A stretch of DNA of 64,000 nucleotides, from positions 5,450 through 69,449 of IMG/VR virus record IMGVR_UViG_3300014887_000002; one strand, given 5' to 3'. The DNA comes from a virus. The notes beneath the pieces were generated by a model. It saw only the letters and a program-made list of their open reading frames with translations. It ran no database searches and was not told the DNA's origin. The stretch's first letter is position 1, and the number at the start of each line of letters is the position of its first letter. Positions 1-64,000 of the stretch are shown one piece after another. Made by a program: the position numbers and the translations under genes.

Positions 1-334
1 CAAAATCAAAGTCTGGCTTAGAATAGCGACAGGTGTAAATGGCTCTTATTTTATCGAAGCATTCTTTACAGATGCATGGACGTATCTAGAGCCTATCGGT
101 GCTATAATCTCCAATTTGCCAGTTAGAGCGATCAATAAGAGCTTTGACAGGAATCACTACCTGAAGTATCGACTCTTCTATTACTGTGGCAATGATCTAA
201 ACGCAAATGAGCTAATCAAAGGGCTGAGGAAATTCTGGTATTTCAAAGTCAAGACCAAGCTGGTGTATGTCAAATTCGAGCCTAGATTCAAGCTTGATGA
301 TGTCGTCCTAAAAACGATAATGAGGATGATCTGA
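1..334 (+). CDS. hypothetical early protein, 5'-truncated by window edge
   Basis: Frame of ORF 116..334 is open back to position 2 (KIKVWLRIATG...); stop overlaps next ATG. Confidence 0.6.
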   Translation, partial: KIKVWLRIATGVNGSYFIEAFFTDAWTYLEPIGAIISNLPVRAINKSFDRNHYLKYRLFYYCGNDLNANELIKGLRKFWYFKVKTKLVYVKFEPRFKLDDVVLKTIMRMI

Positions 335-909
335 TGGTCTATATACAGTGGCATGGGAATAGAAAGCTGAAGATACCAATATTCTCCCTGCCACCAGTAT
401 TCACATGCATCGGTGCTACAGAGCTGTGCAAGAAAATCTGCTATGGCAAGAAGGCGTGGATATATCCGATGGTCAGATATCACAGATGGATGAACTATGC
501 CGAGTCTCTAAAAGATGACTTTGTCGAGAAAATGATAGCTGAGCTGTCAAAGAAGAAATTCAGCAGATTTAGGCTTCATGAGACAGGAGATTTCTACAGC
601 CAAGAGTATCTAGACAAGTGGATCGAAATAGCCAAAGCCTTCCCAAAAGCTAAATTCTTAGCCTACACTAAATCATGGCAATTAGACTTTAGCCAGCTTC
701 CAGATAACTTCGTAGTCTACTACTCTGTGATGCCAGATACAAGGCGTTATCCAAAGACAAAGATGCCTTATGTCTATGTGATTGGCAAGGGCTTGATCTA
801 CAAAGAAGAGCCTAAAGGCTTCCTGTGTCCATATCCAGAGAAAGGCTGTGATGAATGCGGTTACAAATGCTGGGAAGGTGATAGGAATGTCATCTTCAAA
901 AAGCACTAG
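334..909 (+). CDS. GP88-like (gene product 88 family) protein
   Basis: Cys cluster CIGATELCKKICY, FRLHETGDFYSQEY, AYTK, C-terminal CP..C..C...CW resemble phage Gp88 family. Confidence 0.7.
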   Translation: MVYIQWHGNRKLKIPIFSLPPVFTCIGATELCKKICYGKKAWIYPMVRYHRWMNYAESLKDDFVEKMIAELSKKKFSRFRLHETGDFYSQEYLDKWIEIAKAFPKAKFLAYTKSWQLDFSQLPDNFVVYYSVMPDTRRYPKTKMPYVYVIGKGLIYKEEPKGFLCPYPEKGCDECGYKCWEGDRNVIFKKH

Positions 910-1171
910 TGAGCAATTGCTTGCCGATATTATCAAGAAAATAAAGCCGGACAAAGTTCTAGAAGCAATAGCCAATCCATCGTATATACATCTTCGCATG
1001 ATCAAAGGCGATGTAGAAATAACAGTCCATGATACTATACGAGCCTTGAAGTTCAAGACAAATGATATGGAGCTCATGCTGTGGCATCTCAAAGTCACAC
1101 CAGAAATTGTAGAATTCTGGTATTATCGCTTTCAAGATTTAGTTGTGAGTAGGCGTATAACAGAGGTGTGA
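848..1171 (+). CDS. hypothetical protein
   Basis: ORF in tightly packed operon; true start probably ATG ~887. Confidence 0.55.
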   Translation: MMNAVTNAGKVIGMSSSKSTSEQLLADIIKKIKPDKVLEAIANPSYIHLRMIKGDVEITVHDTIRALKFKTNDMELMLWHLKVTPEIVEFWYYRFQDLVVSRRITEV

Positions 1172-1575
1172 GCATGATCGATATAGATGGCATCCTCGAA
1201 TTGAAGATAGGCAAGACTAAACGGCGTTATCCATTTACCATATCTCGAATCTTTAAAGACAGAATCTGTTTCAGGATGCATGGCTTCAAATCTTCAGATA
1301 GATGGGCGTTTAAGCACATACTGGAATTCGCCTCACCGGATGACATCTTCATTGGCGTTCATGGAAGATATTCTAAGCGTGATGATACGGTCTATTTCAA
1401 TCTCTCCCTTCATTCCCACAAAGGCGAAATAGCTCAATTGCTTAAAGGCGATAAGATCTCATTGCCCTGCACATTCTACATCTGGTCTTGGGAGAAAAGC
1501 CTTAAGACTAACATCAAATTCACCTTCTATTTCAACGACCAAGGCTTAATGAAGCTGTTCAATAAGATCCTCTAA
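1168..1575 (+). CDS. hypothetical protein
   Basis: GAGGTG RBS, overlapping start/stop. Confidence 0.6.
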   Translation: MSMIDIDGILELKIGKTKRRYPFTISRIFKDRICFRMHGFKSSDRWAFKHILEFASPDDIFIGVHGRYSKRDDTVYFNLSLHSHKGEIAQLLKGDKISLPCTFYIWSWEKSLKTNIKFTFYFNDQGLMKLFNKIL

Positions 1576-1586
1576 GGTGATGGCTT

Positions 1587-1850
1587 ATGATGGAGCTGTC
1601 TTCGATGAGGCTGAAGATTAAAGTCAATGAGAATGGCAGATGGCGTTATTATTATGACATCGGACTACGGTCAGAGAATCCTCAGCTCTCGAAATGGGTC
1701 TATGACAGAGGCATTCTTAGACCACGCTTTCTAGAGGACTTCATTGAAAGATATGGTCGGGAGAATGTCATCATACTGTCTTGGGGCAAATATTGGCGAA
1801 GGAGAAATCAAATACTCCGACTCTTAGGTGAGAGAAATGCAAATAGCTAG
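1587..1850 (+). CDS. hypothetical protein
   Basis: GGTGA RBS upstream. Confidence 0.55.
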   Translation: MMELSSMRLKIKVNENGRWRYYYDIGLRSENPQLSKWVYDRGILRPRFLEDFIERYGRENVIILSWGKYWRRRNQILRLLGERNANS

Positions 1851-2145
1851 TGCTGTGAAAAAGCAATTGGTCAAGCTACACTTTGCAAGGATAGGCAAAA
1901 GCATCTGCAAGCAATTCAATTTAAAGAAATCGCCTATCATAGTCTTTAGTGAGACAGTAGCTTGGGATGTGTTTATGGGAGATATTCATCTCATCCTAAT
2001 TTATCGGCCAAAGAAACGAAATATCATGGTTCAGATTTCAGATTATAGCACTGGAAAGTCTGCATGTTATTATCTGAAGCCTTGGAAGCTGACAACCAGC
2101 TGGATAATCAAACGGCTTGAAGCGATGCTTATCAATTCGCTGTAA
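1828..2145 (+). CDS. hypothetical protein
   Basis: ORF in operon, GGTGAG RBS before ATG ~1837. Confidence 0.55.
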   Translation: MREMQIASAVKKQLVKLHFARIGKSICKQFNLKKSPIIVFSETVAWDVFMGDIHLILIYRPKKRNIMVQISDYSTGKSACYYLKPWKLTTSWIIKRLEAMLINSL

Positions 2146-2260
2146 AGGCCTCTAAAATCGATTCTGAGACGATTTTCTGACTTGCAAATGGTCTAATACT
2201 TATTTCGCTCAAACTCGTCTCTACGTGGCTAAAAAACCGCCTTTAAACGCAAATTTTGAG
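2141..2260 (+). repeat. dispersed ~120-bp quasi-palindromic element, copy A
   Basis: Core GCAAATGGTCTAATACTT flanked by GAGACGA / TCGTCTC arms; AAACTCGTCTCTACG (2211-2225) identical to 63092-63106. Confidence 0.8.
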
Positions 2261-2600
2261 GTGGTCTGCGATGTCAATATGGGATCTAGCTCTGGAGCGT
2301 CTCAAGGAGCTAGCAAACTACCTCATGAGGAATTATGGCTTTGACTCGACCAACTGGAGCGAGGTAGTGTCTGGTGTAATACTGTTCTATCTTCATGGAG
2401 ATGACATGTCACTGTCCATTCGATACTATCCTCGTGACTGCCTATTGGTTCTTGGCTTCTTGACTTGGAATATCCAGATTATGGAGAAGCTAACACCTGC
2501 ATATGAACAGTATTGGATCGATATCATCCGGGAGGACTTCCATAAGCTGACTCATTTAGTTGATGACTTCTTGCTTCGCCGTCTAGTGTCTCTGGTCTAG
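2256..2600 (+). CDS. hypothetical protein
   Basis: ORF; likely start ATG 2271 after GAGGTGG. Confidence 0.55.
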   Translation: MRWSAMSIWDLALERLKELANYLMRNYGFDSTNWSEVVSGVILFYLHGDDMSLSIRYYPRDCLLVLGFLTWNIQIMEKLTPAYEQYWIDIIREDFHKLTHLVDDFLLRRLVSLV

Positions 2601-2606
2601 GCATAA

Positions 2607-2624
2607 CCGAAAAATATTTATACT
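2607..2624 (+). promoter_or_regulatory. archaeal BRE + TATA promoter
   Basis: CCGAAAAATATTTATACT in an intergenic gap upstream of ORF 2670. Confidence 0.7.
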
Positions 2625-2669
2625 TTACTGCCCTATTAGAGTATACAATGGAGAAAGAGGAGAGAGAAG

Positions 2670-3020
2670 ATGACGCTGGGCAAGAAAAGTCAATACAGAT
2701 TCGATAGACTGCTATCAGAGCTGGACATTAGCTCTCTGCGATTCCTAAGACATAAATATCTGCAAGATATCAGCTACTACAGGCACAGTCATGACCTAAA
2801 TGTCCAAGACTATGCACAAGAATATAAGGAGCTACAGCAGAGGCTCAAAATGATCACAGAAGAGCTTAAACTGAGAGAACAGCTGTCAGCAGTGAGGCAT
2901 GAGCCGGACATATATTTCGAAGGCGACTATCTGGTTGTGTCTTATCCATCGGGCATAACCAGAAAGTATAATGTCCTAGAGGTGGATGGAGATATAGTCC
3001 TGAGTGAAATCTATGATTAG
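2670..3020 (+). CDS. hypothetical protein (coiled coil)
   Basis: GAGGAG RBS, downstream of TATA promoter. Confidence 0.6.
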   Translation: MTLGKKSQYRFDRLLSELDISSLRFLRHKYLQDISYYRHSHDLNVQDYAQEYKELQQRLKMITEELKLREQLSAVRHEPDIYFEGDYLVVSYPSGITRKYNVLEVDGDIVLSEIYD

Positions 3021-3459
3021 ACGGTCAGACTATGAGGATCTCACAGCAGATGAATTAAGACAGCTCATAAAGGAGCATAAGCTTGCGTTAAAGATTCTGC
3101 AAAGTCTGTATGGTGAATGCAGAGCCGAAGAAGAGAAAGTAGCAGACTTAGACATCCTCATAGACATCTTACTGGATAATCTTGGCTATAGCAAGCACAC
3201 CATTCTCTTCACCGATGCAAAAGCATTAGGCAAGTCCTATTTAGAAGACAGCAAATTCAAGAAAAGGCATGGCCGGAAGAATATAGAACTGCTAGCGACA
3301 GTTACTGTGGCAGAAGTCCTAGACTACTATGACTACAGCTATGAAATTGATGAGCTACTGTCTGTCTTTGGCGTAGATAAGAAGAGGTTCTTTCGTGAAA
3401 AGAGCCGTATAGAGGAATACGCCTCTACGGTCTATTGGAAACAGCCCAAAAGGAGGTGA
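3004..3459 (+). CDS. hypothetical protein
   Basis: ORF in operon. Confidence 0.55.
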   Translation: MKSMIRRSDYEDLTADELRQLIKEHKLALKILQSLYGECRAEEEKVADLDILIDILLDNLGYSKHTILFTDAKALGKSYLEDSKFKKRHGRKNIELLATVTVAEVLDYYDYSYEIDELLSVFGVDKKRFFREKSRIEEYASTVYWKQPKRR

Positions 3460-3469
3460 TCATTAAGGC

Positions 3470-3727
3470 ATGTTCGAAGAAGAATATCCAGAAGAGTATA
3501 AGACCATCACAAAGGCACTATACAAGGCCATTAGAGCATTCTACAAGGAGATTGAGAAAGCAGGCTATGACGGTGCATATTTCCCGCTGAAGATAAGCGT
3601 ATTTGAGCTGTCCTACGACTTTGAGGACATCTTGGAAGTTCTCAGTTGGGACAATTTAGGCTCTACCGTTACCAGACATGAGATATTGAAGGTTGCAAAA
3701 GAAATAAAGAATGAGGAGGTGAAATGA
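3470..3727 (+). CDS. hypothetical protein
   Basis: GGAGGTGA RBS. Confidence 0.6.
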   Translation: MFEEEYPEEYKTITKALYKAIRAFYKEIEKAGYDGAYFPLKISVFELSYDFEDILEVLSWDNLGSTVTRHEILKVAKEIKNEEVK

Positions 3728-3728
3728 T

Positions 3729-4349
3729 ATGGGAAGGGTCTTAACATGGGAAGAGGCTAAGAAACTATTAGAGCAACAGCCAAGACGCCTAATAATCCGG
3801 GAAGAGCATGGCGAAGTCGAAATCGCCTTCAGAAGTCCAATTGAAGCCATAGAACCCGGCGACACTGACTTAACTGGATACACTTGGAGTCCGCCAGAAG
3901 GAGCAGAATGGACAAAGCATGAGGCTAAGGTCGAATACAATGGAGTGACACATATCCTCAGCCTAGGCGGGCCTAAGTCTCCGCTTCTGTTAGGCATCCT
4001 AAACTACTGCATAGAAAACAACATCAAGCCTGAGGAGATAGTTGGCACTAAATGGAGAATAAAGCGAGAAGGCAACAGGTATGACATCACCTTCCTTGGT
4101 AAAGAAGGCACTGAAATCAACGAGGATGACGACTACAAGAAAATCAAGGAGGCCATAGAGTCCATCAAGAAGGATATGCCAGAGTATTTAAGCAACGGCA
4201 TAGCCAAAGACGAGTTCATTAGCGGCGTAGTCATAAAGGCGAATATGCTGGGCTATACTGATATAACTCGTGAGACTGTCGAGAAGCATTTTGAGAAGTT
4301 GTTAAGTGATGGCATCATTAAGGAAGAAGCAGGCTTGGTGAAGAGCTAA
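3729..4349 (+). CDS. hypothetical protein, possibly ssDNA-binding (beta-rich N-terminus, winged-helix-like C-terminus)
   Basis: GGAGGTGA RBS; first gene of replication block; function inferred from position only. Confidence 0.4.
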   Translation: MGRVLTWEEAKKLLEQQPRRLIIREEHGEVEIAFRSPIEAIEPGDTDLTGYTWSPPEGAEWTKHEAKVEYNGVTHILSLGGPKSPLLLGILNYCIENNIKPEEIVGTKWRIKREGNRYDITFLGKEGTEINEDDDYKKIKEAIESIKKDMPEYLSNGIAKDEFISGVVIKANMLGYTDITRETVEKHFEKLLSDGIIKEEAGLVKS

Positions 4350-5257
4350 TGAAAATACATTGCCATAATGACGCAGACGGTGTCACCTCCGCCTTATTTG
4401 TTTGGTATGCCTATCCAGAAAGCGAAATACTAATGAAGGCAGAATTCGGTGATACTAGTGACTGGGAATCAGGCGACATAATGGTCGATATGAGGCCTAA
4501 TGATCCGAGCATAGAAGGGCTGGTCATAGATCATCATCCCGGCCATCCAGAAAATCGCAAATACGAGTTGATATGGGATGTCTATCCAGCCTCATACATC
4601 GCCTTTAATCGCTTCAAAGACTATATTCCAAAGTCGCAGTATTGGAAGCTTGCGATAGGCTTAGGCGGAGACAATCAGCTAGAACTGTTAGATGCAGAAA
4701 TCTTCGAGACAGAGCCACAACTCCTTTACAAAGTCAAGACCTACGCCTACCAGAGCTATGGCTCATGGCAACTAGCCTATTATCCACTCTATAAACTTCT
4801 TTCCTCATTGGTTAACAGCCTAATCAGAATTGGACAGTATGAAGATGCCATCAATCTAGTTAGATTTGCAGAAAGGCCATTGGACATCTACCACTCCCAA
4901 ATAGCCCAAGAGGCTAGAGCAAAAGTAAGAGACGAAGTCAAGCATATTATGTCCACCTGCGATATCATCAACCTCAGAGATGTCCATGTAGTGATCTTTG
5001 ATTCAGAATACAAGCTTACTGGCTATATCGCTTCACTCATAGAGGCTTCTAAGGACACCTATGGCTCAACCATTATCGCCATTAATCGCATGGACGGCTC
5101 CTTATCTGTGAGAGGAGATTTGGCATTATACATCAAGTCTAAGGTAGCGTCATTGCCTTACATCGAAATAGACGGACATCCCGGCTTTATGGGTGGCAGA
5201 ATTAAGCAAAATGCCTATAAGTTCATAGATGACTTAGCAAAGCTATTGCAGATATGA
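4349..5257 (+). CDS. DHH-family phosphoesterase (RecJ-like)
   Basis: HNDADG, DMRP, IDHH motifs; C-terminal DGHPGFMGG resembles DHHA1 GGH motif. Confidence 0.8.
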   Translation: MKIHCHNDADGVTSALFVWYAYPESEILMKAEFGDTSDWESGDIMVDMRPNDPSIEGLVIDHHPGHPENRKYELIWDVYPASYIAFNRFKDYIPKSQYWKLAIGLGGDNQLELLDAEIFETEPQLLYKVKTYAYQSYGSWQLAYYPLYKLLSSLVNSLIRIGQYEDAINLVRFAERPLDIYHSQIAQEARAKVRDEVKHIMSTCDIINLRDVHVVIFDSEYKLTGYIASLIEASKDTYGSTIIAINRMDGSLSVRGDLALYIKSKVASLPYIEIDGHPGFMGGRIKQNAYKFIDDLAKLLQI

Positions 5258-6303
5258 AGATAGAGAGCGTATCTTTCGACAATGATGGCATTGCACGCAT
5301 TGAAGTTCTATCTGACTCCAACAATCGCTATGTCGTTTGCATTGACAGTGACACGCTAAAGACTTGGTGTGATTGTCCCAGATGGGTCTATAAGAAAGAG
5401 CAGTGTAAGCATATAAAATTTGTCTTAGCTAATGTCAATTTAGCTGGCTTAAAGAGGAGGAATAATATGGAGCTGTTGAAGAGTGGTTGTGCGACAATAG
5501 ACAGTCTATTAGGAGGAGGCTTCCCATACGGCATGGTCGTCTCAGTAACGGCAGAGCCTAATATAGGCAAGACCAAATTGGGTCTCCAGCTAGCAGTAGC
5601 GAATATCAAGCAGAAATGCAAGCATTCGATAATAATCGAGACTGAAGGCGAGTCCTTTGAAGACCACCTAGTCCTGATGAAGAAATTTGCGGTGAGATAT
5701 GGCCTATCAGAACAGGACTTAGTTAAGCACATAAAATACTATCAGACCATAGGCGACGTCAAAGAATACGGCATCCAGAAATTGATGAAGCTATTGGGAT
5801 ATGACCTAAAGCTGACGCTATCAAAAGGCGGCAAATTCTCGACTGACTTCACACAGACTAAGCTCGGCATAGATGAGACAGTCCTAAAGAATTCATCCTT
5901 CATGCTCATAGACTCGATCACTACGCCTATTAAAGAATCAGTTGGCTCTGAGACACAGAATCTACCTGCTAGAGCCTCTATAGTCCAACGGCTATATGGC
6001 AGGCTTTATCAGCTTGCTAAGACCTACAATTTGCTGGTCGTAGTAAATCATCATACATCTGTCAATCCAGTCATGCCATTTGGAAAAGACCTAGGCAAGA
6101 TATATGGGGGTCAGCCTGTCCTATACAATTCAAAATATGCGATTCAGCTTCTGCCATCCACTAATGAACTTAGAAAGAAATATTATCAGGGCTTTGAGAA
6201 TGAAGCAAGACGTATCCGATTAATAAGACATCCGTATATTATAGCAGATGGGAAGCTGTATAACATTAGACTGAAGAAAGACTATGGCTTCTGCGACTTG
6301 TAA
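5254..6303 (+). CDS. radA: SWIM zinc finger fused to RadA/RecA-family ATPase
   Basis: CDCPRW..CKHI SWIM; SGCATIDSLLGGG, Walker A AEPNIGKT, Walker B MLIDSI. Confidence 0.8.
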   Translation: MKIESVSFDNDGIARIEVLSDSNNRYVVCIDSDTLKTWCDCPRWVYKKEQCKHIKFVLANVNLAGLKRRNNMELLKSGCATIDSLLGGGFPYGMVVSVTAEPNIGKTKLGLQLAVANIKQKCKHSIIIETEGESFEDHLVLMKKFAVRYGLSEQDLVKHIKYYQTIGDVKEYGIQKLMKLLGYDLKLTLSKGGKFSTDFTQTKLGIDETVLKNSSFMLIDSITTPIKESVGSETQNLPARASIVQRLYGRLYQLAKTYNLLVVVNHHTSVNPVMPFGKDLGKIYGGQPVLYNSKYAIQLLPSTNELRKKYYQGFENEARRIRLIRHPYIIADGKLYNIRLKKDYGFCDL

Positions 6304-6568
6304 TCTAAACATTAAAGAGATATACGAAATCCTGGAATTCTGGCGAGATCTAGGAGGAGAAGCATCCTTACTTTGGGAAAGCAATGAACCTGTGCTCAGC
6401 TTGATATACAGACCAGCTCCACTTGAAGAAAGAATAATGATTTACAGACTACATTCTGAAGAGCTCATAGATTTCCAAACAAATAAGAGGAAGTCTATAT
6501 CTGTAGAGGATATCAAAAAAGAGCTGTTAGACGTCATGATCAAATGGAAATTTGAGGCCTCTTTATGA
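6284..6568 (+). CDS. hypothetical protein
   Basis: ORF overlapping neighbours. Confidence 0.55.
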   Translation: MASATCNLNIKEIYEILEFWRDLGGEASLLWESNEPVLSLIYRPAPLEERIMIYRLHSEELIDFQTNKRKSISVEDIKKELLDVMIKWKFEASL

Positions 6569-7197
6569 TTGTAGCTGATAGTCGAGAGCCTAGATACATC
6601 ATCAATAGTCTAAAGGCAAATGGCATAAATGTGACCCGCGATTTCCTTGAGATCGGCGATTATTTATTGCCGGGTGATACAGTCATTGAGCGGAAATCAG
6701 CCTCAGACTTCATACTCTCCATCAGGGATAATCGCCTATGGAACCAGCTAGAGAACTTAAAGCAGTATCAACATGCCGTCGTAATAATCGAGACTGAGGA
6801 TATCTGGAAGGATATGTATTTCACCAATTGCCGGTATATCCACAAGTCCTATTTCGGAGCAATAAGCTCAATAGCCATCTCATTCGGTATTCCAGTCATC
6901 ACAGTCGAATCTAGAGAAGACACTATCAGACTTATTGAGGCCATCTATAAACGAGTCACATCAGAAGGCTCAAGTGAAAGGCCTGTCAAGAAGCTGAGAA
7001 AATCAAAATCTATTCAGGAGGTCAAAGAAGACATGCTAGCACAAATACCCGGCTTGTCAATTAAGAAGTCAAAGAAGCTCTTAGAGAAATTCAAGACTGT
7101 CCACAGCATTGCCAATGCGAAAGAGGAAGAGTTTGTGCAAGTGGAAGGCATAGGCAAGAAATTGGCTAAGACTATTTGGAATGTCTTCCATTCATGA
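6565..7197 (+). CDS. ERCC4/XPF-family structure-specific nuclease with (HhH)2
   Basis: DSRE, GDY, IERKSASD motifs; IPGL and VEGIGKK HhH motifs. Confidence 0.9.
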   Translation: MIVADSREPRYIINSLKANGINVTRDFLEIGDYLLPGDTVIERKSASDFILSIRDNRLWNQLENLKQYQHAVVIIETEDIWKDMYFTNCRYIHKSYFGAISSIAISFGIPVITVESREDTIRLIEAIYKRVTSEGSSERPVKKLRKSKSIQEVKEDMLAQIPGLSIKKSKKLLEKFKTVHSIANAKEEEFVQVEGIGKKLAKTIWNVFHS

Positions 7198-7206
7198 GGT
7201 GGTGAT

Positions 7207-7518
7207 ATGGCTGATAAGTCAAGGATCTTAGAATTGCTGATGGAGCTTGGATATGGGACTATAGCTAATTTCGAAGACCTAAATCTAGACGGCGTAATAA
7301 GCTGGCTAGAAAACGAGAAGCTAGCCCATCTAGAAGATCTGAAGAAGATAGCAGAGGCTATAGAGCTCATTGAGGATTACAAGAAGGAGCATGACGAGAA
7401 CTTCATAAAGGTGAAATGCCCGTATTGTAGAGCTACAGGCTATATCCAGTCTGAGAAGCATAAGACCATATGCCCACTCTGCAAAGGACGGTCATTCATT
7501 TGGGCTGAGAAGTGGTAG
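7207..7518 (+). CDS. zinc-finger protein
   Basis: CPYCRATG...CPLCKG (DnaJ-like CxxCxxxG pair). Confidence 0.6.
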   Translation: MADKSRILELLMELGYGTIANFEDLNLDGVISWLENEKLAHLEDLKKIAEAIELIEDYKKEHDENFIKVKCPYCRATGYIQSEKHKTICPLCKGRSFIWAEKW

Positions 7519-7519
7519 T

Positions 7520-8185
7520 ATGGCGTCTGTGAATCCGTTTAATCTAAAGAAAGACGAGCTACTGATATTCCTAACGGGCAGATGTAAGCACCATCATTTC
7601 TACTATGAGCATCCAGCGTGTTTCCTTAAAGAGCTAGGCAAAGAGCCAAAGAGAGGCTTCTTAGACATCGAGGTCTCTAATCTGCATGCAGACTTCGGCA
7701 TAGTCCTATCCTATGCAATCAAGGTCGAGAATAAGCGAAAGATATATGCCGGCGTCATAACAAAGGAGGAGCTAACAAATGGAACTTTGGATAAGCGGGT
7801 AGTCCAAGAATGCATTAGAGACATGATGAAATTTGATGAAATCATAACTTATAATGGGACTCGGTTTGACTTGCCTTATCTCCGATCTAGAGCTCTGCAT
7901 TGGGGCTTAGAATTTCCGAAATATGGCTATATCAAGCACAAAGACGCCTACTACATGGTCAGGAACCGGCTTAGACTTCATCGCAATAAATTGGAGGACG
8001 CATGCAGATTACTTGGCATTAAGGGCAAAACACATCTGGATGGAACACAGTGGGTCAAAGCATTGACAGGCGATAAGAAGGCTCTAAAGTATGTCCTAGA
8101 CCACAACAAGAAGGATGTCATCATTTTAGAGGAGCTATATCACAGGCTGAGGGATTATGTCAAAGAAGTCAGACGCAGTATATAG
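7520..8185 (+). CDS. RNase H-like 3'-5' exonuclease (DnaQ/YprB-like)
   Basis: LDIE, TYNGTRFDLPYL, HNKKDV DEDD-type motifs. Confidence 0.85.
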   Translation: MASVNPFNLKKDELLIFLTGRCKHHHFYYEHPACFLKELGKEPKRGFLDIEVSNLHADFGIVLSYAIKVENKRKIYAGVITKEELTNGTLDKRVVQECIRDMMKFDEIITYNGTRFDLPYLRSRALHWGLEFPKYGYIKHKDAYYMVRNRLRLHRNKLEDACRLLGIKGKTHLDGTQWVKALTGDKKALKYVLDHNKKDVIILEELYHRLRDYVKEVRRSI

Positions 8186-8426
8186 CCAGATAGTCCGCTT
8201 CCTTAAGGCGAGAGGCTTCAAGATACTAGAGAACAAAGCTCTTCCAGTAGATAATTGGCATGAGCTCATAGCAGAAAAAGGCTCAATCTATCTCTCCTTC
8301 TTATGGAACCCATCGGAAGAAAGCATCCTGTATGTCATACTAGCTGGTGGAGACACTCGAAGTGGTGAAACTACAGCTAGCCGTCTAGAGAAGGATTTCT
8401 TCACTTCGCTGGTGATGTTGCTATGA
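8157..8426 (+). CDS. hypothetical protein
   Basis: ORF overlapping neighbours. Confidence 0.55.
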   Translation: MSKKSDAVYSQIVRFLKARGFKILENKALPVDNWHELIAEKGSIYLSFLWNPSEESILYVILAGGDTRSGETTASRLEKDFFTSLVMLL

Positions 8427-9319
8427 GCATGTTTGAATTCCTGGGCGGCTATAGATTCTTCGGACATTGGAAGCAGTCTAGAATCTATAACAAAGAGCAG
8501 TTACGGGACATGCTCTCTAGATGGGCTGGGCTAGATGATTGTGGCATAACTATATCCACATTCAAGGATGGCATTCCGATCCTTCTTTTCATTCCCTTTG
8601 ACTTTGATTCGAGTGATTTAAAGCTTGCGTTTGAAGAGGCTGTTAGGACATTCAACTTCTTCACGTCCTTAGGCTATAAGACCTGGCTTAATTATACCGG
8701 CAATAGAGGTTTTCATGTTCTGGTCAAGACTAAGCCAGAGTACTATTCGAAATATCAGCTCAAGACATTCCAGAGCCAAATCAGACTGTTGCTTAATCTC
8801 ACAACTTGTGATGCCCAGATATTTGGCGATTATAGGCGATTAATTCGCATACCATCGACCTATCACAGGAACGGAGGCCTAGCTCAAGTCCTCGCTACAG
8901 ACGGCTTCAGAGAGCTAGACTTGAATCAGTTTGTCCGGGACACCATCCCAGTCAATGGCATCTTAAAGAAATCTGCAATCAGCAGAGCTAGATACCATGA
9001 ATATCCGTGCATAGAGACAATAGTCAGAGAGGATCCAGAGCCTTCACAGCTTATCCGGTTTGCATATGTTGTGCTTAGATTAGCAGAAGGCTATACGCCA
9101 GAGCAAATATTCGAGGAGATCAAGTCATTTGGCTGGATAGACTTCGATGAACGAAAGACGATCTATCAGATAAATCATATAGCAAGCAGAGACTACAGGC
9201 CACCATCATGCAGGACTTTGCGTGATTTAGGCTACTGCATAATCCCAAATTGCAGATTTAGAAATAAGCCTAGGCAGGACTGGATAGACCGATATCCACA
9301 TTTAGAGCGATATCTCTAG
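8423..9319 (+). CDS. archaeo-eukaryotic primase with fused PriL/PriX-like C-terminal domain
   Basis: FDFD, TGNRGFH, RLIRIPSTYH; C-terminal YPCI...PPSCRTL...YC...C. Confidence 0.85.
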   Translation: MSMFEFLGGYRFFGHWKQSRIYNKEQLRDMLSRWAGLDDCGITISTFKDGIPILLFIPFDFDSSDLKLAFEEAVRTFNFFTSLGYKTWLNYTGNRGFHVLVKTKPEYYSKYQLKTFQSQIRLLLNLTTCDAQIFGDYRRLIRIPSTYHRNGGLAQVLATDGFRELDLNQFVRDTIPVNGILKKSAISRARYHEYPCIETIVREDPEPSQLIRFAYVVLRLAEGYTPEQIFEEIKSFGWIDFDERKTIYQINHIASRDYRPPSCRTLRDLGYCIIPNCRFRNKPRQDWIDRYPHLERYL

Positions 9320-9331
9320 GAGGTGAAATAA

Positions 9332-9478
9332 ATGGCGAAATGTGCTTTCTGCATTCATTTCGATGGGGAGAGATGCAAATACAAGGATGAGAAGATAGAC
9401 GACCCATACAAAGATGTTGAATGTGAGGCCTACATCGACAAGTATCTTGCAATTGCTATGGCGGAGGAACTGATATGA
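9332..9478 (+). CDS. small Cys-rich protein (48 aa, not in ORF track)
   Basis: GGAGGTGA RBS; MAKCAFCIHFDGERC...VECEAY; stop overlaps next ATG. Confidence 0.6.
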   Translation: MAKCAFCIHFDGERCKYKDEKIDDPYKDVECEAYIDKYLAIAMAEELI

Positions 9479-9714
9479 TGGAAGTCCTTTGGACTGGAGT
9501 CTGCATCTTTATGCTAGTGCTATTTCTCGGATACTACATCAAGGCAGTGGTCAAAGAGACACTGCGAATCAAAAGCATCTTAAATGAAAGCCAGGATTTG
9601 CTGACAGAATACATCAGAGAGTTGCTGTATAAATCTGAAACAGAGAAGGCAGAGACTAAGAAGACTAAATCTGAAAAGAAGGACGATATGATTTATATGA
9701 AGGCATATGTGTGA
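9475..9714 (+). CDS. small membrane protein
   Basis: N-terminal hydrophobic helix. Confidence 0.55.
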   Translation: MMEVLWTGVCIFMLVLFLGYYIKAVVKETLRIKSILNESQDLLTEYIRELLYKSETEKAETKKTKSEKKDDMIYMKAYV

Positions 9715-12157
9715 GCTAAAGCCGCTGCCAAAAGGGATGCAGCTATCTCCATACTCAGAGCTTTATTATACGCATGATGCAATTTACTATGATCCCAGAC
9801 TGCCTGCTAGCCTAATCGATGACCTGAAATCAAAGGCAGTGATGGTCTATACCGGCTGGTATAAATTCAATCCATCATTCAAATATCCGGTCATTTACCT
9901 ACTAGGACGGTCACAGCATTACGGCAAGTTTTATCTGCGAATAGGCGGCTTTAGACCTTATTGCTATGTCCCATCTTCAAATGGTAGTTATCGCAGTATA
10001 TTCGGCGATAGGCTTGAGAAAATAGAGCTAGACAGAAGCCCACCAGAAAAGATCCGGTTTCTGAGACTGCAGTCCATACGGCAGAAGAAAGGACAGCCAT
10101 ATGAGGCAGATATTCCATTTGTCAGGAGATTTCTCATTGACGTTAACGGCTTATTCAAATCTCAAGAGCCTCTAGACCTTCATGTCCTCATCTTAGACAT
10201 AGAGACGAACTATCCAGTATCAGACGACATAATTTCATATGCTGCTAACAAGCTGTGGAAAAAGGAGCTAAAATGCATCACTCTGCAGGACACCAATAAA
10301 TGGGATTTGATGATTGAATTACTGGCAGATATCCTAGAATGCGACATTATTACCGGCTGGAATATTAAGTTCGATATAAATCACATCACAAAGCCTCTTG
10401 AAACTATAGCCTTTGCTCTAAAGGCTGCTATGCAGAATTCCTATAGCGAGCAAGACCTGAAAAATCACATTGCTAAATACCTAACACCTGAAGAAGCTAG
10501 GCAGATTGTTGATAGCCTAATTGAGCACAAGCTGCTAGCCCAGAAAGATAATTGTATTAAGCCTGCTGATAACATCCCTAGATTCCTTATAGAAGAGCTA
10601 TTGGATCCATACAAGATAGCGGCAATAGTAGACATGAAAGACCTCACGAAGAAGATGATAGGCAAAGAGCTGAAATCATGGTCACTTGAAAATGCAGGCA
10701 GGGAGTTAGTCGGTATAATCAAGCACCTTCACACTAGGCATGTAAGAGAGCTCTCATACGATGATCTCATCGCCTATAATGTCATAGATACCATCATTCC
10801 TGAAGAGATAGAGGCCGTTTATGGTCCGATCCTTTATCACATCTATCTTGCTTGGCTTCTTCAATGCAGAATAGAAGACACCGAAATCCACTCGGTTGTC
10901 AATGACATTGTCATGCTAAACGAATATAAGCGGCATAATATAATCCTACCATCTAAGAATCTGACGAAGCAGAAATCGGGATACAAAGCAGCTGAGCCAT
11001 TTGGCTTGAAAGGCGTCTATAGAGACATTATCGCCATAGATCTTAAAGCAGCTTATCCATCCTGCGTATTAGCCTTAAATGCATCAATAGAGACTAAGGA
11101 TCCCAAGGGTGATATAGTCGCCGCTAATGGCCTAAGATTTAATCGGAATAAGAGCGTTTTCGTGGAAGCCTTAAAGCGAATAATGCAGGCGAGAGAGCAG
11201 ATTAAAGCAAAGTTAAAAGCAGAGACAGATGAGGCTAGACGAAGAAAATTGGACATTATGCAGAGAGCTTTAAAGACCCAAGCTGCTGCATTTAGCCATG
11301 GCATATTTGGCTATCAATATTCCAGGCTATTCTCCGAAGACATAGCTGAGGCAATAACCTCGACAGTTCGTTCAATACTAGATAATGCCAGAAGGACTCT
11401 TGAGAAAAACGGCTATAAGGTCATATATGCCCATACCGACTCACTTTATATCCTAGGAGGCAAACAGGAAATAGATCGGGTCATAGAGCTGGCTAATAAA
11501 TCAGTTGAGGAATATGTAAGGGCTAGAGGCTATCTTTACACGCCTAAGTTCGAGTTCAAGGACTTCTATGAAAAAGGCTACATACACTCGCCTGCCAGAA
11601 ATGTGATGGTTAGAGAAGATGGTGAGTGGGTTGTAACAGGCATGAACCTCATCCGCTCAGATGCTCCAGACTTTCTTCAGGATCTAGAGCGGAAGATCAT
11701 AGAGCTATATCTCGAGGGCCATAAGAAGGATGAGATTCTAGCCGAAGTCATCAGCATATTGAAGCATCTAGATGAGAAATCTCCGGATTATCTTGGCATA
11801 CCTAAACCGCTAAAGAAGAAGCCAGAAGCCTATAAAGTGAAATCAGCACACATCAAAGCAGTCCTTAATGCTATAGCCGAATATGGCTTAGACATCAATG
11901 TAGGTGAGAAATTCCTTATGCTGCCTGTCAAAAGACTAAAGAATGGGGAGAAAGGCTATATCGCCTTTAGATACGGCGAATGGCCTGATGGCTATGAGAT
12001 TGACTATTTAGAATATGTTCGGTCTGTAGTCCTTGGTAAAGTAGCAATCATGTTGGATGTGAATCCCAAAGACCTGAAGAAGAAATTTGAAGAGGAATTA
12101 AAGCCGGTATATGTAGGTGATGAAAATGCCGACAGACAGCAGAAAACTAAGCATTGA
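9707..12157 (+). CDS. polB: family B DNA polymerase with divergent motifs
   Basis: Exo DIET, GWNIKFD, YNVID; pol DLKAAYPS, KTQAAAFSHG, YAHTDS. Confidence 0.9.
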   Translation: MCELKPLPKGMQLSPYSELYYTHDAIYYDPRLPASLIDDLKSKAVMVYTGWYKFNPSFKYPVIYLLGRSQHYGKFYLRIGGFRPYCYVPSSNGSYRSIFGDRLEKIELDRSPPEKIRFLRLQSIRQKKGQPYEADIPFVRRFLIDVNGLFKSQEPLDLHVLILDIETNYPVSDDIISYAANKLWKKELKCITLQDTNKWDLMIELLADILECDIITGWNIKFDINHITKPLETIAFALKAAMQNSYSEQDLKNHIAKYLTPEEARQIVDSLIEHKLLAQKDNCIKPADNIPRFLIEELLDPYKIAAIVDMKDLTKKMIGKELKSWSLENAGRELVGIIKHLHTRHVRELSYDDLIAYNVIDTIIPEEIEAVYGPILYHIYLAWLLQCRIEDTEIHSVVNDIVMLNEYKRHNIILPSKNLTKQKSGYKAAEPFGLKGVYRDIIAIDLKAAYPSCVLALNASIETKDPKGDIVAANGLRFNRNKSVFVEALKRIMQAREQIKAKLKAETDEARRRKLDIMQRALKTQAAAFSHGIFGYQYSRLFSEDIAEAITSTVRSILDNARRTLEKNGYKVIYAHTDSLYILGGKQEIDRVIELANKSVEEYVRARGYLYTPKFEFKDFYEKGYIHSPARNVMVREDGEWVVTGMNLIRSDAPDFLQDLERKIIELYLEGHKKDEILAEVISILKHLDEKSPDYLGIPKPLKKKPEAYKVKSAHIKAVLNAIAEYGLDINVGEKFLMLPVKRLKNGEKGYIAFRYGEWPDGYEIDYLEYVRSVVLGKVAIMLDVNPKDLKKKFEEELKPVYVGDENADRQQKTKH

Positions 12158-12638
12158 AGATGCTCTGCTTAGAAGAGGCGATTTCTCTAAGACTGATGAG
12201 GAATTCATAGAAATGGTCAAAGAAAAGCAAGATGAGAGGTTTACAGATATACGCTCATTAGTCTTTGGATGGAAGCCACAGCCAGATGGCTCAAAGAAGC
12301 TAATGAGCAGACTGCCGAATGGCAAGGTCGTCTTCGTCGATAGGAGAGAGCAATTTGAAGTAAAGCCCGGCAAGCCTTATCTCTGCCTAGTCTATGAGCG
12401 TGAAAGAGAGGCCTTTGCAAGGATACTCTGTGAAGAGCAAGAGCCTATCATCTGGGTCTTACAGAACAGGCTAGTGACACTCAGATATGTTGACAGGAAT
12501 GGACAGCTAAAAGTCGTTATGCCACACGGCAAGAGCTATCAAGAGAGAATATTGGCTGCATTAAATAGGCTAGAGAGCCTAGGCTTTCCGGAGATCAAGG
12601 TTGTCTTCCGAGAGAATGAGAGAAGGCATAGCAGGTGA
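12117..12638 (+). CDS. hypothetical protein with possible TRAM/OB-like domain
   Basis: SRLPNGKVVFVD...VKPGKPYLCLV resembles TRAM beta-barrel. Confidence 0.45.
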   Translation: MMKMPTDSRKLSIEDALLRRGDFSKTDEEFIEMVKEKQDERFTDIRSLVFGWKPQPDGSKKLMSRLPNGKVVFVDRREQFEVKPGKPYLCLVYEREREAFARILCEEQEPIIWVLQNRLVTLRYVDRNGQLKVVMPHGKSYQERILAALNRLESLGFPEIKVVFRENERRHSR

Positions 12639-12853
12639 GGCTTATGGGCAAGCAATGTTATATTTGTGGCACTAACACGATCTTTTTCATCTGGACTACA
12701 TCGAGAGCATTTCCAACACACAAGCTAAAGCTATCTAAGCGAGACAGAGTTATGTATAACATAGGAGTGCCAATCTGCTTCAGATGTTTTGCTAAGATAA
12801 AGGAGGAGGCTTATGCGGATAAAACTGAACGAAGAGGCAAAGAAGGCGATTGA
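12635..12853 (+). CDS. small zinc-finger protein
   Basis: CYIC...CFRC. Confidence 0.55.
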   Translation: MRLMGKQCYICGTNTIFFIWTTSRAFPTHKLKLSKRDRVMYNIGVPICFRCFAKIKEEAYADKTERRGKEGD

Positions 12854-13028
12854 GGATGCTGTCCAGCAATTGAGGAATTTCGGCTTTATAGTCAAGAATC
12901 CGGAATTCTCTTTATATGCAGCCGATGTAGCAGTTACTGGAGAGGAGCTTAAAGAAGAACTGCAGGCTGTCCTCAAAATCACATTTGAGCTGTATGTCCC
13001 AGACAAATATCTGCAGATGGAGATATGA
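12813..13028 (+). CDS. hypothetical protein
   Basis: GGAGGAGG RBS. Confidence 0.6.
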   Translation: MRIKLNEEAKKAIEDAVQQLRNFGFIVKNPEFSLYAADVAVTGEELKEELQAVLKITFELYVPDKYLQMEI

Positions 13029-13987
13029 GAGTAGGCATTCAATGCTCAAGCTATGGCCAAAGATGTGGCATTTCGACTTATTCCATACGGCTCAATAACG
13101 CCTTAAATAAAGCAGGAGTTCAATCGCATATCTTCATTGAGAAGCCTCATGAAGAAGTAGACGTCATCTCCTATCAATATGAGCCCGGTATACTCCATCC
13201 AACAATCCTCCATGCATACGTCCGAAAATACATCGAGGAAATAGCCGTTGTTACTGCACATCATACCAGAGGCTTGGAAGGCCTCTATCCAATCTTAGAC
13301 GGCGTTGTCTTTCACGACAAATCCCAAATGCTAGGAGATGTCTGGGAAGGCTGTTATCGCATTATACCACATCCGGCATTGGTCTATCCAAAGAAAGACA
13401 AGACACAGCTGAGAAGGAAATATGGCTTGCCAGAAGATAAGCTCATAATAGGCACTGCCGGATTTATAGCTGGGACCGGCAAAAGACTGCCATTGATCCT
13501 CGTGCCATTGCTCAAATATCTTGAGGATGACATGTATCTGTATTTCATCACCTCGATGTGGAAGGCTGGTGATTTAGGCAGATATACTCAAATAATGCAG
13601 CTAGTCCGAAAATACGAAAAAGAGGACTCATTCAGAATAGACACAGACTTTGTCGAAGATGAGGTCCTAAATGAAAAGATGCAAGCCTGTGATCTGCTCT
13701 TTGCTTGGAACATTACCGGGCCTAATGACAGAGGCTCCCAAAGTGGAATAGCAGCCGATATGTATGGCTCTTATACTAAGCTTATCGTCAAGGACAGTCC
13801 ACATTATAACTTCATCAAACAGCAAGAGGGCGTATTAGTTGGGCCTCCAGATCCAATAGAATTTGCACAAGCTGTCATTAAAGCTGCTAGAACTACTGAT
13901 TTAGATGATGTGCCTGATCCCACCTGGCTGTCTTGGGATAATCAGGTAAAGGAATATATCGCCTTCTTCGAAGAGCTATTAGAGTGA
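13025..13987 (+). CDS. GT-B fold (GT4-like) glycosyltransferase
   Basis: CGISTY N-terminus, GTAGFI, SQSGIAAD, SWDNQVKEY C-terminus. Confidence 0.7.
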   Translation: MRVGIQCSSYGQRCGISTYSIRLNNALNKAGVQSHIFIEKPHEEVDVISYQYEPGILHPTILHAYVRKYIEEIAVVTAHHTRGLEGLYPILDGVVFHDKSQMLGDVWEGCYRIIPHPALVYPKKDKTQLRRKYGLPEDKLIIGTAGFIAGTGKRLPLILVPLLKYLEDDMYLYFITSMWKAGDLGRYTQIMQLVRKYEKEDSFRIDTDFVEDEVLNEKMQACDLLFAWNITGPNDRGSQSGIAADMYGSYTKLIVKDSPHYNFIKQQEGVLVGPPDPIEFAQAVIKAARTTDLDDVPDPTWLSWDNQVKEYIAFFEELLE

Positions 13988-13993
13988 TGTCTT

Positions 13994-15274
13994 ATGGCAG
14001 ATGAGAAAATACTTATAGTGTCAGACTCTCTTGAAGGACCAACAGGCTTTGCTGCAAATGCTGCTAATATTGCTTGGTGCCTAGCAAAGGAGTATGATGT
14101 GCATGTCTTGGGCTTGCAATCCATTAAAGACAATGAGGTTGTTCTAGACTTCTCAGATGAGCCTAGGCAAGTCTATCAGCATAAGAACTACCCACGTGCT
14201 AAGGAGCTATGGGACTTTGGCGAGAGATCAGTTCCATACCTAATCAATGAGCTAAAGCCAGACCTGCTGATAACAGTCAATGACATCCAGATGGTCTCAC
14301 ACATTCCTAGATCGCTCTATAAGCATACAATAGTCCTAGACCTCATTGATATGCCTTCTAAGCGTATACGCTCTGAAGCAGACTTATTAGGCGAGATAAG
14401 ACATGAGCTTACAAAGGTCAGGGAGCGATATCCACCAAAGGTTAAATGGCTAATGTATGCACCACAAGACGGAGAGCCACCAATCCCAAGATGGTATGAG
14501 ACCTATTATGCTGCAGATGAAGTTGTTGCAATGAGCAAATATGGTCAGAAGATCTTCAAGGATTACTTCATGATGGATGTCGACTACATCTATCACGCAG
14601 TCGATACTAAGACCTTCTATGATGTTGGCAAGCCTGAACATCTTCAAGACAAGTTCATAGTCGGAGACATAAACAGGAATCAGCCAAGAAAACAGCCTAT
14701 CCGGCTAATAGAGGCATTTGCTAAATTCGCTAAGGATAAGGATGATGCCTTTCTATTGCTCCAAATGGATTGGAATGACAGGTTTGGATGGCCTCTGCTC
14801 TATTTCGTAAGAGACGTCTATAAAATAGCTGACAAATGCATTCAGCCTAGGCCTCTTCCTCAGCCTAAGGCTAAACTCAAAGAAATATATTCTGCTTTTG
14901 ATGTTAATGTCATGCCAACAGCCGGAGAAGGCTTTGGACTTCCAACAATAGAAGCAGCTGCTTGTGGCAAGCCTACAATTGCTACAAACTACACAACCTC
15001 ACGAGAGCTCATAATGGAAGGCAGGCCTAGACCAAGAGGCAAATTAGTTCCTTACATCACTCTTTACTGGGACACACTAGATGTTGCTGCAGTCCAAAGA
15101 GCCTTAATAGACACCGATAAGCTTGCTAAGGCACTAGAATACTACTATCAGCATAGAGACATTCTTGAGAAGCATGGCAAGAATGCTCTAGAGTGGGTCA
15201 AGAAGAATGTCGAGCTGAGAGTCATAGAGAAGCAATGGTTGAATAAAGTAAAAGAGGTGTTGGATAATGGATGA
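13994..15274 (+). CDS. GT4-family glycosyltransferase
   Basis: PTGFA, NRNQPRK, GEGFGLPTIEAAACGKP. Confidence 0.9.
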   Translation: MADEKILIVSDSLEGPTGFAANAANIAWCLAKEYDVHVLGLQSIKDNEVVLDFSDEPRQVYQHKNYPRAKELWDFGERSVPYLINELKPDLLITVNDIQMVSHIPRSLYKHTIVLDLIDMPSKRIRSEADLLGEIRHELTKVRERYPPKVKWLMYAPQDGEPPIPRWYETYYAADEVVAMSKYGQKIFKDYFMMDVDYIYHAVDTKTFYDVGKPEHLQDKFIVGDINRNQPRKQPIRLIEAFAKFAKDKDDAFLLLQMDWNDRFGWPLLYFVRDVYKIADKCIQPRPLPQPKAKLKEIYSAFDVNVMPTAGEGFGLPTIEAAACGKPTIATNYTTSRELIMEGRPRPRGKLVPYITLYWDTLDVAAVQRALIDTDKLAKALEYYYQHRDILEKHGKNALEWVKKNVELRVIEKQWLNKVKEVLDNG

Positions 15275-15575
15275 CGACTTCTGGGATGAGATATTAGACC
15301 TGCTTGCTAATCTTAGGGCGCTATTAGGCGAAGATAGGCATATTACAGAGGATATGGACGTCATCTTTGACAGAGAGAAAAGGCGAATATATGTCTCTAT
15401 GCCATTACGCCATATCAAAGAGGTCAAGGACGTAGCAGTTGAGCATGGCAATCTATACATACTTGCAAAGAATGGCGAGGTTTTCTATCGTGAAATAAAG
15501 CTAGAACTGCCCATTAAGGCTCTTGTGTCCTATTCATTTAAGAATGGCGTCTTAGATATAATCCTCGAATATTGA
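15267..15575 (+). CDS. small heat-shock protein (Hsp20/alpha-crystallin)-like
   Basis: FYREIKLELP...YSFKNGVLDIIL matches archaeal sHsp C-terminus. Confidence 0.7.
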   Translation: MDDDFWDEILDLLANLRALLGEDRHITEDMDVIFDREKRRIYVSMPLRHIKEVKDVAVEHGNLYILAKNGEVFYREIKLELPIKALVSYSFKNGVLDIILEY

Positions 15576-16432
15576 GGTGCAGACATATGGGACTCCTTGA
15601 TGAATTGGAATCAAAATCTATATTCGTGCTTCGTGAGGCAAAGGCTCAGTTCAAAAATCCAGCCATACTCTGCTCATTTGGCAAGGACTCAACCACATTA
15701 GTCCACATCACAAGCAAAGCATTTCCTACATTCCCATTTCCGGTAGTCCATATCGACACAGGCGTTAAATTTCCCGAGATCTATGAATTTAGACAGAAGC
15801 TTCAGGAGATTTATGGCTTTGAATTGCTGATAGCAAAGAATCTGGAAGGCATAAAGAGCACATCCCCCGAAAAGGACAGATTCGAATGCTGCATGAAGAG
15901 AAAGACAGAAGCCTTGAAAATGGTGTTAGCGGAATATGGCTTTGACGCCTTAATACTGGCAATTAGACGGGATGAACTTCCAGAAAGAGGCATAGAACGC
16001 TTCTTCTCGCCTAGAAGGAAAGGCAACTGGGAAGTCCTGAGGCCTAAGAAGCCTACGGAAGAAGGAGACTCACCGTTTGAATATCTGCAAGATGCAGAAT
16101 TCTCTGGCTGGTATCTATTTGCGGCAGATTGGACTGATCCTAGAATCGACCACTATAGAGTCCATCCTATGCTTGACTGGACTGAGCTAGACGTGTGGCA
16201 ATATATTAAACGAGAGGATATTCCAGTAAACCCTCTTTACTTTGCAGTGAATGGCTATAGATACCGGAGCATAGGCTGTATGCCCTGCACTTCGCCAATA
16301 GAATCAGATGCAGACACCATTGACAAGATCATAGCCGAGATAAAGTCCTACAAAGGCACAGGTGAAAGAGCAGGCAGAGCACAAGACAAAGAGAAGATAA
16401 TGAGGAGGCTTAGAGTGCTGGGTTATATGTGA
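15572..16432 (+). CDS. cysD: sulfate adenylyltransferase subunit 2 (CysD; PAPS-reductase superfamily)
   Basis: LESKSIFVLREA, SFGKDS PP-loop, HIDTGVKFPE, RRDE, YRSIGCMPCT, ERAGRAQD, LGYM; likely start ATG 15587. Confidence 0.85.
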   Translation: MRCRHMGLLDELESKSIFVLREAKAQFKNPAILCSFGKDSTTLVHITSKAFPTFPFPVVHIDTGVKFPEIYEFRQKLQEIYGFELLIAKNLEGIKSTSPEKDRFECCMKRKTEALKMVLAEYGFDALILAIRRDELPERGIERFFSPRRKGNWEVLRPKKPTEEGDSPFEYLQDAEFSGWYLFAADWTDPRIDHYRVHPMLDWTELDVWQYIKREDIPVNPLYFAVNGYRYRSIGCMPCTSPIESDADTIDKIIAEIKSYKGTGERAGRAQDKEKIMRRLRVLGYM

Positions 16433-16433
16433 G

Positions 16434-16751
16434 GTGAGAGCTATGGGCCTTTATGACAGCTTCTACGTCAAGACCAAATGCCCAAGATGCGGGCTAGAAG
16501 ACATATTTGAATTCCAAACCAAGGCCTTTCTACAGCGTGCATTAAGGGAATGGAAAGAGAACGAGCCTTTCAGCCATCCCGACATTGAAATAAAAGAAGG
16601 CAAGATAAAGCGCTGTATAGCCATACACGAAGACTGTCCTAATCCTGCATATGAGGATGAAGATCGGCGATTTACTGTATTCTATGGCGATATCATAATT
16701 AGAAACGGCATAGTAGCCGGAGTCGATAATATCGTAGAGGAGGAAGAATGA
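16434..16751 (+). CDS. zinc-ribbon hypothetical protein
   Basis: MGLYD...CPRC...FQTK. Confidence 0.6.
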   Translation: MRAMGLYDSFYVKTKCPRCGLEDIFEFQTKAFLQRALREWKENEPFSHPDIEIKEGKIKRCIAIHEDCPNPAYEDEDRRFTVFYGDIIIRNGIVAGVDNIVEEEE

Positions 16752-16918
16752 CAGAAGAAGATGAGAAATATACAATCAAGCTGACCTTGGAGGAATTCGA
16801 ACATCTTGCAAATACAGAGCCTGGTGCTTGTGATTGCAAGATATGTAGACGATTCTGGTCTGCTGTAGAGGAATGGCTAGAAGATATCAAGAAGGCACAT
16901 GATACTGATATTAGCTGA
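16748..16918 (+). CDS. small hypothetical protein (56 aa, not in ORF track)
   Basis: GAGGAGG RBS; CDCKIC; fills the gap between neighbours. Confidence 0.5.
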   Translation: MTEEDEKYTIKLTLEEFEHLANTEPGACDCKICRRFWSAVEEWLEDIKKAHDTDIS

Positions 16919-17753
16919 CAGCTTACGATATGATTTTGCTGTTCGCTATTTGAAAGGCGTGTTTCCAGAAGAAAGCTGGTCCTCATTTGAGGCTATAGAG
17001 ACCTTTACTGCACCAGTCTTAGCTACAGTGGCGACAGGGACTCCACCAGAAGTCCATGGAGTTAAGTGGTTTACTGATGAGGTAAATCCTGAGGCATGCA
17101 AAGACACATTATTCGATCATTTCGACTCATGGGTCACAATATCTCGGCTTATTGGCAATGGACCCAAATGGCTCCCGCCTAGTAGGCGAGATAACATCAG
17201 CTTCTTACCTCCAATAAAATGGAATGCAGTCACAAATAACGATGATGATGTCTTGGAATATGTTGGTAGGAAGTGGTCTATAGCAACAAATGAATGGTGG
17301 GACCTCATCTTCTATCATTCTTGGCTGACACATGGTCCTTGGGGCATAGATTGCTACGGTCCAAAGGAATTGCCATGCATAAAGAACTGTGATAGGCTGA
17401 TGGCTAGAATGTCCAGAGAGGAGCTCCATAAATGGTATAAGCTGGGTGTAGATGATTTCAAGACTAGGCTGATGGCCTTTAAGAATATTTCAAACAACCT
17501 TGAAACTGTCATAGTCTTTGCAGATCATGGCGAAGCATTAAAAGACGAAGGTGAGGCTACAGGGCATTTCCAAGGCGGGCATGATATTCCAGGCTTGGCT
17601 AAGGTCCCAATTTGGATCAACAGAAAGGAGCCTATTCCTGATGACATAAGCCATGTGACGCTAAAGGATTGGGTCATAAAGATGTACAAGAAGTATGAGC
17701 TAGACAACTCTGAGTATCAGGCATATAAAGAGAATATATGCAAGCAGAAATAA
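16899..17753 (+). CDS. alkaline phosphatase/sulfatase superfamily protein
   Basis: ADSLRYD, FTAPVLATVATG, THGPW, ADHGE, GH; no CxPxR. Confidence 0.75.
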   Translation: MILILADSLRYDFAVRYLKGVFPEESWSSFEAIETFTAPVLATVATGTPPEVHGVKWFTDEVNPEACKDTLFDHFDSWVTISRLIGNGPKWLPPSRRDNISFLPPIKWNAVTNNDDDVLEYVGRKWSIATNEWWDLIFYHSWLTHGPWGIDCYGPKELPCIKNCDRLMARMSREELHKWYKLGVDDFKTRLMAFKNISNNLETVIVFADHGEALKDEGEATGHFQGGHDIPGLAKVPIWINRKEPIPDDISHVTLKDWVIKMYKKYELDNSEYQAYKENICKQK

Positions 17754-17980
17754 GCTGCTCAATAAACCCAAAAGCTAAAATCCGTGTAAAGGATTTGTTT
17801 GGAAAAAAGATCTATGAATATCAATGGCCTTCGCTCACATTACATATAGCTAAGACTAAAGATGGACTGTGGATTTATATAGATCATGAAGATTGGCTAT
17901 TATTGAAGAAAGCCGGAATAGATCCGAGTCAGCTTACGAAGAGAGAGATCGATTTTCGTCTCAAGCTTCTTAAGGCTTAG
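17738..17980 (+). CDS. hypothetical protein
   Basis: ORF in operon. Confidence 0.45.
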   Translation: MQAEISCSINPKAKIRVKDLFGKKIYEYQWPSLTLHIAKTKDGLWIYIDHEDWLLLKKAGIDPSQLTKREIDFRLKLLKA

Positions 17981-17991
17981 GAGGTGGTGGA

Positions 17992-20088
17992 TTGGCCTTT
18001 AAGAGTATCCGAAAAAGAGACGGCAGGATTGTAAGATTTAGGCCTGAGAAGATAACGGAGGCGATACTTAAAGCTGGAAGAGCCACAGGTGAAATAGAGA
18101 AGGAATCCATAGCAAGAAGGCTAATGTTAAAAGTGCTTTCAATAGCCGAGGAGACTATACAGAAGAGAGTACCAACCGTTGAAGAGATCCAAGAGATTAT
18201 CGAGGAGGTTCTATTGTCCTCAAGGTACAAAGAGACTGCCAAGGCATTTATTCTCTATAGAGACCAGCATAGACAGATGCGTGAAATAGCCGATAAAATG
18301 CATATCGACATTATTGAGCAGTACATAAATGGCAAAGACTGGAAGATCCAAGAGAATGCAAATATGACTTATTCACTGCAAGGCCTGCATAATTACATCT
18401 CCTCTGAGGTTAGTAGGACATATTGGCTGAATAAGATCTATCCGCCTGAGATTAGGAATGCTCACATATCAGGCGATTTCCATATTCATGATCTAGGTAT
18501 GCTTTCTGTTTATTGCGTTGGTTGGGACTTGCTTGATTTGCTTCAAGTAGGCTTTAGAGGCGCCAAAGGCAAAATAGAAAGTAAGCCTGCTAAGCATTTC
18601 AGAAGCGCCCTTGGACAGGTAGTGAACTTCTTCTATACGCTACAAGGAGAGGCTGCAGGTGCTCAGGCGTTTGCTAATTTTGACACTTTATTAGCGCCAT
18701 TCATCCGATATGATGGCCTAAGCTATGAGGAAGTGAAGCAGTCCATACAGGAATTTCTCTTCAACATCAACATTCCGACTAGAGTAGGCTTCCAATCTCC
18801 ATTCACTAATCTAACACTAGACCTACAGCCTCCATCTTACTTTAAAGATTTTCCAGTCATTATTGGAGGCAAGCCACAGAATGCGACTTACAGCGACTTT
18901 CAGGATGAGATTGACCTGCTGAATAAAGCATTTATGGAAGTGATGCTAGAAGGCGATGCTAAAGGCAGAGTATTCACATTCCCAATACCGACTTACAACA
19001 TCACCAAGGACTTCGACTGGGACAATGAGGTCTTAGAGCCATTATGGAGGGCAACAGCCAAATATGGCATACCATACTTTGCCAATTTCATAAACTCCGA
19101 TATGAAGCCAGAAGATGCTAGAAGCATGTGTTGCAGATTAAGACTGGATACTCGAGAGCTTAAAAGAAAAGGAGGTGGCCTATTCGGAGCCAATCCGTTG
19201 ACTGGCAGTATAGGCGTTGTCACAATAAATATGCCTAGACTTGGATATCTCTCTGAAGACGAAGATGAGTTCATAGAGCGCCTAGATAGGCTGATGGATT
19301 TAGCTAAAGAGAGCTTAGAGCTTAAGCGTAAATTCCTAGAACGCCTTACAGACCGAGACTTGTATCCGTATGCAAAGTTCTATCTCAGAAACATCAAGCA
19401 GAGATTCGGAGAATATTGGAAGAATCACTTTGCAACAATCGGCTTAGTAGGAATGAATGAAGCTTGCCTGAATTTGGGCCTAGGCGACATAGGAACAGAG
19501 GAAGGCAGATCATTTGCACTTAGGGTCCTTGAGCATATGCGTAAAAGGCTACTGGAATATCAGAAGGAGACCGGCAATAACTATAATCTAGAGGCTACTC
19601 CGGCTGAAGGCACATCCTATAGGCTAGCTTTATTGGACAAGAAGAAATACAAGGACATCATATGTGCCAATGAGGATGAGTACAGAAAAGGGGCAGAGCC
19701 ATTCTATACAAACTCTACTCAGCTGCCGGTCAATTACACCGATGACATCTGGGAGGCATTAAGGCTGCAAGATGAGTTGCAGACTAAATACACCGGTGGC
19801 ACAGTCCTGCATATATTCGTAGGCGAAAGAATTACGAACTATGAGGCCGTGAAGAACTTAGTGAGAAAGATCTGCAGCAACTTCAGGCTGCCATACTTTA
19901 CCATCTCGCCTACGTTCAGTATCTGCCCCAATCATGGCTATATAGGCGGGGAACACCATACCTGTCCTAAATGCGGAAGTCACTGTGAAGTCTATTCAAG
20001 GATAGTCGGCTATTTGAGACCAGTAGATCAATGGAACAAAGGCAAGCAGGCAGAATTCCGATACCGCAAGACATTTAAGCTGTCTTAG
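17992..20088 (+). CDS. nrdD: anaerobic (class III) ribonucleoside-triphosphate reductase with ATP cone
   Basis: KRDGR ATP cone, HIHDL, SMCCRL, EATPAEG, YTNS, Zn ribbon, YSRIVGYLRP glycyl-radical loop. Confidence 0.95.
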   Translation: MAFKSIRKRDGRIVRFRPEKITEAILKAGRATGEIEKESIARRLMLKVLSIAEETIQKRVPTVEEIQEIIEEVLLSSRYKETAKAFILYRDQHRQMREIADKMHIDIIEQYINGKDWKIQENANMTYSLQGLHNYISSEVSRTYWLNKIYPPEIRNAHISGDFHIHDLGMLSVYCVGWDLLDLLQVGFRGAKGKIESKPAKHFRSALGQVVNFFYTLQGEAAGAQAFANFDTLLAPFIRYDGLSYEEVKQSIQEFLFNINIPTRVGFQSPFTNLTLDLQPPSYFKDFPVIIGGKPQNATYSDFQDEIDLLNKAFMEVMLEGDAKGRVFTFPIPTYNITKDFDWDNEVLEPLWRATAKYGIPYFANFINSDMKPEDARSMCCRLRLDTRELKRKGGGLFGANPLTGSIGVVTINMPRLGYLSEDEDEFIERLDRLMDLAKESLELKRKFLERLTDRDLYPYAKFYLRNIKQRFGEYWKNHFATIGLVGMNEACLNLGLGDIGTEEGRSFALRVLEHMRKRLLEYQKETGNNYNLEATPAEGTSYRLALLDKKKYKDIICANEDEYRKGAEPFYTNSTQLPVNYTDDIWEALRLQDELQTKYTGGTVLHIFVGERITNYEAVKNLVRKICSNFRLPYFTISPTFSICPNHGYIGGEHHTCPKCGSHCEVYSRIVGYLRPVDQWNKGKQAEFRYRKTFKLS

Positions 20089-20108
20089 ATATAGGCAGGA
20101 GGCTGAAT

Positions 20109-20240
20109 ATGAAAATATATGAGCTTAGATGCAATGACTGTGGAGAACGTTGGACGGTCCTAGAAAACGAATATTCTGCTGTGAAGAAGCAGTGTCCATT
20201 CTGTCGCTCTAAGAATGTTGATGTGCTTGGCATACGCTGA
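20109..20240 (+). CDS. small zinc-ribbon protein (FmdB-like, 43 aa, not in ORF track)
   Basis: GGAGG RBS; YELRCNDCG...CPFCRS. Confidence 0.6.
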   Translation: MKIYELRCNDCGERWTVLENEYSAVKKQCPFCRSKNVDVLGIR

Positions 20241-20258
20241 AATTAGGTCCTAGACCCT

Positions 20259-20380
20259 GCAAAATTTTCGCTTCTAAGGCCTCTAACACGGCCGTAGAGA
20301 CGTTTTTCAACGCTGCGAATGGTAAAGTACTTGTGACGAAGGAAACTCGCCTCAGAATCGATTTCTGTGCGTTTTACGGC
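20259..20380 (+). repeat. dispersed ~120-bp element, copy B
   Basis: CGTAGAGACG arm, core CGAATGGTAAAGTACTTG (20316-20333), TCGCCTCAGAATCGATTT arm. Confidence 0.8.
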
Positions 20381-20400
20381 CATATTAGTGGAATAGGACT

Positions 20401-20670
20401 ATGCGCCTTAAGCAGGTAAATGATCTGGAATTTAAAGTTCGATTCTATACATTCCCGGATAAAGTAGCCTTCATAGACTTCATGAAGAAGCTAGAGGGCA
20501 AATGGAAAGTGAGGACTAAGCGGATAATATGGCGATATGACTCGCCTGTAGCCAACAGATGTCATATAGGCACAAAATACGCATACATAAGGCTGATGGA
20601 TGAGCATGAGAAGGAGAGGTTCCTCAAGGCATGGGAAGAGACTTTCAAGGATCAAGAGAGCAGTGATTAA
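20401..20670 (+). CDS. hypothetical protein
   Basis: ORF. Confidence 0.5.
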   Translation: MRLKQVNDLEFKVRFYTFPDKVAFIDFMKKLEGKWKVRTKRIIWRYDSPVANRCHIGTKYAYIRLMDEHEKERFLKAWEETFKDQESSD

Positions 20671-20833
20671 GTCCCTGATGTGGAGGCTACTTGGTATAAT
20701 TCTGCTTATAGTAATCAGCATTATAGTGACAGGCAGCTGGATACAGACTACTATCATCACTGTCGTCTTTCATACTATCAGGACTGTGCTCTTTGTCTTC
20801 CATGAGCTGTTGTGGGAGAGAATATGGCCGTAG
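20600..20833 (+). CDS. DUF2061-like small membrane protein
   Basis: RAVIKSLMWR...two TM helices...FHELLWERIW. Confidence 0.7.
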   Translation: MSMRRRGSSRHGKRLSRIKRAVIKSLMWRLLGIILLIVISIIVTGSWIQTTIITVVFHTIRTVLFVFHELLWERIWP

Positions 20834-21147
20834 GAAAGCATATCATAGTGGATATCTGGGACTATGACAAGTCAAAGGACCTGAAGGAAGTCCTAAGAAA
20901 GGCAGCAGAGAAAGCGAATATGAAAATCATAGGCGGAGATGCATGCTCATTTACTCCACATGGCGAGAGCATCGTCATAGTGATAGCAGAATCCCATATC
21001 TCTATCCATACATGGCCAGAGCATTCATATGCAGCTGTAGATGTCTTTTCATGTGGACCACCAGACTCGGCCTATACTGCTGCAATAGAGATCATAAAGG
21101 AGCTGCAGCCCAAGCATTATAAAGTCCAGATAGTCGACAGAGGCTGA
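20812..21147 (+). CDS. speD: S-adenosylmethionine decarboxylase proenzyme family (AdoMetDC/ArgDC fold)
   Basis: GKHIIVD, FTPHG, IAESHISIHTWPEH, DVFSCG, RG end. Confidence 0.9.
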   Translation: MGENMAVGKHIIVDIWDYDKSKDLKEVLRKAAEKANMKIIGGDACSFTPHGESIVIVIAESHISIHTWPEHSYAAVDVFSCGPPDSAYTAAIEIIKELQPKHYKVQIVDRG

Positions 21148-21149
21148 AG

Positions 21150-21278
21150 ATGCTGGTCCATTATCGCTGTAATAGCTGCGGTAGAGAATTCGTTAAGAGA
21201 ATACCGCATTTTGACTGTGCTGTTTACTGTCCGAACTGCAAAAGCAGTGATGTGAAGCTAGTTAGGATTATCCGGTGA
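21150..21278 (+). CDS. small zinc-ribbon protein (42 aa, not in ORF track)
   Basis: YRCNSCG...CPNCKS. Confidence 0.55.
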   Translation: MLVHYRCNSCGREFVKRIPHFDCAVYCPNCKSSDVKLVRIIR

Positions 21279-21282
21279 TAGC

Positions 21283-21474
21283 ATGAACTGTCCTAAGTGT
21301 GGATCAAAGACCGAAGTAGAGAAGACGATCATAAAGAAGGAGAAGACATTCAGGTATAGGCGCTGTAAAAAGTGCGGTTATCGATTTAAGACAGTCGAGA
21401 CAATCAGTGATGGCTGGGATTACAAAGGCCTACTCAAAGAAATAAAGAGCATGATCGAGTCTATAGGCCTGTGA
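21283..21474 (+). CDS. NrdR-N/Ogr-like zinc-ribbon protein
   Basis: MNCPKCGSKT...RYRRCKKCGYRFKTVE. Confidence 0.7.
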   Translation: MNCPKCGSKTEVEKTIIKKEKTFRYRRCKKCGYRFKTVETISDGWDYKGLLKEIKSMIESIGL

Positions 21475-21497
21475 TATGTTCCAAATAAGTCGGCAGA

Positions 21498-21848
21498 ATG
21501 GGAAGAGCTGAAATTGTCTATACCATAAGGCTCTCCAATCCTTTGTTATTAAGGCGTTATAGCCGAGATGACATATTGGAGTATACGTATGAATTGGATG
21601 GCGGCGGTCTCTATTTCCTGTTTGACAGAGAGGAACTAGTTTATGTCGGCCAAAGCTCACATTTATTCGATAGAATCCATAATCACTTACACAGCGATAA
21701 GCAATTCGATTCGATTGCCATAATTCCTTGCTCAGACCAGTACGTGCGTGAAATAGCTGAGATGCTGTATATCAAGGAATTTAATCCGCGATATAATAAG
21801 CAGTTCAATAACAAGAGTGACCTATGGCGGAGAGAAGTGATCGTATAA
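21498..21848 (+). CDS. GIY-YIG nuclease-family protein
   Basis: GLYFL...YVGQS...RI..H...E...I....PRYN. Confidence 0.8.
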   Translation: MGRAEIVYTIRLSNPLLLRRYSRDDILEYTYELDGGGLYFLFDREELVYVGQSSHLFDRIHNHLHSDKQFDSIAIIPCSDQYVREIAEMLYIKEFNPRYNKQFNNKSDLWRREVIV

Positions 21849-22903
21849 GGATCTCAGTCATCATAAAATCAAATAGGACCGATGCAGATACCGACATCAG
21901 CTTCTGGAAGGATAAGCAGCATCTGGACGTCATAGACGAGGACATAAGGGATGTCTGGGCTGAATCATTTTCGGGCATCTCGTCTTACCTAGAGCCGACT
22001 CTAAAATCATTGAGCCAATCGATCTTTAGGGACTTTGAGCTAGTCCTTGTCCATAGACATCCAGAGACAGTCCTAGAGACAGTTAAGAAATACGGCAAGC
22101 AGTTGAAGATAAAGCTAGTCTCCGAAAAGAAGAGCATATGGCATGACTTAGGCTCTGACTATTGCACGATATCCAATGCAATTAACACAGGGATAATCTG
22201 GGCAGATGGAGAGCTCCTAGTAAGCGCTGATGACTGCTCTATATGGGACTCTGCTTTGTTGGCTGAAATATGGGATTTATGGCAACGAGGCGAATATGCA
22301 ATCCCAAAGGCAGTGAAGTATGTCCTTAATAGCCAGAATGCAGAGACTGATAGATGGCATAAACGGACTAAGCTGCGATATGGCGTTATAAGAGAAGAGA
22401 CGCTATATCAGCTTAAGCCTGGAGATGTGTGGCTGCCAACATACGGCTACTGCTTCTCAGTCTCCTTAAAGGATGCCCTGCTGCTAAATGGTTTTGATGA
22501 GTCCTTAGATGGAGCTATGCATGGAGAAGACGGCGATTTTGGAGAGCGATTGTCTCTCATAACAGATGCTATACGCAGAATAACAGCTGCAAAGATCTAT
22601 TTCTTTGGTCATAGCTATAAGAACGTGAAAGATTATAGGCTAGTTCGAGATAATCGCAAATTCAAGGAATTTTTAAGGCAGAGGCCATTTCCACCTGAGC
22701 GTGTAAGAGCTAATGTTTGGAGGCCATCTAAGGCTGTCTGTGAAATGTATAAGCGATGGCATTTAGAGACATACGGTGACATAGACGAGAATTTCGATAA
22801 ATGCAGAGAAGTTGAGACATTCCTTTTAAAGAATCTCAGACGCCTAAGAAAGGCTGGCAAGGTCTCCGATAAGACTGGCAGGCTATATTATTCCTCGATC
22901 TGA
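21824..22903 (+). CDS. GT-A fold (GT2-like) glycosyltransferase
   Basis: LKSLSQS..DFELVLV, AINTG, ADDC, NGFDE, GEDGDFGERL. Confidence 0.75.
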   Translation: MAERSDRIRISVIIKSNRTDADTDISFWKDKQHLDVIDEDIRDVWAESFSGISSYLEPTLKSLSQSIFRDFELVLVHRHPETVLETVKKYGKQLKIKLVSEKKSIWHDLGSDYCTISNAINTGIIWADGELLVSADDCSIWDSALLAEIWDLWQRGEYAIPKAVKYVLNSQNAETDRWHKRTKLRYGVIREETLYQLKPGDVWLPTYGYCFSVSLKDALLLNGFDESLDGAMHGEDGDFGERLSLITDAIRRITAAKIYFFGHSYKNVKDYRLVRDNRKFKEFLRQRPFPPERVRANVWRPSKAVCEMYKRWHLETYGDIDENFDKCREVETFLLKNLRRLRKAGKVSDKTGRLYYSSI

Positions 22904-22905
22904 GT

Positions 22906-23814
22906 ATGAGATTTGTGCAGATCCAGACGGTATCATATTGCAATGCTAGATGCATTATATGTCCGCATAAGGATTCATGGATGAAGACCCATCCTGGCTC
23001 AATGTCTGATAGTCTCTATGAGAAGATATTGACTGAGCTTACAGAATGGGAGGAAGAGCTCAATACCGGCAAGATGTGTCCATATCTGATGAATGAGCCA
23101 TTCTGCGATCCTAAGATCATAGACCGTATAAGGCTAATGCGGGAGATGTTCCCAAATGCCCTCATTGAAGTCTCCACTAATGCAGAGCTATTAACACCAG
23201 ATAAATCCAGGCAGCTAATAGACATCCTAGCCGATTCAAGGCATGACATCTGGATAAGCAGACATGGCATAACTCCAGAGGATGTTAGAAAGAATATGGG
23301 CATAGACGGCAATAAATCGTTAGAAAACATCATCTATCTGTTAAAAGAAGCTGATGGTAGACTCACCATAGCGATTAAGGGCTTCCTATACTCCTTCGAT
23401 AGCAAAGTCATATTAAGTAAGCCTAGAGCATTCGAGAGATATTGGCAGAAGCTATTCAAAGAGCATGACATCAAAACTAACAATATTCGAGTAATTGCCA
23501 AATCTTTCCATGACAGGTCAGGCAATGTCAGAATTAGAGGATGGCAAAAGCCAGCTATAGTTAGACACATAGGCCCCAAGAATAAGTTCTATTGTCCAAG
23601 AGTGGATCAATGGCTACATATACTCTGGAATGGTGATGTGATCCTGTGCTGTAATGACTACCAACATGAGGCTTGCTTTGGCAATGTCAAGAATAAAGCC
23701 ATAAAGGACATATTGAAGAGCGATAGCTATAAACGTATCCGAGATATGGTCTGTGGCAATGTAGAGACTCCACGAGATTTCATATGCAATAGATGCACGA
23801 GAAAAGGAGGTTAA
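22906..23814 (+). CDS. radical SAM protein with SPASM/twitch domain
   Basis: CNARCIICP; NEP; CPR...GDVILCCND...FGNV...CNRC. Confidence 0.9.
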   Translation: MRFVQIQTVSYCNARCIICPHKDSWMKTHPGSMSDSLYEKILTELTEWEEELNTGKMCPYLMNEPFCDPKIIDRIRLMREMFPNALIEVSTNAELLTPDKSRQLIDILADSRHDIWISRHGITPEDVRKNMGIDGNKSLENIIYLLKEADGRLTIAIKGFLYSFDSKVILSKPRAFERYWQKLFKEHDIKTNNIRVIAKSFHDRSGNVRIRGWQKPAIVRHIGPKNKFYCPRVDQWLHILWNGDVILCCNDYQHEACFGNVKNKAIKDILKSDSYKRIRDMVCGNVETPRDFICNRCTRKGG

Positions 23815-23820
23815 AAAAAG

Positions 23821-24312
23821 ATGAATAAGCTCGAAAGAATCGCCGTCGCCTTATTCGGACTAGCGCTTGCGCTGTCAATGGCACTAAATGTTGCCTTAAT
23901 CGGCAGACTCAAAGAAGAATCGGAAATGCCACCGATCCATCTTTCCCGAAGGATATCTGCAAACGAATTGCACCATTTACTCTCCGAAAAATTTCCTTAT
24001 GCACGCATATTCATTACAGATGAGTGGTATTATCTCATAAGCAAAAGAGATTTCGACAGACTTCTAGCTTACGATAAAACAGATTGTCATAGGTATATTC
24101 GAGTAATCTATGACTGCGATGACTTTGCCTTTGACTTTTGGAGGAATATAACGAGGCACTACCATATTGCTATGGGTGTGGCATTTGTTCTGACTGGTAA
24201 AGGAGCTCATGCTATCAACTTCTATGTGGACGAGAACTGCAGCGTGTATCTGATAGAGCCTCAGTCCGACCGGTATGTCCAATATGACTTCGTTTATCAG
24301 CTGCTGTTCTGA
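23821..24312 (+). CDS. membrane-anchored papain/transglutaminase-like protein
   Basis: N-terminal TM; YDCDDFA, HAINF, IEPQSD give a putative Cys-His-Glu triad. Confidence 0.65.
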   Translation: MNKLERIAVALFGLALALSMALNVALIGRLKEESEMPPIHLSRRISANELHHLLSEKFPYARIFITDEWYYLISKRDFDRLLAYDKTDCHRYIRVIYDCDDFAFDFWRNITRHYHIAMGVAFVLTGKGAHAINFYVDENCSVYLIEPQSDRYVQYDFVYQLLF

Positions 24313-24320
24313 GAAAAATG

Positions 24321-24440
24321 CCGAATAAGGCCATTTTTAGGCTCGTAGAGACGACTTTGATGCTCGCAAGTACTTTACCATTCGGAAGCTCAGAGAAGCG
24401 CTCTACGAGGCTGTTAGGCCCGTTTAACGCAAAAATTTGA
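24321..24440 (-). repeat. dispersed ~120-bp element, copy C (inverted)
   Basis: CAAGTACTTTACCATTCG (24367-24384) is the exact reverse complement of the copy B core; CTCGTAGAG / CTCTACGAG arms. Confidence 0.8.
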
Positions 24441-24460
24441 GGAGGTCCTAGACCCCGAAA

Positions 24461-25351
24461 ATGGCATATTCAGACTTAGTCACGGCTAATATCAAGACCT
24501 TCCTAAGGCCGGCTAAATTCAAAGCTACTCTGGACTATGTCATAAAAGCCGGTGTCCAAAAAGTAGTAGTAGGCTATGACGGTCCTAAGGAGCTGCTAGA
24601 AGAGCATAAGGCTATATGCGATGAATACAAGGACAAGATCGAGTCATTGGCCTTTAGAGCCTATCCATTTAATCTAGGCATAAGCGCTGTAAGAAATAGA
24701 ATGCTTAGCCTAAGCAAGACGAAGTATATACTGCTGCTAGATGATGATCAGTATGTCCCAGCTCATACGCTAGGAGCCATAGAGTTGATGGAGAAGTATG
24801 ACGATATTGGCGCTGTAGGCTTTGGATGGATCTTGCCTAATAAGTTTGAGATAGACGCGCATGATATCAAGCTAGTTAACGGCTACTATGTCCGAGTATT
24901 AGCCGGCGAAAAAGAAGGCGAATTTATCAATGGTCATCCATTCCTCTATGCCTTTGACTTCATTCCTAATAGCGCCATATTCAGGAAGGCTATATTCAGG
25001 GATGTCGCATGGGATGAGGCCTATAAGATCAATAGAGAGCATGAGGACTACTTCCTAGCTCATAAGCAGCTAGGCAAATGGCGATTTGCTATCGACTTAG
25101 GCGTATGGGTCTATCATGATATTGGTGGAGAAGAAGAGTATGCAGGCTATAGAAAAGGCATAGAGGCCAAAAGGAGTGTGAGATACTTCCGGAAGAAATG
25201 GCAGCTAAAGGGCATAGTGGGCAATCCCAGGCATCATACCAAGCTATTGGACTCATATGGCTATTTGATGCATGCTACGGACTATATGAAGCAGCTCTTA
25301 GAAAAGGCGATATTGGACAAGGTCAGCGAGGATGAGCTATTCCTATACTAA
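24461..25351 (+). CDS. GT2-family glycosyltransferase
   Basis: IKTFLRP, GYDG, NLGISAVRN, LLLDDD, WDE..K..REHEDYF. Confidence 0.85.
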   Translation: MAYSDLVTANIKTFLRPAKFKATLDYVIKAGVQKVVVGYDGPKELLEEHKAICDEYKDKIESLAFRAYPFNLGISAVRNRMLSLSKTKYILLLDDDQYVPAHTLGAIELMEKYDDIGAVGFGWILPNKFEIDAHDIKLVNGYYVRVLAGEKEGEFINGHPFLYAFDFIPNSAIFRKAIFRDVAWDEAYKINREHEDYFLAHKQLGKWRFAIDLGVWVYHDIGGEEEYAGYRKGIEAKRSVRYFRKKWQLKGIVGNPRHHTKLLDSYGYLMHATDYMKQLLEKAILDKVSEDELFLY

Positions 25352-25750
25352 AGAGCCTGAGATAAAGGCTTCTATTTTCACGTGAAAATCATTAGCATCA
25401 GTTATACGTTCTGAATACCGCTTTACATATATAACCGTGTCCGAATGCATCTCTGCAAGTCGAGTCCCAGATACAGGCGATAATTTAATAGTATTGGAGC
25501 CAAATGACGTATCGTAGTAAACAGGTCGGCCCAAAAGTCGATAAAGTTCGGCAACAGCTCCCGGCCTTATATTTGAGCGAAGCAGATCGCGTTGATTTCT
25601 ATTTAGATAAGTTTCGATTATTATGGTGTAATTGTCTTGGTCCCATCTAGAGCAAGGACAGGTTATTATGCTACCGCCCGAGACATAAATCCGGAGATCA
25701 TTTACAGTCATAAGCGCACACATTCCAGCCTTATTTTGAACAAATCCCAC
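25343..25750 (-). CDS. virion protein, paralogue 3 of triplicated domain
   Basis: CSRWDQDNY...PGAVAELYRLLGRP..YDT; real start probably ATG ~25711. Confidence 0.65.
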   Translation of the reverse strand: MGFVQNKAGMCALMTVNDLRIYVSGGSIITCPCSRWDQDNYTIIIETYLNRNQRDLLRSNIRPGAVAELYRLLGRPVYYDTSFGSNTIKLSPVSGTRLAEMHSDTVIYVKRYSERITDANDFHVKIEAFISGSLV

Positions 25751-26067
25751 CTCACCATATTTTCAGTGTATCTTCTCACTCCGACTTTTAAGGGACCCCG
25801 GAGGCTATAAAGGCCAGTACCTGAGAGAGGATAGATCCATAGAGTATTACCTGATGAATAAGTAGTGTCGATGAATCTCGGCTCTCCCAATATATTATAT
25901 AACTCGCTGATTGCACCAGGCGTGATTTTCGATAAAAGCTGGTCACGATCGGCCCTCTTTAATTCTATATCCAAAATGACCTCGTAGTTAGTTTCATCAA
26001 ACTCAGCACAGGGTGCAAATATCACTGTCTCATTCGGCAATACTATTTTTACTGTATTTTTCGTCAT
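25708..26067 (-). CDS. virion protein, paralogue 2 of triplicated domain
   Basis: PGAISELYNILGEPRFIDTTYS...WDLFKIRLECVRL. Confidence 0.7.
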   Translation of the reverse strand: MTKNTVKIVLPNETVIFAPCAEFDETNYEVILDIELKRADRDQLLSKITPGAISELYNILGEPRFIDTTYSSGNTLWIYPLSGTGLYSLRGPLKVGVRRYTENMVRWDLFKIRLECVRL

Positions 26068-28058
26068 AATTTAACGCATTCCAATTTTATTTTGAACAAA
26101 TCCCATCTTATCATAGTCTCTGCATAGCGTCGAACTGCAGCCGTAACAGGCGACTTTAAGGAAAAGAGACCTCGCTTCGGCTTTAGGACAAGAGTGTTTT
26201 GATTCGAATACGTCGTATCTATAAACTTTGGTTCACCCAATATATTATATAATTCCGCTACCGCTCCTGGCACAATATCAGACAAGAGTTTGTCGCGAGA
26301 ATTCTTATCAGCTATAAATTCAATAGTGATGGTGTAATTCTCTTCTTGCCATCTAGAACACCAGACAGATAGTGTTTCGTTCTTTGTTGTTATTTTGAGA
26401 TTACCAAAAATCTTAGCTACACGACGGACTAAATCGGACAAGCTCAGAATATCGGTAAGAGATATGGGAGCGGAGAGAGCAAGAAAGCCACTAAGACCCA
26501 GACTGTCGCAGAATAATTTCTCCTTTCCTATACCGAGGAAAACTGCCGGCGAGAAATAAAGATCATCTGTCAAAAGCAAAGCACCCGAAAAACCGATAAT
26601 GAGGCTGTCGGACAACATTATGCTATCTGCAAGAAGCTGACGGAGGACCTTTACGAGATAGGGCGTAAGATACAAACTCTCGAGACGGGAAAATGCAGTT
26701 TGTTTTTGAAGAAAAGCAGAAAGTGTGAACACATCCTCTAAGAGTCCTTCTCTTAATCTTTTTGCGAAAAGACTATCGTTAGGCGAGAGAAAAGCCGTTT
26801 TTACTATAGCTAGTCTGTTTAGAATAAGATCTGATAAGTTTGTGACTTCTATCAAGGCCTTCACGAGGAAAAAAATCTTATAATCAGCGAGATTGATGCC
26901 TTCCGACCAAGATACATGCGGCAGCTTGGAGAGATAATCATAAAGGAAGAGGGGGTCTTGTTTTAATATGCCGATACGAGAGCATCGACTATCTGATAGA
27001 GATGTGGTCTCTTCTTTAAGGACAGTAATATAGCGAAGGAGAGAAGGCGTTAAGCTGAGGCTATCCGTGAGAGTCTTAGAATATTCCTGACCAGATATTT
27101 CTGTCCATGAGCCAAAGGAAGACCATGTGGGTTCTGAGTCTGCATGCTTTCTTATAAAAAAGAAGTCCCAATATACTGTACCGCCATCGATGTCGCCATC
27201 CACACCAGGATATAAATTATTAAACGTCGAATCACTATGAGTCACTTCGAGTTTGTCGTCATTGTCATCATATACGTAAGCGTGAATTTCAGAAGTGCCC
27301 AATTCGAGAGTTACCCTATACCATGTATTCGTTGAAAAAGTACCTTCATTTGTTTGATAATTTTCTAAATAACCGCTCGTTTTTGTGATTCTAAGGGTCA
27401 TTCTTACGGAGCTCCTCAAATTAAAGTGATACCCTTCGATTTCATCGTAATTGTTTATACTAGTAGTTGAGGATTTCCCATAGCCAATTCCGCCATCGCA
27501 TTGCCAATCTAGATAATTCTGCTGAAATCGAGCCTCAATGGCAATCGGCCGTGAATAAGTGGTTTTCAGCTGATGCATATGCCAAGTATTACTGGTGTTT
27601 TTTCCCTTTAATCGGCTATTAGAGGTTTCCCATGTAAAGTTCGCCCCGCCAACTGTTCGAAAGTCTTCTGATTTATCGGTATCAAAGTGAGTAAAATAAA
27701 TGAAGGTGTCATCAGCCGAGCTATATTGACTTGCAGATGAATTTCCAACGAACATGTAGAATGTATTGCTACCATCACTTGGGCATTTCACCCAGATAGT
27801 TGCACTCGTAGCATCACTTTCTTCAATCCATTGAGCAAGTTGAGTGGCTGTCGAAGGCTTATTTGTCGTTCCAAAGCGAATATCGTTCGGAAAGTCTTCA
27901 CAGTGATTATCGCAATAAATTATCCCATCAGCAGTATTATCATCGCCATCGCCCGAATAGACCTTCAGCTTCATCTGATAGTCGGCACTAACATTAGCAG
28001 AGTCAGAAATATCAATCTGTTTATAGTAGGACCATCCACTAGATGGATCGAGAGCCAT
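26064..28058 (-). CDS. DUF2341 + ConA/lectin-like + repeat stalk + C-terminal triplicated domain; putative adhesin/tail fibre
   Basis: DIRF...WIE....ATIWVK...YMFVGN (DUF2341-like); beta-sandwich segment; D.L.L.D repeats; PGAVAELYNILGEP. Confidence 0.7.
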   Translation of the reverse strand: MALDPSSGWSYYKQIDISDSANVSADYQMKLKVYSGDGDDNTADGIIYCDNHCEDFPNDIRFGTTNKPSTATQLAQWIEESDATSATIWVKCPSDGSNTFYMFVGNSSASQYSSADDTFIYFTHFDTDKSEDFRTVGGANFTWETSNSRLKGKNTSNTWHMHQLKTTYSRPIAIEARFQQNYLDWQCDGGIGYGKSSTTSINNYDEIEGYHFNLRSSVRMTLRITKTSGYLENYQTNEGTFSTNTWYRVTLELGTSEIHAYVYDDNDDKLEVTHSDSTFNNLYPGVDGDIDGGTVYWDFFFIRKHADSEPTWSSFGSWTEISGQEYSKTLTDSLSLTPSLLRYITVLKEETTSLSDSRCSRIGILKQDPLFLYDYLSKLPHVSWSEGINLADYKIFFLVKALIEVTNLSDLILNRLAIVKTAFLSPNDSLFAKRLREGLLEDVFTLSAFLQKQTAFSRLESLYLTPYLVKVLRQLLADSIMLSDSLIIGFSGALLLTDDLYFSPAVFLGIGKEKLFCDSLGLSGFLALSAPISLTDILSLSDLVRRVAKIFGNLKITTKNETLSVWCSRWQEENYTITIEFIADKNSRDKLLSDIVPGAVAELYNILGEPKFIDTTYSNQNTLVLKPKRGLFSLKSPVTAAVRRYAETMIRWDLFKIKLECVKL

Positions 28059-28060
28059 GC

Positions 28061-28483
28061 TTAGTCTCTAATCCTAATATCCCACGTGTCATCAGGCAAT
28101 TGGGCCATAAATGCATGCTTCTTTATGAGCTTAGAGCCATCATCAACCCAAACCTCTAGTATTGCTCGCTTATGCTCGTCATCGGTTGTGAGGATACTCC
28201 AGAATATTACGCCTTCTTGTTTCATTAGCTCTTCCTCCGCCTTTTCTCTAAGAATATTCACCCATGGAATCTCGGACGGTCTTGGAATTGGATTCTCAGA
28301 ATACCAGTAGGAGCCATCCTCTGCTCTCCAGATATGAAGTCGCTTATAACGGACTGTATCGCCGTCCTTATACCACAGATCATACTCTTGGATCTTGCCA
28401 CCAGCAGTTGTACCTTTATCTTCTAGCTTCAGTACATCATAATGCTTCTGTATCTCACTTATCAGCTCAGTTATGCTCGGCAT
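28061..28483 (-). CDS. hypothetical protein
   Basis: ORF in virion operon. Confidence 0.55.
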   Translation of the reverse strand: MPSITELISEIQKHYDVLKLEDKGTTAGGKIQEYDLWYKDGDTVRYKRLHIWRAEDGSYWYSENPIPRPSEIPWVNILREKAEEELMKQEGVIFWSILTTDDEHKRAILEVWVDDGSKLIKKHAFMAQLPDDTWDIRIRD

Positions 28484-28509
28484 AATTTATCGCCTATGTT
28501 TTTAAACAT

Positions 28510-29361
28510 CTAACCACCAAATACTTCTCTCTCTAGACGTGCAACTTTTACTGCTATGTCATAAGGCTCGGAGCCGAAGTTAATCGTCGTAGTAAAGCCA
28601 CTTTTATCTATCCTGTGTTTATAGGAGACTATGTTGAGATTCTCGTTAAAGCCTAGATGAGGCAGCTTGAGTCTGAATTTAGAATTGAGGGATATGCCGG
28701 TAACGCCGTATATAGTAATGCTGCCAGTGTAGAGTCCATCCTTATAAGTCTCGACGATAGTTCTAGCTAAGGTCTCAGCATCATTCCTGTTGACTATTAA
28801 ATCCTCTGATCTTCTCTGGAAGTGCAGTCCATATTTTTCTATAGAGCCAGAGTCAGCATACAAACCGGTGATATTATCGTAGTTGAAGCCTAAGATGACA
28901 TCAAGCTTGTGATTAGGATCCTGACTCCACGAAGAGCCGCTATCAGTCGAATAGTAGAGGGACTTAGCTATATCCTTGACATGTAGCCAAGTGACAGCCC
29001 CCGAGATATGGGCAAAATCACCGACATCACCCTGCCCAGAGCAGGCAGTGTCTATGAGTGAGAATCGAAGGGTGGAAAAGTTATGGGGCCTACCATCGCC
29101 AAATTGGACATTGCCATCTAGCGTTAGGTCCTCCAACTTGATGGCGTCTTTGAATTCTCCGTCTATATAAAAATAAAGCTTATTGCCAGATATTCTGCAG
29201 GTATAAGAACTAGAGCCCGTAGGAAACCATAATGTAGTCTTGTGCTGTGGATAAGTTCCTTTTTTCATTCTGATCCAGGTCGAGACAAATGCTCGGACTC
29301 TCTTCTGGAACGAATCTGCAAAATAGAATGGAAAGGTATAAGGAAAGCCCTCGTTACTCAT
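28510..29361 (-). CDS. tail tip/hub-like protein, C-terminal half
   Basis: DSGSIEKYG...DAETLARTIV...GSITIYG...YKHRI...FTTTINFG resembles C-termini of hub/tail-tip proteins. Confidence 0.6.
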   Translation of the reverse strand: MSNEGFPYTFPFYFADSFQKRVRAFVSTWIRMKKGTYPQHKTTLWFPTGSSSYTCRISGNKLYFYIDGEFKDAIKLEDLTLDGNVQFGDGRPHNFSTLRFSLIDTACSGQGDVGDFAHISGAVTWLHVKDIAKSLYYSTDSGSSWSQDPNHKLDVILGFNYDNITGLYADSGSIEKYGLHFQRRSEDLIVNRNDAETLARTIVETYKDGLYTGSITIYGVTGISLNSKFRLKLPHLGFNENLNIVSYKHRIDKSGFTTTINFGSEPYDIAVKVARLEREVFGG

Positions 29362-29894
29362 TCGTCTTTATACTTATCAAGTAGGACCTGAAGATAATGC
29401 CTAGACAGCTCAAAAATCGGCGGCTGGAAACGAGCAAGGCTCCTAAGACGGCTTAGTAGCTCCCGCGATACTGACAAATACTCTGCCACTGTCAAAGTCT
29501 GATCTATTAGTCGAATAGCTAGTAAGATGTCCACTTCAAGGTCCTTGTTATTCTCGAATGCCCTATTCCAGTTATAGAGGAGGGTCAATAGCTGTCTGAT
29601 CATTTCACGCATTTCTGAATCTAACGGATTTTCGATAATAAGTACCTTGGTCTCCTGAAGAAAGCTATCAAGGACGGCTCTTTTGGCTTTAGGCTTTACA
29701 TTATCTCTCCTCATCTTCGCCTCCACATCGTCTATGGCCTTGTTTAGTTCTAGTTTATAGAGCTTCTTCCACTTTGAGCCATATAGTTCTGAAAGAATCC
29801 GCCTATCGAGAAGCCTTTTTAAATACTCTATTTCTTGCATACTCATACGCCTCCAACAGCAGTTTAATAGATGCCTTCTTTTCTGGTATAACAC
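29358..29894 (-). CDS. helical hypothetical protein coupled to the radical SAM pair
   Basis: Overlaps rSAM stop and next start; likely start MSMQEIEY (~29846). Confidence 0.6.
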   Translation of the reverse strand: MLYQKRRHLLNCCWRRMSMQEIEYLKRLLDRRILSELYGSKWKKLYKLELNKAIDDVEAKMRRDNVKPKAKRAVLDSFLQETKVLIIENPLDSEMREMIRQLLTLLYNWNRAFENNKDLEVDILLAIRLIDQTLTVAEYLSVSRELLSRLRSLARFQPPIFELSRHYLQVLLDKYKDE

Positions 29895-31140
29895 GAGACA
29901 ACATATCCTGCAATAAGCCTAGCTTCTTAAGCTCCAATATGATACCTAGTATCTTCCAATGCTCAGCCATGCAGACTGTTGGGATGGGAGCAAACATATT
30001 GCCTGTAGCCTCAAACTGGGCTCCTAGACATCCGCCACTGCAGAGATATTTAAGTATACAAGACTCGCACACTGGGAAGTCTCTGGTAGTGGCAGATAAG
30101 ATGCTAATTAGGACTTCTGGGTTTCTAGCCTTTACGCCAACTATATGGCCCTTTCTGACGATGAATTTGCCGGCCACCAATGGCTCATAGGACAGCCTGT
30201 GGCAAGGCACGATAGCTAGGTCTCCCAATCGAACAGTCAGTGTGCTTTGTATTGCACAGCCTATGCCTCTACCACACGTTGTAAATGGAGAGCTAAGAAT
30301 GTTAAAGCCTCTGCCTTTAAAGATGAAATCAAAGAACGCCTTCGGATCCTGCTTAGCAATCTCCTCCCAAACATATCGGACTAAGAATCGCATGAATTTA
30401 TAGAGCTCGTATATTTGCCTCTCATTCCACTCCTCATTTCTGACTTCTAGCAAGTATAGGCTATCCTTAGGCAAGCCGTATTTCTCATGCATTTCCATGA
30501 ACCACAGGAAGTTCTTTTGCCATAGCTCTATGCCGTTTGAATAAATCATTGGATGGAAGCCGAAGCCCCATTTAGCAGCGAATGCAAAGGCCTTATCATA
30601 GAAGGCATCATCATAAGGCTTATTGCATTTGAATGGTCTATTAAGACCTTGCAAGTATTTACCATCTATAGACGCAGAGAGGAAGACCCGCCTAGCCTTT
30701 AGCCGTTCCTCTATCTCAGCTGTAAGCTCGTCATCATAGAGGAATGTCATGTTAGTCGGAATGACGATCTTAGCCTTAGGCAAATTCTCTAAGACGTAGT
30801 CGAGAATATCGAAGAAATACGGTAGCATCGTAGGCTCACCGGAGAAGATTTCTAGTCTTCCAGCAAAGTCTTTTTCCTTTAGCCAGTCTGTTAATATCTT
30901 GCTATTCCTGATAATCTTATCAGCTCTTCTTAGGCGCTTTGGATAAAGCTCATTACCATATCGCCTGAGGTAGCAATAGCGGCAATTCAGATTACAGTCT
31001 GTAGTAATGTAGTATTCGACGTTATCGAAATTCATTAAGCCTTCTTTTAGTCCCCTTTCAAATGTATGGCTCAAGACAGAGGCCAGCAGCCTATTCTGTT
31101 CTTTGTAATACGTCTTTGAGGAGTTCTCTAAAGGCTCCAT
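29803..31140 (-). CDS. radical SAM/SPASM peptide-maturase-like enzyme 2
   Basis: CNLNCRYC, SGEP, SIDG, full SPASM: CGRGIGC...PCHR...CESCILKYLCSGGCLG...C. Confidence 0.9.
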   Translation of the reverse strand: MEPLENSSKTYYKEQNRLLASVLSHTFERGLKEGLMNFDNVEYYITTDCNLNCRYCYLRRYGNELYPKRLRRADKIIRNSKILTDWLKEKDFAGRLEIFSGEPTMLPYFFDILDYVLENLPKAKIVIPTNMTFLYDDELTAEIEERLKARRVFLSASIDGKYLQGLNRPFKCNKPYDDAFYDKAFAFAAKWGFGFHPMIYSNGIELWQKNFLWFMEMHEKYGLPKDSLYLLEVRNEEWNERQIYELYKFMRFLVRYVWEEIAKQDPKAFFDFIFKGRGFNILSSPFTTCGRGIGCAIQSTLTVRLGDLAIVPCHRLSYEPLVAGKFIVRKGHIVGVKARNPEVLISILSATTRDFPVCESCILKYLCSGGCLGAQFEATGNMFAPIPTVCMAEHWKILGIILELKKLGLLQDMLSRVIPEKKASIKLLLEAYEYARNRVFKKASR

Positions 31141-32377
31141 TGCCCCACAACTTTATCAACGTAGTAGGCATCACATTGACTGATGACGTATTGAGGATAT
31201 TCTCCATAGGACAAGAAAAGGCAGTGTTAAGGAATAAGGCAAGGAGGGTAGCTATGTCATCATTGAGATATACTGAGGATATCTGACCAGCTATAGCTAG
31301 TTCTTTGATCAGGGATACTGTGCTAACCAATTTATTCCTCCAGAAGTCATGATAGCATCGCAATGCATATTTGAGCCTAAGGACCTTCTCTTCATCGTCT
31401 ATAGGTACGATGTAAAATTTATTCAGCAAGTCTATTGCATTCCGCTCTAGCAAGGACACATCCCAGTTCTTATATTCCGGCATCTTAAGGATCTCTTCTA
31501 GATATCGCTCCTCATTGAGGAAGAATGTTCGATGACATATGTGCAGGCAAGCCTTATGATCAAAGCCAAAATTAGAGTCGCCTCCTGAGCAAGTGAACAT
31601 TGATGGCTTCATTGGCAAGGCGGGATAGAAATCCATTAACCGGCAGAATCTCCAAGTATAGGATGAGGCGTGGTATTTATGCAGCTCTTGCAGGAATCTA
31701 CCAAATAACCGTCCATCGTCTACAGTATATCGACCAGGAACCTCTAGGGTATAATTAAAACTGGGCTTGAATATCACCTTTTTATTTTTGATAGATCTGA
31801 CGATTCTCGATTCTAGATCCTGGCCGAAATCAAGGACATCTTTCATTAAGTTATTTTCCAAAATATATTCCATATTAGCTGGCGTTAATGTAGGCTTCAA
31901 TTTAAGCTCCACCTCGGTGGGCAATTCTTTGTGATTGAGCCAGTCTATGAAGGCGAAGATGTTATCCATGACCTTGGCTAATATGCCGGGCATTCTGTTC
32001 ATGCCATTTATGTATTCAGGTCCATCAATAGAAAACTGAATATCCAGCTTGTAGCCGTGGCTTACGACAGCATTAGTTATTTTCTTTAAATTCCCCAAAT
32101 TTGTTCCATTTGTTGAGAATGATATGTTTTCTAGGTGAGGCAGATGCCTTGAGGCTTCCTTGAGACAGCTGATTACTAGCTCGACCGGTAAGGTTGGCTC
32201 AGCGCCCCAAAAACCAAGATATTTAAGTGAAGTCGGTAACTTCCTCATAAGAGAGGGCATAACCCTGAGAGTCTCTTGCAAATACCCCATGCTCTTGCCT
32301 TTTGGGATATAACAATATCTACAGCGAAGATTGCATATAGAAGAAATGAATATTTCGATAGACGTCATAATTCTCAC
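31091..32377 (-). CDS. radical SAM enzyme 1 (degenerate SPASM)
   Basis: CNLRCRYC, WGAEP, STNG, SIDG, CSGG...ICHR; later Cys cluster largely lost. Confidence 0.9.
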   Translation of the reverse strand: MRIMTSIEIFISSICNLRCRYCYIPKGKSMGYLQETLRVMPSLMRKLPTSLKYLGFWGAEPTLPVELVISCLKEASRHLPHLENISFSTNGTNLGNLKKITNAVVSHGYKLDIQFSIDGPEYINGMNRMPGILAKVMDNIFAFIDWLNHKELPTEVELKLKPTLTPANMEYILENNLMKDVLDFGQDLESRIVRSIKNKKVIFKPSFNYTLEVPGRYTVDDGRLFGRFLQELHKYHASSYTWRFCRLMDFYPALPMKPSMFTCSGGDSNFGFDHKACLHICHRTFFLNEERYLEEILKMPEYKNWDVSLLERNAIDLLNKFYIVPIDDEEKVLRLKYALRCYHDFWRNKLVSTVSLIKELAIAGQISSVYLNDDIATLLALFLNTAFSCPMENILNTSSVNVMPTTLIKLWGNGAFRELLKDVLQRTE

Positions 32378-32721
32378 CTAACATCAGAGTTATATGAATC
32401 ATCGACATAGGTGTTTTCGCCATTATCATAAGACAAATCCTCGCCTGCATAATAAGTGGCCTCGGCAGTCGAATTATACGGATCATAGTCGGAGTCCTTA
32501 TAAGCGTCACGCTGAATAGTATTTATAGTCGAATCGTGGCCATTGTCGACGGAGCTGTAATCATCGCTATCAACATTTAGATCGTACGCCGAATGAACGC
32601 CTGATTTGTGCGTAATACACGCGAGATTATCCTTAATCGAGTCGATGTTCTGACGAAGTTCAACGATATGGCTTTTTCGAATAATATCACCGATCTCAAT
32701 AGAAGACCATTCAAAGGCCAT
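32374..32721 (-). CDS. leader + tetrapeptide-repeat protein 2 (putative rSAM substrate)
   Basis: W..I..GDIIR.SH..ELR motif, then C-x-x-HKSG and ~19 four-residue units. Confidence 0.75.
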   Translation of the reverse strand: MAFEWSSIEIGDIIRKSHIVELRQNIDSIKDNLACITHKSGVHSAYDLNVDSDDYSSVDNGHDSTINTIQRDAYKDSDYDPYNSTAEATYYAGEDLSYDNGENTYVDDSYNSDVR

Positions 32722-32735
32722 GTCTACGCTTTATA

Positions 32736-33302
32736 TTAGCCTTCAGAACCATAATAAGCTCCATGCTCAGTTTGAAAATCGTTATTATGCTCGACTTTAT
32801 AGTATGCACCTCTATGGTCCCAATATACGGTGGGGTCAGCACCTGATTCATAATCGTCACGATTGTCGGAATAGAATAATGTGCGATTGCTAACCCAATG
32901 AGACCCATAAACATCCGAATAATAGGAACCCCGGTCTGTCGAAAAATCTCCGCTTTTATGCGAAGATTCAAAGCTCGAATCATAGCTACTGTTTTCTCCT
33001 GATTCAACTCCGCTTTTGTGACTGCCATCATAATTAGAATCATCACTGTAATCCACAGAGATTCGATAACCGCTAAAGTGATATCGACAGTAGTTCATAT
33101 CATCTGCATAGTCAGTCTTATCTCTTAGCTCTTGGATATGATCTTTCTTGATGATCTCACCTACACTAACAGGGAAATAGGTCCAAGACGGCGGACTCAA
33201 GAGCAATTCGTCATATAAGTCTTCCAGATTATCCTTGATTTCATTGAAATGCGATGCTCTAATTATATCGCCCTTATTGATAGGAGTCCAAGAATAGCCC
33301 AT
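32736..33302 (-). CDS. leader + tetrapeptide-repeat protein 1 (putative rSAM substrate)
   Basis: Two copies of the W..(I/V)..G.II...H..E motif, then C-x-x-HFSG and ~28 four-residue units. Confidence 0.75.
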   Translation of the reverse strand: MGYSWTPINKGDIIRASHFNEIKDNLEDLYDELLLSPPSWTYFPVSVGEIIKKDHIQELRDKTDYADDMNYCRYHFSGYRISVDYSDDSNYDGSHKSGVESGENSSYDSSFESSHKSGDFSTDRGSYYSDVYGSHWVSNRTLFYSDNRDDYESGADPTVYWDHRGAYYKVEHNNDFQTEHGAYYGSEG

Positions 33303-33314
33303 AGCTCTGCCCTA

Positions 33315-33521
33315 TTATCCGTACACAGCTAGTGGGCCTAATGGCTTCCAGGATGTGCCATCATAGATATATAGGCAGTGCTCATCGAGTTTGTAGAAGA
33401 CATCGCCTTCATCGGGATCCTCTGGGAAGGAGAGGCCACTCTTGAAATAATGTGCGCCTTCTAGCCACTCCTGTTTTGACAGCTCATCGCCAACATCCCT
33501 ATGCTCTATTCCCTTAGCCAT
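33315..33521 (-). CDS. small tail-fibre-type protein
   Basis: FPEDPDEGDVFY..D...LYIYDGTSW motif typical of fibre proteins. Confidence 0.6.
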   Translation of the reverse strand: MAKGIEHRDVGDELSKQEWLEGAHYFKSGLSFPEDPDEGDVFYKLDEHCLYIYDGTSWKPLGPLAVYG

Positions 33522-33522
33522 A

Positions 33523-34965
33523 TCACAGATCGAATTCTATGCCAAACATAGTCCTGGTAACAGACTCATAATCACATAAGCCTATTCTAAGCCTAGGCCT
33601 AAATCTGCCATCATCGGTGTGGAGCCAATCGCCCATACCAGCTCCAGAAGCATAAGAGTGAATCTGGGTGGAGATTGTGAATTCAATTTGGTCAGTAAAT
33701 GCCGGATTGTCTAGTTGGACATCGGCAATACGCTCTGAATCATAATCGAGATACGTATTGGCCGAAGCATAGCCCCTGCATTTGGCAACAAACTTAATGG
33801 AGTCAGTCGAGTCATCCCACCAGACATCGCCATAGTCTATACCGTTTAGGTCCCAGTTCTTAACGATAGTCGGCTCAGAAGAAAAGTCATACGTATCATC
33901 TATAAGGTCGATGTAGCCTATTTTCCAAAACTTTGACGACGTAGCATTTGGTGCATGAAAGACCATAAAATAGGTCTTATCCTTCTCGAGAGGCAGTCCT
34001 TTGATGAAATTATGCTGAAGATAAGTTGTAGCGATAGACCTCGGTACATCAGCGCCATGCCAAGCTATTCTGTCTGAGGATGGGACTATACTACCAGGCA
34101 GATCGGATTCTTCTTCCTGTATATGACCTTTGAGAACGTCTGGAATCTCAGAGCCCGATATCGAGACCTTCGCTAATACAGCCGATAAAATATCTCTTCG
34201 GAGAGGCGGCATACCAAATTTTTGAGCCACAAATTTATTGGGTGAATCGAGGACGAAAAAGCCAGCATTGCTTTCTGCTCGCCTAGAGGGCATTAGCCGC
34301 TCATAAGCCCTAGCCCCCACAACCAGAGACTTATTAATGACAGTTTCATCGGATTTCTCTATAGGCGTCATTCTGATGATATCCCCTTCTGTAACCGTAA
34401 ATTGGACTGTAGGCTCTATCTCATAATAATGCAACTTGCCGAAGTTGTCGACATAGAAATGCCTGCCATCAAACTTTGATATTCTGGCTATCGCATCACC
34501 GACTGCCATGAGCGAGACATCTATCTTCTCGATATAATTACCTTCGTGGTTTGTGACATCCGGTGGAATGACATATATGCCCCCGCCTGAGCAGTATGAA
34601 GCGACAAGGGAGGAGACAATATAGCAAGAATAGCAAGACTCATAGACTGTGTGCTCGGGAATGTGGAAGCGCCACAGGTCGTATGTCTTCCCAATGCATT
34701 GAATGTCGATAACTGGAGTGCCACCCAATGCCTGCTGTATCCTCGAAATATATCCAGTAAATTCGAGAGAGTCATTAATATAGATATGAACAGTGTCATT
34801 GATTGTGAACTGAGTAGGGTCACAGTCGAATAAACTTATTTTGGCGTCCTTAAAGTATTTCTCATTAGAGTTGGTGATCTCTAATAGCCTGACTTTATTA
34901 TCAGCCCCTGTGATTGTCATAGCATTTGACTGCCCAGATCTAAATATAATCTTAAATGTCGTCAT
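33523..34965 (-). CDS. tail tip/hub-like protein, N-terminal half
   Basis: Follows TMP; EFTGYISRI, IQCIG, FYVDNFGKLHY, INKSLVVG pattern of hub proteins. Confidence 0.65.
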   Translation of the reverse strand: MTTFKIIFRSGQSNAMTITGADNKVRLLEITNSNEKYFKDAKISLFDCDPTQFTINDTVHIYINDSLEFTGYISRIQQALGGTPVIDIQCIGKTYDLWRFHIPEHTVYESCYSCYIVSSLVASYCSGGGIYVIPPDVTNHEGNYIEKIDVSLMAVGDAIARISKFDGRHFYVDNFGKLHYYEIEPTVQFTVTEGDIIRMTPIEKSDETVINKSLVVGARAYERLMPSRRAESNAGFFVLDSPNKFVAQKFGMPPLRRDILSAVLAKVSISGSEIPDVLKGHIQEEESDLPGSIVPSSDRIAWHGADVPRSIATTYLQHNFIKGLPLEKDKTYFMVFHAPNATSSKFWKIGYIDLIDDTYDFSSEPTIVKNWDLNGIDYGDVWWDDSTDSIKFVAKCRGYASANTYLDYDSERIADVQLDNPAFTDQIEFTISTQIHSYASGAGMGDWLHTDDGRFRPRLRIGLCDYESVTRTMFGIEFDL

Positions 34966-37900
34966 GTTGGCGCAGCTGATCTAGCGCGATACTTCAACTC
35001 ATTCAGAAACTCCTCAACATTCATTACACCCTGAACATATATCGGACCGGTGATAGTCCAGTTTTCAGTGAAAGTCGTGGAGATGGCAGGTGTGAGTTCA
35101 CCATATAATCCGCCGTATTGAGCAGTGAGCTCCGGCAGATATTTTGGAATGAATGCGGCAAGGAGTTTTGCTGTGCGATGAGGATAATTCAGGGGCAGGA
35201 GCAGCTCTGGTCCTTTCTCGCCCGCTATAAGTATAGTCGGCCTACGAATCAGCCCACCAAATTGGCCATAGGGAATCCCCTCTTCTATAAGGCGTTGGAA
35301 TTCTTCTTTTGATATTACTCCTGGTTCTGGCCAGCTTTTGCCCATTTGCTCCCATACTTCCTTCGGCACGAGGATGGGTATGCCCATTGGCCCTGGGATA
35401 GGCATGTATTCAGGTCCTGCCTCCTCTGCGACCTTCTTAACCTTGACCTTTATAGTCACAGTCCACGTTTTGGCTATATCATCCAAAGCCTCCTCCAGAG
35501 TTTTGAGTTCATCCCGTATAGCCCGAATATTTGGTATGGCCCTCTCTTTCGCTCTTTCCACTGCTGAATTAAAGTCATCCCAAGAATCGGCACCGGGAAT
35601 GAGAGGCAATATATCATGATAAGAAATCGTTCGATACAAGCCTAAATAAGCTTCGCCTACCTTAGCTATCGTTAGGGCTGCGACAGCTTGCTCTTCAGTC
35701 AGGGTATCCCACGTTATAGTCTGATCATTCAAGGTCTCCCGAATTCGTTGAAGCATGAGGTCTGAATCGCCAAGGGCATCGGTGAAGACGCCCAGCCCTC
35801 TTGCTGCCTCCATAAAGGCGCCCTCCATAGTGGAGGTTGCCTCTGAGCTCATATACACTGACCGCCAATAGTTCCAAATTGTCTCGGTAATGCTAGCGAA
35901 ATTTTCACGTTGGCTTTGCAAAGCTGCTGTCAAATCCTGCTCAGCTATTTTGAGTTCCTTTGATATTCCAAGCAAATCATAATATGCCGCTGCCAAATCT
36001 CCAGTCGCCACGTCACTCTTAACCAATTCTCCCAAAAGCGTTTGTAGGCTAGACCGAAGCTCGTTAAGGCTCTCCCTATATTCGGCCAATGCATCTACAT
36101 ATTCCAATGCAATATCCACTTGGTCCGAACTAAGGAATTCTGGCGGCGCTGGAAGTGCCTTACCGGCAGCCTTGGCCTCTTCATAAGCTGCAACCCATTC
36201 TAATAATTCACGTCTCTGCTTTGGCGTTAATGTACTAAGTAGGCGAGAGAATTTTATCTGAGCCTTCATCATAGCGCCATAAGATTCTTCCATCCTCTTT
36301 CTGCCCTCTATGAGATCTTCAGTGATCCAGCCCTCTTTGATCAAGGCATCCCATATATCTCGTATTTCCTTGAGCGAGATATGTCGGAGCTTATATAACT
36401 TTTCTTCAATATCGAGGACCTTCTTTTCAGACTCTGCGAGATTCCTGAATTTTTCGGCTAGCACTTTGTTTATATTATCATGGATAAAAAGAAGAGCGTT
36501 GAGCTTAGCCTCAAGCTCCAGCCTCTTAGCCTCCAATTCTTGAAGCATATACTGTTTCTCATAAAGGTCCATCATCGTCTCTGCGACCTGCCTCTCCGCT
36601 GCATCAAGGCCCTCCAGTATATTTGTTCTATCTGCCTCTAAGTTCTTCAGCTCCTCTGTGATATCCCGCCGCTCTTCCCCGATCTCGATCATATTTTGAC
36701 CAACTGTGATTAGGCGATTCCAGAGGTTTAATGCTCTCTCAGACTGTGCGCCTTCCTCCGCAACGGCCTTTGCATATTCATCCATCAAGCGCTCTTTCTC
36801 TGAAAATAGTTCATTATCCCTTCTTTCTAGTTGTGCAACCCGATATTTCTTCTCGTAATATTGATCGAGATTAGTAGCCAGCTCGGTCAGACTAGGACTA
36901 AGAGAGGATAATATCTTTATCAGATTAGTGAAGTGCGTGTTAACATCCGCTTCTGCCTCCTTTAGATCCTCCTCTGCACGCTTAATTGCCTCCAGCACCT
37001 CCTGGAATTCCTCTCCTCTTTCTCTGGCCTCTTCAAAACGAGCCTTTTGCTCCGCAAGCACTTCATTTGCCTCTTTGACTCGTCGAACTGCATCCTGCCA
37101 TGCCTCGAATTCCGAAATGATTTCTGGCAATTTATCGCGTACTTTATCTGCTACTGTCGGAATGATGCCAAGGGCCTCTCCAATCCTCCTTCCGAAGCCG
37201 GCGATTTCGTCTTTAAAGGTCGCTATAAATGGTAATGCGGCTGATAAAGCCGTAACTAACAAGCCAAATGGCCCGGTTACAGCTATCTTTAGGAGCTTGA
37301 GGGCAAAGATCACCGACATCAAATTGCCTACGGCATTAATGGCCGCAACCCCAAATTTATTAAGGCCCGCCTCCACAGCCGCGCTGCCCACCACTACTCC
37401 TGCCATTGCCGGAAGCATCGCTGCGAATGCTGTCTTGAGGGATATAGCCCTGTCACGCACATTAGCCAATGTGATCGCCAGGAGCGTTAATGCTGTGACG
37501 GCAGCCTTTGCCATGTCTGGTATTTTGTCGCCAGCTAGAGTGAATGCTATCATTTCAGCTGTAAGGAGACCAAAGGAGCCCCACAGCACCCTCGCAGTAG
37601 TGTTGAGCTTAAGAGTCCTGTCGAGGAATACTGCGATATTTACGCCTGCTTGTTTTAGAGCAGCTCCAAAGCCATAAGTGGAAAGAGTTGCAGCTATTAA
37701 GTTCTTGTTAAGGACCGAAAATAAGAAGGAGAGAACTTTAAGTATACCCAAGGTGAATACTGCAGCAGAAGCGGTGGAAATTAGTATCCCGATAAATGTC
37801 TTGCCACCTGCACCTGCAGCACCAAATATTTTACCGAGAATGGAAAGGGGAGCCAGCATTGCACGGAAAGCTGGTAGGGCATAAGTTCTGATGGCGTCCG

Positions 37901-39194
37901 CAGTAGTAACAATTACAGGCTTAAGGCGACTGCCGAAGTCTTCTGCTAATAGGACTACCGCATTCCGGAGAAGGCGAAGAGCTCCCCAAAGAGTAGCTAT
38001 TTGCTTAGAGGCTATTTCTTCAGTTATTCCAGCGGAAGTTCTTAGGACAGAAGAGAGATGAGCAACTTCGTCGGCATTTTCAACCAATGCTATCGCTGCA
38101 GCCGCTGTTCTTGCTCTAAACATTGCAGAGGCCTCTGCAGCGCTGAAGCCAGCCGCTCTAAGCTTATAGAGGATATCGACAAGAGAAGTTGTTTCGGGAT
38201 TTAGCTCAGCCACTGATAAGCCTAGCGATGCTAATGCCTTCTCGGCCTCCTGAGTTGGTTTAAGCAATTTAGTCAGTATCATATTGAGTCTCTGGCCAGC
38301 CTGTGATCCCTCATAACCACGATCCACGAGAACCGCTAATGACGCTAATACTTGTTCCAAAGGAATACGTAGCTCTCCGGCTATAGCCCCAACATATTTC
38401 AGGCCTTCAGAGAGCCTCTGGGCGTTTAGGAATGAATGGGATATAACAGCAGTGAATTTATCAACAATGGAAGCCGTAGTCTCGCCTTGTTCCCCAAATT
38501 CTTTTAGCGTCTTAATGACTATCTCAGTAGCATCGGCCAGATCAATCTGTTGAGCAGCAGCATAATTTAATATCGGCAGGAATTCCTTCTCAGTGAATTT
38601 AGTGACGTCATAGCCTGCCGATGCAACTGAATACATTGCCTCTGCTATTTCGTTAGCGGAATAGATTGTCTTAGCCGATAATCGTAGTGCAAACCGCCTT
38701 ATAGCCTCGACAGCATTATCAAATGCCCTGCCGAAATATCCTGAGACGGAGGCAGCCATTACGACTGCTTTCTCGAACTCCTGGAATGTATTGACTGCCC
38801 AAGTTAGGGCTCTTATGGACCGCATGACTATCTGAACTCCAATAGTGAAGCTCAAATAATGCTCGATGTGCTGGGCTAATGCCCTTATACGAGACTGCCA
38901 AGCAGAGAGAGTCCTGTCAGCCTTAGAGACATCTATGACTGGGGTCCACTTGCCAGTCTCTAGCCATTCGAAGTGCCTTCTTAAGTCCTTGACGACTGGT
39001 GCGAATCTTCTGCTGACATTTCTCTTGAAGTGTGTTGCCCAATGACGCATTGATGTCGTGATGGGCCTAGACAGATTATCAGCTACTTGCCTGCCTATTG
39101 CTTTGGCTGCTAATGGGAATTTCTTTAGAGATGCTAATGCAGGCCGTATATCTATATCAAGCCGCCATGCATCATAAGAGACTGGACCAGGCAT
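34962..39194 (-). CDS. tail tape measure protein
   Basis: 1410 aa; TP901-type core (TIYSANEIAEAMY, GLKYVGAIA, GSQAGQRL), hydrophobic segment, long coiled coil; follows chaperone. Confidence 0.92.
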   Translation of the reverse strand: MPGPVSYDAWRLDIDIRPALASLKKFPLAAKAIGRQVADNLSRPITTSMRHWATHFKRNVSRRFAPVVKDLRRHFEWLETGKWTPVIDVSKADRTLSAWQSRIRALAQHIEHYLSFTIGVQIVMRSIRALTWAVNTFQEFEKAVVMAASVSGYFGRAFDNAVEAIRRFALRLSAKTIYSANEIAEAMYSVASAGYDVTKFTEKEFLPILNYAAAQQIDLADATEIVIKTLKEFGEQGETTASIVDKFTAVISHSFLNAQRLSEGLKYVGAIAGELRIPLEQVLASLAVLVDRGYEGSQAGQRLNMILTKLLKPTQEAEKALASLGLSVAELNPETTSLVDILYKLRAAGFSAAEASAMFRARTAAAAIALVENADEVAHLSSVLRTSAGITEEIASKQIATLWGALRLLRNAVVLLAEDFGSRLKPVIVTTADAIRTYALPAFRAMLAPLSILGKIFGAAGAGGKTFIGILISTASAAVFTLGILKVLSFLFSVLNKNLIAATLSTYGFGAALKQAGVNIAVFLDRTLKLNTTARVLWGSFGLLTAEMIAFTLAGDKIPDMAKAAVTALTLLAITLANVRDRAISLKTAFAAMLPAMAGVVVGSAAVEAGLNKFGVAAINAVGNLMSVIFALKLLKIAVTGPFGLLVTALSAALPFIATFKDEIAGFGRRIGEALGIIPTVADKVRDKLPEIISEFEAWQDAVRRVKEANEVLAEQKARFEEARERGEEFQEVLEAIKRAEEDLKEAEADVNTHFTNLIKILSSLSPSLTELATNLDQYYEKKYRVAQLERRDNELFSEKERLMDEYAKAVAEEGAQSERALNLWNRLITVGQNMIEIGEERRDITEELKNLEADRTNILEGLDAAERQVAETMMDLYEKQYMLQELEAKRLELEAKLNALLFIHDNINKVLAEKFRNLAESEKKVLDIEEKLYKLRHISLKEIRDIWDALIKEGWITEDLIEGRKRMEESYGAMMKAQIKFSRLLSTLTPKQRRELLEWVAAYEEAKAAGKALPAPPEFLSSDQVDIALEYVDALAEYRESLNELRSSLQTLLGELVKSDVATGDLAAAYYDLLGISKELKIAEQDLTAALQSQRENFASITETIWNYWRSVYMSSEATSTMEGAFMEAARGLGVFTDALGDSDLMLQRIRETLNDQTITWDTLTEEQAVAALTIAKVGEAYLGLYRTISYHDILPLIPGADSWDDFNSAVERAKERAIPNIRAIRDELKTLEEALDDIAKTWTVTIKVKVKKVAEEAGPEYMPIPGPMGIPILVPKEVWEQMGKSWPEPGVISKEEFQRLIEEGIPYGQFGGLIRRPTILIAGEKGPELLLPLNYPHRTAKLLAAFIPKYLPELTAQYGGLYGELTPAISTTFTENWTITGPIYVQGVMNVEEFLNELKYRARSAAPT

Positions 39195-39196
39195 AG

Positions 39197-39400
39197 TTAC
39201 CGTCTTCTTAATTTAGCAGCCTTAGCCTTTTGCTCGGCCTTCTTTAAGGCCTCAAGCTCTTTCTTCTTTCTCCACAATATACACTCTTCAAGGAACCTGA
39301 TACCAAGAGGGTCTTTTTCTCTCAACTCGCCTATTTCTCTAGGCGTCTTACCCAACAATTTACAGAGTTCAAATTCTAATTGGCCTAAGCCACTACTTAC
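39197..39400 (-). CDS. gpT-like extension of tail assembly chaperone reached by +1 frameshift
   Basis: ATG-less 67-codon frame (VSSGLGQLEFELCKLLGKTPREIGEL...RRR) opening at TCC-TTT-CGT and ending 2 nt before the TMP ATG. Confidence 0.75.
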   Translation of the reverse strand, partial: VSSGLGQLEFELCKLLGKTPREIGELREKDPLGIRFLEECILWRKKKELEALKKAEQKAKAAKLRRR

Positions 39401-39866
39401 GAAAGGACTCTAGCTCCTTGTCTGTGATCCTAGGTGCTTGAGCCTTTGTGATAACCTCATTGATGAAGTTCTGCAATGCAGTCCAAGTTGCTACTTCAGA
39501 CCAGAATTGCTCATCGAGCTTAGGCTTTACACAAAGTGATGCAGCTATCTTAGGTAGCTTCTCATAGGCTTCCTTGAAGGCCTTAATATCCTCCTCGGAA
39601 GGATTCTCGCCTGTGAATTTAGAGACCGATATCACTAGCCTGATGAGCTCGAACATCTCAGCGTGAGTAGGCCTTCTTGTCATAATGGTCCTCTTAGTCT
39701 CAGGCGAAGTCTCAAAAGTGATGTATAGGACATCCTCTTTGAAATCACGCTCCAACTTCTCCCTTGTTGCTAGCTCTTTGAAGAACTCAAGAGCTTTCTT
39801 TTCCTCAGTCTTCTTTAGCTTAGCCTCAAATTCCTTCCATTTGTCTTGGGCCTGATTCTCCGGCAT
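39393..39866 (-). CDS. tail assembly chaperone (gpG-like)
   Basis: Position between tail tube and TMP; GGAGGTGAG RBS; ends ESFRK*. Confidence 0.75.
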   Translation of the reverse strand: MPENQAQDKWKEFEAKLKKTEEKKALEFFKELATREKLERDFKEDVLYITFETSPETKRTIMTRRPTHAEMFELIRLVISVSKFTGENPSEEDIKAFKEAYEKLPKIAASLCVKPKLDEQFWSEVATWTALQNFINEVITKAQAPRITDKELESFRK

Positions 39867-39984
39867 GTCCTCACCTCCAGTGCATAGACTGGACTAGTGA
39901 ATTACATCTGAACAGCAAGGAGACATCTGGGACAGTTCAGGAAGAAACATTAAGACAGAAAATAAGAAGGGAGCAAGCACGTGA

Positions 39985-40428
39985 TTAGTCACTGATCTTC
40001 ACGCCTCCACCAGCCAAGTTAGTCTTTGTGACATTCTGAGGATCGAGAACCACGAAGTCAACAGAGCCTTCTGATACGGTGTCTGCATCTCCGAGAGTGA
40101 TCTCGAAGCCAGTTATGAGTCCGCTCTTAAAGTAGAAATGCAGTGACTTATCTCCAGCAGAGCCAGATATTGTGACCGTAGTTCCGTTAATTAGGGCCTC
40201 TAGAAGGACACCAGCGGCAGAGTTGTCCAGCTTTGTGGCAGTCAATGAGCCTTCTACAGACAAAGAGCCTGCTCTGTAGTCGTTACCAGCCTCTCCGACA
40301 AGCTCAGTCTCAATAGTGTCCCTGCTCAGCGTGAGCGTAAAATCAGACAAGCCGAGTGTGGAGTGAGTCTTAGAGGCAATAGTGATCTTAGCATTCTCAC
40401 CCGTATAAGTCTCAGGATTTGCCGCCAT
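39985..40428 (-). CDS. tail tube protein (paralogue B)
   Basis: TGENAKI...SDFTLTLSRD...ELVG...EGSLT...FVVLDP. Confidence 0.75.
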   Translation of the reverse strand: MAANPETYTGENAKITIASKTHSTLGLSDFTLTLSRDTIETELVGEAGNDYRAGSLSVEGSLTATKLDNSAAGVLLEALINGTTVTISGSAGDKSLHFYFKSGLITGFEITLGDADTVSEGSVDFVVLDPQNVTKTNLAGGGVKISD

Positions 40429-40429
40429 A

Positions 40430-40876
40430 TTACGCGTCCGATATATGGCCGTTCGAATATGTCACGTTGTATGGATCGAGCACTGTAAAGTCTATGCTGG
40501 CTTCTGTGATTGTTGAAGCGTCTCCGAATGTCACTTCGTAGGAGGTGACCTGGCAGGAGACGAAGTACCAGCTAAGGTTCCCTTCAGCGACTGAGCCGGA
40601 TATGATTAGCTTCGTATCTGGATCGATAATGCTATCAAGAGCATCAGAGTTTCCAGAGGCAGCGAATTTACAGTTCGTTAATGAGCCCTCAATTGAGAGC
40701 TTGCCTGGCTTTCTCAGATTCCCGGTCTGACCAACCAGCTCCTGCTCGACTATGTCTCTGCTGAATGATAGGGTAAAGTCAGAGACACCCCACACCGTCA
40801 CGCCCTTGCTGGATAGGTCTGATGGACTAGTGGATATGAAGATCTTTGCATCCTTTCCAGTTACTATCCCTGCCAT
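40430..40876 (-). CDS. tail tube protein (paralogue A)
   Basis: TGKDAKI...SDFTLSFSRD...ELVG...EGSLT...FTVLDP. Confidence 0.75.
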   Translation of the reverse strand: MAGIVTGKDAKIFISTSPSDLSSKGVTVWGVSDFTLSFSRDIVEQELVGQTGNLRKPGKLSIEGSLTNCKFAASGNSDALDSIIDPDTKLIISGSVAEGNLSWYFVSCQVTSYEVTFGDASTITEASIDFTVLDPYNVTYSNGHISDA

Positions 40877-40912
40877 ATGGAACTAACCTTATCGGCCTAC
40901 ATCCAACATACA

Positions 40913-41386
40913 TCATTTTTGTAACAGTGAAGGAATCTTATTACGCCATCTAGCAATAGTAGCCTCGACAAAGCCTTTCTTTTCTTGTCCCTGAACTGAC
41001 TCTTTACGTCTAACTCCACCAGTTGCAGTATCCCAAACGAGGAAATCCGCATGAGTTGGCTTTATTCTCTTTGGCACTCCAAATTCCACCGCCAAGAAGT
41101 GTTGGCTAAAGTTTCTGATGAAGAGGGAGACAGTAAGGCCTTCTTCCTTTACTTCATACTCCCACGCCTTCTCAATGGGATAATGGACCCACTCAGGATT
41201 TCGACGCATATACTGAGGCGGTGAAGCTCCTGGCTTTCGCCTAATGTCAAGCTCTCTATTCATATCCTCGATTATCTCAGGAGCTATGTCTGAGAGCTTT
41301 CTCTTGATCCTCTCACGCTCTCGTTTGGTCATAAAGCGTATTAGGCTATCAAACAGCTGTTCTCTGTATTTAGCTATAAACCTCAT
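40913..41386 (-). CDS. neck/tail-completion protein (HK97 gp10-like)
   Basis: AVEFGV...VQGQEKKGFVE; position. Confidence 0.6.
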   Translation of the reverse strand: MRFIAKYREQLFDSLIRFMTKRERERIKRKLSDIAPEIIEDMNRELDIRRKPGASPPQYMRRNPEWVHYPIEKAWEYEVKEEGLTVSLFIRNFSQHFLAVEFGVPKRIKPTHADFLVWDTATGGVRRKESVQGQEKKGFVEATIARWRNKIPSLLQK

Positions 41387-41601
41387 TTAAGGTGATGGAT
41401 CTTACGATGACATTCGGGACATAAAGTGATGAGGTTATTCGGTGAATGTGTCCCACCAAGCCGGACAGGTATAATGTGATGGCAGATGGGATTCTCAGTA
41501 TATTTGCCGCATAGTCTACAGCGATAGTGATCACGCTCGAATATGAAGTGCCTAAGCTTATTCCAGTTTGGCGGATATAGCTCAGAAGGCCTGTAGGTCA
41601 T
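41383..41601 (-). CDS. HNH endonuclease
   Basis: RDHYRCRLCG...HHI...GG....NLITLCPECHRKIH. Confidence 0.9.
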   Translation of the reverse strand: MTYRPSELYPPNWNKLRHFIFERDHYRCRLCGKYTENPICHHIIPVRLGGTHSPNNLITLCPECHRKIHHLK

Positions 41602-42032
41602 TCGAATTCTTTGAAGTATGTCTTGCGGAATCTTAACATCCGCCTATGGGCCTTTAACAAGTCATCCCACATATCAACCTCAGTGACTTTGGCGTATGTA
41701 TTGGATAGCAGTGTCTTGGTAACTGCATCTGCTACATTCAGCGTCTCCTTCACTGAATTCTTGGAGAGTATATCGAATTGTAAAGTGGCCTCTATTTTAT
41801 GGACCTTGCTGCTACCAAAGCCAAGCTGGCCAACATCAGACTCAGTGACCTCCGTGATGATAATTGCCGGCATAGAGACCTCACCTTCTGACCAGCCTAC
41901 TCGAATATTAGTCGGTGATACTAAGGCTGTAACTTCACTCGAATTTACTAGCAGATCTCTAGCTTCCTTCATTACTTCATAGCTCATGATCGTGAGGCGA
42001 TTATCTTCTTGTAGGTATGAGATGAGTCCCAC
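41598..42032 (-). CDS. tail terminator-like protein
   Basis: LLVNSSEVTALV...PAIII...LQFDI; position; likely start ~41987. Confidence 0.65.
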   Translation of the reverse strand: MGLISYLQEDNRLTIMSYEVMKEARDLLVNSSEVTALVSPTNIRVGWSEGEVSMPAIIITEVTESDVGQLGFGSSKVHKIEATLQFDILSKNSVKETLNVADAVTKTLLSNTYAKVTEVDMWDDLLKAHRRMLRFRKTYFKEFE

Positions 42033-42298
42033 AGGACCTCATTGACGTGATAGATAGCGCCATTATAAGCAATCCTGTCTCCTGGCTTTACATCGACATC
42101 GTAATCAACATAGATCTTGAAGCTTACATTCTTATATCGACCTGAGTAGGCCATCCTCTCCTCGTCTGTCAGGGGCATTACCCTAGCCTTTGCCGAACTA
42201 CTCGTCTCATAGGAGATAGTCCATTCGCCTAGCTCATTCTGAGAAGATGCTAGCGTATAGCGCCAGATAGTCTCTGTAAGTAAAGAGGAGAGGGACAT
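41984..42298 (-). CDS. head-closure/head-tail joining protein (SPP1 gp16-like)
   Basis: QNELGEW...DVKPGDRIAYNGAIYHV. Confidence 0.75.
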   Translation of the reverse strand: MSLSSLLTETIWRYTLASSQNELGEWTISYETSSSAKARVMPLTDEERMAYSGRYKNVSFKIYVDYDVDVKPGDRIAYNGAIYHVNEVLWDSSHTYKKIIASRS

Positions 42299-42319
42299 AC
42301 TAGCCGGTTATATCCAGAC

Positions 42320-42691
42320 TTAGCTGACTTTTATCTTCCAGGTGACTTTCAGCGTGTCATCTGCCGTTACGTTGATCGGGTCGAAAGTCTTTCTGCAGAG
42401 CATTGTCCCACCGGAGCTTGCATTGAAGACTCCAGATTCGGTAATTGAATAGTCACCATCGAAGGTGAAAGCATCCTTTACAAGCTGGAAAGTGTCATTC
42501 GTTACGTCAGTCGTTACTCTAGAGCCTACACCAGCAGCTCTTTGAAGCTCATATTCTAATGCGGTATCAGATGCAGACTCAGCCGTTGTGCCGCTTCCAA
42601 TAGCGATGTAATCGAATGCTGTGACATCACCTTGCGTATCTGCACCGATTAAACCAGCAACCTCAGCCTTACCGGCATTCGTTATGACCAT
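42320..42691 (-). CDS. virion structural protein (tail-fibre N-terminal-like domain)
   Basis: ITNAGK...IAIGSG...DTALE.E...ITESGVFNASSGGTML. Confidence 0.7.
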   Translation of the reverse strand: MVITNAGKAEVAGLIGADTQGDVTAFDYIAIGSGTTAESASDTALEYELQRAAGVGSRVTTDVTNDTFQLVKDAFTFDGDYSITESGVFNASSGGTMLCRKTFDPINVTADDTLKVTWKIKVS

Positions 42692-42692
42692 A

Positions 42693-42833
42693 CTAGTCCT
42701 TGATTATTTTCCGACATTTTAACCTTCCATTCTTGTCGTAGACTTCAATCGTAAGCTCGGTCTCGACATTAAACTGTTCGCTATCTGAGCTATCTGAGAT
42801 TCTTTTCCGGAAGAGATCGAATATGCTCTTCAT
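42693..42833 (-). CDS. small ORF (46 aa) resembling the missing N-terminus of 42320..42691
   Basis: LTIEVYDKNGRLKCRKIIKD*, stop 1 nt before next ATG. Confidence 0.45.
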   Translation of the reverse strand: MKSIFDLFRKRISDSSDSEQFNVETELTIEVYDKNGRLKCRKIIKD

Positions 42834-43000
42834 TTCTGGACCCTCACAGGCTCACTTCCTAAGATGGCGTCTGCTATAATGATCCACCAGCCGTCTTCAT
42901 CTTGCTCCAAACGAGCATTTGGATCAGCTGGCTTTATAAACATCTCCAACTGCTTTTCAGCCATTTCCTTTGTCTTCGCCCGATATACAACCTTCGCCAT
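42830..43000 (-). CDS. small hypothetical protein (56 aa, not in ORF track)
   Basis: GAGGTGGTGA RBS; MAKVVYRAKTKE... Confidence 0.55.
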   Translation of the reverse strand: MAKVVYRAKTKEMAEKQLEMFIKPADPNARLEQDEDGWWIIIADAILGSEPVRVQK

Positions 43001-43032
43001 TTCACCACCTCAAATGACTAAATACATACACA

Positions 43033-43341
43033 TCAATCTAATTCGACAAGCAAGAACGCATCACGTTCGATTAATTGTCCTGAGCCCCAAACTCCACCGA
43101 GGTCATGCCAGCCAGACCATTCGATGATATAAATGCCAAGAGGATCAGCTGAAGAAGTTTCTATGAAATAATGATAGCGACCTACATCATCCTTAATAGG
43201 TTCGCCGTTATCCACAAGCTTAGACCCATCTGGCTTATAGACGTTTATCCTTGGATAAAGTGGATCAACATAGGCGCCACTTGATTTGAATTCAACAGAA
43301 GCTTTAATAGTGGTACCTCTCTCATATTTTTTAAGAGTCAT
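43033..43341 (-). CDS. Ig-like/BppU-like virion protein
   Basis: VYKPDG...GRYHY...GIYIIEW. Confidence 0.55.
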   Translation of the reverse strand: MTLKKYERGTTIKASVEFKSSGAYVDPLYPRINVYKPDGSKLVDNGEPIKDDVGRYHYFIETSSADPLGIYIIEWSGWHDLGGVWGSGQLIERDAFLLVELD

Positions 43342-46300
43342 GCTGCGTACGTATTTCCCCTGACATCAAGAAATAGACACGTAGACGAATCGGTAAAGAG
43401 CAGAGGCGTCGTTTTGGCAACCACACTTACAGGCAAGCTATAAGTAGCCGTGACCTCATCTATGAATAAAAATTTGAAGATCCTCATGCGGATAGCTTGT
43501 TCTTTGCTTGCGGTGCCGAGTAGATCCATAGTGATATTATGAACACGGATGCGATAGCCGCCAAGCATAATATCGAATAACAGATTGAGGCCATAAGCTC
43601 TCGACAGAAAAGCATCAAGCTGGAGTGACCGTGTGAATGAAATGCTTAAGAGAACATCGAAGTATTCAGATATAGATTGAATTCCTTTCAAGTGAGCGTC
43701 AAATTCACTGACGAGAGAAGCTGAATACGAACAAAGAGCATCAAGAGTCATTCGAACTTCAAGATTCAGAGTTGCGAGTATAAGGCTAAGCTTCATAATC
43801 TCACTCAGGTTATGTACCCGAAGGATAGCATCGACTGAGAGATTCTGCCGCTTAAAGGACTCGAGGAGAGCTTCGAAAGCGAGAGTATAAGGAATGTTTA
43901 GCAAAGCTAATGTGGAATCGAACGGATAGTCCGATGATTCTCGCCGTCTAGCAATAAGGTCCAGTAAATAAGATTTTGGAATATTGGTCTTCTTCGAGAT
44001 TAATTCAACGACATAATCGATTGGCACTTCACTCGCCATAAGCAAGTTATCGACAGTAAGAGCCTTCGTTTTGAGTACTGACGTGAGGACGTCTATAAGA
44101 AACGCTCTGACGTCTGTCTTCTCTAGCAGACTATCGAGACTAAGAGTTAAACCCTTTCCAAGCCTAAGAGCAAGATCGAAGGATAGCGTTAGTGGTAGAT
44201 CGGCAGCATGCAATATAGTATCGGTAACAACTTTCAAGGGTACCGTGAGAAGACAAATACTAGTAAACGGATAAGTCTGCAGAATCGATTTCTTCAATAT
44301 TGTATTATATATGGCTGTTCGGATGGTGTTAGAGAGGGACAGTAAAGCATGGAATAAAACGTCTTGACTCAATCCAATCTTTTCAAAAACTGCATCAATG
44401 GATAAGAATTTCGAATTAGTCCTTCTAAGTGCCGAGTCGAATGTTGCCTTTAAGGATAGATACCTCTGCTCTAATACGCTATCGGATACCAGATGCCGCT
44501 TAGCTGCCATCAGGAGTATATTGTCAAAGAGGATGTCAGCGGTGATGTTTTCTCTCTCAAATACCGTGTCCAGAACATGTGCATTGATGAATGCCTTTGA
44601 GAATAGGGCATTGAAGCCCAAATTCGACTCCAAAGCGGTTTCCAATATGGCATCGAACAATTGCTCCGTAGAGATATGAAGCTTCTCAAGCATAGCATCG
44701 AGAGAATGGATTTTACCGGCCTTATATTGCAATGAGACATCAAAGAGATATTTCTTATCTATATTGAGCTTCTTCGCTAAGAGCCCCAGGAAATAATCGC
44801 ATTCGGCCAAGCCAGATAGCAACGATCCGATGAGGTGCTTTTTCTCAAGGCGATATTTCTGGATAATCGCATCGAAAAGTGAAGCTATTTCGGATTTCCC
44901 CTCGAAGACTACATTAAGTGGCATATCGGAAGAAAGGACGGCGGCCAATATCGCATCTACTACCGCATCCTTCTCCAAGTGGAATTTCGTTGCTAAAAGG
45001 TCTATTGCTGTTGAGCAGGATGGACTTGCCTCTAGTATGGTATCGACGATAAGGCTCTTTGGAATATCCAGCCTAAGAGCTATCGTGTCCAGCAAATATG
45101 AGCTTTCCAATAATTTCCTGAGGAGGAGATCGTAACCATACACCCTGCTGGCGTAGCCCTCGAGTATTGCATCAGCAATAATTTTTCGGAAATTAGTCCG
45201 TTCAAGCAAAGTTGACATAAGAGATTCGCGTATATTAGTAGACTCCAAGAGGGCATTGAAATTCTTTTGTGTTAGAACATTATAGGCAAGTAGGAGGGCA
45301 TCAAAATCCATCAGTCGCTTTAGGCATCTTTTGATCAGCACATCAAAGGACTCAGCTTTAGGAATAGTAGTTTCGAGCAGGATATCGATAATTTGTTCTT
45401 TGGATAAATCTGATTTTTCGGCTAACATTGAAAGCAGATGGCTCAAAGAACCACGCGACCGAAGAAGGCTGTTGGTTATAAAAGATCGAGATATGCCTAA
45501 CTTCTCTGCAATCACGTCCATCAAGCTAGATTCGGAGCGTAAGCGCTGGAGTATTGTATCGACTGAATAATTCCTGCCAAGCGTTATCGAGAATACAACA
45601 TCCAGGATCATATCCGCCTTTTGTGGCTTTTCGACTAAAAGCGTCATCAGATATGAAGACACATTTCTGGCTAATAAATCAAGATCAGCAGGATAGGTAA
45701 TAGTCCCACGTATTTCCGCAAGAGCATCAAAGTTAACGTCTAAATGCATTGATCTACGAAGTAGAGATTCAATTGCGTGTTTTAGTTCGCTCTTAGAGGA
45801 AAGAATGGCGTCGTAAGCAAGTGGAAGTAGCTTAGCTGTCTCTAGGAGAGTATCAATGAAGGCGTTTTTCCTTATAGTTGCAAGGATTAAACTGCTGAAA
45901 GGAATCTCACACTCCTCCATAGCCTCCAGCAAAGCATCGAACACCTTAGCCTGTGTCTTTCTTTCAGAGATCAAAGTATCAATGCTAAAAGGCCTTTCCA
46001 AATTCAATCGTGAAATCAGAATATTCTCAACGTAGTCACGAATGTTGAGTTTCTCGAGTAAGGCATCGAGGGTTTCCTGAAGCTCCTCACGACTCTTTAA
46101 TAGGATGTCAATTACGGCGCTTCGATCTAGATTAAGTTTTTCTAGTATAGCACTGAGTGGTGCTGATGTGCTTAGCCGTTGTGATAATAGGCTATCTATC
46201 AAGGCCGGTAGAGGGATATTTGTCTTTTTCGAGATAATGTCTAAGCATAAGCTCTCACTCAGGATGGCTTTGCATAATGCATCAATGCTTTTATTGAGAG

Positions 46301-46514
46301 CAGTTTTACGAGAGAAGAGGGCATCAGCGCTGAAAGATTTTTCTTTTGTGAGATATAGAAGTGAATCAAAGGTGTAAGTTGTTGATTTTGTGACGGCCTC
46401 GGGAAGGATAAGGAATTGGCCAAATTCCAATAGCCCATCGATTCGAAATTCAGCCCATTCTGAGAGTCGAGAATCGAATAGCAGGAAATACCCCCATTCA
46501 GTCAAATTAGTCAT
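43338..46514 (-). CDS. large repetitive virion protein (~15-17 aa D-x-L-L repeats)
   Basis: FDSLL, ADALF, IDSLL, IDILL, LDALL... recur throughout 1058 aa. Confidence 0.75.
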   Translation of the reverse strand: MTNLTEWGYFLLFDSRLSEWAEFRIDGLLEFGQFLILPEAVTKSTTYTFDSLLYLTKEKSFSADALFSRKTALNKSIDALCKAILSESLCLDIISKKTNIPLPALIDSLLSQRLSTSAPLSAILEKLNLDRSAVIDILLKSREELQETLDALLEKLNIRDYVENILISRLNLERPFSIDTLISERKTQAKVFDALLEAMEECEIPFSSLILATIRKNAFIDTLLETAKLLPLAYDAILSSKSELKHAIESLLRRSMHLDVNFDALAEIRGTITYPADLDLLARNVSSYLMTLLVEKPQKADMILDVVFSITLGRNYSVDTILQRLRSESSLMDVIAEKLGISRSFITNSLLRSRGSLSHLLSMLAEKSDLSKEQIIDILLETTIPKAESFDVLIKRCLKRLMDFDALLLAYNVLTQKNFNALLESTNIRESLMSTLLERTNFRKIIADAILEGYASRVYGYDLLLRKLLESSYLLDTIALRLDIPKSLIVDTILEASPSCSTAIDLLATKFHLEKDAVVDAILAAVLSSDMPLNVVFEGKSEIASLFDAIIQKYRLEKKHLIGSLLSGLAECDYFLGLLAKKLNIDKKYLFDVSLQYKAGKIHSLDAMLEKLHISTEQLFDAILETALESNLGFNALFSKAFINAHVLDTVFERENITADILFDNILLMAAKRHLVSDSVLEQRYLSLKATFDSALRRTNSKFLSIDAVFEKIGLSQDVLFHALLSLSNTIRTAIYNTILKKSILQTYPFTSICLLTVPLKVVTDTILHAADLPLTLSFDLALRLGKGLTLSLDSLLEKTDVRAFLIDVLTSVLKTKALTVDNLLMASEVPIDYVVELISKKTNIPKSYLLDLIARRRESSDYPFDSTLALLNIPYTLAFEALLESFKRQNLSVDAILRVHNLSEIMKLSLILATLNLEVRMTLDALCSYSASLVSEFDAHLKGIQSISEYFDVLLSISFTRSLQLDAFLSRAYGLNLLFDIMLGGYRIRVHNITMDLLGTASKEQAIRMRIFKFLFIDEVTATYSLPVSVVAKTTPLLFTDSSTCLFLDVRGNTYAA

Positions 46515-47286
46515 GATACAGCAGCGGCCTTATGTATAATTTAGTAGGTATGTAATTTCGAAAGATATAGGGATGATAACTCGAATATGCGCCTGCCCAT
46601 ATATCATTCCTGTACGATATATCGCCTTGTCCAAGTGCAAACAACTTATAAGTTGGAGATGGATGCCACGGAGAGAAATTAATCGATGTAGAATAGCTTG
46701 GACCCCTATTACCAAAGACCTCTTCACATTCGTGATATACGAAATAATTAGCCTTCCCGTAATAAGTCGCCGGCCCCTCGCTAGCGGTGGGCTCCTGAAC
46801 AATGTCTTCGGTTCTGTATTCCCAAAGACATTTATACTGGGGAAATAATTCAATTCGTGTAGGCTGTATTTGGCGAAGTTGATAATCCCATTTAAATCCC
46901 GATTTAGCAGCCCACATCTTCACCTCAAGGGTATCTCCGACGGAAACGTCATAAAAGTAGGCGTTGAATGACCAGTAATAATTAGCGATAACGTTACGAG
47001 AGCGGGTATAAACTTCCTCACCATTCTTTAAGGTCTTCTCATATACCGTCGTGTAGCTTCCGCTTTCATTCTTACCGCTAGTGTCGATTATCGCAACGTA
47101 TTTAACATCCGTTGGCTCTATATTAAATGAAGGAAGATCGGATGAGGAGACCGTATAGCTAATTTGAGGAGAGGAAGGCTCGGATGTAGGCAGATTTTCA
47201 GGCGTACTCTTATATTCCTCCCAGGGAGACTGTATCGTGATGCTAAGGACTCGAAGGCTACCGACCAATGGCTGGCGAATAGTCAT
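46507..47286 (-). CDS. virion protein, beta-rich
   Basis: ORF in structural operon, S/T/Y-rich. Confidence 0.55.
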   Translation of the reverse strand: MTIRQPLVGSLRVLSITIQSPWEEYKSTPENLPTSEPSSPQISYTVSSSDLPSFNIEPTDVKYVAIIDTSGKNESGSYTTVYEKTLKNGEEVYTRSRNVIANYYWSFNAYFYDVSVGDTLEVKMWAAKSGFKWDYQLRQIQPTRIELFPQYKCLWEYRTEDIVQEPTASEGPATYYGKANYFVYHECEEVFGNRGPSYSTSINFSPWHPSPTYKLFALGQGDISYRNDIWAGAYSSYHPYIFRNYIPTKLYIRPLLYHD

Positions 47287-47519
47287 TCGTTTAGCGAGAA
47301 TATTTCTTTAAGGACAGCAGACGGATAAAGCTCTTTTATAATCTTAGCTATATCATCTTTTTGCTCAATAAATTGATCCGGAAGCTCAACTAATAATTCT
47401 CTTTTGACATAAGAATAGCCCACCCCGGCTGCTTCCGGAACTCTCTCCATTATAGTCTTGTGCAAATCCTCTAGGCTTGTATCCTCAGATAAGTGGACAT
47501 TACTAAATATCATCTCCAT
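47283..47519 (-). CDS. hypothetical protein
   Basis: ORF in operon. Confidence 0.5.
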   Translation of the reverse strand: MEMIFSNVHLSEDTSLEDLHKTIMERVPEAAGVGYSYVKRELLVELPDQFIEQKDDIAKIIKELYPSAVLKEIFSLNE

Positions 47520-47531
47520 CTTCCATCGGCT

Positions 47532-47822
47532 TTATTTTGTCTGAACACCGTCATAGCCAATCAATCTCGAGGTAGAAGTGTCTTTGTTATGCACCTTAAG
47601 ATATACCGAATTTGTTACGTGGAATGCATAGCGTGCATAGACGCCAGACCCGCTGTCACTGTCAAAGACAATATCATGGCTCCCATCTGTGAATATCAGC
47701 TCGATATCATGTTCATGGTATATATTATGTATCACCCATTCTTCTCCGGTTGGTGGTCGTATAGAAAGATAGCCATTCGCTGATACAGACGAAATTCCAC
47801 TTTTAACATCACCTACGGCCAT
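47532..47822 (-). CDS. small beta-sandwich virion protein
   Basis: ORF in operon. Confidence 0.55.
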   Translation of the reverse strand: MAVGDVKSGISSVSANGYLSIRPPTGEEWVIHNIYHEHDIELIFTDGSHDIVFDSDSGSGVYARYAFHVTNSVYLKVHNKDTSTSRLIGYDGVQTK

Positions 47823-47827
47823 TCTTG

Positions 47828-48538
47828 TTATTCATATTTCACTTCCACATCCCCATCCTCGGAAACATAGAGGATAGTCTTATAATTACGGCCTGCGATA
47901 GTCTCCTGGTATCCGACAGCATACAATCGCCAGCGCTTTTCTCGAGTGTATTGAATAGTAGTGATACGCTTTCGCTCAAGATACCCACCACATTCAGGAC
48001 AGTGACCGAGCCCACCCTTCTCTGGGGCCGTGTTTTCAGTTTCTTCAAATTTCTCGAATCTCTTGCCACAACTCTTGCAGACGAAATAGTCATGAGCTCC
48101 GCAATAAGGGCAAATTGGTGAAGGATATCGAGTGTCACTAAAGATTTTGGTATCAGGCCCAACTGCGAATTCCCGCCCACATGCTTGACATATTCTATAT
48201 TCCTCGTTCGCAATAAAATTTCGTGTGAAGAGTATAAATCTCTTTGGCTTTTTGATGGTAACCTCGACCTTAGGCAGAAATGGATTAGCGATGGCTGGAA
48301 TGCCACGCTTATTCAATTCCTCTGCAGCTCGAGAAGAGAGAGGATACCAACCTATCTTGACTAATCTAGAATTGTCGATATCAGATATCTTGTTCGTATG
48401 ATAGTCTTGCGGATCAAATTGCGGCAAACAAGTGCCATCTGCATAGTGTGCAATCCAGAAATAACATATAGGATGAGGCTGGGATGCCATCTCACCACCC
48501 ATTGTATTGGGATTGTTTCTCTTACTTAATACATTCAC
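47828..48538 (-). CDS. protein with multi-zinc-ribbon insert
   Basis: CQAC, CPYC, CKSC, CPEC; likely start MASQPHP (~48490) after GGTGGTGAG. Confidence 0.65.
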   Translation of the reverse strand: MNVLSKRNNPNTMGGEMASQPHPICYFWIAHYADGTCLPQFDPQDYHTNKISDIDNSRLVKIGWYPLSSRAAEELNKRGIPAIANPFLPKVEVTIKKPKRFILFTRNFIANEEYRICQACGREFAVGPDTKIFSDTRYPSPICPYCGAHDYFVCKSCGKRFEKFEETENTAPEKGGLGHCPECGGYLERKRITTIQYTREKRWRLYAVGYQETIAGRNYKTILYVSEDGDVEVKYE

Positions 48539-48539
48539 A

Positions 48540-49166
48540 TCACGCCTCGTCGTATACGAATGTTGCGGTTCTATCGGGTTTTAGGCCCTGCGTAGCTCCT
48601 GGCCCAACAATGACCTGAGTGACAACCAAATAGGATTTTCCGGTCTCACCAGCCCCGACAACCTGGCCTGACTGTACCATCAAGGCATTTTCAAGCGAAT
48701 TGAAGTTCGTGATGCTCATTTTCTTGCCGGCAGTTGTAGAATAATAGGCGTGCGTTGTCTCTATAGGATCACCGCTCTGGCCGACAGTTCCAGTTGCTTG
48801 ATCATATTGGTCAATAGGACAGCCCTGGGATAGTGTCCTGCAATCCTCGACGGAAGAAGATGATACTCCCACGATAAGATCCCCGCCAGTGCCTAAGGAC
48901 CAATCAGCATTTGGAGAGGTTGTCCAGGTCTGATAGTAGCGAACATTCTTGATATAGGTATCTGGCCCAGATGTGATATCTAGGCAGTGGCTCTTCCAAA
49001 AGCTTCGATTCGTGCCTGATTCCGGAATTGGGATTGGATATGCCGTGCTGTCCTCATCGGGTATGTCGGCCGTGTAGTATCTCGAAGGATGCGATTCATC
49101 TTTTAGGGTATAGGTCGGTGAGCCTTCAGGTCCCGTCACTTCCTTTATGACTACAGTTGCGACCAT
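48540..49166 (-). CDS. virion structural protein
   Basis: GGAG RBS; PIPIP...SFWK...FVYDEA. Confidence 0.6.
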   Translation of the reverse strand: MVATVVIKEVTGPEGSPTYTLKDESHPSRYYTADIPDEDSTAYPIPIPESGTNRSFWKSHCLDITSGPDTYIKNVRYYQTWTTSPNADWSLGTGGDLIVGVSSSSVEDCRTLSQGCPIDQYDQATGTVGQSGDPIETTHAYYSTTAGKKMSITNFNSLENALMVQSGQVVGAGETGKSYLVVTQVIVGPGATQGLKPDRTATFVYDEA

Positions 49167-49196
49167 ATCTCTCCATATTATATGCCTATCTGCACA

Positions 49197-49610
49197 TTAG
49201 ACATCCAAACTCTGAGATTTCTCGAGCCTGAAATAAGACTTCGAGGATTTAGCTCGAAGCATAGCTAGGGCCATTTCACGATAGACGGCATAGGCGTTAT
49301 AAGCCTCTCGCCCATACTTATCTGAGATTTTATAAGAGTAGTCACCTAACTTTTCGGACACTATAACATTGTATTTCTTGGAGACTCTTGGATTTTGGAC
49401 AATTTGGGAGACAACCAAGAGTAACGCTGGAATCTTTGCATCATCCCGCGATGGCATATTTCCATTGAAATACGCATCCGCAATGAATTGCTCTATCGCC
49501 TCGATTTTAGCGAGGAGTTCAGCCTTAGAGACGTCTTCATAAGATAAAGGCGGAGTGAAGAAATTCCTCACTTCATGTTCTTTGACAAGCTTAGGCTCAT
49601 AGTCTGTCAT
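49197..49610 (-). CDS. head-tail connector/adaptor (gp15/gp6-like)
   Basis: SEKLGDYSY motif; position after MCP. Confidence 0.7.
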   Translation of the reverse strand: MTDYEPKLVKEHEVRNFFTPPLSYEDVSKAELLAKIEAIEQFIADAYFNGNMPSRDDAKIPALLLVVSQIVQNPRVSKKYNVIVSEKLGDYSYKISDKYGREAYNAYAVYREMALAMLRAKSSKSYFRLEKSQSLDV

Positions 49611-49611
49611 A

Positions 49612-49896
49612 TCAATCGTCTATATCAGGCCTTGCTTCTCGTAAATCGACATATCTTGGAGCTCTAACAGCTGGATTTGTAATATAATGCTCAGTCGAGA
49701 CAACATACGTCCAGGGATTTGTTTTTCCTCCGCCCTTAGGAAACTGAATTTCAAGGTCGATTAACTCATCCTCAGAGAGCTGGCTTCTATCAACTAGGCC
49801 TATGCGCCTATAATCCTCAGCTGTTTCCCTTATCCACAATTCTTTGCCGTTTCCGGTATGCATATCACTAGCGACTTTATCAAGAGCCAGACACAT
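49612..49896 (-). CDS. hypothetical protein
   Basis: ORF directly after MCP. Confidence 0.5.
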   Translation of the reverse strand: MCLALDKVASDMHTGNGKELWIRETAEDYRRIGLVDRSQLSEDELIDLEIQFPKGGGKTNPWTYVVSTEHYITNPAVRAPRYVDLREARPDIDD

Positions 49897-49933
49897 AAAA
49901 CATAGGAGAGGTGAATTAAATGATTCAATGGGA

Positions 49934-50905
49934 TTACTTGGATAGGATCCTTACACCAGCGTCATCGCGGAGAATGCCGACTCCGAATCTCATCTTAGCT
50001 GTGATCCCGACTAGGTCTCTGATTGGGTCCTCATACTGTGATATCGTGATGTCGTCTCTCATTACTATGACCGCAGTGTTGTTGCTATCAAGGACCAAAG
50101 CATAGTAGTGGTTGTCTCCATCTGTGCCATCCCAGTAGACACCACTGTCATCACTTGGAGTTACGCTCAGGGTGTATGGCTTCAGACCAAGCAGCCTGGG
50201 TATTGTGCCCTCTCTCAATGGGGTCTCAGTTCCAGCGTAGGCAACGTAGACCAAGTTGCTGTCCTGCAGCAAGTAGCCCTCTGCAGTTGGGTGAGTTATA
50301 AGCACGTCTGGTATCCAGTTCTTCTCTTTGACCTTGCTTATTGCCGTCGCGATGTCACTTACTGCGATGTGGGATCCGGCCGGGTCAACATCACTTATGC
50401 CATCTAGTTCCTTCAAGAGCTTCTCGAGGACAACCCTGTTTAGCGTGTTCTCCAATCTGAGCCCAGCCTTCTTTATCTCATGCTCTACGATGTTGAATAG
50501 GCAGTCGTCAATCATCTCCTTTGTGATCAATGGCCTTGTGGCATACTTCTCGACCTCTACGTCAATCTTGCTGTAAGACTCCTCGCCTACTGGTATAGCC
50601 GCACCCTCAGCGACTTTCTCAGCATAAGCACCAGCAGAGCCTGCGATAAATCTAACTGAGTAGCTCTTGGTCTTCTGGATCGGGAATATGTTCCTAACGC
50701 ACTTGACTGGCTCAGCTCCCTCGTAGACCTTCTTGATGACCTCCTCTTGAAGCAGTGTGGTCTCGGTTATGTCCTCCGCTTGGAGCAGCATCTTGACAGC
50801 CCTGTCACCAACGACTTTCTTGAATGATTCTGAATTGAGCATCCTTTTTCTCTCAGCGTTGCCTGCAAATGCGTACTCTAAAAGCTTAACAAACCTGCTT
50901 GCCAT
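49934..50905 (-). CDS. major capsid protein (HK97 fold)
   Basis: VAEGAAIP, KYATRPLITKEMIDD, LITHP, RLLGL, MRFGVGIL. Confidence 0.9.
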   Translation of the reverse strand: MASRFVKLLEYAFAGNAERKRMLNSESFKKVVGDRAVKMLLQAEDITETTLLQEEVIKKVYEGAEPVKCVRNIFPIQKTKSYSVRFIAGSAGAYAEKVAEGAAIPVGEESYSKIDVEVEKYATRPLITKEMIDDCLFNIVEHEIKKAGLRLENTLNRVVLEKLLKELDGISDVDPAGSHIAVSDIATAISKVKEKNWIPDVLITHPTAEGYLLQDSNLVYVAYAGTETPLREGTIPRLLGLKPYTLSVTPSDDSGVYWDGTDGDNHYYALVLDSNNTAVIVMRDDITISQYEDPIRDLVGITAKMRFGVGILRDDAGVRILSK

Positions 50906-50968
50906 ACCATCACATTAAATTTAATTCAACATTAAACATAGATGATGGGTCAACATTAAGAACAGCGA

Positions 50969-51346
50969 TTAGAGCAGTAATACCTTGCCCGTGCCCGGAA
51001 GGCTCGAAGGCGCTTCTAAGAGTATCGCCATGACTCTTCCTGTGCCATTAACGTCCAGCCAGCCGTGGTTGTATTTCAGCAAAGCTCCCGGAGAGTCGGA
51101 GCCAGTCCCAGAGATTCTCGCCTTGACTATGTTGCCGGGTCCCCAGACCATGACCTTCTCGCCATCACTAGCGTCATAAGCCGCAATGCCTATCCCATTA
51201 GCCGAAGAGCTTGCAGGGACGTAGACCTTCATGTCGCCAGCAGGGACTACAGCCTGTCCGGCCTGAATCGAGCCAGACGCAGTGAAGGGCAGCATTGAGC
51301 CTTCCGGCACAATCTCGATAGGCTGGGAGGGACTCGTGAACGCCAT
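50969..51346 (-). CDS. capsid cement/decoration protein (DUF2190-like)
   Basis: FTASGSIQAGQAV...GIAAYDA..GEKV.V...G; directly before MCP. Confidence 0.7.
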   Translation of the reverse strand: MAFTSPSQPIEIVPEGSMLPFTASGSIQAGQAVVPAGDMKVYVPASSSANGIGIAAYDASDGEKVMVWGPGNIVKARISGTGSDSPGALLKYNHGWLDVNGTGRVMAILLEAPSSLPGTGKVLLL

Positions 51347-51421
51347 ATCCTTCAGTCGTATATTAGAAATTTGGAGACAAACATATGCCAGTTAGTAGAC
51401 AGAACAGCATACAGCAATTCA

Positions 51422-53047
51422 TCACTCACTTGCTAGTGTAATCTCGTCACCTTTGATGACGACTGGGCTTTCTTCCTTCGACTCCTCTTCGCCTTCTGAG
51501 ATAACAGTCTCCGGCTCTTTAGGCTCTTCCTTTTTCTCCTCGTCCTCAGCCTTCTTTGTTATCTTCTCCTCAAGCGCCTTCAAGGCATCATCTTTAGCCT
51601 TGTTAGCCAGCTTTATCTCCTGTAGTTCCTCGTATATTGTGTCGATAGCATTGGCGATGACCTCATGCCACTCAGCCTTCTCCGGATAGGGATATTTGCT
51701 TGGGTATGGGTATTTGCTGGGATATGGATAGGTGCTCGGGAACGGATACGGGTATGGATAGCCCCCTCTCCTCAGATTCTCGAGCATTGTGAGGACAGTG
51801 TCAAGCTTTTCTTGGACTTTCTTTGGGACTTCCTCATAGATCTCCTTCAGGACCGCAGCAATAGCTCCGACCAGACCACCCTTCTCTTCAGTTTCTGCTT
51901 TCTCTTCAGTCTCTTCTGCCTCCTCTTCAGATTCCTCACTCTCGCCTTCCTCTTCCTTCTTTGTGATCTCAGAAAGGACCTTCTCAAGAGCCTCTAGTCT
52001 TCTCTCGAGAGCCTCAAGCTTCATCTTTAGCTCATCCTCTGACTTTTCCTCCGTTGTCTCTTCCACAGCCTCAGTCTCTTCTGTGAGCTTTTCCTCCTCC
52101 ACCATATTATCTGACCCATCTTTCTCACATTCGCTACATTTCGATAATATTATGAAGCCTGACTTCTCATTAACGGGATTATGGCAGACAGAGACCTCGA
52201 AGATGTTGATTTTGTCGATGACATTCCAGCATTTAGTCTCATCGCATTCTTGATGGGACCGAATAATTTCGCCAGCGATACTAAAGCCGTTATATTCGCC
52301 ATTAAGGATCTTCTCCCAAACTCGATTGGCGATTTCTAGATCGTCTCTGATTTCGGCGACTATAAAGAGCCCTTTGTCGTCAACATGCGTCTTGATACCG
52401 TTGTATTCGGGGATTATCTTGCCTATCTGGATGTTGTTGTGCGTAAGCATTATATTTGCATAAGCGGGATCAGATAGAAGCGTCTTGATGCCCTCTTTAA
52501 GAACTGAGACTGGAATGATATCGCCAGATTTGTCGATCTCGGCTACAGAAGCATATCCAGCGATAATGCGCTTTGAGGATTTCTCCAGTATCTTGAAGGA
52601 GCCAAAGAGATGGACGTCCTCACGTTCACCCATCTGGATAACCTGAGGATTCTCTATCGGAATCATCGTCTCCTCATAGATGGGAACAAATGGCGTGAAA
52701 GGCCCGGTATTTGTGTAATGAATGTGAACATACTTAGCCACATCATCATACGGAACATTGAGGATGTCTGCAAACATCCGATATATTCGAAAGTCAAATG
52801 CCATCTTTTGCTGAGGAGACCAGTCCTCGCCTCTGACGACTATATCAATATCATTGTCGCTTTCACCATGAGTGGCAAGTGAGCCGACAATATATGCGAC
52901 TGGCTTTCTTACGGAGAAAGGCTTAAGCTTTGGAAGGATTTCGCTGAGTTTGAGTTTCTTCTCGCCCTTACCACGGCCAGATGGCGGGATAGGCGCATAT
53001 TCCAGCTCAGCTTTCTTTGTCAGCTCAATTAACTCCTCAAGCTTCAT
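51422..53047 (-). CDS. nucleotidyltransferase + HK97-type prohead protease + scaffold fusion
   Basis: VGSLATHGESDNDIDIVV (Pol-beta-type GS/DxD); IAGYAS..ID..GD, H, GFSIAG, EVSV..P.N protease; acidic coiled coil. Confidence 0.85.
   Translation of the reverse strand: MKLEELIELTKKAELEYAPIPPSGRGKGEKKLKLSEILPKLKPFSVRKPVAYIVGSLATHGESDNDIDIVVRGEDWSPQQKMAFDFRIYRMFADILNVPYDDVAKYVHIHYTNTGPFTPFVPIYEETMIPIENPQVIQMGEREDVHLFGSFKILEKSSKRIIAGYASVAEIDKSGDIIPVSVLKEGIKTLLSDPAYANIMLTHNNIQIGKIIPEYNGIKTHVDDKGLFIVAEIRDDLEIANRVWEKILNGEYNGFSIAGEIIRSHQECDETKCWNVIDKINIFEVSVCHNPVNEKSGFIILSKCSECEKDGSDNMVEEEKLTEETEAVEETTEEKSEDELKMKLEALERRLEALEKVLSEITKKEEEGESEESEEEAEETEEKAETEEKGGLVGAIAAVLKEIYEEVPKKVQEKLDTVLTMLENLRRGGYPYPYPFPSTYPYPSKYPYPSKYPYPEKAEWHEVIANAIDTIYEELQEIKLANKAKDDALKALEEKITKKAEDEEKKEEPKEPETVISEGEEESKEESPVVIKGDEITLASE
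51685..51765 (-). repeat. coding tandem repeat YPYP/YPYPSK in the scaffold region
   Basis: GYPYPYPFPSTYPYPSKYPYPSKYPYPEK. Confidence 0.8.
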
Positions 53048-53307
53048 ACCAGTATGGAATAGAATAAACCACCTAACATAGCCGACAGCATAATCCCAAG
53101 AACAAGATAGATTATCTTCAATCTCCCTTCCAAATCGCTAACACGGCTCTCAAGCGACCTAAGCCTCTCCCAAACATTCTTGAAATTCTCCCGCCTACTC
53201 CGTCGGCTCTCATCAATCATTGACTTCAAATCATCATCAGATTTGTTAAGATGCTCAAGTGTAGCGATGATTCTACCTAACAACTCGCCAAGGCGCTCCT
53301 CATCCAT
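53044..53307 (-). CDS. coiled-coil protein with C-terminal TM helix
   Basis: Heptad helix followed by hydrophobic C-terminus. Confidence 0.6.
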   Translation of the reverse strand: MDEERLGELLGRIIATLEHLNKSDDDLKSMIDESRRSRRENFKNVWERLRSLESRVSDLEGRLKIIYLVLGIMLSAMLGGLFYSILV

Positions 53308-53361
53308 ATCGCCTAGCGGAATATCGTCCTGTATAGGACCTTCAATTCTTCAATGAGCTTC

Positions 53362-54510
53362 TCAACACCGTTCATAGTCGGCCTCTGATTTGGCCGAAGG
53401 ACATCCCAACTTCTTTCGGAAGGCGGTCTGGGATTCTTCCCTATAGGCCTCCCGACCAAATTTCTCCAATTCCTCAGCCGGAATGGGCCAATAGTGCCCA
53501 ATGTCACAATGCATGATCGAGTCCATAGGATAAGGATCATCGTATGCTTTCCAGACCCACCAACGCTTCGCACTGCCTGCCTTAAAGCATCTGATAATGA
53601 ATCGTCCGTTGAAGAGCTCTTTGTTCCGTTCAGGAAGGTCTGGATTTGGATACAGGAAGTATTCATGGAGGTCTGGCCTTTGGACGCCGGCTTTTGCTTT
53701 TCCTAGCCAGATAGCGCACATATAGGCGTCCTTATATGGGGTCGCGCCAACGTCACCCGCAGGAATGATATAGGATTTATCGAAGAGGACATACTTTTCG
53801 ATGAGTTTTGCATCATCAGGCCCGATTATAAGCTCTTTGGGCTCGGCCTTAACTGTTTTCTCGGGTTCTTCGGCTGAAGGCTTGACTATCGCCAGTCCTT
53901 TTGATGCATTCCCAGTTTTCGGATCTCTTCTGCCTATTATTGTGTCAAAATAATCGGGAATATGATCCTGAGTTATGACCCATTGGACAAAAGCATTCTT
54001 GAATTTGATGCGTAGATCGACATGAATGCTATGACCTTCAATCAGCTTTCGGAATGAGAGTTTGCCTTGTTGGTATTTCTTCGTGTCGTCGGGATCCAAG
54101 CCGCGTATATGCATCTGGGCCCAGGCAATGCCCTCGTCATAGTTGACATATAAGATCTTCGGAAGAGGCTCCAACTCTTTAGCAATCTGCTCGTATACGT
54201 CCTCGGGTATGCGCTTCTCCTCGACCCACTGGCAAACATCAGACTTAGTAATAGCCTTCGACAGAACCTCCAGCCTAGCCACCAAGGGCAGCCTATCAAA
54301 ATATTCGGACGCCAATATGTTCGTGGCATCATATTTGTCAATCCCAGCATATCCATCTAGGGACTGCTCGACAAATATTTCGCCATCATCTCGCTCTAGG
54401 ATATAGAGTTTATCGGCGGATTCACTATCCTTCTCTATGTATCTGTCGAGGAGATTCATTATTTCGTTTCTCAAGGACTTCAGGCTTCTGGCCATACCTT
54501 TCTGAGGCAA
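53362..54510 (-). CDS. LigD-type 3'-phosphoesterase-like domain protein
   Basis: QMHIRG...HSIHVDLRI...LHEYFL...FNGRFIIR...W resemble the LigD PE domain (H...HxDLR). Confidence 0.6.
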   Translation of the reverse strand: MPQKGMARSLKSLRNEIMNLLDRYIEKDSESADKLYILERDDGEIFVEQSLDGYAGIDKYDATNILASEYFDRLPLVARLEVLSKAITKSDVCQWVEEKRIPEDVYEQIAKELEPLPKILYVNYDEGIAWAQMHIRGLDPDDTKKYQQGKLSFRKLIEGHSIHVDLRIKFKNAFVQWVITQDHIPDYFDTIIGRRDPKTGNASKGLAIVKPSAEEPEKTVKAEPKELIIGPDDAKLIEKYVLFDKSYIIPAGDVGATPYKDAYMCAIWLGKAKAGVQRPDLHEYFLYPNPDLPERNKELFNGRFIIRCFKAGSAKRWWVWKAYDDPYPMDSIMHCDIGHYWPIPAEELEKFGREAYREESQTAFRKKLGCPSAKSEADYERC

Positions 54511-57212
54511 TAATAATGCCCATCTTTCGAGAACATAACCCGTTTAAGCTCTTCGGGATGCTCTTTCCAATGTCTTAGAACATCAATTGGTATTCGCATT
54601 GGCTCAAAGGAAGCCAGCTTATCGATGGTCTGGATCGAATCGCTGACATTCTTCTCAGGCACAGGCTCCAATACTCTGCCGATGTAGAAGGAATAACGCG
54701 GATAATCTGGATATTTTGGATTGTCGAATTTGAGGACCTCCTCGGCTGCTATTCGAATAATATCTCCGACCTTAATAGGCTGCTCCTCTTTGTGGTTATC
54801 GCTCTTGCCCATCAAAGTCACGAATATAGCGTTCTTATCATCGAGATATTCCTTTGCATCCTTCCCTGAGGCAACAACTTTGCCATCTTTGATAACATGG
54901 ACTTTCCCGTACCAGTCCTTCGTTGTCATCGAGAGATAGGCCTCTGCATAATCTTTTGGTGTATCATAGCCGAGATAGTAATTGTAGACGTCTTTTGTGC
55001 GCTTAACTAGCTTCTTTGATATAACTCGCAAGTCAAGCTCATGATAGAACTTTACCTTCATCCAACCTTTATTCTGAGGAACTTGATAGGGATGATCAAG
55101 TCTCTTAAGCATCACACCTTCTGCACAGAATTTTGGCCTGCCATTCTTTGCATGTTGGATAATATCTGCTGCCTTGAGAATGCATTTAATATCGGAGCCA
55201 TCACAGATATAGCCATCAGCAGGCTTTGAGAATGTCGTAGATACTCGCTCTATCCAAATGTGCTTGGTTGGCTTAAGCTGCGATAGATATTCTAGCCTTT
55301 CATGTAGGGGCTGATCCCTGACATCCACGCCCTTGAAGAATATGACGTCAAAGACTACGATGATGGCGAATTGCTCAAGCTCCTCTCCGGAGACATTAGA
55401 GTTGAGTAGAGAATTGGCAACAGTCCTATGAAGCATCTCTTTCCCATTAGGATGCAAAGCAAGGAATTCTCCATCGAGGACAGTGTTATCCGGGAAGGCT
55501 TCTTCCATTTCCTGGATGATTGCTGGGATTCGCTTTGAGACATCAGGGCTCTTCTCCTTAAGATCTTCGGGATCAACCCAAGCAAAGCCCTTGCCATTGA
55601 CTTTGCCTATGCACATCCGGAGGCCATCCCATTTACAGTCAACGAGTAGCTTAGCCTTATCCCAGCCAATAGCCCTAAGCTCCTCTTCGAGCTCCTGGAA
55701 GTAGCCTCTATAATAAGGCTTGGCCTTTGAGTAATATCCAGGCTTTGGCTTTACAGCCTTCTCTAGGAGCTCTTCTCGCTTCCTGTCCCACTCTTTTGCT
55801 TCTTCAAGCGTTTCGGGAGGCTTTGTCTTCATGTATTTCTCTGCCTCTTTATAGCATTGCCAGAAAGATGACTTAGCAGCCTCTTCGGGATCTTTGCCAT
55901 AGTATTCCTCGTAAAGCTTGGCATATTTGCCGAAAGGAGGAATCCAGGGAATGTAGATCCCTCGGAGTGTATCGACAATCTTAGCGAAATACTGATAGAC
56001 ATCCTTCAGGGTCCAGTCACCCCATTTCTTGCCAGCCTTAAGACGTGGATAGGCACTGTTTCCAAGATAGCGTAGGTCAGCTATAAGCTCCTTATAGCGT
56101 TCTTTTGGATGGGCTAAGTCATAATCTATGCCCTCGGATCTAAATTGGTCAAGGTGCAGTTTCTCAGTGACGAAATATTGCTCGATGTCTTTAACGAATG
56201 TTTGGATGCCCAACGGCAGCTTAACTCTAATGGGCTTAGAATAGGCCTTGAATTCTTTAATAGGATAGGCATAGAGTGGGAAGGACCAATGCCAAGCCTC
56301 AACTTCCCGTGGTGTTATGAGATGCTTAGGTGCGAGTTGGAGAAATTCCATCCAACTTCTGATGACAGAAGGTTTATCGAGGACTATCTCACCGTAAGCA
56401 TAATCGTGATCGCAGAGGATAAAGCGCTTGCCAGCGATGTCATATTTCCGGCTCTTAATGATCAATGTCTTTTCACCCGAAGCAATTAACTGGGCGTGTG
56501 GCTTAACTAAATACAGCCCGTCAGCCTTCTCAGCTAAGGCTTTAAAGACGATTTCGGCTTCCTGGCCATCCTTCAGAATTTCACCATTCCAGGGCTTAAG
56601 CTCCTCTAGGATCTGCGATTTGTGCTTCATGAGAGACGTTCTATAATTTGTGATATAGATTTTCTTCGGATTCAACTCCTTAGCTAGCTCAACTAATTCT
56701 TTGAATGTGGCCTTGTGATCATTGGATTTCGGCTTCTCATACTCACCGACACCAATAACCCAGATTGCATTCTTCATCAGGAGCTTCTCTCGCTTTCCAA
56801 GGCGGATAAATTCAGGGACTACCACAAGAGCCTTGCCGCCAGTTCCGAACTTAAAGGCGACAGCGGGCTTCCCAACCATCTCTGGGATTGAGATCAGCTT
56901 GATGGATTTGCCGTTGAAGGGAATTGGCTGCTCGGTTTTCTTCCATTTGGCATTCGGGAAGATGCTCTTCATGATCTCAATGACGGCCCTCGTTGAATAG
57001 ATTGGCGTATCTGGATATTTCTTGAGATAGTGCTCAAGATACCGCCAATGATCTGGGTCGGGTGAAGAAAGCAATATTAAATCAACCGGCTCTGTATATT
57101 TCACAGCTGGATCTATCCAGGCCCTCTTCCCTCGATGCTCCACAATAAGCGAGAAATGATTCTTGCCTTTTAAACCCCAAGATGCCCAAGAGCCTAGGCT
57201 AATTATCTTCAT
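54480..57212 (-). CDS. multidomain protein: MBL-fold + ASCH-like + unknown helical domain + ATP-dependent DNA ligase
   Basis: SSPDPDH (degenerate HxHxDH); GLYLVKPHAQLIASGEKT ASCH-like; ligase KWDGLR, LDGEF, VFDV, EGVMLK, WMKVK. Confidence 0.85.
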   Translation of the reverse strand: MKIISLGSWASWGLKGKNHFSLIVEHRGKRAWIDPAVKYTEPVDLILLSSPDPDHWRYLEHYLKKYPDTPIYSTRAVIEIMKSIFPNAKWKKTEQPIPFNGKSIKLISIPEMVGKPAVAFKFGTGGKALVVVPEFIRLGKREKLLMKNAIWVIGVGEYEKPKSNDHKATFKELVELAKELNPKKIYITNYRTSLMKHKSQILEELKPWNGEILKDGQEAEIVFKALAEKADGLYLVKPHAQLIASGEKTLIIKSRKYDIAGKRFILCDHDYAYGEIVLDKPSVIRSWMEFLQLAPKHLITPREVEAWHWSFPLYAYPIKEFKAYSKPIRVKLPLGIQTFVKDIEQYFVTEKLHLDQFRSEGIDYDLAHPKERYKELIADLRYLGNSAYPRLKAGKKWGDWTLKDVYQYFAKIVDTLRGIYIPWIPPFGKYAKLYEEYYGKDPEEAAKSSFWQCYKEAEKYMKTKPPETLEEAKEWDRKREELLEKAVKPKPGYYSKAKPYYRGYFQELEEELRAIGWDKAKLLVDCKWDGLRMCIGKVNGKGFAWVDPEDLKEKSPDVSKRIPAIIQEMEEAFPDNTVLDGEFLALHPNGKEMLHRTVANSLLNSNVSGEELEQFAIIVVFDVIFFKGVDVRDQPLHERLEYLSQLKPTKHIWIERVSTTFSKPADGYICDGSDIKCILKAADIIQHAKNGRPKFCAEGVMLKRLDHPYQVPQNKGWMKVKFYHELDLRVISKKLVKRTKDVYNYYLGYDTPKDYAEAYLSMTTKDWYGKVHVIKDGKVVASGKDAKEYLDDKNAIFVTLMGKSDNHKEEQPIKVGDIIRIAAEEVLKFDNPKYPDYPRYSFYIGRVLEPVPEKNVSDSIQTIDKLASFEPMRIPIDVLRHWKEHPEELKRVMFSKDGHYYCLRKVWPEA

Positions 57213-57580
57213 TTCTTCTTCACCCTCAAATCCGGAAGTTTGGAAGGCTCAGTAGTCCAATGTTGAATGTAGGCATGGAAGTGATCTGGCTCAATCGTTC
57301 TGTCGATTTTTAGATAGATGCCCTGCCCGAATAACCGTCTTGCATGATAGAGCATATAGCCCCATCGGGTCTTATCGACATCTGGGATGTGTTCAGATGA
57401 GACCACCACTGGCCTTCCTCGAATAGGACAGTCAATGATTATTAGCATTCGCTCGCCTATACGGTCAGGCTCGGGATAATAAAGCTTTCGAGGCGATATC
57501 TTTGATTTTATGATCTCGCAGTATACGCAACCGTCAACGAGGAATGGGCGGTTATAGATATCTGACTGTTCTTCCCTCAC
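57209..57580 (-). CDS. HIT-like zinc-binding protein
   Basis: GCVYCEII N-terminus, EHIP, PDHFHAYI (partial HxHxH). Confidence 0.55.
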   Translation of the reverse strand: MREEQSDIYNRPFLVDGCVYCEIIKSKISPRKLYYPEPDRIGERMLIIIDCPIRGRPVVVSSEHIPDVDKTRWGYMLYHARRLFGQGIYLKIDRTIEPDHFHAYIQHWTTEPSKLPDLRVKKK

Positions 57581-57695
57581 TTTTGATCACCAGATGATTC
57601 TTGAGCTCTAGACTTGCATTCCAACGACATTCATGACATTTCTTGCCGTAATTGAGGCAGATATCTTTGAAAGGGCAGATGATGTCCTCGGTCAT
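57552..57695 (-). CDS. small Cys-rich protein (47 aa, not in ORF track)
   Basis: GGAGG RBS; CPFKDIC...KCHECRWN; start overlaps upstream stop. Confidence 0.5.
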   Translation of the reverse strand: MTEDIICPFKDICLNYGKKCHECRWNASLELKNHLVIKSEGRTVRYL

Positions 57696-58180
57696 TTGAT
57701 TCGAGCCTCCTTGCAGGCGGGGTTAGTTACAACGGCACAACCGAAGAACTCGATGTCGTCTACAACTATGCATTTTTGCAGATAGTCGTAATGATCTGTC
57801 GTGATAATTTCACAGGAGAGGGAGTTGACTAAGCCGTTATCGATGAGGGCAATAGTGTCTCTAGCTACAGAAGTATAGGGAAATATGTACAGATCAGCTT
57901 TGACAGCGTTATCCTCAAAGCGGGGATTTCGAACATAGCCAATACGATGGATGACGGAAGTTGAATGATCGATATTGAGATAGTTCGTAGACCAGTTCGT
58001 AGCATACTTCCGTAAGACTTCCGGCGAATAGTAAACATAATCCCTGGTGGCGGAATCAGCGTATTTCCCAGGCGTCAGAATTATAGCGCCTCTATATATT
58101 TTGGCGTTAGTAGCCTTTGAGACTTCTTTCGCATCATAAGTGAATTCGACATCGACAAAGCGCTTAGTCATCTTCATCAT
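57692..58180 (-). CDS. second prohead-protease-like protein (Mu gpI/DUF2213-like)
   Basis: LTPG, NIDH...IGYV, SLSCE, AVVTNPAC. Confidence 0.7.
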   Translation of the reverse strand: MMKMTKRFVDVEFTYDAKEVSKATNAKIYRGAIILTPGKYADSATRDYVYYSPEVLRKYATNWSTNYLNIDHSTSVIHRIGYVRNPRFEDNAVKADLYIFPYTSVARDTIALIDNGLVNSLSCEIITTDHYDYLQKCIVVDDIEFFGCAVVTNPACKEARIK

Positions 58181-59432
58181 CCTCAGACTTTGCTAACATC
58201 TTATACTCAGCCTTCATCTTCTCAAGCTCTTCGTCGCTGAGTGGCGGTAAGCCGAACATAGCCCTAATCTCATTGATTGTGAATGGCTTTGGCTCATTCT
58301 TATAACCCCGAAGTAGATTGCCTAGCCATTTGGCCTTCATTGCCTCATCTTCGTCAGTTACACTTCTAAAGACCACTCGAAGATCCTTAAGGTCTTCGGA
58401 TGAATAGCCATAGCCTTGCAAGAGTGGCTTGAATATTTCACGGACCATAAAGGAGGCTAGCTTAAGCTGGAACGATTTGATCATTCGCTCGTACATAATG
58501 GCCTTCACGTAAGCTGTAGCCTCTGTTGAGCCACGACCGAGCCCTAAGGCCTCCTCAGGGCATAAGAGCCCAACAACCAGCTGTGATTGGAAGTAGTTAA
58601 AGTATTCCTCAACTCCACTAATGCCCTTCTCGTCTATTGAATCTACTTTGACGGTCCAGGGCACTATAATCTCATTCTTTTCGGTGATGTTCTTTAGTTC
58701 TCGCTTAATTTCTTCAAAGACGGTGTCGGGAATAGGCTCTTGGATTTTATCGGAGCCAATAGACACGATATACTTCGGTGTTCCATGTCTGATGATGGCA
58801 TTAGCTATAGCCTTATCCGTCCTGACCTTTCTCTTTAAGGTGTCAATAGAGGGCGTTATGATTGAGATGCCATACGGCGTCTTTGGATCAGGGAAGAATC
58901 GGAAGTGGGCAATATACTTTGGATCGATTAACTCTCCTTCCTTGCCGTTTATGACTTGCCTATAGCCAGTTATTTGGCCATATTTGTCGTATTCGATTTT
59001 CATTGTCATTGGATTGACGACCTTGACGTCAAGTAGTTTTGTTTCTTGCTTGTTGAAGATTCTCTCCATAAAGCCATCGCCGAAAACAAGGCAGTAAATG
59101 ACAGAATCAAGAAGCTTTGTGTCGAGGTCAGTCTCAAGTCGGAATTCTTCAATGATGTCCTTCACTTCTTGGCTCTTACAGACAACATCATAGCCAGACA
59201 TCACAGTATTCCAGGCTGTATAGTTGATAGCGGCAAATATTGTGCTTTCGCCAGTGTAATATTTCCAGAGATTCTCGAGATACTGCTGTGTCCTTTCCGT
59301 CGAAGAGAGGCTAAAGCTGATATCAGCGCTGTCAGTCTTTACAACAGTCCTAGGTCTGCCCTTCTCATCAGTAAAGAAAGAGGGGCGAGGAGCAAATAGC
59401 CGTAGAATTCTATCTCTCAACCTCATCTTCAA
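58164..59432 (-). CDS. portal protein
   Basis: VFGDGFME, VNPMTM, IAHFR...PYGIS, TINEIRAMFGLPPL. Confidence 0.9.
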   Translation of the reverse strand: MKMRLRDRILRLFAPRPSFFTDEKGRPRTVVKTDSADISFSLSSTERTQQYLENLWKYYTGESTIFAAINYTAWNTVMSGYDVVCKSQEVKDIIEEFRLETDLDTKLLDSVIYCLVFGDGFMERIFNKQETKLLDVKVVNPMTMKIEYDKYGQITGYRQVINGKEGELIDPKYIAHFRFFPDPKTPYGISIITPSIDTLKRKVRTDKAIANAIIRHGTPKYIVSIGSDKIQEPIPDTVFEEIKRELKNITEKNEIIVPWTVKVDSIDEKGISGVEEYFNYFQSQLVVGLLCPEEALGLGRGSTEATAYVKAIMYERMIKSFQLKLASFMVREIFKPLLQGYGYSSEDLKDLRVVFRSVTDEDEAMKAKWLGNLLRGYKNEPKPFTINEIRAMFGLPPLSDEELEKMKAEYKMLAKSEDDEDD

Positions 59433-59674
59433 CCGGTTTCTTTCAGGGTAATGTCAATAGTCGAGACATACCTATCGTTGATCTTGTCGCTTCCAAGCTC
59501 GACTGTGACTTTTGGCTTCTTCATATAGCGCTTTACGATCTCCTCCACATCAACTGCTCGCTTGATGTTCCTGCCTCTTGCCGATATCTTTATTTCCTTC
59601 TCCTTCTGCAGGGCAGTCAAACATGCAGTTATATACTTGCTTATGTCTTTTGTTCCAATAAACACCTGCTCCAT
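59429..59674 (-). CDS. albA: Alba DNA/RNA-binding protein
   Basis: VFIGTK...Y, ISARGRNIKRAVDV, VSTIDITL; GGAGGTGAGG RBS. Confidence 0.9.
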   Translation of the reverse strand: MEQVFIGTKDISKYITACLTALQKEKEIKISARGRNIKRAVDVEEIVKRYMKKPKVTVELGSDKINDRYVSTIDITLKETG

Positions 59675-59686
59675 TTCCTCACCTCC

Positions 59687-61057
59687 TTAAATTTTTTGGA
59701 CCTTGATCTCCTTATTAATGGAGATTATGCGGAACATCTCATTGAAGTCATAAGATTGCTCACGTGATGCAGCAATAGCAAATGAGAGGGCATCAACGCA
59801 GTCATCGTATTTGCCTCTTGGGAAGGTGATGAGCTCATCAACTAGCTCCTCAGAGCCCTCATAAGGCAAATAAACTCGAGAGGTCTCGAAGAGGACAGAC
59901 ATCTGTTGAACTCGACTGACTTTGTCTATATTTGATTTAACCGGCTTGATTGGTAGCGTAGTTGATCGCATTAATTCGTCTGTGAAGAGCTTCTGCATAG
60001 CATTAGCCTCAATGCCTATTCGAATTGGCTCCCATTTGGCGGCCATTGCCTTGATGAGATCGAATTGTTTGAAGAGAGTTGCTTTGGTCCTTAGGATGTC
60101 AAGGACATATATGTCTCCATTCTGATCAATCCCAATAGCGATTATGACGAAGAAATCGCCCTTTTCGCCTCCTGCTGACATATCAACGCCAAGATAGCGT
60201 CTGAGGCCTTGCGGAGGCTCATCGTAATAGCGTATCCATTCGTATTTGATGATGGCATCCTCAGTGCTGATGAATTCATTCTGGAATTGCATGGCGAAGA
60301 CAACCCTGCCAATCTGCTCCCTGATCTCACAAAGCTTCTCATAAGGGAATCGCTCCGGCCATAGAACTTTCTTCTTCTCTTCGTCTAGAATTGCCTTGTA
60401 GACTTTAGAGACGTAAGATGGCTTTGACATTAAGAAGCCGTGAATGTCATTTTCATGAAATCTTGTGCCAATATCGATGATCTGACCGTCAGGCAATAGC
60501 ATCGGAAGGAGAATATGCGAATACCAATCCTGAAGCTGGCGCCTGCGATGTTCAGTTCGGCTATTTTCTAAGTCGGTGATATCATCAAGAACTATGAGAT
60601 CGTAATGGCCAGAGATCATTTTGGACTCGACGCCTAAGACTTCCAGCGTCGGTTCCTTATGGGCAACACCACTTAGCCCTTGTCTTTTGACTCTAAGCTG
60701 GCTTTTGGACCACTCGCCTGTGCCTCTCTGCTCACCAAATATCTCGATGAGCTTTTGGTTCTTCTCCAAATGATGCTGAATGAATGACATCATCTCGTTT
60801 GCTTTGTTCTGATTGATGGTGACGATGAGGGCCCGTATGTCAGGATCACGAACAATTCGCCAAATGATGTAGCCACCTACGATGGTTGTCTTACCAAAAC
60901 CACGTGGAGCAAGCAGAACTACGAATTTATGCTTCTCGAATAACTCAATCCATTCCTTATGGAACCACTTGAGCTCTAAGCCTAGAATGTCTTCCATAAA
61001 TTTGACCGGATCATTTGCATAGAGGAGGAGATCTCGATAGGACTTCTGGATCTTCAT
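59687..61057 (-). CDS. terL: terminase large subunit
   Basis: APRGFGKTT Walker A, IVLDD Walker B, GTRFHEND, LGVD nuclease motif, FPRGKYDDCVDA. Confidence 0.95.
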   Translation of the reverse strand: MKIQKSYRDLLLYANDPVKFMEDILGLELKWFHKEWIELFEKHKFVVLLAPRGFGKTTIVGGYIIWRIVRDPDIRALIVTINQNKANEMMSFIQHHLEKNQKLIEIFGEQRGTGEWSKSQLRVKRQGLSGVAHKEPTLEVLGVESKMISGHYDLIVLDDITDLENSRTEHRRRQLQDWYSHILLPMLLPDGQIIDIGTRFHENDIHGFLMSKPSYVSKVYKAILDEEKKKVLWPERFPYEKLCEIREQIGRVVFAMQFQNEFISTEDAIIKYEWIRYYDEPPQGLRRYLGVDMSAGGEKGDFFVIIAIGIDQNGDIYVLDILRTKATLFKQFDLIKAMAAKWEPIRIGIEANAMQKLFTDELMRSTTLPIKPVKSNIDKVSRVQQMSVLFETSRVYLPYEGSEELVDELITFPRGKYDDCVDALSFAIAASREQSYDFNEMFRIISINKEIKVQKI

Positions 61058-61105
61058 ATGGCCTCAGCAGAGCAAGAAAGTCGAGAATACAACAGGCTAA
61101 GACAA

Positions 61106-61312
61106 TTAGTCCTTCCTGTGTTTGAGATAGTTCTGCAATGCAATTAGGATGGAGAGAATAAGGCCTGTGTAGATCGAATACTCTGGCGGGAATTCCGTGA
61201 CCTTCAAGAAGTCGATAGTGTAGGCAATGCCAGAGACTAAGAAGGTGTAAGCCAGGCCTGTCAGGAATTTCTTGAGCGTAATCTTCGGATCAAATCCCTT
61301 CTTAGCCATCAA
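61106..61312 (-). CDS. small two-TM membrane protein (holin-like)
   Basis: Two hydrophobic helices, basic C-terminus NYLKHRKD. Confidence 0.55.
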   Translation of the reverse strand: MMAKKGFDPKITLKKFLTGLAYTFLVSGIAYTIDFLKVTEFPPEYSIYTGLILSILIALQNYLKHRKD

Positions 61313-61877
61313 CCTCTACCTCCAGTATTTTCTTTGAGATGCGTTTCCTACATTCTGGACATAGCTCCTTTGAGAATGACAGCAATAGGTTCTTGATCTT
61401 AATCTCTTTCCGCATATCAATCTGGATGACTGGCTTGAATTGACGCTCAGCATACTGAACGAGAGAGACTAGATTCTTACGGAGCTGCTCGATATTCTGC
61501 CTTTGCTCCCGCAAATACTCGAGAATGTCCTTGACCTCACCTCTTTGCCTCGCTTCCTCAAGCAGTTCGTCGATGATTTTATCACGCTCTTCCATCTTCT
61601 GGATGAGCTCACGCATCTTCTTTCTGAATTCGGCATAGATTTCCTCGACGATCTCTGATTCTGTCTTGCCTGAATCTAGCTGCTCTTGGACCTCCTGTCT
61701 AGCAAGAGCCTCAAAGAATCGGGCAATAGACATGCGAGAGATATTCTTCAGCTCTGGATAACGATCGCCATATTGCTCCGAGATGATCCTCGCAATCTCT
61801 GCGTCGCTCTTGCCCTCGCCCTTCAGCTCCTTGACTAGATCCTGCAGTCCGTATTTCACAATCTTATTCACGTTCAT
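61302..61877 (-). CDS. putative terminase small subunit
   Basis: N-terminal HTH-like (GKSDAEIARII...ISRMSIARF) plus coiled coil; first gene of the operon before TerL. Confidence 0.55.
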   Translation of the reverse strand: MNVNKIVKYGLQDLVKELKGEGKSDAEIARIISEQYGDRYPELKNISRMSIARFFEALARQEVQEQLDSGKTESEIVEEIYAEFRKKMRELIQKMEERDKIIDELLEEARQRGEVKDILEYLREQRQNIEQLRKNLVSLVQYAERQFKPVIQIDMRKEIKIKNLLLSFSKELCPECRKRISKKILEVEVDG

Positions 61878-62026
61878 ATCGCATCAACTCCATTTTCAAG
61901 ACCCACCACCCAGCCAAAGAGCTGGGCCCCGGCCCTAGCTATCGCCACACCCTTCAGTTCACGAGCAAGGCAAGCATAAACACCTTTCTCCATTTATAAT
62001 ATATTGTCGTCATAACTGCACTTCTC

Positions 62027-62043
62027 CTATTTAAAGCTTTCGA
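62027..62043 (-). promoter_or_regulatory. archaeal BRE + TATA promoter of the virion operon
   Basis: Minus strand TCGAAAGCTTTAAATAG, ~150 bp upstream of ORF start 61877. Confidence 0.65.
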
Positions 62044-62328
62044 ATTTGGCTATATGTGGTAAAGACAGCTAGCAATTTCGGCGATATATGCCCATTCAAT
62101 TTTCCGTGCTTGTGCAGCAGAATGACTAAGTCATGAGGCATTTTAAAAAAAATTTAAGATTTGTATATGCTTTTAAGAAAAAGAGGAGAGAAGGTTTAGG
62201 GAAAGATTGTCTTTAAGAGGATGGAGTTTATGCGGTGTAGGTATCCCTGAACCTCAGTTTTGGTATCCCTGTCTATCGGAAGGTTGTTGATCTTGGCATT
62301 TATGGAATCAAGCTCTTTAAGAACGTCC

Positions 62329-62769
62329 TCAATCATTCAGATACCCCTTGAGGATACTAAGCTCATCTTGGTTCTCGGTCTTCTGCTCTTGGTTTTGGAT
62401 TTTTGGTCTTACCTTCTGCCAAAGCTCTTTTGTGATCCATCTATTCCATCCTTCCCTAAGCTCTTTAGCGGTATTTTGAAGGTTGTTTTCCTGTAGGCAT
62501 ATCTCTAGCTGTCTTATGCTCTTTGCGATCTTTCTAAGAGTGCTCTTAAAGAAGACCTTTTGCGTTATGGTCTTTACGGTGTTCAAATATATCTTGGCTA
62601 GCATGCTTTTTGTTGATATGCCTATGTTCGGGTTTTTCACTATTTCTAGAATTCGGTTTATGCTCTTTTCCTTAACTGCGGTGTTCACTATTTCTTGCAA
62701 GATTTTTTCTCGTTCTTTGTCTATCGCTAGCCTTTTCCCATTTAGGGAGTTTTTCCTACTTCTTCCCAC
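62329..62769 (-). CDS. basic hypothetical protein
   Basis: GTG start with GGAGGTGAG RBS, own promoter. Confidence 0.65.
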   Translation of the reverse strand: MGRSRKNSLNGKRLAIDKEREKILQEIVNTAVKEKSINRILEIVKNPNIGISTKSMLAKIYLNTVKTITQKVFFKSTLRKIAKSIRQLEICLQENNLQNTAKELREGWNRWITKELWQKVRPKIQNQEQKTENQDELSILKGYLND

Positions 62770-62796
62770 GCTCTCACCTCCTTTTGGCGTTTATCA

Positions 62797-62865
62797 GGGA
62801 TAAGTTTTCCTTCCCCTTCAGGTAGGGAAGGTATCCTTATCCCTTCATTCGGGATCTTAGATCCC
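62797..62865. other. two stem-loops in the leader of ORF 62329..62769
   Basis: GGGATAAG-N4-CCTTCCC-loop-GGGAAGG-N4-CTTATCCC (62797-62843); GGGATC-TTA-GATCCC (62851-62865). Confidence 0.6.
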
Positions 62866-62885
62866 ACAGGGAGAATAACATGCAA

Positions 62886-62901
62886 ATATAAATACTTTTC
62901 G
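62886..62901 (-). promoter_or_regulatory. archaeal BRE + TATA promoter inside an ATGCAAA/TTTGCAT inverted repeat
   Basis: Minus strand CGAAAAGTATTTATAT, nearly identical to promoter at 2608. Confidence 0.65.
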
Positions 62902-63020
62902 TTTTGCATTTCATTTATTGACGTATTGGGATAATAATCCCATGCATCCTAAGACCTCTTAAAGAGCCTGCTCTTAAAATCCGTCTGACAGACGTCAAAT
63001 TGGATGCCTCTTAAAGATGC

Positions 63021-63140
63021 CCGTAAAGGCGTCTAAGAGCGTTTCTGAGGCGACTTTTGAAGAGGCAAATGGTTTAGGTCTTGTTTCTTTAAAACTCGTC
63101 TCTACGGCGATGTTTGGGGCTTTTAAAGACGAATTTTGGG
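63021..63140 (+). repeat. dispersed ~120-bp element, copy D
   Basis: Colinear with copy A: GTAAAGGC.TCTAA...TTCTGAG.CGA...GCAAATGGT...AAACTCGTCTCTACG. Confidence 0.8.
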
Positions 63141-63392
63141 CATATCCTCGACCTATTATGAGCCTCTTTAAGACCCGCCTCTTGAAATAACCGTGGGCGT
63201 TGGCAAATTGGCGTGTGCGTGGGCTTTTATGAGGATCACTTAGTCTTTTGCCTCATATAAGACTCATATAAGACCAATAGCTGTATCCTTAAGCGATGCT
63301 CCTATCGGTGGTCTTAAGAGGCATTTCTGCACGGAATAACGGAATCAGCCATGTTAGTTATTAGTAAGCCCTGCCTCTTTAATACTCCCGGT

Positions 63393-63408
63393 CGATAGGT
63401 TTATATAC
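63393..63408 (+). promoter_or_regulatory. putative BRE/TATA promoter of the early arm
   Basis: CGATAGGTTTATATAC ~25 bp upstream of ATG 63431. Confidence 0.5.
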
Positions 63409-63430
63409 TTGTGGCGACATACCCTTAGCC

Positions 63431-63607
63431 ATGAGCCAGAAAGAAATAAATAAGAGACCCAGCTCCCTCGGGTCTTTAAAGATAGAGGGAGAGGCTAGTG
63501 AACAAAGATGGAAGAAGCTATATCGAATATGGAAAGAGCAGATCATCCTAACAAGGCTTGATGTTAAAAGCAAGAATGATGCTCCATCAGGAGCAGTAAT
63601 GTTCTAA
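63431..63607 (+). CDS. small hypothetical protein (58 aa)
   Basis: ATG at leaderless distance from TATA; not in ORF track. Confidence 0.45.
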   Translation: MSQKEINKRPSSLGSLKIEGEASEQRWKKLYRIWKEQIILTRLDVKSKNDAPSGAVMF

Positions 63608-63622
63608 AGAGGCGTGATAGAG

Positions 63623-64000
63623 ATGGAGTGGCGACAGATTTATGAAAAACCAGCAGATCATCAGCCCTATTTACAAGCTAAAATCGTAAGAGAGTTCAGG
63701 CGAACAAAATCAAACGGCAAGATCATCTTTAAAATCGGCGGACTAACTACAACGAGCTATTTGAATATCGGCGAACTACCTAAGAGCCTATTCGGTGCTC
63801 CTGAAAAGCGAATATGCCAGTTCTACACCGTGAATGTCTCTAAAAACGAGCAGTATGTTATAAGAAGGTGGAGTGTCCTAAGAGAAGCAAGAAGCAAGAA
63901 ATACCTAATAGACAACTATTTCGCCTCAAGGGTGGTCAAGTTCTACGGCTATTTAAAAGGAGTGCAGTATGAGGCTCTTAGAGAAGCTTTGGGCTATAAA
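63623..64000 (+). CDS. hypothetical protein, 3'-truncated by window edge
   Basis: Open frame MEWRQIYEKP... running to the end of the window. Confidence 0.55.
   Translation, partial: MEWRQIYEKPADHQPYLQAKIVREFRRTKSNGKIIFKIGGLTTTSYLNIGELPKSLFGAPEKRICQFYTVNVSKNEQYVIRRWSVLREARSKKYLIDNYFASRVVKFYGYLKGVQYEALREALGYK

Follow-up and report, generated by a model that had tools for sequence, protein, structure and literature searches.

The DNA window analysed here, a 64,000-nucleotide stretch of IMG/VR virus record IMGVR_UViG_3300014887_000002, carries a cassette on the minus strand at positions 29358-33521, within a tail operon. The small protein p68 (33315-33521), whose C-terminal end reads ..AVYG, lies directly ahead of p188 (candidate substrate A, 32736-33302), which combines a duplicated N-terminal recognition domain with a repeat core. 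Then follow p115 (candidate substrate B, 32374-32721), with a single recognition domain and a repeat core, two radical SAM enzymes, rSAM1 (31091-32377) and rSAM2 (29803-31140), and an all-helical accessory protein (29358-29846), 162 aa long from its likely ATG at 29846; the program call for this frame was 29358-29894, with a GTG start at 29894. Overlaps measure 4 nt between p115 and rSAM1, 50 nt between rSAM1 and rSAM2, 44 nt between rSAM2 and the helical gene (from the likely start at 29846), and 4 nt between the helical frame and p283, and the remaining intergenic gaps in the cassette are 1-14 nt.

Tail genes on the same strand flank the cassette on both sides. Upstream (33523-39194) lie a tape-measure gene (34962-39194; PF10145, E 1.7e-32) and p480 (33523-34965), for which profile searches of Pfam, NCBIfam and PHROG gave no family match; the two are syntenic in loci L002 and L003 and in metagenome loci. 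The downstream tail-tip genes (26064-29361) are p283, which has a weak YQBQ-like match under the cut-off (E 0.0049) and also comes after the helical gene in close relatives, p140, and p664 (DUF2341, E 3.8e-13). The original prediction of a tightly coupled gene run within a tail module was thus borne out, both by the overlaps and by an arrangement that recurs in dozens of independent contigs. Its description of p68 as a fibre-type protein is unproven, the sole family match being phrog_8309 (E 0.0021). Homologues of p68 precede a p188-like gene in L002, L003 and 10 metagenome loci, and its membership of the module is uncertain.

The N-terminal motif said to be common to p188 and p115 occurs twice in the former (WTPINKGDIIRASHFNE, residues 5-21; WTYFPVSVGEIIKKDHIQE, residues 40-58) and once in the latter (WSSIEIGDIIRKSHIVE, residues 5-21), and a leader HMM trained on relatives of the locus recovered the same two copies and one, matching residues 1-36 and 39-68 of p188 and residues 1-37 of p115. 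The recognition domain of p188 spans residues 1-72, ending DYADDMNYCR, and is followed by a core of 116 residues (73-188); that of p115 spans residues 1-35, ending at Cys35, with a core of about 78 residues. The junctions read CRYHFSG (p188, 72-78) and CITHKSG (p115, 35-41), and each protein contains exactly one cysteine. Among B-type proteins (alignment A3, n = 21), M1, W5, G11 and E21 are invariant and I8, N25, D31 and C35 are found in at least 90%. The junction motif C-x-x-H/D is missing from 20 of 70 leader proteins, and some relatives have no cysteine at all. AlphaFold2 predicts a folded N-terminal domain for p188 (pLDDT 83-94 over residues 1-70) followed by a tail of low confidence (<50 over 83-184). 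This domain is present in 432 representative clusters, and in an Atlas structure search it aligned to large viral fn3/Ig-domain proteins. The N-termini (MGYSW in p188, MAFEW in p115) reveal no evident signal peptide; neither protein had a Pfam or NCBIfam match at E<=0.1, including any peptidoglycan-binding domain, and profile searches found no PHROG or Pfam structural family for either.

Behind the junction, both proteins consist of four-residue repeats, roughly (Y/H/V/D)-(D/N)-(S/T)-(G/S/T). The tails had been described as low-complexity S/D/Y/H/G sequence; they are indeed rich in S, D, Y, N, T, G and H, but go beyond low complexity in being ordered repeats of period 4. In 70 cores, autocorrelation at lags 4, 8, 12 and 16 reached z = +12.5 to +15.9 for aromatic residues and +22.5 to +25 for S/T, with values of about -11 to -13 and -20 to -23, respectively, at lags 2, 6, 10 and 14. 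Aromatic-x-S/T units were 1.8-fold enriched in the same cores (567 versus 313.5 +/- 14.4 in shuffles), and p188 contains 13 of them, counted from residue 69 on. H-x-S units are scattered (HFS and two HKS in p188, HKS and HDS in p115). With D+E at 15.6% and K+R at 4.0%, the cores have a strongly acidic composition; their length is very variable, from 70 to 250 aa across relatives. In L024, L027 and P0214 the usually aromatic repeat position holds V, A or D; aromatics are thus not universal in the repeat, which weakens a purely cyclophane reading, and the repeat tails could be structural without needing modification.

Both enzymes match the radical SAM family PF04055 (rSAM1 34.7 and rSAM2 37.9 bits; cut-off 29.5), and they are paralogues of each other (hhalign probability 97%, 264 columns). 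rSAM1 carries its CX3CX2C motif at C15, C19 and C22 (kept in 30 of 31 relatives) and one three-cysteine auxiliary site of half-SPASM, twitch-like type (C263, C281 and C389, kept in 31/31), while CX2CX5CX3C is absent. In rSAM2, CX3CX2C (C49, C53, C56) and the cysteines C295, C313, C358, C361, C367, C371 and C390 are conserved in 34/34 relatives; the latter form the C-terminal 7-Cys motif (CX9-15GX4C ... CX2CX5CX3C ... C, binding two auxiliary clusters) that we took as the criterion for SPASM. The two radical SAM enzymes of the original prediction are therefore upheld by PF04055; the full SPASM assigned to rSAM2 rests on the cysteine pattern, because Pfam SPASM was not matched and TIGR04085 stayed under its cut-off (22.4 bits; cut-off 27). 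Database relatives of rSAM2 number 936 at E<1e-5. The leading NCBIfam matches of both enzymes come from maturases of peptides and proteins (PapB, HxsB, cyclophane synthases, twitch enzymes), but none of the maturase models searched in NCBIfam reaches its cut-off, so that the chemistry is unreadable from homology. A grouping with sulfatase or cofactor maturases, which would have spoken against the original prediction, was not found: the anaerobic sulfatase maturase model TIGR03942 gave 17.2 and 23.5 bits (cut-off 349), MoaA gave 28.1 (cut-off 284), and cofactor and nucleoside radical SAM families in NCBIfam gave no specific match.

The helical protein is predicted by AlphaFold2 to form seven helices (mean pLDDT 82.9) and bears the conserved motifs NWN and PPAFELSRHYL; Pfam, NCBIfam and fold searches returned no family or fold for it. 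Of 32 distinct loci, 26 contain its gene and 22 encode repeat proteins with the leader on the upstream side; in 8 of the remainder, the sequence ends at or very close to this side. rSAM1 adjoins rSAM2 in 25/25 genome loci found via rSAM2, and in viral loci. Searched in the opposite direction, by leader, metagenomes yielded 17 loci, 13 of them informative, and the radical SAM genes were adjacent in 12 of the 13; repeat proteins lacking such neighbours are thus not common. In the exception, L052, the 2.8 kb that follow the leader-bearing gene contain no radical SAM gene, and the DNA on the upstream side is missing.

Fibre-like genes (fn3, LamG, Ala-rich) stand immediately upstream of the module in L011, L015, L027, L029, L031 and L032, and in L032 LamG, leader and repeats are fused. 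L015, L009 and L008 have glycosyltransferases either inserted into the cassette or fused to it. The window itself carries further sugar-related genes. L027 has a gene, identified by eye as secreted peptidase-like, between the substrates and rSAM1. Where contigs carry the label of candidate-phyla-radiation (CPR) bacteria or DPANN archaea, the module is chromosomal, has no tail genes around it and often sits beside TatC/TatA; TatC is the most frequent family among the ORFs that flank cellular loci (6 of 150). The system is thus virus-encoded, as proposed, in a viral tail operon but not virus-specific, and the analysis gave no support to an archaeal host for the virus.

We infer that p188 and p115 are the substrates of the enzymes. 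On balance we favour an undescribed radical SAM family in which the paralogous pair and its helper mature p188 and p115 into full-length products, which would serve here as tail appendages. The two paralogous enzymes and the dedicated helical accessory protein would act on substrates made up of a folded N-terminal recognition domain, a C-x-x-H/D junction and a long acidic tetrad-repeat tail. They may travel along the tail, introducing one radical-mediated modification per repeat unit, most likely a side-chain cross-link in aromatic-x-Ser/Thr units, comparable to triceptide cyclophanes or to the HxS-type modification, with a possible separate event at the junction cysteine. A disordered tail would thereby be converted into a stapled, rigid, protease-resistant structure. 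In the virus the products would be made together with the tail-tip proteins and are most likely tail appendages, as judged from the overlapping frames in the tail operon and the fibre-like genes upstream in six loci; the occurrence of the module in cellular chromosomes without tail genes is a point against this role. In ultra-small bacteria and archaea, where the module lies beside TatA/TatC, the product is probably exported.

An alternative is that the cassette encodes an envelope effector resembling that of HXS, the HxsABCD antiphage system (TIGR03976-03979) with its radical SAM-matured HxS-repeat effector (PMC13128918), and that its products, rather than belonging to the virion, reach the envelope of the host while it is infected and keep out the DNA of competing viruses, or counter an HXS-like host defence. 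HxsA in bacteria is described as blocking viral DNA entry, and the architecture is parallel as far as that account goes, with two adjacent radical SAM enzymes, a small accessory protein and a repeat effector (PMC13128918). Moreover, in L020 and L030 the rSAM1-rSAM2-helical trio directly follows genuine HxsD and HxsB genes (above cut-offs) and an HxsA3/4-like repeat protein that keeps C-x-S/T-H/D motifs and a D/S/Y-rich tail, a placement that ties the module to HXS; the frequency of TatC in cellular loci likewise suggests export. We nevertheless consider such an effector improbable in the virus, given the overlapping genes in a tail operon, the fibre-gene neighbours in diverse viral contigs, the lack in p188 and p115 of an evident signal peptide or of a peptidoglycan-binding or other Pfam domain, the failure of all Hxs models on the cassette, and the acidity of its cores, since the repeats of HxsA, by the published account, contain many basic residues and bind DNA (PMC13128918).

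The layout of a leader followed by a variable core and the RiPP maturases that lead the profile matches of both enzymes would suit a classical RiPP pathway, in which cleavage of the leader frees one or several small modified peptides that serve as toxins or signals; the peptidase-like gene of L027 would fit as well. We regard this as very unlikely. The cassette of the window and most loci lack a peptidase, C39 transporter or immunity gene, neither a peptidase nor a transporter occurs among the neighbours of the cassette in the window, and the cores (116 and 78 aa here) are long and variable. The N-terminal domain, besides, folds with high confidence and aligns structurally to large viral fn3/Ig-domain proteins. 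The missing leader peptidase and exporter, the long cores and the LamG fusion instead argue for maturation of whole proteins over release of a small peptide. Of the RiPP-like maturation unit in the original prediction, the conserved N-terminal recognition part, variable repeat core and coupled radical SAM pair stand, and the released peptide is disfavoured. Least probable of all is that the enzymes act on a cofactor, sugar or nucleic acid beside unmodified fibre or adhesin proteins, as the glycosyltransferases of three loci and the sugar-related genes of the window might suggest, because the genes occur together in viral and cellular settings that otherwise have nothing in common, the substrate type changes along with the partners of the trio (HxsA3-like in L020 and L030), and specific matches to cofactor or nucleoside families are lacking.

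Literature searches retrieved no report of radical SAM maturases modifying a virion protein. Small peptides (RiPPs) are known targets of such maturases. Their use in maturing one bacterial defence effector, that of HXS, is a very recent description (PMC13128918, Nat Commun 2026). Should the repeat proteins be tail appendages, viruses of anaerobes would have a new way to build or harden their adsorption structures. The enzyme family is large and uncharted, and its strict tetrad-repeat substrate is unusually regular and tractable. More speculatively, tailed viruses and ultra-small episymbiotic CPR/DPANN cells may share one tetrad-repeat stapling machine, an evolutionary sister of the entry-blocking HXS defence, whose enzyme pair and helper would make a new kind of covalently cross-linked protein fibre. 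In the former the product would be the first structural protein of a virion, for the tail or adsorption, known to be modified by radical SAM enzymes, and in the latter a Tat-exported surface fibre. Through its ties to Tat export in CPR-labelled contigs and to genuine Hxs genes, the module brings together research on viral tails, on the surfaces of ultra-small cells and on defence against phages.

Among known systems, four-residue periodicity of the target is shared with the CXXX-repeat radical SAM system, whose maturase we take to be TIGR04115 and whose target name, PF27846, comes from the Atlas output. Atlas look-alikes of the p188 N-terminal domain include PF27846-carrying clusters (features 0.82, structure TM 0.73), mostly viral, in which 23-25% of members bear this family; the resemblance is a lead only, and the system differs in that TIGR04115 gives rSAM1 24.8 bits (cut-off 350) and the cores of the window have no cysteine repeats. 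The ranthipeptide maturase PapB is the leading NCBIfam match of both enzymes (55.3 bits for rSAM1, 57.9 for rSAM2), the junction cysteine is conserved, and the best solved relative of rSAM2 is PDB 5wgg (E 1.8e-10), presumably the sactisynthase CteB. A ranthipeptide or sactipeptide maturase was rejected, as both scores fall short of the PapB cut-off of 340 bits and the cores are not Cys-rich. Each substrate in the window has a single cysteine and some relatives have none, which rules out thioether rings as the repeated modification, in line with the earlier argument against this chemistry in the core. Triceptide synthases (ChlB, HaaB, HtkB, YhhB) are radical SAM/SPASM enzymes that link an aromatic residue to the C-beta at +2 in repeated aromatic-X-X units (PMC11499958). 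The enrichment of aromatic-x-S/T units recalls them, and among proteins of solved structure ChlB comes closest in sequence to rSAM1 (E 4.9e-9, over the N-terminal core only). However, their family models give the cassette enzymes 20-30 bits against cut-offs of 310-450 (YhhB 28.6-30 versus 445, GrrM 21.1 versus 310, XyeB 20.8 versus 450), the substrates of the cassette family are proteins with dozens of units, in some relatives without aromatics, and the cassette has two enzymes and a helper where triceptide systems, as described in that source, have one enzyme.

Of the described systems, HXS (PMC13128918) comes closest; the original prediction did not name it. The proteins of the cassette fail all of its models. 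The HxsB model TIGR03978 gave 32.2 (rSAM1) and 33.8 bits (rSAM2) against a cut-off of 370, and the rSAM2 profile aligned to true HxsB over only 119 core columns (hhalign probability 77%). The HxsC model TIGR03977 gave 26.7 and 23.3 bits, respectively, against 267.9, the rSAM1 profile aligning to an HxsC-like protein over 83 columns (73%). The helical protein had no NCBIfam match at E<=0.1, which includes the HxsD model (TIGR03976, LLNDYxLRE motif), and is unrelated to true HxsD by hhalign (probability 0.65%); p188 and p115 matched no HxsA model at E<=0.1, their H-x-S units being only scattered and the period of their repeats being 4 instead of 3. As far as the published description extends (PMC13128918), both systems combine a pair of neighbouring radical SAM enzymes, one being of SPASM type, with a small non-enzymatic accessory protein, and both act on a whole protein with short His/aromatic-x-Ser repeats, yielding not a small peptide but a mature protein. 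By the same description, the cassette differs in having two substrates, a distinct folded N-terminal domain and another gene order, in its acidic repeats of period 4 as opposed to basic HxS triplets of period 3, in lacking the signal peptide and peptidoglycan-binding domain of HxsA, and in its setting, a viral tail operon or a CPR/DPANN chromosome, whereas 99.7% of HXS systems are found in Pseudomonadota.

The IMG/VR virus record from which the window is taken comprises 69,449 bases and is rated 98% complete. The window carries genes of a tailed virus (HK97-type capsid protein, prohead protease, portal, terminase and tape-measure protein), together with a family B DNA polymerase and an anaerobic ribonucleotide reductase. 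The cassette (29358-33521, minus strand) is part of a run of 11 minus-strand genes, from 39194 down to 26064, overlapping or separated by gaps of at most 26 nt: tape-measure protein, p480, p68, p188, p115, rSAM1, rSAM2, helical protein, p283, p140 and p664. Over this stretch neither promoter-like sites (39 versus 29.9 +/- 5.3 in shuffles) nor terminator-like sites (14 versus 10.6 +/- 3.4) were above the shuffled sequences, and the 11 genes are consistent with one predicted operon. In close relatives of the window the cassette was always located between p68/p480/tape-measure protein and p283. The protein encoded directly upstream of the putative substrates p188 and p115, be it small or a long fibre, shares a C-terminal ..(A/T)VYG or ..VYY(S/T) motif (window 33315-33521; in homologous loci, L004 7649-7960, L011 5449-5817, L015 1144-5430, L016 4215-4502 and L029 3201-4130), followed in several loci by a CxxC...zinc-ribbon extension. 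At the other end of the gene run, p664 shares its last ~110 residues, by paralogy, with p119 and p135, two small ORFs located downstream (25343-28058, minus strand), a region with direct DNA repeats of 72-79% identity; these copies may represent alternative or spare receptor-binding tips.

Both putative substrates consist of an N-terminal leader domain and a repeat tail, or core. The common motif of the original prediction was recovered, in the form W..I..G..I....H..E, twice in p188 and once in p115 (leader-motif HMM matches at residues 1-36 and 39-68, and 1-37, respectively), as was the junction that follows it, CRYHFSG in p188 and CITHKSG in p115, each containing the sole cysteine of its protein. 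Given one cysteine in each, sacti/ranthipeptide chemistry was rejected for the core. Of 70 leader proteins, 50 have a C-x-x-H/D junction. The N-terminal domain of p188 was confidently predicted (pLDDT 83-94, residues 1-70) as two units, in each of which an extended segment leads into a helix; pLDDT was below 50 for residues 83-184. Searching BFVD with this model gave nothing below E 0.1, the two best matches being uncharacterised rudivirus proteins. Three leader-type motifs (W..I..G..I.A.H..ELR) were also found at residues ~440-522 of a 522-aa secreted repeat protein (P0256) without a repeat tail, so the leader-type motif appears to be a small domain that is also used outside the module.

The tails had been described as low-complexity. 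They are indeed rich in S, D, Y, H and G, but they are not merely low-complexity, as their residues are ordered with a period of four. Across an initial 49 related cores (5,763 residues) the composition was S 12.9%, D 12.2%, Y 10.4%, N 10.0%, T 9.8%, G 8.6%, H 5.1% and C 1.3%. Periodicity was computed on 70 cores, the set having been enlarged by a metagenome scan. Aromatic-aromatic autocorrelation reached z = +12.5, +14.8, +12.8 and +15.9 at lags 4, 8, 12 and 16, and about -11 to -13 at lags 2, 6, 10 and 14; for S/T the values were +22.5 to +25 at multiples of four and -20 to -23 in between, and D/N and G followed the same period. Aromatic-x-S/T units occurred 567 times in these cores (313.5 +/- 14.4 in shuffles) and aromatic-(D/N/K)-(S/T/G) units 304 times (108.4 +/- 9.3 in shuffles). 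Counted from just past the last leader-HMM match, p188 contains 13 aromatic-x-S/T units and p115 five. No DNA tandem repeats were found in the p188 and p115 genes, and the pattern is thus not the result of recent duplication. Two loci (L024, L027) and one database protein (P0214) carry V/A/D in place of aromatics at the first repeat position.

The presence of two radical SAM enzymes was borne out, as both rSAM1 and rSAM2 exceeded the Pfam Radical_SAM threshold. By its cysteine pattern, rSAM2 has a putative full SPASM domain, with CX3CX2C plus seven SPASM cysteines in 34/34 relatives. In rSAM1, CX3CX2C was conserved in 30/31 relatives; the additional cysteines kept in 31/31 are exactly three, C263, C281 and C389. 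By profile-profile comparison the two enzymes are paralogues (264 columns, probability 97%), and their alignment extends through the first SPASM half, including a common C...CHR element. This alignment and the presence of only three extra cysteines indicate that rSAM1 is a half-SPASM, twitch-like enzyme. The nearest solved relatives were the triceptide synthase ChlB for rSAM1 (E 4.9e-9) and 5wgg for rSAM2 (E 1.8e-10), in both cases over the N-terminal core only. An identity as sulfatase maturase or cofactor maturase was rejected for both. A PADLOC scan gave generic viperin-core matches only. The backbone of the rSAM2 tree was without resolution, so that neither donor nor origin can be named.

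The helical protein encoded after rSAM2 was confirmed as such by an AlphaFold2 prediction of seven helices (pLDDT 82.9). By fold, nothing in the PDB matched this model below E 0.3 (best E 0.34), and the protein had no relative in Pfam, NCBIfam, PHROGs or Atlas. An RRE/PqqD-like domain was ruled out, the protein being all-helical and without a match. A predicted complex of rSAM2, the helical protein and the p115 leader (residues 1-48) scored 0.01 and 0.00, values which, obtained without controls, speak neither for nor against an interaction.

A p188-based search of IMG/VR returned seven loci; both rSAM genes were present in the six with enough DNA, and the seventh (L004) stops just past the substrates. 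Genome contigs, one genome per species, yielded no loci when a single protein was the query; with the rSAM2 alignment as query, rSAM1 was directly upstream of rSAM2 in 25/25 genome loci. The helical gene was found in 26/32 distinct loci, three of the others stopping before its place (L004, L005, L028) and three having no detectable homologue (L008, L019, L033). Leader-bearing repeat proteins were encoded in 22/32; seven of the ten misses have no upstream DNA, two (L020, L030) have a different substrate type, and L033 has no leader protein within 2.4 kb upstream. Metagenomes were also scanned leader-first with the narrower alignment A5, alignments A3 and A4 being too divergent for pattern scans. 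Three of the resulting 17 loci were the same contigs as viral loci. The predicted co-occurrence of leader motif and rSAM pair was observed in these metagenome contigs, the two being adjacent in 12 of 13 loci with informative flanks; the exception (L052) has no rSAM gene in 2.8 kb downstream, lacks upstream DNA and resembles the rearranged L008 type. Database relatives of rSAM2 numbered 936 at E<1e-5, and the A-type leader domain was represented by 432 clusters at E<=0.001. Among the best 150 of these clusters, ten of which were inspected individually, 146 are 83-330 aa long, and the domain starts at residue 1 or 2 in all but three of these. Three long leader-profile matches (P0137, P0148, P0254) were treated as spurious, having by eye a chemoreceptor-type repetitive look and a common GDFNEIKNNLN-type motif. 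The GenBank phage collection contained no match by DNA or by rSAM2 protein. No description of the module was found in the literature on viral or phage tail radical SAM enzymes, phage RiPPs and CXXX-repeat rSAM systems, in which subscription journals were thinly covered, so that absence from print is not proven.

In more distant viral-type contigs the cassette comes after fibre-like genes (a 1,428-aa fn3 protein in L015, Ala-rich or repetitive fibres in L027, L029 and L031, a 739-aa fibre in L011), and in L032 a LamG-domain protein is fused to the leader motif and a Y/R/S/T repeat tail. The module is not special to the virus, since it is also chromosomal (L016, L017, L020). L016 (contig of 92.6 kb) and L017 (238 kb), both with the label Parcubacteria, carry pyruvate:ferredoxin oxidoreductase and RecG (by Pfam) and a NifU-like gene (by eye) in their flanks; the flanks of L020 hold H+-pyrophosphatase and ClpP (Pfam) and trigger factor (by eye). 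In loci labelled as ultra-small (CPR) bacteria, TatC and TatA are encoded just upstream of the substrates, as confirmed by Pfam in L016 and L017; homologous ORFs were read by eye in L009-L011. Two small proteins follow, which when read by eye bear a twin-arginine (RRxFLK) signal and a zinc ribbon, respectively. In a set of 150 ORFs taken from the flanks of 27 loci, TatC was the commonest Pfam family (six members), and archaeal-type RNA polymerase subunits turned up in two. Given the upstream Tat genes and substrates without signal peptide, export by hitch-hiking is conceivable in the CPR-labelled contigs. The rSAM2 proteins of L024 (bin Nanoarchaeia) and L027 (bin Paceibacterota) are near-identical sisters (branches 0.12 and 0.08), and the contig of L018 ('Omnitrophota' bin) and the IMG/VR record L006 both measure 56,298 bp. 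Several of these bins probably hold viral contigs, and for this reason their labels do not give the host; genome-bin labels in general call for caution.

The host of the window virus is hinted at by replication and repair genes of archaeal/eukaryotic flavour: at 5254-9319 (plus strand) a SWIM-Rad51/RadA-like ATPase, an ERCC4-HhH nuclease, a PolB-type exonuclease and a weak prim-pol match, and in the window also PolB and an ATP-dependent ligase. This set is compatible with an archaeal virus. Elsewhere on the plus strand are a SAM decarboxylase (20812-21147; TIGR03330, 109.5 bits versus 75.65) and, preceded by an unassigned 359-aa ORF, a third radical SAM/SPASM gene (22906-23814; PF13186 and PF04055), whose top NCBIfam match was a tungsten-cofactor maturase model (57 bits versus 380); a lectin-like protein (23821-24312) and a GT2 glycosyltransferase (24461-25351) follow.

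The cassette is most economically read as a protein-maturation module in which rSAM1 and rSAM2, guided to the tail by the junction motif and the N-terminal domains, would modify it once per tetrad. In PMC11499958, triceptide synthases are described as cross-linking an aromatic residue to the C-beta of the residue at +2. Such chemistry agrees with the enrichment of aromatic-x-S/T units, but not with those relatives whose repeats lack aromatics; cross-linking is therefore the leading candidate, though a rather doubtful one. The alternative is a modification of Ser/Thr or Asp/Asn. Some loci contain further genes or domains: a GT1 glycosyltransferase between rSAM2 and the helical gene (L015, 9269-10207), an 803-aa rSAM1 with a long C-terminal extension, glycosyltransferase-like by eye (L009, 2466-4877), and an unassigned 339-aa ORF between the two rSAM genes (L008, 4712-5731). 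In some lineages the Ser/Thr-rich tails may carry glycans as well. The absence of a peptidase or exporter, the long cores and the fusion of one core to LamG indicate that the mature products stay proteins, with no small peptide released. Their position in the tail operon beside fibre genes favours a virion appendage, which we consider slightly short of an even chance.

The main rival reading is that the cassette encodes an envelope effector similar to the HXS antiphage system. According to PMC13128918, HxsA, which has five HxS repeats, is matured by two radical SAM enzymes, HxsB and HxsC, together with the small HxsD; among the steps are processing at the N-terminus and a change of +8 Da on an SHRSS motif, and mature HxsA is periplasmic and stops phage DNA entry. 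With the window proteins all Hxs models failed. However, in L020 (3189-9852) and L030 (2284-9783) the trio of rSAM1, rSAM2 and helical protein directly follows HxsD (64.2 bits versus a cut-off of 50 in L020; in L030 identified only by 50% identity to the L020 copy), HxsB (514 and 500 bits versus 370) and an HxsA3/4-like protein just under the cut-offs (55.6 versus 65 and 51.1 versus 55 bits). No HxsC was found at these sites. The substrates there have a leader of Hxs type and HGS repeats, together with C-x-S/T-H/D motifs and D/S/Y-rich tails that resemble the window family. L020 has a second set (14487-17197) of HxsA4 (61.2 bits versus 55) and two HxsC-like rSAMs. This genomic evidence points to HxsA-like whole proteins as targets of the trio. 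The neighbourhood does not imply homology between the trio and HxsBCD: profiles give only a generic core similarity, and the helical protein shows no profile similarity to HxsD, an identity that was thereby ruled out.
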